DNA of 42,182 nucleotides. It comes from Octopus bimaculoides (lineage: Eukaryota). The DNA lies in NCBI RefSeq assembly GCF_001194135.2, contig NC_068990.1, forward strand, positions 33,196,358 to 33,238,539, in the 5' to 3' direction. Both the position numbers and the translations under genes were made by a program. Below, piece after piece: positions 1-42,182 of this stretch; within the stretch, counting starts at the first letter, position 1, and every line of letters begins with the position of its first letter. Under the pieces are notes generated by a model. That model searched no databases and was not told where the DNA came from. It was given only the letters and a program-made list of their open reading frames with translations.

Positions 1-100
1 GGAATCGGAGCAGGAGGTGGGGGAGGGGAGAGATGGGTGGTAGGAGGGAGGGTGGGGGAGAGAGACAGGAGGAGGGGGTATATATATATATCCACATATA

Positions 101-146
<46 letters not shown>

Positions 147-474
147 TACATACATGCATACATACATACATAATTACATACATATAGACGTAGACCAAGG
201 CTACATGGTTAAGAATTTGGCACCTCGTGGAATGGTTTCAAGTTCAGTGTTTTATAGGTAGAACAAGGAACGTTTTTGTTTGTAGAAGAATTTGCTCTAG
301 CACTCAGTCACTATCTATATAAAGCAGAGTAGCCATGTTTCTTCACAATAGCAAGACACCTGTGCTTTTCCCTTTGTCATATATTGATCTATCAACACCT
401 GGCACAAAACCACCTTCTCCTCTTAAATACCCTCTCTTACTACTTAAAAGCATGACTTTGTTCTGTTGCATTTT

Positions 475-662
475 CTGTCTTGCAAGTTACTCAGAAACCT
501 CACTAGGGCTGGTGGCATAAAGAAAGCACCCAGTACACACTGTAGATTAGTTGGTGCTAGGAAGGGCATCCAGCTATAAAAGCCATGTGAAAGCTCACAC
601 CAGAGTTTGGCACACAACTCCGTGGTTCACCAGATCTCATCATTAAATGATGATGATGATGA
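475..662 (+). mobile_element. RTE-type LINE 3' end (3' UTR plus (GAT)n tail), degenerate
   Basis: GGTGCTAGGAAGGGCATCCAGCTATAAAAGCCATG...TTAAATGATGATGATGATG matches the 3' ends at 11500-11723 and 13238-13624 (minus). The 11500-11723 copy follows an RTE-like ORF end. Confidence 0.65.
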
Positions 663-2900
663 AGTGGCTTATATGCAGTTGTAACTCATGGAAGGACTGT
701 ATGCAATGGTTAGTGAGAAGTCTGATAGTCAGCAAAACACATATGCAATGAGAGAGAGAGAGATTGTGATATATTCCATTGGAGACATTGTGTGATGTAC
801 CAGTTTATATAACATTGTATTAACAAATATTAGTTTATTTATATATGTATTGTATTGACTTCTTATATAATGAATATTATCTGAGAATCTTTCAACACTA
901 TTAATCTCATCTTCCATGAGATTGTCTGCTACACTCTATTTCAGCTGGTTTTATCTCCAGTGGTCTTTAATATTTTATGGTGAAATACAGGCTTGGTTTG
1001 AACTTACAAACCATTATTCTTAGTTCCAGAGTTTCAGTACTGTTAACCACTTAACCATTGCTCCAGGAGATTTGAAGCAATAAATTATATAATTTTTTGG
1101 ACAAATATATAAACAAAAAAAATAGATTATTAATGAGAAAACTTTCGGCTGCCATAGCCCAAAAAATACAGACAAGTTACAGATATTGTGAATTGTATTG
1201 AATCTTTTGCTGCTACCCTATATCTTGGTTTTGCTACATAACCGATACCGAGAGGATGTTGACTTGATTGCTTGATGATAAATTACATGGATAAGAAGAT
1301 TTAAGTTCCAAGATAAATTCCTATTAATGTTGAGCCAAACTTTAATGAATCAAAGCAGGAAAGAAGTAACAGCCCATTGACACAGGAGACCAGAATATAC
1401 AGTAGCGACAACAAGAGATTGATAGTAACGTAATTATGAGAATCTGTTTAACACAGTAAAGTATACTTCAATCTTTTATCACTAAGGATGGCATTAAGAG
1501 AGAAGCAGTCTATCACTTATAAACCTGGTGTCACCTTCCAAACAACTCAATCTTGCACAAATTAACTAAAAGATACAAGTGAAGTCTACCAAAATGAAGA
1601 TGAATATTGAAATATATACTATAATCCAAACAGCCCAATTCCACTGTGACATTGACAAATTATGGCTGTTGTATCTTAATAAGAATTTCCTACATAAGCA
1701 CATGAATGCTAATATTGGGCCAGGGTATAGCTGATTATATGGTTTTCGATATGTGACTGCTACTTTATTTTATTAATCTTACAAGGATGAACAATAGTTG
1801 ATACAAGTACCATTCAAATATTGGGATATATTAGGGTTGGGTTAGCAAAGAGGAACTAATAAAATAGAATATTTATAAGGCACAAATGAACTTATATCAA
1901 ATTAAAAATAATAGTTAGTCAATGATAATAGTATATTATTAACATCACATCGATGATAACAAATTGTTATCATAGTATCAAATGGTAGTAATAGAAGTAG
2001 TAGTAGTAGTAATATATATTGTTGTTTTCTCTGTATATTGACATCTACAAGATCTCAATTATGTTACTGTCTCAGCATGGTTTACAGGCATCCCTCCATT
2101 TGACTGGTGTAGATTTACAGGCAATCGCAAGCTCTCTCCATCATCAAAATACTGGCCTCAATTTAGACTCATTTATCATTTATCTGGGCTAATTCGCTTT
2201 GCTTTACAGAAACTCTCTTACTGGAGGTGGCTGGTGAACTGAACAGGTCATTGATTATTTTCTGGTGTCTTCTAAATCCTTATTCTCCCCACTCAACACT
2301 TTCAACTGTGCTGTCTATCCAACGTCTCTGTATACACAGCTAAAGCATGTCAACTTTGCAGACCACCCCATTTCCTAATAGACCTATATCTAAGACATTT
2401 AAGACATGCAGACACTAATACTAAACATAATGTTCTTACAGTTGCTGGAAGTAGCCACCAACACCAATACTGGTTCTACAGAGAGTGTGGACAGTTGTAG
2501 TATAGAAACGAAACGACTGACAAACTGCCAAAGAGCAGCAACTGAAGGACAATGCTCATAAAATATGTACCATATGATGATCTTCCAAAAGCAACTTCAC
2601 ATATATAACATTGCCAAAACTGTACTTTAAAGATTAAGTTACCTCTTTATATCCAGAAAATATTTCACTCACCACCACCATTACCACAACTGCTACCACT
2701 ACCACCACCACCATCAGGCTCCTAACTACATTTTATTAAATGATTTATTACTCAATCACAGCAGACATTCCATGCACACATTGTTGTTTTCTTTTAGCCC
2801 TTGGACAGCTCAGATTGAGTAGATCTATTATCGAAGATGTTTCAGCAGTGACTATCCTGTATTGTGTATATCAGAAACTTTACTCTTCAATATCTTCTTT

Positions 2901-3460
2901 TTAACCCTTTAGTATTTAAACCAGACACATCCAGCCCAAATATTCTACCTGTTTTATGTTGAAACTGGCTGGTCTGGCCTCTCACACCTACCCTACAATG
3001 TCATTCTAAAAAATAAACAATTACATCACTGAAATCTTGAATTTATGAGATAATGCATGAAAGGCACGTTGCTCAGTGGTTAGATTGTCGGGCTCACATT
3101 CATGATGTTGTGAGTTTGATTCCTGTATTGAGCTGTGTGTTGTGTTCTTGAGCAAGACACTTTATTTCATGTTGCCCAATTCACTCAGTTGTAGAAATGA
3201 GTTGTGACATCACTGGTGCCAAGCTGTATCGGTCACTGCCTTTCCCTTGGATAACATCAATGACGTGGAGTGGAGAGGATGGTATGCATGGGAAACTGCT
3301 GGTCTTCCATAAAACAACCTTGTCCGGTCTTGTGCTTTGGAGTGGAACTTTCTAGGCGTAATCCCATGGTCATTCATGACCAAAAAGGGTCTTTAATTCA
3401 ATACAATGTAAATAAATAAGCATTACATTTGACAGAGTAATCCAAATGCTAACAGGTTAA
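2901..3460. mobile_element. TTAA-flanked piggyBac-like MITE interrupted by a SINE
   Basis: Left end TTAACCCTTTAGTATTT (2901) and right end AAATGCTAACAGGTTAA (ends 3460) are inverted repeats, 14/17 identical, bounded by TTAA. Confidence 0.6.
3061..3392 (+). mobile_element. tRNA-derived SINE (family C) with CORE/Meta-like central domain
   Basis: A box TTGCTCAGTGG and degenerate B box GAGTTTGATTCC, followed by GTGTTCTTGAGCAAGACACTTTATTTC...CACTCAGTTGTAGAAATGAG, which resembles SINE central domains. Confidence 0.6.
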
Positions 3461-3726
3461 AGATAGTAGGGTGAGCCTTTTAAAAGATATAACTGTTATA
3501 TTTAGCCTGGTCATGTGACTGTATAGAGTCTCTCTCATTGGTTTGTTCTATTTTCCCAATAGGTGTCAGATAACAGAAGTTCAGCTGTATCAGTCACATA
3601 AACATAAGTTCGGATGATATTTATTTTTGAATTTCTGTGGTCAACGAGAAATGGGATTCGAATGAGGAGGTTTTTTAGAGGTGAAAAAGAAACAAAGCGA
3701 CCATACTCTGCTGGAAGAGTAAAACT

Positions 3727-3867
3727 AGTTTCAAATCTTGGCACAAGGCCAGCAAGGTTGGGGGAGGGGACATACTGATTACATCAACCCCAGTGTTCAT
3801 CTGGTACTTGTTTTATTGATTCTGGAAGGATGAAAAGACAAAGTCAACCTCAGCAGAATTTGAACTC
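3727..3867 (-). mobile_element. SINE family B, 3' part
   Basis: TTTCAAATCTTGGCACAAGGCCAG...CCCCAGTG...GGTACTTGTTTTATTGA...AAAGTCAACCTCAGCAGAATTTGAACTC. The same sequence recurs at 4351, 18075, 22660 and 22835. Confidence 0.7.
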
Positions 3868-3887
3868 TACTTCTATATATTTCTTTG

Positions 3888-3970
<83 letters not shown>

Positions 3971-4317
3971 TTATGTATGTATGTATATTTATATAAGGAG
4001 CAACAAGAAACAAATATTGCTTCTCCCTTTTATATATTTTATGGAACAATGTTTAACTTGCACAAACACTAAGAAAAGAATATGTAAATAACTTTGACAA
4101 CTGATTAGCAAAGTATGGAAGTACTGAAGGGAAAGAATGATTAGATTTTGGTTATCACTTCATACATCTTTCATAGAAATAAATAAACAACTACAACAAC
4201 AGCAACAACCAATCATTGCGCTGATATAACAGTGGCAAAACAGTAGAAAATGTTTATAACGAAATATTTAATTAGCTGAGTAGATTATGATTAGTTCACA
4301 ATTTACTGTAGTAGTAG

Positions 4318-4500
4318 TAATAATAATAATAATAATAATAATAATGATGATTCTTTCTACTATAGGCACATTGCCTGAAATTTCTGAAATTTTGCAGTGA
4401 GAGGTATTAGCTGATCACATTGACTCCCGTGTTCAACTGGTACTTTCTTTATTGACCCCAAAAGGGATGTAAGGCAAAGCTGACCTCAGTGGAATTTTAA
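4318..4500 (-). mobile_element. SINE family B, 3' part with (TAA)n
   Basis: Homologous to 3727-3867 and adjacent to a (TAA)n tract. Confidence 0.65.
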
Positions 4501-4612
4501 TATCAAATATAAAGAACTGAAAGAAATGCTGCTAATCATTTTGATTGATGCATTAATGATTCTGACAGCTTGCTGCTTTAATAATAATAATAATGATAAT
4601 GATAATAATAAT

Positions 4613-4795
4613 AACATATATAACATACAGAAAATTGCACTACTGGGTACTGCACACATCCTACGCAAAACACTTTCAATACAGTAACCATAAGAGCATC
4701 ACAGCAAACCACAGCACATACCCAAGGCACACAGAGCTGCGCTCAGTAGTGAAGTGAAAACACGTTATAAAAATAAAACTACTGAATGATGATAA
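4613..4795 (+). mobile_element. R4/Dong-type (REL) non-LTR retrotransposon 3' end, copy 1
   Basis: Translates NIYNIQKIALLGTAHILRKTLSIQ* (stop 4685-4687), then a 3' UTR. Flanked by (TAA/GAT)n. Confidence 0.75.
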
Positions 4796-4811
4796 TGATT
4801 ACAATAACCGC

Positions 4812-5283
4812 TTCATTGATATGACTGTCCCAGTTGACATAAATGTATCTGTCAAGACCTACCAAAACCTGAGCAATTATAAAGATCTTGAAATAGAAAT
4901 TGGCAGAATGTGGAACCTCAAGATTAAAACAATACCTGTTGTCATAAGTGTCCTAGGAATGATAGCAAAAGGGGCTGATTCCTACCTAGCTCAGATACCA
5001 AGAAACCCCCAGAATGGCAGAAATTCAAAAAATAGTGCTCATGGGAACTGCCCATATCCCATGTAAAATACTGTCTATGTAATCCATGATTTTAAAGCAA
5101 ACTCATAATTTTCTTATGCTTTCTCAAACATTTTCTAGAACAATACTATGAGCAAAACGAAATATATGACACCCTAGGCGTAATACCAACTTGAACTTCT
5201 AACTTGTTGTCTCTTGAGGTATCTGGGTGAGACTTGGAGTCAACTTGTACAAATACAAAGCGAAAATCAAACATAATAATAAT
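4812..5283 (+). mobile_element. R4/Dong-type REL endonuclease C-terminus plus 3' UTR, copy 2 (frameshifted)
   Basis: FIDMTVPVDINVSVKTYQNLSNYKDLEIEIGRMWNLKIKTIPVVISVLGMIAKG...(+1 fs)RMAEIQKIVLMGTAHIPCKILSM*. This is a restriction-like endonuclease motif, and the copy ends in (AAT)n. Confidence 0.8.
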
Positions 5284-5732
5284 ATATCTGTAAAGGAATT
5301 TGACAAACTAAGTAAATATAAGGCCCTGGAAATTGAAATACAAAAGATGTGGCATCTTAAACGAAGAACTGTTCCTTTTATTGTAGGTGCCTTAAGTATG
5401 ATAAAAAAGGGATATCAGAAACATCTAGAAAAGATCCCAGGAGAACCATGTCTCAGAGAAATCCAAAAGATTGTACTGACAAGTACTACCAACATCCTTA
5501 GAAAAACCCTATCCATTTAAATGTCTGTGTTATATTACATGAAGATATTTTGCTACTTCCCCTCCCCAAGCTTTTAGTCATACTGTAACATCTCTTGTGC
5601 CCTTCTTACAGCTCTAAGAATTTCTTTAACTCCTATTTCTAGCAATATAGGTGCTTCAGCACACTTAGTCACACTTAGTAACGATTAGATATTTCCTTTA
5701 TGGTATTGCATTGCACCTAGCTGTTTATATAT
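5278..5732 (+). mobile_element. R4/Dong-type REL C-terminus plus 3' UTR, copy 3
   Basis: NNISVKEFDKLSKYKALEIEIQKMWHLKRRTVPFIVGALSMIKKGYQKHLEKIPGEPCLREIQKIVLTSTTNILRKTLSI* (stop 5518-5520). The 3' UTR runs into the gap. Confidence 0.8.
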
Positions 5733-6587
5733 NNNNNNNNNNNNNNNNNNNNNNNNNNNNNNNNNNNNNNNNNNNNNNNNNNNNNNNNNNNNNNNNNNNN
5801 NNNNNNNNNNNNNNNNNNNNNNNNNNNNNNNNNNNNNNNNNNNNNNNNNNNNNNNNNNNNNNNNNNNNNNNNNNNNNNNNNNNNNNNNNNNNNNNNNNNN
5901 NNNNNNNNNNNNNNNNNNNNNNNNNNNNNNNNNNNNNNNNNNNNNNNNNNNNNNNNNNNNNNNNNNNNNNNNNNNNNNNNNNNNNNNNNNNNNNNNNNNN
6001 NNNNNNNNNNNNNNNNNNNNNNNNNNNNNNNNNNNNNNNNNNNNNNNNNNNNNNNNNNNNNNNNNNNNNNNNNNNNNNNNNNNNNNNNNNNNNNNNNNNN
6101 NNNNNNNNNNNNNNNNNNNNNNNNNNNNNNNNNNNNNNNNNNNNNNNNNNNNNNNNNNNNNNNNNNNNNNNNNNNNNNNNNNNNNNNNNNNNNNNNNNNN
6201 NNNNNNNNNNNNNNNNNNNNNNNNNNNNNNNNNNNNNNNNNNNNNNNNNNNNNNNNNNNNNNNNNNNNNNNNNNNNNNNNNNNNNNNNNNNNNNNNNNNN
6301 NNNNNNNNNNNNNNNNNNNNNNNNNNNNNNNNNNNNNNNNNNNNNNNNNNNNNNNNNNNNNNNNNNNNNNNNNNNNNNNNNNNNNNNNNNNNNNNNNNNN
6401 NNNNNNNNNNNNNNNNNNNNNNNNNNNNNNNNNNNNNNNNNNNNNNNNNNNNNNNNNNNNNNNNNNNNNNNNNNNNNNNNNNNNNNNNNNNNNNNNNNNN
6501 NNNNNNNNNNNNNNNNNNNNNNNNNNNNNNNNNNNNNNNNNNNNNNNNNNNNNNNNNNNNNNNNNNNNNNNNNNNNNNNNNNNNNNT

Positions 6588-6820
6588 ATAGACAGCATCA
6601 AGGAGAATAAAGTAAAATCTTTGGGGTTCATAATTAGAGAAAGTGTTTTCCAGAGATAGTTAATAGAAGGTAAAGTGAATGGGAAGAGAGGAAGAAAAAG
6701 GAACAAGAATTACATGGATGGATGAAGGATTGGACAGACTTAAAATCAATGAATACATAAGGAATGCAAAAGGAAGATTAAAATGGCTGTCTATGCTTTT
6801 GAACTTGCAGAGAACCTGTG
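6588..6820 (+). mobile_element. RTE LINE ORF C-terminal fragment (degenerate)
   Basis: IDSIKENKVKSLGFIIRESVFQR*LIEGKVNGKRGR(fs)GTRITWMDEGLDRLKINEYIRNAKGRLKWLSMLLNL resembles the RTE C-terminal FGHxxR...EGKVxGKRxRGRPRxxWxD motif. Confidence 0.65.
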
Positions 6821-7012
6821 TATGTGCTGTGTGTGTGTATGCATTGTGTATGTGTGTGTGTTGTGTGTGTATATTCATGCATATATATGTGTTTATGTGT
6901 GTGTGTGTGTGTGTGTGTGCATCTCTGGTTCCCATATACCATTTGCTTGGCAATATCATTTGAGAGCAGAGTAAATTTTAATATCTTAAAGACGAGACTA
7001 GAAATCTTCTTC

Positions 7013-7185
7013 ATAGGCGCAGGTGTGGTTGTGTGGCAAAAAGCTTGCTTACCAACCATAGTGTTTCAGGTTCAGTCTCACTGTGTGGCACCTTGGACAA
7101 ATAAATGTCTTCTACTGTAGCCTCAGGCTGACCAAAGCCTTGTGAGGGGATTTGGTTGATAGAAACTGAAAGATATCCATCATAT

Positions 7186-7230
<45 letters not shown>

Positions 7231-7565
7231 CATGCACACACGCACATATGTGCATATGTGTATATATGTGTGTGTGTGTATATGTGTATACACACATATG
7301 TGAATATGGGGACATAGACACACCAATCAGTGTTGGTGTGTATATGTGTATACACACATATGTGAATATGGGGACATAGACACACCAATCAGTGTTGGTG
7401 TGTCTATGTCCCCATAACTTAGCAGTTCAACAAAGAAGTTGATAGAATAAGGACTAGACTTTAAAAAATAAGTCCTGAGATCAATTTATTTGACTAAAAC
7501 CCTTCAAGGTGGTGCTCCTGCATGGACACTGTCAAATGACTGAAACAGATAAAAGATGAAAGACA
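7013..7565 (+). mobile_element. SINE family A, full length, central microsatellite with internal duplication and inversion
   Basis: Head ATAGGCGCAGGTGTGGTTGTGTGG...GGTTCAGTCTC (Pol III A/B boxes), central (CA)n, 3' half ending ...ATGACTGAAACAGATAAAAGA. Homologous to 29801 and 35164. Confidence 0.8.
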
Positions 7566-7996
7566 AAAGTATCTTTTTACCATTGCTATACTCAAGCAAA
7601 CTTCATCGGGAGTACTAACTAAATGGCAACACCACCACCACCACCACCACCATCTGTTAGGTTACCATATGTTATGCTAAGATCTCTTGTAATAATTTTG
7701 GACAACATAAGAATGATGTTTATTGTAAACAATACTCAACTGTTATTAAACTATCCTGCCATATGTCCTTTCATAAAATTGTTTGCAGTACTTTTCATAG
7801 AAATATAGTTAGCTTGAGAGGGGTGGGGGTTATGTTGTAAATATGTTTGAAAATAAATAAGTTGATATATGTTGTGTGCAGGAGGAGTGACAAGATCACA
7901 GTGAAAAGTTGTAGCACAGCCATTTTTGATGCACATAAATTTGTTACAGTTGAGCAATCTCTCCGGTGAAATAATAGCTAGTCTGGCATTGTGTTG

Positions 7997-8112
<116 letters not shown>

Positions 8113-10718
8113 AACAGAAATACCAAGAACATTCAGAGGACCATGAAATAAATCAGGCTATATTAGATATCTAGCAATAATACATAGTGTAGGAAATTTT
8201 AAAATGTCTCATTTATCATATCACACTCCTCAATACATATGTGAACATTCAAAACTAATGTTATATTCTGTTCAACTTTTAATTCTCAATATTCAGGTTA
8301 TATTTGTTTGAATACAACAGCCTCCCCTCCATCACTTATGGCAAGTCACTAAGTCTTTGATAAAAACAAAATCTATAATGGAATTATGTTCAGACGTTGC
8401 TTTGACATTTCATCATGGAAACAATGTTGTAGTTTGCATATGACAAGCAAAAGCCAAAAAGTCAGTTTAACAATCTTAACAATCTCTGGAGAGAGGACAC
8501 AAACTTGGCACAAACTTACTCTTAACAAGTCTCAGCTTGCTTCCAGAGTTCTCCACTGCCAACACGTTCCTTATACATGAAAGCACCACTTATCAACAAT
8601 CCATTGGTTTTCCAGTGAGGTCTAGACCTAGCAAGACCCTGGTGATCCTAGTACTGGATAATCTGCAATGCAGGGTGATGCATTTTAAATGACACAACAC
8701 ATTGTACCAAATTTGAAGCCATAAAAAAAAATCAGAAATCTTCAAGGCCTTCAAAAACATTACATTTGATACTGAATATACAAAAAATCGAGGGCCCTCT
8801 AAACCTTCTTTCTTTACCATGTCTTTCCTTCAGGGTAGATCAAAATTCATTTCCAGGAGAAAGAAGTGAAAATTATCTTTCACCAAGAGCAATTTAATTC
8901 TTCCAGATTCTGTATACCCACGAAGCTTGAAGCCCTACATAGCAATGAAGAAACATTTTTCATATGACCAGGTGTGGCAAGACTGTAGGCATTCTCTGTA
9001 CAGAAATTCGTCAAAGAAATGCCATCTATAAAAGGTTACAGGCAGTGAAGTTGGGCTGGTGATGCCACAGCATGGTGGTAGGGGAAAAACAGAGACACAG
9101 AGCACCAGGCACTGGTACCATCCAGGTGGATAGTAGCAAAAATAATGACAGAGAAAAGAGACACAAAAATGAAAAGAATGACCAAAATGGATTTATGTCA
9201 ATTTGCTATAGGAGGAGGTAGGAGACGGAAAATAGATTAAGATGCTATGAAAATAGATCTGATCTCCTTGTGAGAATAACAAGTCTATGACAGCATCTGT
9301 CCTTTGGCCAGTACAAGAACCAGCAAGAGATTTGCCATATTAGCCACTGTCCAATCAAGTCAGAGAAGGAATCACCAGTGAGTGACTGACCACTGGGACT
9401 AAGAACCAATGTTGCTTACAGATTATCTTGTCAACATAGAAACATGTTGGATCAACAAAACAACAAATACATATCAAAATAGTAGAACCTTTTTACAAGG
9501 TAACATCATTTAGTACAGTATTCCAGTGCAAAGAAATCTGCCAAAGAAATACATAATACAGGTCTTAGAGGACACATTTTGTAAACCTCTGTATTGGCAT
9601 ATTCTATTTGGTGTATCTTAGAAGAAATGCTAAATATATGTCTCTGGAGTGAAGAGTTGAACAAAGAAATACATATTTAATATTTCTGAGCAATAAAGAT
9701 AATTCCACATTTACAACCCTTTGTTTATCAATAATAAAACTAATCAGCCCATATGATAATATGAGCTGATTGGTGTTGCTATTGACAAATGTGCTCAAGA
9801 AAAACATTACAACTTATACCTGCAGAAAAATTTCTATTCCGTTTTTTATATTAGTTTACCTGTCTATTCATCACATAAATTTCACAGCACCTACATGCTA
9901 TTTACCCCGTAGCTTGTGTGTCTTTTCACTGGAATTGTTGCATTGTTGTTTTACTAAAGGTTTTGCAGTAAGGAACTCAGCAGCTACCAGCTCCTACTAT
10001 ATTTTTCATTTTAATATTTCTAGTTGTTGCTCAATGCTAGGCCAAACTTAAAAGCAAACTTAAGTTCAGAAGCAGGCAACCATGACCAATTGAACCTGTA
10101 TTTTTTTTTTTTTTTGTATATCTTATGCTATTTCATCAACTGTGTCCTTCTTTTTCAAGAGGGTAGTTGTGATCTGAGATTTGGTCATTATTTCTGGCTG
10201 GTTTATCAACCATGTAAGTGGCTCCCTCCTAGTCTCATAATTTGTCAAGTGGTTTTCAAAGGATTGAAGTATTAAAGTTAGTTACACTCCAATGTGATGA
10301 AGGTCAGAAAAAAAAAAAACCTAAGAAGTGATGGACTATAAAATGACACTAATATATTTATAAAACTAATGTGAATAATTTATCTCTGCACCTTGTTTTC
10401 CTTATATTATTTTTTCCCTGACTTTTTGAGTAGTGTTGCAGTTATTCTACTTAGTGATTCTCTTATCACTATTTTGACATGTATGATAAAGTATATGCTT
10501 CGATGAAAAGGTCCAATATGACAGAAACATGTTGAGAGTCATCTCTTGTAATTGCTGAAAGGATTAATATAATATCAGTCATTGAAGCTAACAGTCTCCT
10601 CACTGCATTCTCTGTTTCTAATTAGACATTCTGATGTTTATTACAAATTAGTGTAGGGCCCAACCACTTAATTAATTAAAAGATAACCTAGAATGGTAAA
10701 GTTGTTATTGTTGTTATT

Positions 10719-11723
10719 ATAAGAGGCATCAGACTTAGTGTGCAAGAGGGAAGACTGCATTAGTACGGTCATGTGATGCAGATGAATGAAGACAGCTACA
10801 TAAAGAACTGATCTCCAAATGTGGCAGAGACCTGTAGAAGAGGAAGAGCCAGGAAGTGGTGGAAAATGATCTTCATATGTTGAGCCTCACACAAGAAATG
10901 ACAAAGGACAGGGGCAATTAGGAATTTGTTGTGCTTGAGAAGATCTGTGCAGTTAAGAAAATGAAGGCCTAAAAGGTGTGGCTCTTATGTTCATGCTCCC
11001 ACAGATAGTGATATGTCTTTGATAAACCTCTCACCTACATCCAATCTTCCCGCCAGCTCCATCTCCACCCACCTGTGTTCACAACTTACTGTATTCCTTA
11101 CCCTTCATCTCCCAATCTCTCTTGCAAGCTCACCTGTACATTCTGTCCCTGTCAAATCTCTTCTCCACAACATATCCTCCTAACGACCCCTTTTCTCTAT
11201 CTTTGCCCCCCACCACCTCTCACTCTCCTTTTGCAACCTCATAAACTTATCCACCTCCTCACTCTATTCAATCCCTACACTGTCTTATCTCCTCTCTCTT
11301 CCTCTCTGTCTGTCTGTCTGTCTGTCTGTCTCTCCAGTCTCTCTCCAACTGTATAACCAGATATCTCCTCTATTATACAATATCTATTTCTGTTCTTCTA
11401 TTCATACTTTAATTTCTGATCACCTGTCATAAAATCACCTCATCCTTACTACCATCCTTTCTCAGTTGAGAGGGGTCTTATCTTGCAAGTTACTTGGTGA
11501 CCTCACAGTTGTTCCTGCCATATAAAAAAAAACTACCCAGTATGCACTGTGAAGTGGTTTGTGTTAGAAAGGGCATTTAGTCTTAGAAACCATACCAGAT
11601 TAGACAGCAGAGCTTGGTGAAGTGTTTTGACTCGTCAGCTCATGTAAATTTGAGCAAATGCAATGCCAGCATGGAAGGAGGACATTAAATGATGATAATG
11701 ATGATGATGATGATGATGATGAT
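10719..11723 (+). mobile_element. 5'-truncated RTE LINE: ORF end, pyrimidine-rich 3' UTR, (GAT)n tail
   Basis: IRGIRLSVQEGRLH*YGHVMQMNEDSYIKN*SPNVAETCRRGRARKWW matches the RTE RLRWYGHVxRM...RGRPRKTW motif. Ends GCCAGCATGGAAGGAGGACATTAAAT(GAT)n. Confidence 0.8.
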
Positions 11724-12597
11724 ATACAATAGTTTCTGTCTACCATATTCAGTTCCCAAGGTATTGATTAACCCAAGGTATTGATTAACCCAAGGTTATG
11801 GAAGCACAAACTTAGAACAACATGGTTGTAAACATGAACTTCTAAACCACAATGCCATGATTACAAATTTTTGAAGCAAATTCCTCAATGGTTATCAATT
11901 ACGACTGAAGACTTTTGTTCCAAAAATTCTTATTTGGTTGTTCCAGCAGTGTTTTAAAAAAAAGCTTAAATATTGTATGACTTTCTTTTTTATTTTAATT
12001 TGTATTTGCACTTTGTAATTACTTAATTAGGTTTACAATGTTTAAGTAGAAATTAATAAATTAAATATTTTTGTTGCTTCTTAGAGTTAACTTTTGGGAT
12101 AGTATTAAATTTTATTTTGTCTTGTTATCTTCTTCAATAAGTTAAAGTGTTGGGAGAGATAAATATATAATTGTTATCTTTATCTTTAAATGTGAAATCT
12201 ATTCATTCATTTAACTTGTCAATAAGTATATTATCTTCTTTGTGGATAAAGTGCTAAAGACATATATTGTAAGTATATACTAAGTTTTTATTTTCTAGTT
12301 ATTTACCTTATTTAGAATATGAACAGCTATCTTTGTACTACTTTGTGTTAACCAAAATCTGTTCTACTGTTTATCTGTTAACAAAACATTATGTATGATC
12401 AGACATTTAAATACACAGTAAATCACAGTTGATATTTGTTTAATACTACATTATTTTAAGACAGAGATTTCTTTGCAACTAGCTATATATCTTAATTCTT
12501 AAGAATGTTTTAAGAATTCCAGTATTACTTTTTCTACATTCTGTTATTTCTTATCTTACAGAGGTATCACACACATATATGCATCTATATCTATCTA

Positions 12598-12599
<2 letters not shown>

Positions 12600-12635
<36 letters not shown>

Positions 12636-12664
12636 TATGTATATACAGATGTGTGTGTCTATGT

Positions 12665-12746
<82 letters not shown>
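12600..12746. repeat. Compound (TA)n/(TG)n microsatellite
   Basis: Direct reading. Confidence 0.9.
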
Positions 12747-12748
<2 letters not shown>

Positions 12749-12977
12749 GTCAGGATTATCTCAACATAGTATACATTTTGATAAGTAATCTCTGCCATAC
12801 TTTTGCATAGCCTTATCTATGGAAATGAGTACAAATAACTTTATACTTACTTCTAGCACTCAATGACATTCACTTTACTTGACTACTGGATTATGATTAT
12901 TCTGCCATCGAATCAACAGTCAAATGTTTGTAGAGTTTCAATGCAATGGGTTATAAGTTCATATCTCTGCCTGCTGT

Positions 12978-13682
12978 TTCTTTTTTTTAATTCCTTTACT
13001 TGTTTCAGTCCTTTGACTGCAGCCATGCAGAAGTACCACCCTTAGCTGAGGAAATAGACCCCAGGGTTTATTCTTTGTAAGCCTAGTACTTATCGGTCTC
13101 TTTTTGCCAAACTGCTACGTTACAGGGATGTAAACACACCAACTTCGGTTGTCAAACAATGGTAGGGGACAAACACAGACATACACACACACACACATGC
13201 ACACCCACGAATACATATATATATATATATATACATATCATCATCATCATCATCATCATCGTTTAACGTCCGCTTTCCATGCTAGCATGGGTTGGACGAT
13301 TTGACTGAGGACTGGTGAAACCGGATGGTAACACCAGCCTCCAATCTGATTTGGCACATGTTTCTACAGCTGGATGCCCTTCCTAACGCCAACCACTCAG
13401 AGAGTGTAGTGGGTGCTTTTACGTGTCACCCGCACGAAGACCAGTCAGGCGGTACTGGCAACGGCCACACTCAAAATGGTGTATTTTATGTGCCACCTGC
13501 ACAAGAGCCAGTCCAGGGGCACTAGCAACGACCTTGCTCGAAAATCCTATGAAGGCCAATCAGGCGGTACTGGCAACGGCCACGCTCAAATGGTGTATTT
13601 TATGTGCCACCCGCACAAGAGTCATATATATATATNNNNNNNNNNCTCAAATGGTGTATTTTATGTGCCACCCGCACAAGAG

Positions 13683-13720
<38 letters not shown>

Positions 13721-13876
13721 GATGGGCTTCTTTCAGTTTCCATTTACCAAATCTACTCACAAGGTTTTGGTCAACCTGAGGCTATAGTAGAAAACACTTG
13801 GCCAAGGTGCCTAGTAGTGGGACTGAACCCAGAACCATGTGGTTGGGAAGCAACCTTCTTACCACACAGCCACACC
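12978..13876 (-). mobile_element. SINE family A split by a nested RTE insertion
   Basis: 3' half at 12978-13200 and 5' half at 13718-13876 are collinear with the intact copy at 35164-35570 (reverse complement). Confidence 0.8.
13238..13624 (-). mobile_element. Young 5'-truncated RTE 3' UTR with internal tandem subrepeat
   Basis: (CAT)n, then CGTTTAACGTCCGCTTTCCATGCTAGCATGGGTTGGACG...CAGCTGGATGCCCTTCCTAACGCC. CpGs are retained. A ~70-nt subrepeat starts at about 13441 and 13555. Confidence 0.8.
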
Positions 13877-13959
13877 AAACCATAATATGTTATACTACCG
13901 AGGATATTGCTGTCTTTTCCAGTTAATCTCTATCATTATCGTCATTACCAAGACCATTG

Positions 13960-14255
13960 GTGTTGGTAGTGTCAATAGTGTCATCATTGTCATCATCATC
14001 ATCATTGCTACCGTCATCATCATCGTCATTGCCATCGAAATTGTTACCGTCATTGTCGTTGCCATCATCATCATTGCTGTTGTTATCGTTGCCGTCATTT
14101 CATTGCTGTCATCATTGTTGCCATCATCATTGTTGCCGTCATCATCATCGCTGTCATCATCATTGCTGTCATCTTTGTTGCCGTCATCGTCACTGCTGTC
14201 ATCATTGTTGCTGTCATCATTGTTGCTGTCATTGTCATGGCCATTATCATCACCT
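13960..14255. repeat. Degenerate trinucleotide tract (CAT/CGT/TGT/TGC)
   Basis: Direct reading. It produces low-complexity ORFs in several frames. Confidence 0.85.
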
Positions 14256-15098
14256 AATTCTTTAGTGCCCCGCCCATCCCGATCTTCTAGCTCTCCCTTT
14301 CTCCTTAGGCTCCCACCATCTTTCATCATTTACTCTCTTCAGTTATTGAACTGAAGCCATACTTCAGCCATACTTTGCTTTACATTTTTTGGCTGGTACA
14401 GCCCTCTCTCCTATCTATTGTACCATGTTATGATGTATGTTCCGCAGGGTCAAGGGCGAATAGCTAAGCAGGTGTTTGTATTTGCTAATTATTATACAGA
14501 CACTTAAAACAGTCTATTAAAAGCATGTTAACATGTAGCATAATGATGCTCATTTGTGAGTGATTACTGCAGTATATCTTGAATAGGAGACATATTCCAA
14601 GTGTTTCCTTGACTTGTTGCACTGAGTTCAATAGCTCGAGTGTATAAGCTACTTGCTATAATTCAATATTCTTTCCAAATGAAAATTCATTGTAATTTCT
14701 GACATACAAGTCATTGTAGAGGGCAGCATAAGTACGTAGTGTAAATATCTAAACATCTTCACTGTCTTTCCAAATCATTTTGGTCCTCAAAATTTGCTTT
14801 GGTGCATAAGTCAACCTACCCCTTTTTGTTTTCATCATCATCATCATCTTTTATCCTTTTACTTGTTTCAGTCATTTGACTGTGGCCATGCTGGAGCACC
14901 ACCTTAAAGAGATTTTAGTCTAAAAAATTGACCCCAGGACTTATCTTTGTAAGCCTAGTACTTATTCTGTCAGCCTCTTTTGCCAAACTGCTGAGTTACA
15001 GCTACATAAACACACCAACATCAGCTGTCAACATATTTCATATACATATATATATACATAAAGACACACACACACACAAACACATACACACACACACG

Positions 15099-15210
<112 letters not shown>

Positions 15211-15217
15211 TATATAT

Positions 15218-15248
<31 letters not shown>

Positions 15249-15337
15249 TACATNNNNNNNNNNNNNNNNNNNNNNNNNNNNNNNNNNNNNNNNNNNNNNN
15301 NATATATATATATATATATATAAATATATATATATAT

Positions 15338-15740
15338 AACGTGAAGTATATTTGCCACTTAAATGCGGCTAAACTCTAAGGGTGAATGTTACTGTTGCTT
15401 TTAGCCCCAGGAAATCATCTCCTCCAGCTGGCTATTGACACACATCTGTGTCCTGTCTGTATTTGCAAAGGGAAGTCATCGTTCCCATCTTGATCATGTG
15501 ATACGTACGGACTCGAGTTTCTGGGTATTTACCCGTCATCAGCATACGACAATCACCGATCTTCGATGTGAAAGATGTCCCAATGCAAATACGTATATAC
15601 TTTTTCCAGTGAAAATATTCACTGATCTCGAAAAAGTGAAAACAAGCAATGTAAATTTCTCTACGAGGTATAAACAGTAACTGCATGACAACGCGAAGTA
15701 TATTTGCCACTTAAATGCGGCTAAACCCTAAGGGTGAATG

Positions 15741-15741
<1 letters not shown>
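15338..15741 (-). mobile_element. Retrozyme-like or Penelope pLTR-like unit: 352-nt monomer plus 52-nt terminal direct repeat
   Basis: AACG(T/C)GAAGTATATTTGCCACTTAAATGCGGCTAAAC(T/C)CTAAGGGTGAATGT at 15338-15389 and 15690-15741 (50/52 identical). Contains an internal hammerhead and has (TA)n on both sides. Confidence 0.7.
15504..15548 (-). ncRNA. Minimal type I hammerhead ribozyme
   Basis: Minus strand reads CGUAUG-CUGAUGA-C-GGGU(AAAU)ACCC-A-GAAA-C(UCGA)G-UC^-CGUACG. It has a complete core, a 6-bp stem I, a palindromic stem III (ACUCGAGU) and a GUC triplet. The 10.1-11.1 pair is a C-A mismatch. Confidence 0.85.
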
Positions 15742-15772
<31 letters not shown>

Positions 15773-16337
15773 AATATATATACACATGCAGCAGGTTTCT
15801 TTCAGTTTCCGTCTATCAAATTCACTCACAAGGCTTTGGTTGGCCCAAGGCTATAGTAGAAGACACTTGCCCAAGATGCCATGCAGTGAGACTGCATCTT
15901 GTTGAGAAGCAAGTATAGAAAATAGTATAGTATACAAAATATTGCGGTTACATGGATGATGCAGTTTGCCTAATAAAGGAGAGCCTCCAGCTAAGCTCAA
16001 AGAAGAAATGCCACAGATCCAGGATCACTGTTATTCTCGAATCTGCAGGCACATGCTTAGAGTAGCTCCATTCCCTCTAACAAATTTCATCAGAGTTACC
16101 GACATTTTGACAATGATATAATACAATACACACATACCTACAAATATGATTACACAATTTTACTGATTTCAGTCACTGACTTGTGACTATGCTGGTGCAT
16201 TACAACCAGCCCCCACTACTTATTTTGTGAATCCATGTTTAGTGAACCACTAAGTTATGCTTTAGGATGCAGTATCAACTTTTTTGCAACTATAGCCACG
16301 AACACAGACAGGTATACAGTCTCTCTCTCCCTTTATA

Positions 16338-16500
16338 GGTAGTGGTTAGTGGGGTGTGACACTCACGATCTTGATATCTTAACCTACATTAAGGGTACAC
16401 TTGTCTGTGGAGCGCTCAACCACATGCATGTTAATTTCATGAGCAGGCTGTTCCATTGATTGGATCAACTGGAACTCTTGTTGATCCAACTGGAACTCTT
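16338..16500 (+). mobile_element. SINE family E, older internally deleted copy
   Basis: 16384-16475 is about 89% identical to the reverse complement of 16565-16656. A short tRNA-like head remnant AGTGGTTAG lies upstream. Confidence 0.6.
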
Positions 16501-16534
16501 GTAACTATATATATATATATATATATATTTTTTT

Positions 16535-16775
16535 GTTGGCACTCCGTCGCTTACGACGTCGAGGGTTCCAGTTGATCCGATCAATGAAACAGCCTGCTTG
16601 TGAAATTAACGTGCAAGTGGCTGAGCACTCCACAGACACGTGTACCCTTAACGTAGTTCTCGGGGATATTCAGTGTGACACAGTGTGACAAGGCTGACCC
16701 TTTGAGTTACAGGTACAACAGAAACAGGAAGTAAGAGTGAGAGAAAGTTGTGGTGAAAGAGTACAGCAGGGTTCG
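16535..16775 (-). mobile_element. SINE family E, young copy (5' part lost in gap)
   Basis: CpG-rich repeat GTTGGCACTCCGTCGCTTACGACGTCGAGGGTTCCAG... with a second copy adjacent. Assignment as a SINE rests partly on my recall of octopus repeats. Confidence 0.6.
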
Positions 16776-17741
16776 NNNNNNNNNNNNNNNNNNNNNNNNN
16801 NNNNNNNNNNNNNNNNNNNNNNNNNNNNNNNNNNNNNNNNNNNNNNNNNNNNNNNNNNNNNNNNNNNNNNNNNNNNNNNNNNNNNNNNNNNNNNNNNNNN
16901 NNNNNNNNNNNNNNNNNNNNNNNNNNNNNNNNNNNNNNNNNNNNNNNNNNNNNNNNNNNNNNNNNNNNNNNNNNNNNNNNNNNNNNNNNNNNNNNNNNNN
17001 NNNNNNNNNNNNNNNNNNNNNNNNNNNNNNNNNNNNNNNNNNNNNNNNNNNNNNNNNNNNNNNNNNNNNNNNNNNNNNNNNNNNNNNNNNNNNNNNNNNN
17101 NNNNNNNNNNNNNNNNNNNNNNNNNNNNNNNNNNNNNNNNNNNNNNNNNNNNNNNNNNNNNNNNNNNNNNNNNNNNNNNNNNNNNNNNNNNNNNNNNNNN
17201 NNNNNNNNNNNNNNNNNNNNNNNNNNNNNNNNNNNNNNNNNNNNNNNNNNNNNNNNNNNNNNNNNNNNNNNNNNNNNNNNNNNNNNNNNNNNNNNNNNNN
17301 NNNNNNNNNNNNNNNNNNNNNNNNNNNNNNNNNNNNNNNNNNNNNNNNNNNNNNNNNNNNNNNNNNNNNNNNNNNNNNNNNNNNNNNNNNNNNNNNNNNN
17401 NNNNNNNNNNNNNNNNNNNNNNNNNNNNNNNNNNNNNNNNNNNNNNNNNNNNNNNNNNNNNNNNNNNNNNNNNNNNNNNNNNNNNNNNNNNNNNNNNNNN
17501 NNNNNNNNNNNNNNNNNNNNNNNNNNNNNNNNNNNNNNNNNNNNNNNNNNNNNNNNNNNNNNNNNNNNNNNNNNNNNNNNNNNNNNNNNNNNNNNNNNNN
17601 NNNNNNNNNNNNNNNNNNNNNNNNNNNNNNNNNNNNNNNNNNNNNNNNNNNNNNNNNNNNNNNNNNNNNNNNNNNNNNNNNNNNNNNNNNNNNNNNNNNN
17701 GTGTGTGTGTGTTCGTGTGTGTGTGTCCATGCATGTGTGAG

Positions 17742-17782
<41 letters not shown>

Positions 17783-18074
17783 ATATGTGTTTGTGTGTGT
17801 GTTGTGTTATGTGTGTGTGTGTGTGTGTGAGAGAGAGAGTGTGTGTGTGTATCTTACTGATAAACACTCATGCTCAAACATACACCCACGTATCTCTTTT
17901 TGTGTGTGCACATAAATCTTCAAACTAGAAGCTGAAAATAAAGATTGTTTGCATAGTAATGTTAATTGTTGTTGCTAGAGAAAATTCACTTCTTTTATGC
18001 TAATAATTCTGTTAAGAAACACATATTTACACAATTTCATTTGCCCTCCTTATAGCTCTAAGTTTCTCAATATC

Positions 18075-18270
18075 TGCTAGCAGTATTGTTAATGTGCCAG
18101 ACAGACAATCTCAGCATTTCTTCTGAGTTCAAATGCTATCAAGGTCAGCTTTGTCTTTCCTACATTTGGGGTCAGTTAAATAAATACCCGTCAAGCATTT
18201 GGGTTGATGCAATTAACTACCTTCCCCCTTACAAAGTTTCAGGCCTTGTGCCTGGAGTATAGAGGATTAT
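18075..18270 (+). mobile_element. SINE family B, degenerate near-full copy
   Basis: TTCTGAGTTCAAAT (B box), GGTCAGCTTTGTCTTTC...GGGGTC, ending GGCCTTGTGCC. Confidence 0.6.
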
Positions 18271-18828
18271 AGCCGTGTGCATCTGTGTTTATCTGTAAAA
18301 TAGGATTAGAACCCATATCTAAATATTTAATTTTGCCATTCTTCATCAGAGATAATCTGTTTTGATTGCTGAATTAGATATTAACAAACCTAGAAATAAT
18401 TTTGAATCACTGTATTTGTGTTGCCATAACCAAATACTGTAATTTATTCCATAAGTTTTACTTACAAGGCCACCAGTATCTGGGTACTCAAACTTGCCAG
18501 AAATAGCAACCAATTACCCATCAAATCACACAATTGTCTTTAAATGGGTATAAAAACAGATGGCATGATTGTAGCTAGAACATTGTTCTACTCAATCAGA
18601 GCTGATCTGGGTTAAACAGCAACAAGTCCATAAGAAGCAAAAATAAAGGTGACCAACTGGGCATAAACAAAGTACAAAAGCATGGCAGCTGCACACAGAG
18701 TATGGTGCATTGATCCAATAGATAGCAATGCTGGATGTCTAAAAAGCTGTACATGTACTGTGGCAGTGATACAATAAGAGGGATAGTATTTGCCTTTGAA
18801 TAACTCTTGCTTTCAACTATGAGGTAAA

Positions 18829-19048
18829 TATCAAGGGGTGCTAAAAAGTTCCTGGCTTTAAGGATATTGCAAAAGGTCTGGCTGGAGGCCCTACCTTCCA
18901 AGTTCTTTTACAGGGCTTAAAAAAACTGAAGGGGTGCTGCAGTAAGTGAGTGAATCTGAGATGGGATATGTTCGATAAAATCATAATTAACTGATTCTCC
19001 CGTATTTTCTTTTACTCAAAGCTGGGAACTTTTCAATATTGCCTTGTA
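18829..19048. mobile_element. mariner-derived MITE or internal-deletion derivative
   Basis: Ends (TA)TCAAGGGGTGCTAAAAAGTTCCTGGCTTT and AAAGCTGGGAACTTTTCAATATTGCCTTG(TA) are imperfect TIRs with TA boundaries. Confidence 0.6.
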
Positions 19049-19187
19049 TATTCTGCCATCTCTCCTATCACCTGTCATGTCTTTGATGCTCTGCTGGGTC
19101 AAAAGTGTGTGTGTGTGTGTGTGTTTGTGTATCTATCTATAACTATCAATCTCTGTTTCTCTGTCTGTCTGTCTGTCTGTCTGTCAA

Positions 19188-19219
<32 letters not shown>

Positions 19220-20491
19220 CAGGGGTTGGACAAAATGATGAAAGCATCATAGCATCATAATTTTGAAGTATCTTTAAAACTGTCAAAAGTTTGTTTATTT
19301 TTATGTTTTTTATTTATTTATTATTAGTGTTGCTTAATACGTTTTGCTAAAATTGCTGTTTCTGTTCAGATATTATCAGAAAAAAGGTAATTAAAATTCA
19401 TAAAAATGACAGATCTATCGGACTTTCAAAGAGATCAAATTGTTGGTGCTCGTATGGCAGGTGCTAGCGTAACGAAGACAGCCAAAATGTTTGACGTATC
19501 AAGANNNNNNNNNNNNNNNNNNNNNNNNNNNNNNNNNNNNNNNNNNNNNNNNNNNNNNNNNNNNNNNNNNNNNNNNNNNNNNNNNNNNNNNNNNNNNNNN
19601 NNNNNNNNNNNNNNNNNNNNNNNNNNNNNNNNNNNNNNNNNNNNNNNNNNNNNNNNNNNNNNNNNNNNNNNNNNNNNNNNNNNNNNNNNNNNNNNNNNNN
19701 NNNNNNNNNNNNNNNNNNNNNNNNNNNNNNNNNNNNNNNNNNNNNNNNNNNNNNNNNNNNNNNNNNNNNNNNNNNNNNNNNNNNNNNNNNNNNNNNNNNN
19801 NNNNNNNNNNNNNNNNNNNNNNNNNNNNNNNNNNNGGAGTAAAAACCTACAGAATTGGTTACTAGAGCAGTGGAAGAATGTTATTTTCTCGGACGAGTCA
19901 TGCTTTACCTTATTTCCAACCATCGGCTGAGTATACATGTGGAGACAGTCAAAAGAAGCATTTGACTCAGACTGCCTTCTTTTAACTGTTAAACAAGGAG
20001 GAGGATCTGTGATGATCTGGGGAGCTATATCTTGGAAATCCACCGGCCCAATGGTTTCCCTTCATGGCAGAATTAATAGTTAGAACAATTTAGCATATTA
20101 TCTGATCAAATTCATCCTAAGGTTGCAGAACTGTTTCTAGAGGGAAATGCAATCTTTCAGGATGATAATGCAACAATTCACATAGCTAAAGTTGTTACTG
20201 AATGGCACGAGGAACATTCTAGTGAAGTTGAACATCTTATCTGGCCACCACAGTCCCCAGATCTCAATATTATTTGAACATTTTTGGTGCATTTTAGAAA
20301 AACAGGTAAGGAGTGAATATCACTATAAGAACTGGAGACTGCTTTAGCTGTGAAGAATGGACAAAAATTCCTTTGGAAACGATTGAAACTTTGAATTTAA
20401 GCCATAATTACTGCCAAAGGCGGTCCTACCCCATATTAAAATAAATTTGTCTACAATTCTAAGGTGCTTCTATTATTTTATCCAGCTCCTG
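19220..20491 (+). mobile_element. Tc1/mariner transposon, DD36E (Incomer-like), about 1.27 kb including the gap
   Basis: 29-nt TIRs CAGGGGTTGGACAAAATGATGAAAGCATC and GGTGCTTCTATTATTTTATCCAGCTCCTG (22/29). TA follows the right end, and the left TA reads TG. Confidence 0.9.
19406..20439 (+). pseudogene. Disrupted DD36E transposase
   Basis: MTDLSDFQRDQIVGARMAGASVTKTAKMFDVSR...[gap]...WKNVIFSDES (D 19892)...FQDDNATIH (D 20164)...WPPQSPDLNII(+1)E (20276)...GGPTPY*. Contains in-frame stops and frameshifts. Confidence 0.9.
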
Positions 20492-20541
20492 TATATAAAT
20501 ATATACATATATGTGTATGTATGTGCATATAAATTCATGTA

Positions 20542-20623
<82 letters not shown>

Positions 20624-21852
20624 GAGATTCATAGACAGACAGATATAAATGTAATTGCACAAACAACGAAAAATTCCTTCCTATAAACAAACCTTCTCTA
20701 TATATCATGCTTAACATGAAATATGCATCTTGTGTGTGTAGGTGTGTGTGTACATGCATGCATGCACATGTATTTGTGTGCATGCATGCATGTACACACA
20801 CAAACACACACATGTGCATGTATGAATGGAATATTTATGCAAGTGCTTTTATATGTCTACATGTGTGTGTGTGTGCATGCGCATGCATGTGTGTGCATGT
20901 ATATCTGTAAATTACTACCACCATTTATCAGTGTGCAAGGGTAGAAGAGAGAATATTTAACAATAACCTATCAGAATCTAAAGTTGCCATATTTTACAGA
21001 CTCCAGGGTAAAAAGCTTCTTATGTAGAGAGAGGACAACTCCTTTCAATTAACCTTGCCTACTAAGGTTAGAATCATCCTCACTCATCATCTCATTCTTC
21101 ATCTCACCATGCTTCATCATCTCTCTCTCTCTCTCAATGTTTTCTGAACCTAGACATTATATTGAGACAGAGAGACTGGCACAGATGAATTGTCTACATT
21201 TTTAATAAAGAAATCTTGTCAAAATATAGCAAACTTGTGTTGTAGAATGATGATGATCTGTCTGAAATTGTTATAGTCACTGGCAAGAAAATATATATAT
21301 ATATATGTATATTTATGTATTATAAATACATATATATATATATATATATAATGTTGGAAACTAGAGATCGACGAATCTAATAATAAAATATAATACAAAA
21401 AGAAGATTAAAAATTGTTCCCTGTTATGAATTCTTGTTAGGATGTTGCGGAATGGAGTCATTTTGAGAATCTTGTTTATTCGTTTTTTATATATGTATGT
21501 ATATATATATATATAAATNNNNNNNNNNNNNNNNNNNNNNNNNNNNNNNNNNNNNNNNNNNNNNNNNNNNNNNNNNNNNNNNNNNNNNNNNNNNNNNNNN
21601 NNNNNNNNNNNNNNNNNNNNNNNNNNNNNNNNNNNNNNNNNNNNNNNNNNNNNNNNNNNNNNNNNNNNNNNNNNNNNNNNNNNNNNNNNNNNNNNNNNNN
21701 NNNNNNNNNNNNNNNNNNNNNNNNNNNNNNNNNNNNNNNNNNNNNNNNNNNNNNNNNNNNNNNNNNNNNNNNNNNNNNNNNNNNNNNNNNNNNNNNNNNN
21801 NNNNNNNNNNNNNNNNNNNNNNNNNNNNNNNNNNNNNNNNNNNNNNNNNNNN

Positions 21853-21933
<81 letters not shown>

Positions 21934-22284
21934 ACACACACGCACACACACACACACACATGCTGATAGTTTAATGTTATGTCTATGCAAATATGTGTGT
22001 GAATGCATGTATGCGTATTATATGTTTGTGTGCGGCTGTATAGGAATGTGTACATGTGTATATTTATATTTGTGTATATATGTATACTGGTATGTGTATA
22101 CATGTATATATGTCAAAATCCCCCCATCTCTCTCTCTCTTTTTGCCCTTCTTTCTCTTTTGCTATCTCTCTATATATCTTTGTTAGTCTTTCTTTCATTG
22201 CTTCCAGTTATATGCATGACATTAATTATTGCCTGTATGATAACTTTAATCAAATACCACCATCTCCATCATTAGCTTCTATGT

Positions 22285-22315
<31 letters not shown>

Positions 22316-22659
22316 CCACTACCATTACTGTCATTAATTCTAGTAACATCCCCATTGCCATTACAATCTTAGCCAACACCATCACTGCCACCATCATTGC
22401 TATCACCTGACAGGAGATATATTTATATGAAGTATTCTGGTGTTTGCCTAGCGAATATTTGTCGATGTTGTTAGAGGTGTAAATAAACCCTTAAGTAGAT
22501 TGGGTAATGTCTGTAGAGGAGGAAGGGAGAGTATGTTGGATGATAAAACACAGTAGGAACACAGTTGTCTTGTATTGGGGTTAAGGATTCGTGGTAGCAC
22601 ATAACTTGGAAAGGGATTCAAGATGAATTGGTGTGGAAATAGTAGATAGAAAGAGTGTG

Positions 22660-22778
22660 TTGGTACTTGTTTTATTGACCCTGAAGGGATCAAAAGTAAA
22701 GTTGCCTTTGACAGAATTTGAATTCAGGACATGAAGATGGATGAAGTACTACTAACAATTCTGCCAGTTCACAGCTTA
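22660..22778 (-). mobile_element. SINE family B, 5' part
   Basis: TTGGTACTTGTTTTATTGACCC...AGAATTTGAATTCAGGAC...TTCTGCCAGTTCAC. Confidence 0.6.

Positions 22779-22828
<50 letters not shown>
22779..22828. repeat. (TAA)n microsatellite (tail of the adjacent SINE B)
   Basis: Direct reading. Confidence 0.9.
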
Positions 22829-22831
<3 letters not shown>

Positions 22832-22834
22832 CAA

Positions 22835-23025
22835 CTTCAAAATTTGGCACAAGGCCAGTAATTTTTTAGTGGGAGGAGGTAAGCCAATTACATCGATCCC
22901 AGTACTGGACTGGTACTTTATTTTATTGATTCCCAAAAAGCAAAGTTGAACTTGGTGGGGTTTGAACTGGGAATGTAAAGAGCCAATAGAAATGCTGTTA
23001 ACAGTTCTGCCAGTTCACTACCTTA
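22835..23025 (-). mobile_element. SINE family B, near full length
   Basis: Reverse strand has an A-box-like TGGCAGAACTG, B box CAGTTCAAACC, and 3' end GCCTTGTGCCAAATTTTGAA. Confidence 0.7.
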
Positions 23026-23199
23026 AGAATGATGGTAAGGTGGTGGAGGAGGAGGAGGAGGATAGAGTGATACTATTTATAAAAGGAATTAATCAGGAAT
23101 AAATCTATGTAGACTTGGCAGAAGAATGTGTGAATGGGAGGTGGGGGGAGACACAGCTTAAACGAAACCAATTACTGTCTGTGGATTTCTGCAGAATTC

Positions 23200-23975
23200 A
23201 TTGGAAAAGGTCAAATTCTTTTAGTTGAGAAAAAAATCTTCAGTTAGAACTTCAAGTGATTCAATGAAGAAATCTTTGATACTAAATGTTTTCTCTTGGT
23301 GCAAATATTTTAAGCACTTTTGCAAATGCTCAGATTGTTTTGGCTCAAGAAACTTATATTTTTCAATATATGTTGTTGCTTAGAAAATGGAATATAGTGT
23401 TCAGCTTCCTAGATATCCTTCACTCAGATGCGTGGGAAGTGGTTGTGATTTGTACAAACTGGTATTATTACAAAAACCAATCTGCACTCTGGCTCTTGTC
23501 TATTGTTAAAGGATAACTTGAGATATTAATATGGATGACCGTTTTGATTCTCAAATTTTTCTTGCCACATTCTGTTGCCTTGCTAACAGTAAAGTCCTGA
23601 GTAGGACATTTTCCCAGGTGATTTAGAATGATGTGTTTGTCAGCAAGTGTTCCTTGTGGCAGCTATGTAGTTTTTGGAAGTTACTTCTGACATAGTAACA
23701 ATTGCATCTATTGCAGACGATTTGGCTTCTTGCATAGGCCCTTGAACACATGGTTACACTATTGATGAAGCAGATGGCTAGTGTTTACACCTTTTTGCTA
23801 CCTGTTGGCCAAATTGCAAATTGGAATGTCATCAAGAGATACTGGTATGCATCATCTGAATGTTCTTTTCCTATCTATAGATCACTCAGTGGACTCCAGC
23901 AATAATTCTACCATCAGAATAAAGCAGCTTCATGAAACACATACCGTCTTTGCAGGTGTGGGCCTTCCTTCATAA
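23200..23975 (-). mobile_element. Penelope-like element relic 1 (RT C-terminus, linker, GIY-YIG endonuclease)
   Basis: Frameshifted minus-strand peptides FMKLLYSD..., AICF...SQIVCNRCNCYYVRSNFQKLHSCHKEHL and ILNHLGKCPTQDFTVSKATECGKKNLRIKTVIHIN fit the PLE GIY-YIG pattern VYxIxCxxCxxxY(I/V)GxT..L..R..EH. Confidence 0.65.
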
Positions 23976-24638
23976 GAAAGATGTATTAACCCTCAAATAC
24001 TGGTGGTCTAACATAAAATGTAAACTTTTGTTCTGTTTTCATTACTTCATTTTCACTTCTGTAGTTTAATTGGCTTTGTATTGGTTTTTAAACAATTTTG
24101 AGTTTAAATATTATATCATACTTCACTGAAACTACACTGCATTGATAAGCTGTTCACTTTGTAACTCTGTGGATTTGAGTTCCATCTCATTGAGTAGCAC
24201 CATGGCAAGTGTCTGCATGAAAATGTTGAGCTAAAATCAGAGATGTTTATCAACTTTCCCTGTCAATAAAATAATCCTTTAGCTCTATGTCCATGAGGGT
24301 GCTTGGCTGTTCAAACACCTTAGCCTCACCGCTGCCCATGGTAATGCCACAAGCATGTTGGCTTGCTTCAGTAGGTTCCTGTTGTGGTGTGCACTTGGTG
24401 TTGAATTGGTGTTTTTCCTTTTTTCATCTTTTTTGTTTTTTTTTGTTTTTCTTTTGGAAAGTATAGTCCGTTTCACTGAAATTTTGCAAATTGTAACAAG
24501 CAGAATTTATTTTGACTTTCAAAGACATGTTGAAGGCAAAAGTAGGTATGGGTTAGACAAAGAAAGGGCTACTGGCTGTATAACAATGCTTCAAGGATAT
24601 GTATTTATTCAGCTCATGTTCGCATAGAAAAGCAGATA

Positions 24639-24700
<62 letters not shown>

Positions 24701-24954
24701 TGCATGTGAGCATGTACATGTGTGCATGCATGCGTGTGTGTGCACATGCATGCATGTATGTGTATCAGTGGCATATTGTGGTTGTTGTCTCAAGGCATGC
24801 TGCTGTTCAGAACCGAACACCCTGACATCAATATTTCTTAGAATAACACAAAAAAAAAACCTGTAAGCTATGTCTATGTATATTATGATTTAAAACCTGA
24901 CTTAATTTTTGTTTCTAAGTGTGTATTATAAAGTTTGAAAACAAATTAGGAACA

Positions 24955-25076
24955 TTATTTAGGTCACTGCCTGGAATCGAACTCGGAATCTTAGGGTTAG
25001 TAGCCCGTGCTCTTAACCACTATGCCATATGCCTGTGGGCATATGGTGTGGTTACCTGAGTAATAATAATAATAAT
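24955..25076. mobile_element. Short head-to-head tRNA-derived retroposon with a 12-bp TSD
   Basis: TSD AAATTAGGAACA at 24943-24954 and 25077-25088. Minus-strand A box TGGCATAGTGG and B box GAGTTCGATTCC. Central inverted repeat and (AAT)n tail. Confidence 0.7.
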
Positions 25077-25221
25077 AAATTAGGAACAGTTTATATAAGG
25101 AATTTCAGTATCAGTTAATGCATTTTCCTCAATGTTTTCCACCAGGAAAATGAATACAGGATTTGTGCTGTTCAAACAAGGTTTATGCATGGTTTCTTAT
25201 GTAATTCTTAGGATTAACTGA

Positions 25222-25243
25222 CCAATCATCCAGTGCCACGTCA
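25222..25243 (+). promoter_or_regulatory. Exact ERSE (CCAAT-N9-CCACG) overlapping a UPRE-like CCACGTCA
   Basis: CCAAT 25222-25226, CATCCAGTG, CCACG 25236-25240, TCA. This is a motif match only; no linked gene was identified. Confidence 0.3.
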
Positions 25244-25481
25244 TGATATAGTTTATTGTCAGAGGTACAGGTCTATCACAAAACAACTGCCATAAGTATT
25301 TATATGGTATTTGCCTCACAACACGGTTTTGAACGGGTTATTGTTGACTGAGTTGTAGTATTGTGGTTCGTCTCTAAATTAGTTATATACATATATATTA
25401 TATATTACGAAACTCGTTGCAATGTTATACTGAATTTTACCTGTATGGTTGGAATAATTTTTTATTCCCTAATATTATTAC

Positions 25482-25529
<48 letters not shown>

Positions 25530-25530
<1 letters not shown>

Positions 25531-25680
25531 TGGCATCTTTTAGTTTCTGTCTACTAAATCTACTCAGAAGGCTTTTGTTGGCCTGAGTTATAGTAGAAGA
25601 CACTTGTTCAAAGTGTCACATTGTAGGACTGAACCTGAGATCACGTGGTTAGGAGGTAAAGTTCTCAACCACACTACCAT
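25530..25680 (-). mobile_element. SINE family A, 5' half
   Basis: TTTTAGTTTCTGTCTACTAAATC...TATAGTAGAAGACACTTG...GGACTGAACC...ACCACAC. Confidence 0.7.
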
Positions 25681-25734
25681 GTGTGCGTGTGTGTGCATAA
25701 AGGGCATGGAAATATTCCTTAGTACTGCTATCAC

Positions 25735-25925
25735 AATAAATGCACCCAGTACACTTTGTAAAATGGTTGGTGTTGGAATGGGGAACCAGTCGCAGAAACC
25801 AAGCTAAAATGAAACTTTCAAGTTTGATGTAGTTCTCATCCCCTCACCTAGGTGTCCAGTAATGCCCCATCCAACTCATGGAATGTGGAACCATGATGAT
25901 GATAATGATGATGATGATGATGGTG
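25735..25925 (+). mobile_element. RTE 3' end remnant with (GAT)n tail
   Basis: GCACCCAGTACACTTTGTAAAATGGTTGGTGTTGGAATGGGG...CCATCCAACTCATGG...(GAT)n. Confidence 0.5.
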
Positions 25926-26473
25926 GCATGTGTGTGTATGTATTTATCCAGTCCTGTCCAGAATAATAGAATGCCAGCCAGTCCAGCAATTATGCTTGAT
26001 AGGAAAGATAATGGAAGAAAAAGAAACAACAATAAACAGAAACAACACCACCAATAACAGTAAATATCCGATAAAAACACCACCACCCCCACAGAACCAG
26101 AATGCTGCATCGTTCATCTAAAACTATAATCCCCAAATATTTGATAATGTTACAAATGCAATATGGTTAGGAAATGTGCCAATAAAACTTTTCTCGTAAA
26201 ACCATTATCATAACCATCATCACAGCGTTCATCACTATCAGCATAACAGACCTTGTTCACACAACAACAGTAGACAAGACTAAATTGAGAGGATAATAAA
26301 TAGAAAACATACATAAATATAAACCAATCGACAACACAACTTTCAGACCTCGACCAACTTACTGAGATATGTCTTCTACAACACCTCTATTTAGATAAAT
26401 TTATATCTATAATTTTTGTGTGTCCATGTATGCACGTATTCATGTCTGTGTTTGCATGCATGTGTAAGGATGT

Positions 26474-26507
<34 letters not shown>

Positions 26508-26509
<2 letters not shown>

Positions 26510-26885
26510 GCACAGCACTGTGGTAAGAAGTTTGTTTCCCAATCACAAGGTTTTGGGTTCAGTCTTATTGTGTGGTACTTTGGGCAAGTGTCATCTACTA
26601 TTCTGCTTTAGCTCCAGGCTGACCAAAGCTTTGAGAGTGGATTGGGAAGTTCAAAAGTGAAAGAATCTCATCATATAAATATGCATATGAATATATACAT
26701 GTGAATATATACTTGTGTGCATGTGTGTGTGTGTGTGTGTGTGTGTGCTAAAATCCTTGCCTTGACATCACATGATATTTGTAAATGAGTGTCATCATCA
26801 TCCAAGCTCTGTTCTTTGTTTCCAAGCTTCCATGAAAACATGTCTGATCATGGGGGAGATATTATATTACTTGGAAACAGGTGAC
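26508..26885 (+). mobile_element. SINE with family A head and a different 3' half
   Basis: Family A head and body up to the microsatellite, then a 3' segment (CCTTGACATCACATG...TTGGAAACAGGTGA) unlike the other A copies. Confidence 0.55.
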
Positions 26886-27003
26886 TAGAAGTGTAACCAC
26901 CCTAGAAAATTTGCCTCAACTAATTTCATGTAACTTTTGTGAGCATGGAAAAGTGGACATTAAAAACAACGATGATGATAAGTGTGTGTGTGTGTGTGTG
27001 TGT

Positions 27004-27036
<33 letters not shown>

Positions 27037-28220
27037 TGAGAGAGAGAGAGAGTGAGAGAGAGAGAGAGTGAGTGAGTGAGGGAGTGGAGTGTGTATAGAG
27101 TCAGCAGATGAGATCCAGATATGCTCAATATAGAAAACACTTAGTAGTGCTCAAATAATTTGAACTTAGACTCTGAAATTTATGAAGTCCATGGAAGTGG
27201 CTATAAGAGGAATCCAGGTGAGCTGATATGGAGATAATGATACAAATAAACAAATAAACACACCTAGGCTCCATCTGCCAACATTACAACTATTACATAA
27301 TTCTGAGCCCCCAGAAACAGCTGTATTGGACCTGAAATACCATACCCTCTCCTCTTAGCTTTCTGTATCTTTGTACTTCTTGTAGATCTGTTCTATAATT
27401 TTATATAAATAAATTATATAAATATCTATATGCTTATATATGAATGTTCATCTTCTGAATATTTCTAGTTTTTCTTCTCTTTTATATCTAACTCTTATGA
27501 GACAACATTTTTTGAATAAACTTTGGAAGTGTCAAATGTGTTTGGTATTTTATAGACAAGAAAGAAAATTTTGAATGCAATATGGATGTGAAAACAACAG
27601 AAAGATTGAGTATTTTACTCTTATAAGACAGAAAAGGTTGTTACATTCCAAAATCTATAACCATTTAGCATTAAAATTGACAGTAATTGCTGTCAGGGGG
27701 CTGTTTAGCTTAATGGCAGAGTACTTAGCTGGTATCTAAGGGATTCAGGTTCAAGTCTTGTCACCACCTGCTGGCAACTTTTTCTGGATAAAAATAATCA
27801 ATTTTTCTGCTGTTTTCACAGTTATCCTGCATTCGAAATTTATTTTCTTGTCTGTAAAATATTCCCATATATATTTCCATGAATATATGTTACATGAATA
27901 TATGTATGTATATTTTATATATCAAGCTGATGCATGGTTATTTGTTTATTTGCATCACTATCTCTCTCTCTATATATATATATATATGTATATATAATTA
28001 TCTTAATAGTCATATTTACATGGTGGCATGGGTCAGTCATGTCTGCTTTCAAAACATCACCTTTCCACTTCATACTAGTCCTTCGTCATCACCTTTGTAA
28101 GGCTCAATATCCTGGAGTTATCCTGTCCACCCCTTATGTCACCTTCAGTTTTCCTCTATTGCAAACTCTTTCCATTTTACATTGACATATGTAAATACAT
28201 GTGTGTGTGTGTGCATGTGT

Positions 28221-28255
<35 letters not shown>

Positions 28256-28308
28256 TGTGTACATACACATATACATTTATCTATACAAAAATTGGAAATA
28301 GAGTTTTT

Positions 28309-29040
28309 GACGTTTTAAACAGAATCTTTCTTCGGATGACAGAGAAAATGGAAAAAAAAAAAAAATAAAAAACCAGAGCTTTCATCCTCTATATTAAAGA
28401 ATCTTTCAGCAACTGATAGGGAACACAACAAGTATGAATGTCTAGATAAATAGTGTGAAGTGGGAGAAAGAAATTTGGTAAGGTGCAAGAGAAAGAAAAA
28501 GCAGAGAATCTGGATGATGTTGAAGTAGAAGGAAAATAAAAGCAAGGGAGGACGCAATGAATAAAGCAGAAATTACAGTACAAGAATGAGTTGATGGGGT
28601 AGAAGGAAAGACATTAATTTAAGATGATAGGGGTTATGATTCTGAGTCAGAATATGAAATGGTCTTCCTGGTTTTCTTGAGTGTGAATCTTCACACATGG
28701 TTTGCATAAATTCTGGTCACTGAGAAGTGGGTAATGGAACCCATTGTGCTGAAGTCAGTGGCCAGAGGTTAGTTTGGCATAAGTAGTTATGAATGTGTAC
28801 ATGAGGGCAATTGGCGAAGTAACATAACAACTCATTTCACCAATGTTAAAAGCACCACAGGGTTTGTAAGTGGTGCAATATACGATTATGTCAGATGTAC
28901 TTCAAAAGTTTTGCATACTGTGGTATTGTAACTCAGCTCTGATAATGGTTGTGGCACTGTTGATTGACAAGTGTTGCATTTATGGTGAGTGCATTTAAAG
29001 TGCTTGATTGTGTGTTGCTGGGCGGCATGGAGGTTCTAAG
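28309..29040 (-). mobile_element. Penelope-like element relic 2 (Zn-linker, GIY-YIG, 3' UTR with decayed hammerhead-like motifs)
   Basis: Minus-strand FKCTHHKCNTC (28999-28967), SDIIVYCTTYKPCGAFNIGEMS (~28895-28830) and EDHFIF*LRIITPIILN* (~28672-28615). Confidence 0.7.
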
Positions 29041-29553
29041 AATTTGTAGAGATATATATGTATACTTACTGTCAATACACTCTCTCTCTCTCTCTATCTG
29101 TTTCCCCCTCTCTCTCTCCCCACCCACCTACCTACCTACCTACCTACCTACCTATCTATCTATCTATCTATCTATCTATACGTACATACATACATAATAC
29201 ATACATACATATCTTCACACTATACCACACACCTACATACCTACCTACCCATATACACACACTATCATTTTTTAGACTGTTAATAATATTTTTACCATTC
29301 TTTCATTCTGATCCACTGATCCTCTAAGCACTTTTATATGTATGTGTATATCTGTGTGCATGGGTCTGAGATTTGATTCAAATCATCATAAATCTATGCA
29401 TGTTTAATTTATTTTTTAGCTTCTTAATTAGGAGGAAAGACAACATTCATAACCCTTAAATGTTACAGGGCCTTCAAGGCATGTAGGGTGAAGGAAAGAA
29501 GTTATCTTCAAGCTACAAGATTGACCTAAAGGTTTGCACCAGAGTGAACCTTG

Positions 29554-30298
29554 TTAACCCTTTGAATGTAGAAAGCAGGTATGTTCTCTCAAAATTTTAT
29601 TACCGTTAACTGTGGAAAGCAGTTTTACCCATTACTTTGAAACGGCCTCTCTTTATGCTGCAAGAATCAAAACACCACCAGTAACACTTTTAATAAAAGG
29701 CAACTGTTCAGATTTTCAGAATTTTTTCACATATTTCACCAAATATTTGTTTACAGAGCAAGAGTTAAATAATTTTAGTGGTGGATATGAAAACTGTATG
29801 AGGTGCAGGAGTGGCTGTGTGGTAAGTAGCTTGCTTACCAACTACATGGTTCTGGGTTCAGTCCCATTGCGTGGCATCTTGGGCAAGTGACTTCTACTAT
29901 AGCTTCAGGCCACCCAAAGCCTTGTGAGTAGATTTGGTAGACGGAAATTGAAAGAAGCCCGTCATATATATGTATATATATATGTGTGTGTGTGTCTGTG
30001 TTTGTCCTCCTAGCATTGCTTGACAACCGATGCTGGTGCGTTTATGTCCCCATCACTTAGAGGTTCGGCAAAAGTGACTGATAGAACAAGTGATAAGCTT
30101 ACAAAGAAGAAGTCCAGGTGTCGATTTGCTCGACTAAAAGCGGTGCTCCAGCATGGCCGCAGTCAAATAACTGAAACAAGTAAAAGAGTACTGAAAAAGT
30201 ATTGCAGAAACAGAAAATTTCAACTCTAATTTTTGGCGGATAATTAACATCATTATGAGAATGGTCCCGAAATTCAATTCTGTGATCAAAGGGTTTAA
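29554..30298. mobile_element. Possible TTAA MITE interrupted by SINE A
   Basis: Short inverted ends TTAACCCTTTGA and TCAAAGGGTTTAA. Confidence 0.35.
29801..30190 (+). mobile_element. SINE family A, full length
   Basis: GGAGTGGCTGTGTGGTAAGTAGCTTGCTTACCAAC...GGGTTCAGTCCC...AAAGAAGCCCGTC, microsatellite, ...TGAAACAAGTAAAAGAGTA. Confidence 0.85.
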
Positions 30299-31074
30299 AG
30301 AAAGCCAAGGTTAAACCTGGTGATGAGTTATGTCTACCAATCTAAAACTTGGAATGCTATGAGGCAGAACAACTGCAAAAAGATGTCATTTGAGGTTCTG
30401 AAAATTTGGTCGATCCACTGTTCTGAACTGGTTCTTTATTTTACTGATCCTAAATGTACGAAAGATAGAATGAACTCCAGTAGGGATTGAACTAAGAGTG
30501 AGGAGAGCTGGAACAAATTCTATGAGTCATTTTAACCTTAGTTATAATGCCTGTGCTAATTCATCACCCAAAATATGTGTTGCTGTGTGAATGTGTGTGC
30601 CAGAGTGAGTGGGTGTATGAGTGCGTGTATACATGTGTTGTGTTGTGTGTGTGTGCAAGCAACCAATCAGTATTGATGTATGTCTCACTGTATGCATTTA
30701 TGATGTTTTAAGAAAGAAGGAGTGAGGAGAAGCCCCAAAAAATAAATTGCTTCATTGAAAGAGAACTCATTCTATCTGACGGTAGAAATACTTCTCAGAA
30801 TTGAAATTGTAAACACTGTTCAGTGGTTACAGAAATACAGAATATTGAATTTGAATCACACACACACTGGCATTTATAAGCACTCTTGTCAAAAAGTACA
30901 GTTATACGTGTGTGTCGCTCTATATACACACACATCAAATATCCATATCAAACACACACATATATTTCATATAAGGATACATATAGCATAATACAAAAAT
31001 ATAAATATATGTATGTAAACACAAACATATATGCACATATATATGTAGATGTTAAACGACGATACATATAAAAC

Positions 31075-31139
<65 letters not shown>

Positions 31140-31991
31140 CACACACATATATATATATATAATGTATTATGTAACACATATGCATATATATACATACATA
31201 CACACACACACACACNNNNNNNNNNNNNNNNNNNNNNNNNNNNNNNNNNNNNNNNNNNNNNNNNNNNNNNNNNNNNNNNNNNNNNNNNNNNNNNNNNNNN
31301 NNNNNNNNNNNNNNNNNNNNNNNNNNNNNNNNNNNNNNNNNNNNNNNNNNNNNNNNNNNNNNNNNNNNNNNNNNNNNNNNNNNNNNNNNNNNNNNNNNNN
31401 NNNNNNNNNNNNNNNNNNNNNNNNNNNNNNNNNNNNNNNNNNNNNNNNNNNNNNNNNNNNNNNNNNNNNNNNNNNNNNNNNNNNNNNNNNNNNNNNNNNN
31501 NNNNNNNNNNNNNNNNNNNNNNNNNNNNNNNNNNNNNNNNNNNNNNNNNNNNNNNNNNNNNNNNNNNNNNNNNNNNNNNNNNNNNNNNNNNNNNNNNNNN
31601 NNNNNNNNNNNNNNNNNNNNNNNNNNNNNNNNNNNNNNNNNNNNNNNNNNNNNNNNNNNNNNNNNNNNNNNNNNNNNNNNNNNNNNNNNNNNNNNNNNNN
31701 NNNNNNNNNNNNNNNNNNNNNNNNNNNNNNNNNNNNNNNNNNNNNNNNNNNNNNNNNNNNNNNNNNNNNNNNNNNNNNNNNNNNNNNNNNNNNNNNNNNN
31801 NNNNNNNNNNNNNNNNNNNNNNNNNNNNNNNNNNNNNNNNNNNNNNNNNNNNNNNNNNNNNNNNNNNNNNNNNNNNNNNNNNNNNNNNNNNNNNNNNNNN
31901 NNNNNNNNNNNNNNNNNNNNNNNNNNNNNNNNNNNNNNNNNNNNNNNNNNNNNNNNNNNNNNNNNNNNNNNNNNNNNNNNNNNNNNNNNNN

Positions 31992-32027
<36 letters not shown>

Positions 32028-32502
32028 CGTGTGTGTGTTTTGTGCTTATAATATCTTTGTTCCTGAGAGAGAATATGCAGAACTAAAGACCAGAATTTTA
32101 TATATTTGAGCCATACTTAACTTTTGTACAGATAGAAAGAACAACACTGTCTCTCTCTCTCCATTGACTGTTTATATATTAGAATCTTTTGATGATGGAG
32201 ATTTAGCAGTTAGCTCTAAATTACATCACACACAACAGTGCAAATGAATAAGTTTTATTAGTATGGATGTATAAAAACACTGATTATGTATGGTTAGTTA
32301 TAGAATGGTTTGAAGTGATGGTGGGAAGAATGTTTAGTTAGAGCGGACCAAAGAAGATTTAGAAATTAGAAATAAGTTGTAGTGACAGTCAGATCTAAGA
32401 ATACTGAATATTGCAGATGATTTTGAATTGAAATGAATGGGGACATTTTGATGTTGTACAATTTTATAAGCTACAGCAGCAAGNNNNNNNNNNAGCAAGA
32501 CA

Positions 32503-32632
32503 GTGGTGGTGGATGTGGTGGTGCTGGTGGATGTGGTGGTGGTGGTGGATGTGGTGGTGGTGGTGGATGTGATGGTGGATGTGGTGGTGGATGTGGTTGT
32601 AGTGGTGGTGGATGTGGTTGTAGTGGTGGTGG
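32503..32632. repeat. (GGT)n/GGATGT compound repeat
   Basis: Direct reading. Confidence 0.85.
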
Positions 32633-32824
32633 AAGAAATATAAAACATGTATTTGCAAAACAAAAGTAATTGCTTAATTACTCTAAGTAATACAAATCAA
32701 TTATGAACCTGCAAACATGAGCAATTATGGGGTATCAAGTGAATAAATACTTTATAGTAATATTAAAAATTATTCTTTAATGCAAAACAAATGCAGCAAA
32801 AGTGCTCAATGTAGTGCTCAGACA

Positions 32825-33136
32825 TAGGAGTGGCTGTGTGGTAAGTAGCTTTTTTACGAACCACATGGTTCCGGGTTCAGTCCCACTGTGTGGCACCTTG
32901 GGCAAGTGTCTTCTACTATAGCCTCGGGCCGACCAAAGCCTTGTGAGTGGATTTGGTAGACGGAAACTGAAAGAAGCCCGTCNNNNNNNNNNCTTAGTGG
33001 TTCGGCAAAAGAGACCGATTGAATAAGTACTAGGCTTCCAAATAATAAGTCCTGCGGTCGATTTGCTCGACTAAAAGCGGTGCTCTCGCATGGCCACAGT
33101 CAAATGACTGAAACAAGTAAAAGAGTAAAAAGAGTA
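32825..33136 (+). mobile_element. SINE family A (centre collapsed in a 10-N gap)
   Basis: Highly similar to 35164-35570. Confidence 0.85.
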
Positions 33137-34427
33137 ATTTAAACATATATTATACAGTCATCATTCATTCCAAGTTGGTTGATGATGCATAGCATCAAGA
33201 GTTAATGTTCTTAATTCTCAGTTCAAAGAGATCATAGTTTGGATCAATTTCAGTGTTAGTAATGATATGGAGAAATGAGTTGGCATCTGAAGCAAATATT
33301 TATACTCTTTATTTTTATGCTTCAAGATACAGTTTAAAAGGTATATGTACCATTAAACTATTGCTGAGGTCTATACACCATAATTTTATCAATATTGTAT
33401 ATAAGATTTTAAAATAGAAGAATTTTAAAATAGAAAGTAGTCTTCATGGCTGCAATATTATTTGACCCAGAATACAGTGTCTTTGTACAGAGACTTTAGA
33501 ATCTTGAAGAAAATTTTAAGGACATTTGGGATTATGTTAGGTCTAGTGTAATATTTCAAGGATACACACACACACACTGGAGAGGGGGAAAAAGAGTAAG
33601 GAATAGACAATGAGGAAAAAATTTTCAAGAAAGAAAGAAAAGCTAAGCGGTAAGGGGAGTGAGAGAGAGAGGAAGAGGAAGAGGAGAGGGGGAGAGAGAG
33701 AGAGAGAGAGGAGGAGATGGAGAGAGAGATTATGTGAGAGATAGAAAGAGATGAAGAAGAGAAAGAAGAGGAAAGTAGAAAATAAAATGAAATGCAAGAT
33801 TAATTAAAAGTTATTCAACCTTGTATAGAACATATTGCCTTCAGCTTGTTGTCCCTGGAGGGATGTGATGTTTACAAGTATGCACATATACATTCACATG
33901 TATATCGATCTATGTATGCATGGTTATATTCACACATTCATAAATTCATGCATGCATACATATGTACATACTTACAGACATTCACATATTCATATGTATA
34001 AATACATTAATAAGATATAACCCATAAATATATACATATATAATTACATACAACAAATATGAAAATAAAATTCCAGACAGGATGCACATACTCCATGCTC
34101 TCTCTCTCTCTCTCTTTATCAATGTGTGTGTGTGTGTGTGTATTATACACGCACACACACACATTATAATGTCAGAAGTATATTTAAATATGTAAAGTAT
34201 ATTTGAATATGTTTTACATGGTGCAAGCATTATTTGATATAAAACTCAGTATATTAGGTACAGTGGATAAATATTTTATTTCAGTAATGACATTAGTGAT
34301 ATGTGTGTGTGTGTGTGATCGATACCCACCTCTTTGTCACTCACTATATTCACCCCTATATACTTCTTACTTCCATCTCAGACATTGTCTATCCCCCCCT
34401 CTCTCTCGCCACATTTCACAACATCTT

Positions 34428-34618
34428 ATTTCTCTTTGTAAGCCGAGTACTTATTCCTTTGGGTCTCTTTTGCTGAACAGCTAAGTTACAGGGGCATAAG
34501 TATACCAGCATCTGTTGTCAAGTGATGATGGGAGACAAACAAAGACACACAAATACATACATACATACATACACACACAATGGGCTTCTTTCAATTTCTA
34601 TCTACCAAATCCACTAAC
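34428..34618 (-). mobile_element. SINE family A, internal fragment
   Basis: GTACTTATTC...GGTCTCTTTTGC...TGGGCTTCTTTCAATTTCTATCTACCAAATCCAC. Confidence 0.65.
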
Positions 34619-34654
34619 TGCATTTAACTGCAATTTTATTATACTGTTGCTCTC

Positions 34655-35120
34655 ATCTTCCTCCCTTCATGCACTACCACCCATGACCTCTCTCTCTGAC
34701 CTTTACCTTTACTCCAAACAGAAGTTCACCACTGACCACACTTCCAGCTCTATTCACCATTCACCTCAATCCTCATTTCTAATCATTTATCTCCCTTCTT
34801 TCACACACTTGCAAACCTACTCATCAAGTTAGTCTTGATTCTCTGTCCCTTTTCTCTTTATTTGCCTTGTAACTTGAGGGCATGTTCTGACACCCCATCT
34901 CCACCCTGCTTTTTTATTTTCCAGCTGGAGTAGCCATGTATCTCCTCTGCTGCAAAACACCTCTTAAAACACCTCTTCCAGCCCCTCTATCATACTTTGT
35001 TCTCAAACCAATTTGCACAATGTCCCCTCTTGCGATACTGTACTGCGTACTCAGTTAGAATAGTGGTGGTCTTATATCTTGCCAGCATGGAAAACAGAGG
35101 TTAAATGATGATAATGATGA
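34655..35120 (+). mobile_element. RTE 3' UTR remnant with (GAT)n tail
   Basis: Pyrimidine-rich tract ending GCCAGCATGGAAAACAGAGGTTAAATGATGATAATGA, as at 11665-11723. Confidence 0.5.
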
Positions 35121-35163
35121 TTATCGTACGCTGAAGAAGGGAAATAACCCTGAAACTCGGGTC
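35118..35163 (+). ncRNA. Hammerhead ribozyme 5' fragment ending at the GUC cleavage triplet
   Basis: TGATTATCGTACG-CTGAAGA-AGGG(AAATAA)CCCT-GAAA-CTCGGG-TC is 37/46 identical to the minus-strand motif at 15510-15555. The 3' strand of stem I is absent. Confidence 0.75.
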
Positions 35164-35337
35164 ATAGGTGTAGGAGTGGCTGTGTGGTAAGTAGCTTGCT
35201 TACCAACCACATGGTTCCGGGTTCAGTCTCACTGCGTGGCACCTTGGGCAAGTGTCTTCTACTATAGCCTCGGGCCGACCAAAGCCTTGTGAGTGGATTT
35301 GGTAGCCGGAAACTAAAAGAAGCCCGTCGTATATATG

Positions 35338-35368
<31 letters not shown>

Positions 35369-35570
35369 TTGTGTGTCTGTGTTTGTTCCCCTAGCATTGC
35401 TTGACAACCGATGCTGGTGTGTTTACGTCCCCGTAACTTAGCGGTTCAGCAAAAGAGACCGATAGAATAAGTACTAGGCTCACAAAGAATAAGTCCTGGG
35501 GTCGATTTGCTCAACTAAAGGTGGTGCTACAGCATGGCCACAGTCAAATGACTGAAACAAATAAAAGAAT
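35164..35570 (+). mobile_element. SINE family A, full length, low divergence
   Basis: Complete head, central (TA/TG)n, 3' half and A-rich end. Confidence 0.9.

Positions 35571-42182: not shown

What the first reader, a model, noticed from the sequence alone, without database searches (positions are those of the whole stretch)
15338..15741. Retrozyme-like unit: 352-nt hammerhead-containing monomer with 52-nt terminal redundancy
Seen: a 52-nt direct repeat (50/52) spaced 352 nt apart brackets a CpG-retaining, non-microsatellite block. The block carries one hammerhead on the minus strand and is embedded in (TA)n. It therefore equals about 1.15 copies of a circularly permuted 352-nt unit whose ends do not coincide with the cleavage site. 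Established: metazoan non-LTR retrozymes are short tandem units (roughly 170-400 nt) with type I hammerheads that yield circRNAs, and Penelope pLTRs carry minimal hammerheads. Inference: this is a genomic copy made by reverse transcription going slightly more than once round a circular RNA, or from a multimer, possibly mobilised by Penelope RT. Penelope relics occur in this window. I know of no description of this family in cephalopods, but I cannot check novelty.
Basis: partly seen in the sequence, partly recalled or inferred. Interest (0 to 1): 0.9.

Follow-up and report, generated by a model that had tools for sequence, protein, structure and literature searches.

The report
Hammerhead ribozyme mobile element copy
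A 404-base insert inside a TA-repeat is about 1.15 copies of a 352-base non-coding mobile element that carries a self-cutting hammerhead RNA and has thousands of relatives in the same genome; it is a new example of an already known kind (animal 'retrozymes'), not a new kind of thing.

Summary
There is a 52-nt direct repeat (50/52) spaced 352 nt apart, with one hammerhead on the minus strand (15504-15548, cleavage between 15510 and 15509). The block lies in the (TA)n tract of a SINE.

The hammerhead is not a chance match: the descriptor gave 0 hits in 300 random windows. It has the canonical metazoan type I build, with helix I of 6 bp, helix II of 4 bp, and helix III of 2 bp plus a palindromic tetraloop. 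It is predicted to fold correctly only as a dimer.

The locus is not an assembly artefact, because single-copy-depth unitigs span the internal junction. The unit is not single-copy: roughly 2,000-3,000 hammerhead-bearing relatives at 80% identity or more, and an 84-nt 3' segment in tens of thousands of copies, under four organism labels. Across the family the fixed core never varies, N7 varies freely, and helix I changes keep pairing.

Many copies share this copy's 3' end next to (TA)n or A/T-rich DNA. Its 5' end is not shared.

Best reading: a non-autonomous hammerhead retroelement (non-LTR retrozyme) copy with Penelope-style terminal redundancy. With one hammerhead it is probably inert.

Circular RNA, the mobilising enzyme and the "Penelope relics" are not shown. 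This is a new member of a known kind.

The parts
15338..15689 (-). One full 352-nt unit, read on the minus (ribozyme-sense) strand from 15689 down to 15338. Non-coding, 41% G+C, CpG-rich for this genome.
   Evidence: Period 352. No protein homologues and no Pfam hit for its 92-aa ORF. G+C and CpG. The sense strand folds to -110 kcal/mol, z = -4.9.
15690..15741 (-). Upstream partial copy: a repeat of the last 52 nt of the unit. This is the terminal redundancy, pLTR-like. Its outer edge (15741) is the copy-specific 5' end.
   Evidence: 50/52 match to 15338-15389. Family reads that reach 15741 continue with 15390-like sequence, not with (TA)n.
15338..15389 (-). 3'-terminal 52 nt of the full unit. 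The end at 15338 (...CUUCACGUU-3' on the sense strand) is a terminus shared by other family copies.
   Evidence: Unitig 15328-15362 across the (TA)n|terminus junction has about 30 times single-copy depth. Loose ends left of 15695 (the equivalent place) are heterogeneous, (TA)n or A/T-rich.
15504..15548 (-). Type I hammerhead ribozyme. Helix I is 6 bp (CGUAUG/CGUACG). Core is CUGAUGA...GAAA. Helix II is 4 bp (GGGU/ACCC, loop AAAU, with a C.A at its base). Helix III is A-U and C-G capped by UCGA, so ACUCGAGU is a palindrome.
   Evidence: Descriptor scan with 0/300 random hits. The dimer cofold adopts the double hammerhead. Family variation spares the core.
15509..15510 (-). Predicted self-cleavage site: GUC(15510)^C(15509).
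   Evidence: Position after the GUC triplet in the motif. Not tested biochemically.
15461..15590 (-). Long imperfect hairpin that extends helix I beyond a small internal loop (UGU/U). The hammerhead sits at its tip.
   Evidence: Minimum-free-energy and centroid folds of the 352-nt sense strand and the circular fold.
15302..15337 (.). Left (TA)n flank. Part of the target microsatellite. Continues beyond the N gap 15254-15301.
15742..15763 (.). Right (TA)n flank. Part of the target microsatellite.
14853..15134 (-). 3' half of the host SINE copy whose internal (TA)n/(CA)n tract received the insertion.
   Evidence: Aligns to positions 35330-35570 of the intact SINE copy at 35166-35570.
15742..15894 (-). 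5' half of the same host SINE copy, including its part of the microsatellite.
   Evidence: Aligns to positions 35224-35360 of the intact SINE copy.

Best explanation
This is one dispersed copy of a non-autonomous, non-coding retroelement of the animal 'non-LTR retrozyme' kind. The unit is 352 nt and carries a canonical type I hammerhead.

Steps shown or inferred:
1. Shown: the element belongs to a large family. About 2,000-3,000 hammerhead-bearing copies are at least 80% alike, and its 3' part occurs in tens of thousands of copies. The family's hammerhead core is kept intact.
2. Shown: this copy was inserted into the (TA)n tract of a SINE. Its sense 3' end is the family's usual terminus next to (TA)n or A/T-rich DNA. 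Its 5' end overshoots one unit by 52 nt.
3. Inferred: it was made by target-primed reverse transcription that started at a fixed site of the RNA and copied 1.15 rounds of a circular or multimeric template, or jumped to a second template. This gives the same partial-tandem ('pseudo-LTR') layout as Penelope-like elements. The enzyme was supplied in trans. A Penelope-like RT with a GIY-YIG nuclease that prefers (TA)n is the most likely source (about 0.5).
4. Inferred from folding and from established hammerhead biology: helix III is too weak in a monomer. Two hammerheads, from neighbouring units of a multimeric transcript, pair through the palindrome ACUCGAGU and cut after GUC. This releases 352-nt monomers that a tRNA ligase could circularise.
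5. Consequence: this locus has only one hammerhead. It cannot release a monomer by itself and is probably an inert copy.
For: Repeat and period.

Hammerhead:
- Motif, and 0/300 chance hits.
- The architecture equals the 'canonical metazoan type I' description: helix I 6 bp, helix II 4 bp, helix III 1-2 bp with a small palindromic loop, active as a dimer (PMC4209133, read).
- The monomer hammerhead fold is -5.6 kcal/mol against an alternative fold at -10.5. The dimer cofold at -27.7 forms two hammerheads with an 8-bp intermolecular helix III.

Copy number:
- Summed unitig depth over the ribozyme is 75,000-128,000 in X2 (single-copy about 45) and 18,000-29,000 in X4 (single-copy about 10).
- Raw DNA reads agree within about 3-fold.
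- Near-identical words are held by runs under four organism labels.

Selection on the ribozyme, in about 800 DNA reads per run:
- None of the 12 fixed core positions has a variant at 8% or more, against 16 of 33 other positions (Fisher p = 0.0018).
- N7 is changed in about 70% of reads.
- Helix I changes preserve pairing: U.G->C-G 82%, A-U->G.U/G-C, G-C->A-U.

Locus is real: an exact 60-mer unitig spans the internal junction (15664-15723) at single-copy depth in X2. The same unitig with 2 mismatches occurs in X4 and X7.

Ends:
- The (TA)n|terminus unitig has about 30 times single-copy depth.
- Heterogeneous (TA)n or A/T-rich flanks at the terminus number about as many as internal junctions: 367 vs 335 reads in X23, 282 vs 199 in X24.
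- Reads crossing 15741 continue into the unit.

Other:
- No ORF, and no protein homologues.
- Highly self-paired RNA: z = -4.9, 64% paired.
- Known context: mussel retrozymes of 350-390 bp with about 5,000 hammerheads (PMC7229834). (TA)n insertion bias and pseudo-LTRs of Penelope-like elements (PMC8557442). Retrozymes related to Penelope pLTRs (bioRxiv 10.64898/2026.07.22.740005).
Against: - No circular RNA was shown. RNA reads and contigs cover the family in both orientations, cross the cleavage site and show no pile-up of ends there. They give no back-joint that is not also in DNA.
- RNA depth roughly follows DNA copy number. This looks like background transcription, though the libraries may be poly(A)-selected.
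- This locus has only 1.15 units and one ribozyme. I could not count how many loci have two or more hammerheads.
- Rfam's hammerhead models do not score the motif.
- No autonomous partner was identified. No Penelope RT or GIY-YIG trace was found in the window.
- Some termini abut A-rich rather than (TA)n DNA, so a LINE-type enzyme is not excluded.
- The apparent helix I compensatory pair (15547/15505) lies in two CpGs and could be parallel CpG decay. Linkage within reads could not be checked.
- The family consensus could not be rebuilt, because no genome of this organism was reachable.
Confidence: 0.72

Rival explanations
1. Hammerhead-carrying SINE-like element moved by a LINE enzyme, not by a Penelope-like element, as proposed for Schistosoma Sm-alpha. 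The terminal redundancy would arise from template switching during LINE-type target-primed reverse transcription.
For: Depth falls from the 3' part towards the 5' part of the unit, as with 5' truncation: about 29,500 at 15394-15421 against about 600 at the ribozyme in X23. Some copies abut A-rich DNA at the 3' terminus. LINE relics are present in the window.
Against: No A-tail or simple-repeat tail lies at the element's own 3' end. The preference for (TA)n and the partial-tandem layout are the hallmarks reported for Penelope-like elements (PMC8557442). The depth profile is not monotonic, since it rises again at 15604-15659.
Confidence: 0.15
2. Solo pseudo-LTR or other fragment of an autonomous Penelope-like element, so nothing beyond an ordinary Penelope relic.
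For: Hammerhead plus partial tandem plus (TA)n target all occur in Penelope-like elements.
Against: The sequence closes on itself with a 352-nt period and no ORF. It is flanked directly by the two halves of a SINE. Family reads run continuously through the junction, with no dominant continuation into other sequence. The ribozyme is the canonical type I form, not the minimal form described for metazoan pLTRs (helix II 7-8 bp, helix I 4-5 bp, no helix III; PMC4209133). There are no RT or GIY-YIG motifs in the window.
Confidence: 0.07
3. Left-over of a hammerhead satellite array, trimmed to 1.15 units by deletion or unequal exchange rather than inserted as such.
For: Hammerhead repeats of about 330-350 bp form long arrays in newts and axolotl (PMC7229834). 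Junction-spanning reads exist in this genome.
Against: The block interrupts one SINE copy exactly within its (TA)n tract. Its 3' edge is the recurrent family terminus. Termini are about as frequent as junctions, which does not fit long arrays.
Confidence: 0.04
4. Assembly artefact or recent local duplication of 52 nt.
For: Draft assembly with many N gaps, one only 36 nt from the block. At 99% identity the 2015 runs leave 15664-15679 uncovered.
Against: An exact 60-nt unitig spans 15664-15723 at single-copy depth in X2. The same unitig with two mismatches occurs in X4 and X7. Single-copy unitigs also cover 15386-15443 and 15518-15574. The same junction sequence occurs in hundreds of raw reads from other copies.
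Confidence: 0.02

Closest known systems
Non-LTR retrozymes of invertebrates, especially those of the mussel Mytilus galloprovincialis (Cervera & de la Pena 2020, PMC7229834)
   Same: Non-coding unit of 350-390 bp against 352 here. Low G+C. Thousands of type I hammerheads per genome. Highly self-paired RNA. Head-to-tail junctions present in the genome.
   Different: In the mussel, circular RNAs were shown by northern blot and RT-PCR, and the units are described as tandem repeats. Here the locus is a dispersed 1.15-mer with one ribozyme and no circle has been shown. I also see a fixed 3' terminus next to (TA)n. The parts of that paper I read do not report such a terminus.
Axolotl and newt satellite-2 type retrozymes (Rtz_331 / Rtz_353; HHR_Amex2)
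   Same: Unit of about 330-350 nt. Helix III is reduced to 1-2 bp with a palindromic tetraloop, so the ribozyme cleaves well only as a dimer. Loop 2 has the N-AAAUA form; that detail is from my own memory and was not tested.
   Different: The amphibian elements form very large arrays (about 126,000 motifs). No sequence similarity was tested.
Penelope-like elements and their pseudo-LTRs with hammerheads (PMC4209133, PMC8557442)
   Same: A partial upstream copy gives terminal redundancy. Insertion into microsatellites, with (TA)n reported for Naiad and proposed for Neptune. A hammerhead that needs dimerisation.
   Different: No RT/GIY-YIG ORF. The 52-nt redundancy does not contain the ribozyme. 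The ribozyme is canonical, not 'minimal'. Naiads, the (TA)n-preferring clade reported in Octopus spp., lack hammerheads.
Schistosoma Sm-alpha hammerhead SINE-like repeats (from my own knowledge; also cited in PMC4209133)
   Same: A short, dispersed, high-copy, non-coding repeat carrying a canonical type I hammerhead.
   Different: Sm-alpha is described as a SINE-like element. No pol III promoter boxes or tail were looked for or seen here, and T4-T5 runs inside the sense strand argue against pol III transcription.

Membership tests
Metazoan non-LTR retrozyme | Type I hammerhead with an intact catalytic core (CUGANGA, GAAA, cleavage triplet NUH) | tested here: met
   15504-15548 minus strand. 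Descriptor scan gave 0/300 random windows. The core is invariant across family reads.
Metazoan non-LTR retrozyme | Canonical helix sizes: helix I about 6 bp then loop 1, helix II about 4 bp, short helix III with a palindromic loop. Loop 1-loop 2 tertiary contacts. | tested here: inconclusive
   Helix sizes are met: 6 bp, 4 bp, and 2 bp plus UCGA. An internal loop UGU/U follows helix I. The tertiary-contact nucleotides cannot be judged from sequence with these tools. The mussel retrozyme hammerheads also lack the conserved ones.
Metazoan non-LTR retrozyme | Short (about 170-400 nt), low-G+C, non-coding unit | tested here: met
   352 nt and 41% G+C. No protein homologue and no Pfam hit.
Metazoan non-LTR retrozyme | Units arranged head to tail (dimers to multimers), so that a monomer lies between two hammerheads | tested here: inconclusive
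   This locus has 1.15 units and one hammerhead. In the family, junction-spanning reads and unitigs exist, about one per terminus. The number of loci with two or more hammerheads could not be counted.
Metazoan non-LTR retrozyme | Multi-copy and dispersed in the genome | tested here: met
   About 2,000-3,000 ribozyme-bearing copies at 80% identity or more, with heterogeneous flanks.
Metazoan non-LTR retrozyme | Expressed as monomer-length circular RNA joined at the cleavage site | tested here: inconclusive
   RNA reads and contigs contain the family and cross the site. There is no pile-up of ends and no RNA-only back-joint. No rRNA-depleted or RNase R library could be found.
Metazoan non-LTR retrozyme | Self-cleavage activity of the transcript | not testable with these tools
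   Only folding is available: the dimer adopts the active double-hammerhead fold and the monomer prefers another fold.
Penelope-like element (pLTR or non-autonomous derivative) | Partial upstream tandem copy giving pseudo-LTRs | tested here: met
   52 nt of the unit's 3' end are repeated upstream of the full unit.
Penelope-like element (pLTR or non-autonomous derivative) | Hammerhead located in each pseudo-LTR | tested here: not met
   The 52-nt repeats carry no ribozyme. The single hammerhead lies 171-180 nt from either end of the unit.
Penelope-like element (pLTR or non-autonomous derivative) | RT plus GIY-YIG ORF between the repeats (autonomous element) | tested here: not met
   No ORF with homologues. 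The block is flanked by SINE halves. No RT or GIY-YIG motifs anywhere in the window by a crude regular-expression screen.
Penelope-like element (pLTR or non-autonomous derivative) | Sequence similarity of the unit to the pLTR or 3' end of an autonomous element of the same genome | not tested
   No genome or repeat library of this organism was reachable. The ENA contig fetched through a protein hit came from another organism, with no SINE and no unit.
Penelope-like element (pLTR or non-autonomous derivative) | Insertion bias for microsatellites such as (TA)n | tested here: met
   This copy lies in (TA)n. The exact (TA)n|terminus unitig has about 30 times single-copy depth. Flanks of other termini are (TA)n or A/T-rich.
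Rfam Hammerhead_1 (RF00163) and other Rfam hammerhead models | Score at or above the gathering threshold | tested here: not met
   No hammerhead family is listed even at E <= 10 on 15300-15780. The very short helix III probably costs the score. That explanation is my inference.
Hammerhead satellite DNA (newt satellite 2 type) | Long uninterrupted tandem arrays | tested here: not met
   1.15 units at this locus. Termini are about as common as junctions in the reads.

The most novel reading that the evidence does not exclude
This would be the first described cephalopod retrozyme family, active recently given its CpG-rich, about 2% diverged copies. Its copies would start at one fixed RNA site that lies half a unit away from the ribozyme cut and would land in (TA)n. 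If so, the template must have been a religated circle or an uncut multimer. The element would then give a natural system to show that a (TA)n-targeting Penelope-like enzyme, possibly a hammerhead-less Naiad, reverse-transcribes circular ribozyme RNAs. It would also show that retrozymes parasitise Penelope-like elements that carry no ribozyme of their own.
Probability: 0.25. Interest if true: 0.55.

Novelty: new member of a known kind. Interest (0 to 1): 0.35.

Why it matters
Retrozymes are a known, widespread class. How their RNA is turned back into DNA is still inferred rather than shown.

This family offers two useful handles. It has a fixed 3' terminus that does not coincide with the ribozyme cut. 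It also has a clear preference for (TA)n or A/T-rich targets, with Penelope-style terminal overshoot. Together they point to a circular or multimeric template and a microsatellite-targeting enzyme.

For genome annotation, it identifies a high-copy repeat that standard Rfam scans miss. The ribozyme-bearing part occurs thousands of times, and its 3' segment occurs in tens of thousands of copies.

It changes no general concept.

Tried and rejected
- Rfam at gathering threshold and at E <= 10: no hammerhead hit. The motif was verified with my own descriptor instead.
- The 92-aa spurious ORF of the unit, used as a handle to fetch other copies from the protein collection: no candidate.
- A LINE-tail ORF as a handle gave an ENA contig. 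That contig has neither the SINE nor the unit and so comes from another organism. Sampling the same genome this way was abandoned.
- Search for rRNA-depleted RNA libraries holding the unit: none listed.
- Penelope relics: no convincing RT or GIY-YIG ORF by eye among stop-to-stop ORFs. A regular-expression screen of all six frames found nothing. Pfam on candidate ORFs found nothing. A whole-window profile scan was not run.
- Strand bias of RNA reads: inconsistent between runs, so uninformative.
- Reading the helix I 15547/15505 double change as firm covariation was rejected. Both sites are CpG positions and linkage within reads is unknown. Subfamily consensus ends (CACACG.../CGUGU...) do fit compensatory change, but they come from separate read sets.
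- A terminus of the very abundant 84-nt segment at 15351/15352: the depth step is sharp, but no loose-end consensus was listed. It is left unexplained.

Full report
**What is there.** The region reads as described. The tracts 15338-15389 and 15690-15741 are a 52-nt direct repeat with two mismatches, spaced 352 nt apart. BLAST gives E = 2e-19 within the window. The 404-nt block is bounded on both sides by (TA)n. A 48-N scaffold gap lies in the left microsatellite, 36 nt from the block.

At each of the two mismatches (15342/15694 and 15375/15727), one copy carries the base seen in about 97% of family reads. The two copies were therefore most likely identical when inserted, and each has since changed once. 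The block has 16 CpGs, observed/expected 0.95, against 0.26 for the window. Both observations fit a fairly young insertion.

**The ribozyme.** On the minus strand, 15548 down to 15504 reads CGUAUG-CUGAUGA-C-GGGU-AAAU-ACCC-A-GAAA-C-UCGA-G-UC^CGUACG. I wrote a structural descriptor requiring:
- helix I of at least 5 bp;
- CUGANGA;
- helix II of 3-6 bp;
- GAAA;
- a short helix III;
- U and then a non-G.

The descriptor finds this single site in the window and nothing in 300 first-order-Markov random windows. Rfam lists no hammerhead family here, even at E <= 10.

The architecture matches what Cervera and de la Pena call the canonical metazoan type I hammerhead: helix I 6 bp, helix II 4 bp, helix III 1-2 bp with a small palindromic loop, active as a dimer. 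It does not match the 'minimal' form of Penelope pLTRs, which has helix II of 7-8 bp, helix I of 4-5 bp and no helix III (PMC4209133).

Folding agrees. Alone, the 45-mer prefers a non-hammerhead fold (-10.5 kcal/mol against -5.6 for the hammerhead fold). Two molecules together give a double hammerhead as the minimum-energy structure (-27.7 kcal/mol), with an 8-bp intermolecular helix III formed by the palindrome ACUCGAGU.

In the 352-nt sense strand, helix I continues past a small internal loop into a long imperfect hairpin (about 15461-15590). The whole RNA folds to -110 kcal/mol (z = -4.9, 64% paired). The complementary strand is also strongly structured (z = -5.0), as expected for a hairpin-rich sequence.

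**Not an artefact, not single-copy.**
- Locus support. Unitigs of the 2015 runs cover 15386-15443 and 15518-15574 exactly, at a depth of about 10, which I take as single-copy depth there. The internal junction 15664-15723 is an exact 60-nt unitig at depth 45 in a 2022 run. The same unitig with two mismatches occurs at depth 10-17.6 in two 2015 runs.
- Copy number from unitigs. Summed unitig depth at 80% identity or more over the ribozyme is 75,000-128,000 in X2 and 18,000-29,000 in X4. This gives roughly 2,000-3,000 copies.
- Least conserved stretch. 15576-15589 gives about 300-400 copies.
- Most abundant stretch. 15394-15421 gives 40,000-96,000 copies.
- Raw reads. A 2026 DNA run gives 600-800 reads deep over the ribozyme and about 29,500 over 15394-15421, from 1.93 Gb read. 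For a genome of 2-3 Gb this is the same order. That genome size is my assumption for an octopod, since organism names were coded.
- Spread. Runs under four organism labels hold near-identical 31-mers, and organism B shows the same depth profile.

**The family keeps the ribozyme intact.** I tabulated variants in about 800 DNA reads per run laid on 15486-15566.
- None of the 12 fixed core positions has a variant at 8% or more. Sixteen of the 33 other positions of the motif do (Fisher p = 0.0018).
- The one free core position, N7 (15538), is changed in about 70% of reads, to all three other bases.
- Helix I changes keep pairing: U.G to C-G at 15544 (82%), A-U to G.U or G-C at 15506/15546, G-C to G.U at 15509, and G-C to A-U at 15547/15505.
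- The last pair lies in two CpGs, and I could not check linkage within reads, so I do not count it as firm covariation.
- Helix III variants (ACUCGGGU, ACCCGGGU) remain self-complementary, allowing for G.U.

**Ends and target.** The block splits one minus-oriented SINE copy exactly in its internal (TA)n/(CA)n tract. The SINE halves are 14853-15134 and 15742-15894.

The sense 3' end (...GGCAAAUAUACUUCACGUU at 15338) recurs in other copies:
- An exact unitig across (TA)n|terminus (15328-15362) has about 30 times single-copy depth.
- At the equivalent place in the second repeat, about 367 reads (X23) and 282 reads (X24) carry heterogeneous A/T-rich sequence. About 335 and 199 continue with unit-internal sequence.
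- Unitig flanks there read ...ATATATATATAATGT| or are A-rich.

Reads that reach the other end (15741) continue into 15390-like sequence rather than into (TA)n. The 3' end is therefore a family terminus, and the 5' end is particular to this copy.

About one terminus per internal junction suggests that typical copies are one to two units long, not long arrays. Target-site duplication cannot be read in a microsatellite. The same difficulty is noted for Penelope-like elements (PMC8557442).

**RNA.**
- Three 2026 RNA runs and several older transcriptome assemblies contain the family, including the ribozyme.
- Coverage is in both orientations and roughly proportional to DNA copy number.
- Reads cross the cleavage site, and no excess of ends is reported there.
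- The few 'goes back' joints are also present in DNA.
- No rRNA-depleted library could be found.

Circular RNA is therefore neither shown nor excluded.

**Mechanism.** Shown: a conserved dimer-type hammerhead in a non-coding 352-nt unit, a large dispersed family, a fixed 3' terminus, A/T-rich or (TA)n targets, and a 52-nt overshoot at the 5' side.

Inferred: multimeric transcripts from loci with two or more units are cut by double hammerheads into 352-nt monomers. These may be circularised, as established for other retrozymes (PMC7229834). An enzyme supplied in trans nicks the microsatellite and starts cDNA synthesis at the fixed site. It then runs 1.15 rounds on a circle or multimer, or jumps to a second template.

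The fixed start lies 171 nt from the ribozyme cut, so a simple cut linear monomer cannot have been the template for this copy. The partial-tandem layout and the (TA)n preference are those reported for Penelope-like elements. A 2026 preprint argues that animal retrozymes derive from Penelope pLTRs. I put Penelope-type mobilisation at about 0.5 and a LINE-type enzyme at about 0.15.

With only one dimer-dependent hammerhead, this locus itself is probably inert.

**Comparison and novelty.** The closest described relatives are the mussel retrozymes, with 350-390-bp units and about 5,000 hammerheads. It also resembles the amphibian repeats with a two-base-pair helix III.

It is not a Penelope pLTR in the strict sense. 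There is no ORF, the redundancy lacks the ribozyme, and the ribozyme type differs.

I found no paper in the held library that describes hammerhead retrozymes in octopus or other cephalopods. The giant squid genome paper merely lists 235 Rfam hammerhead hits (PMC6962438). The finding is a new member of a known kind.

No RT or GIY-YIG motifs were found. The RT-tail-like ORFs at 4758-5063, 5218-5517 and 41972-42181 have homologues that sit downstream of RVT_1 and zf-RVT domains, which is LINE-like.

Noticed in passing
window 35118-35163 (+): A second hammerhead fragment of a related subfamily: CGUACG-CUGAAGA-AGGG-AAAUAA-CCCU-GAAAC-UCGG-GUC, 80% identical to the unit's ribozyme. It stops exactly at the GUC cleavage site, with no 3' strand of helix I. 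It is wedged between the (GAT)n tail of another retroposon and the head of a SINE. It could be a short retro-copy of a self-cleaved RNA 3' end, or the match of its end to the cut site could be coincidence.
   Followed up: partly
window 35166-35570 (+); other copies at 29801-30187, 32825-33124, 12990-13238 with 13689-13876, 7015-7173 with 7393-7556, 25493-25650, 26519-26738, 34433-34618, 41477-41697: A SINE of about 400 bp with an internal (TA)n/(TG)n microsatellite occurs at least 8 times in 42 kb. Its microsatellite acts as a landing pad. It received the hammerhead unit at 15338-15741, and a (GAT)n-tailed retroposon sits inside another SINE copy at about 13240-13690.
   Followed up: partly
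window 15352-15435: This 84-nt segment near the unit's 3' end is far more abundant than the rest: about 29,500 reads deep against about 600 at the ribozyme. The depth step at 15351/15352 is sharp, but no loose-end consensus was reported there. It could be a much larger 5'-truncated or divergent relative, or a different element sharing this tail. Left unresolved.
   Followed up: partly
reads adjoining window 15351, 15395 and 15434: Hundreds of reads join family sequence to a perfect palindrome, GGTTCGTCCATCGATCGATGGACGAACC. Many 'opposite strands' joints occur around 15433. This suggests inverted head-to-head arrangements or a palindromic partner sequence in some copies.
   Followed up: no
window 4758-5063 (+), 5218-5517 (+), 41972-42181 (-), 4484-4684 (+): Short ORFs with the motif ...KDLEIEI..MW.LK...IPV(I/V)VG.LG.I.KG...L..IP.......QK..L.GT..ILRK.LS. 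Homologues (86-174 aa, no Pfam) are common in ENA assemblies. In one fetched contig the ORF lies just downstream of RVT_1 and zf-RVT ORFs, so these are 3' tails of a LINE-like element, not Penelope.
   Followed up: partly
window 19406-19930 (+): A Tc1/mariner-like transposase remnant (N-terminal helix-turn-helix, then ...DESCFTLFP...), interrupted by an N gap at 19505-19835. The Pfam HTH hits are only weak.
   Followed up: partly
window 27699-27769 (+): A tRNA-like sequence (Rfam tRNA, 36.5 bits, E = 3.5e-4) with several non-standard pairs in the acceptor stem. It is possibly a tRNA-derived repeat or a pseudogene.
   Followed up: no
window about 13420-13700 (-): A roughly 60-70-nt motif (...gactcttgtgcgggtggcacataaaatacaccatttgag...) is repeated three to four times in tandem inside the (GAT)n-tailed retroposon, across a 10-N gap.
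   Followed up: no
whole window: There are eleven N gaps (10-947 nt), nearly all inside microsatellites. CpG observed/expected is only 0.26 overall. Young insertions such as the hammerhead unit stand out by their CpG content.
   Followed up: partly
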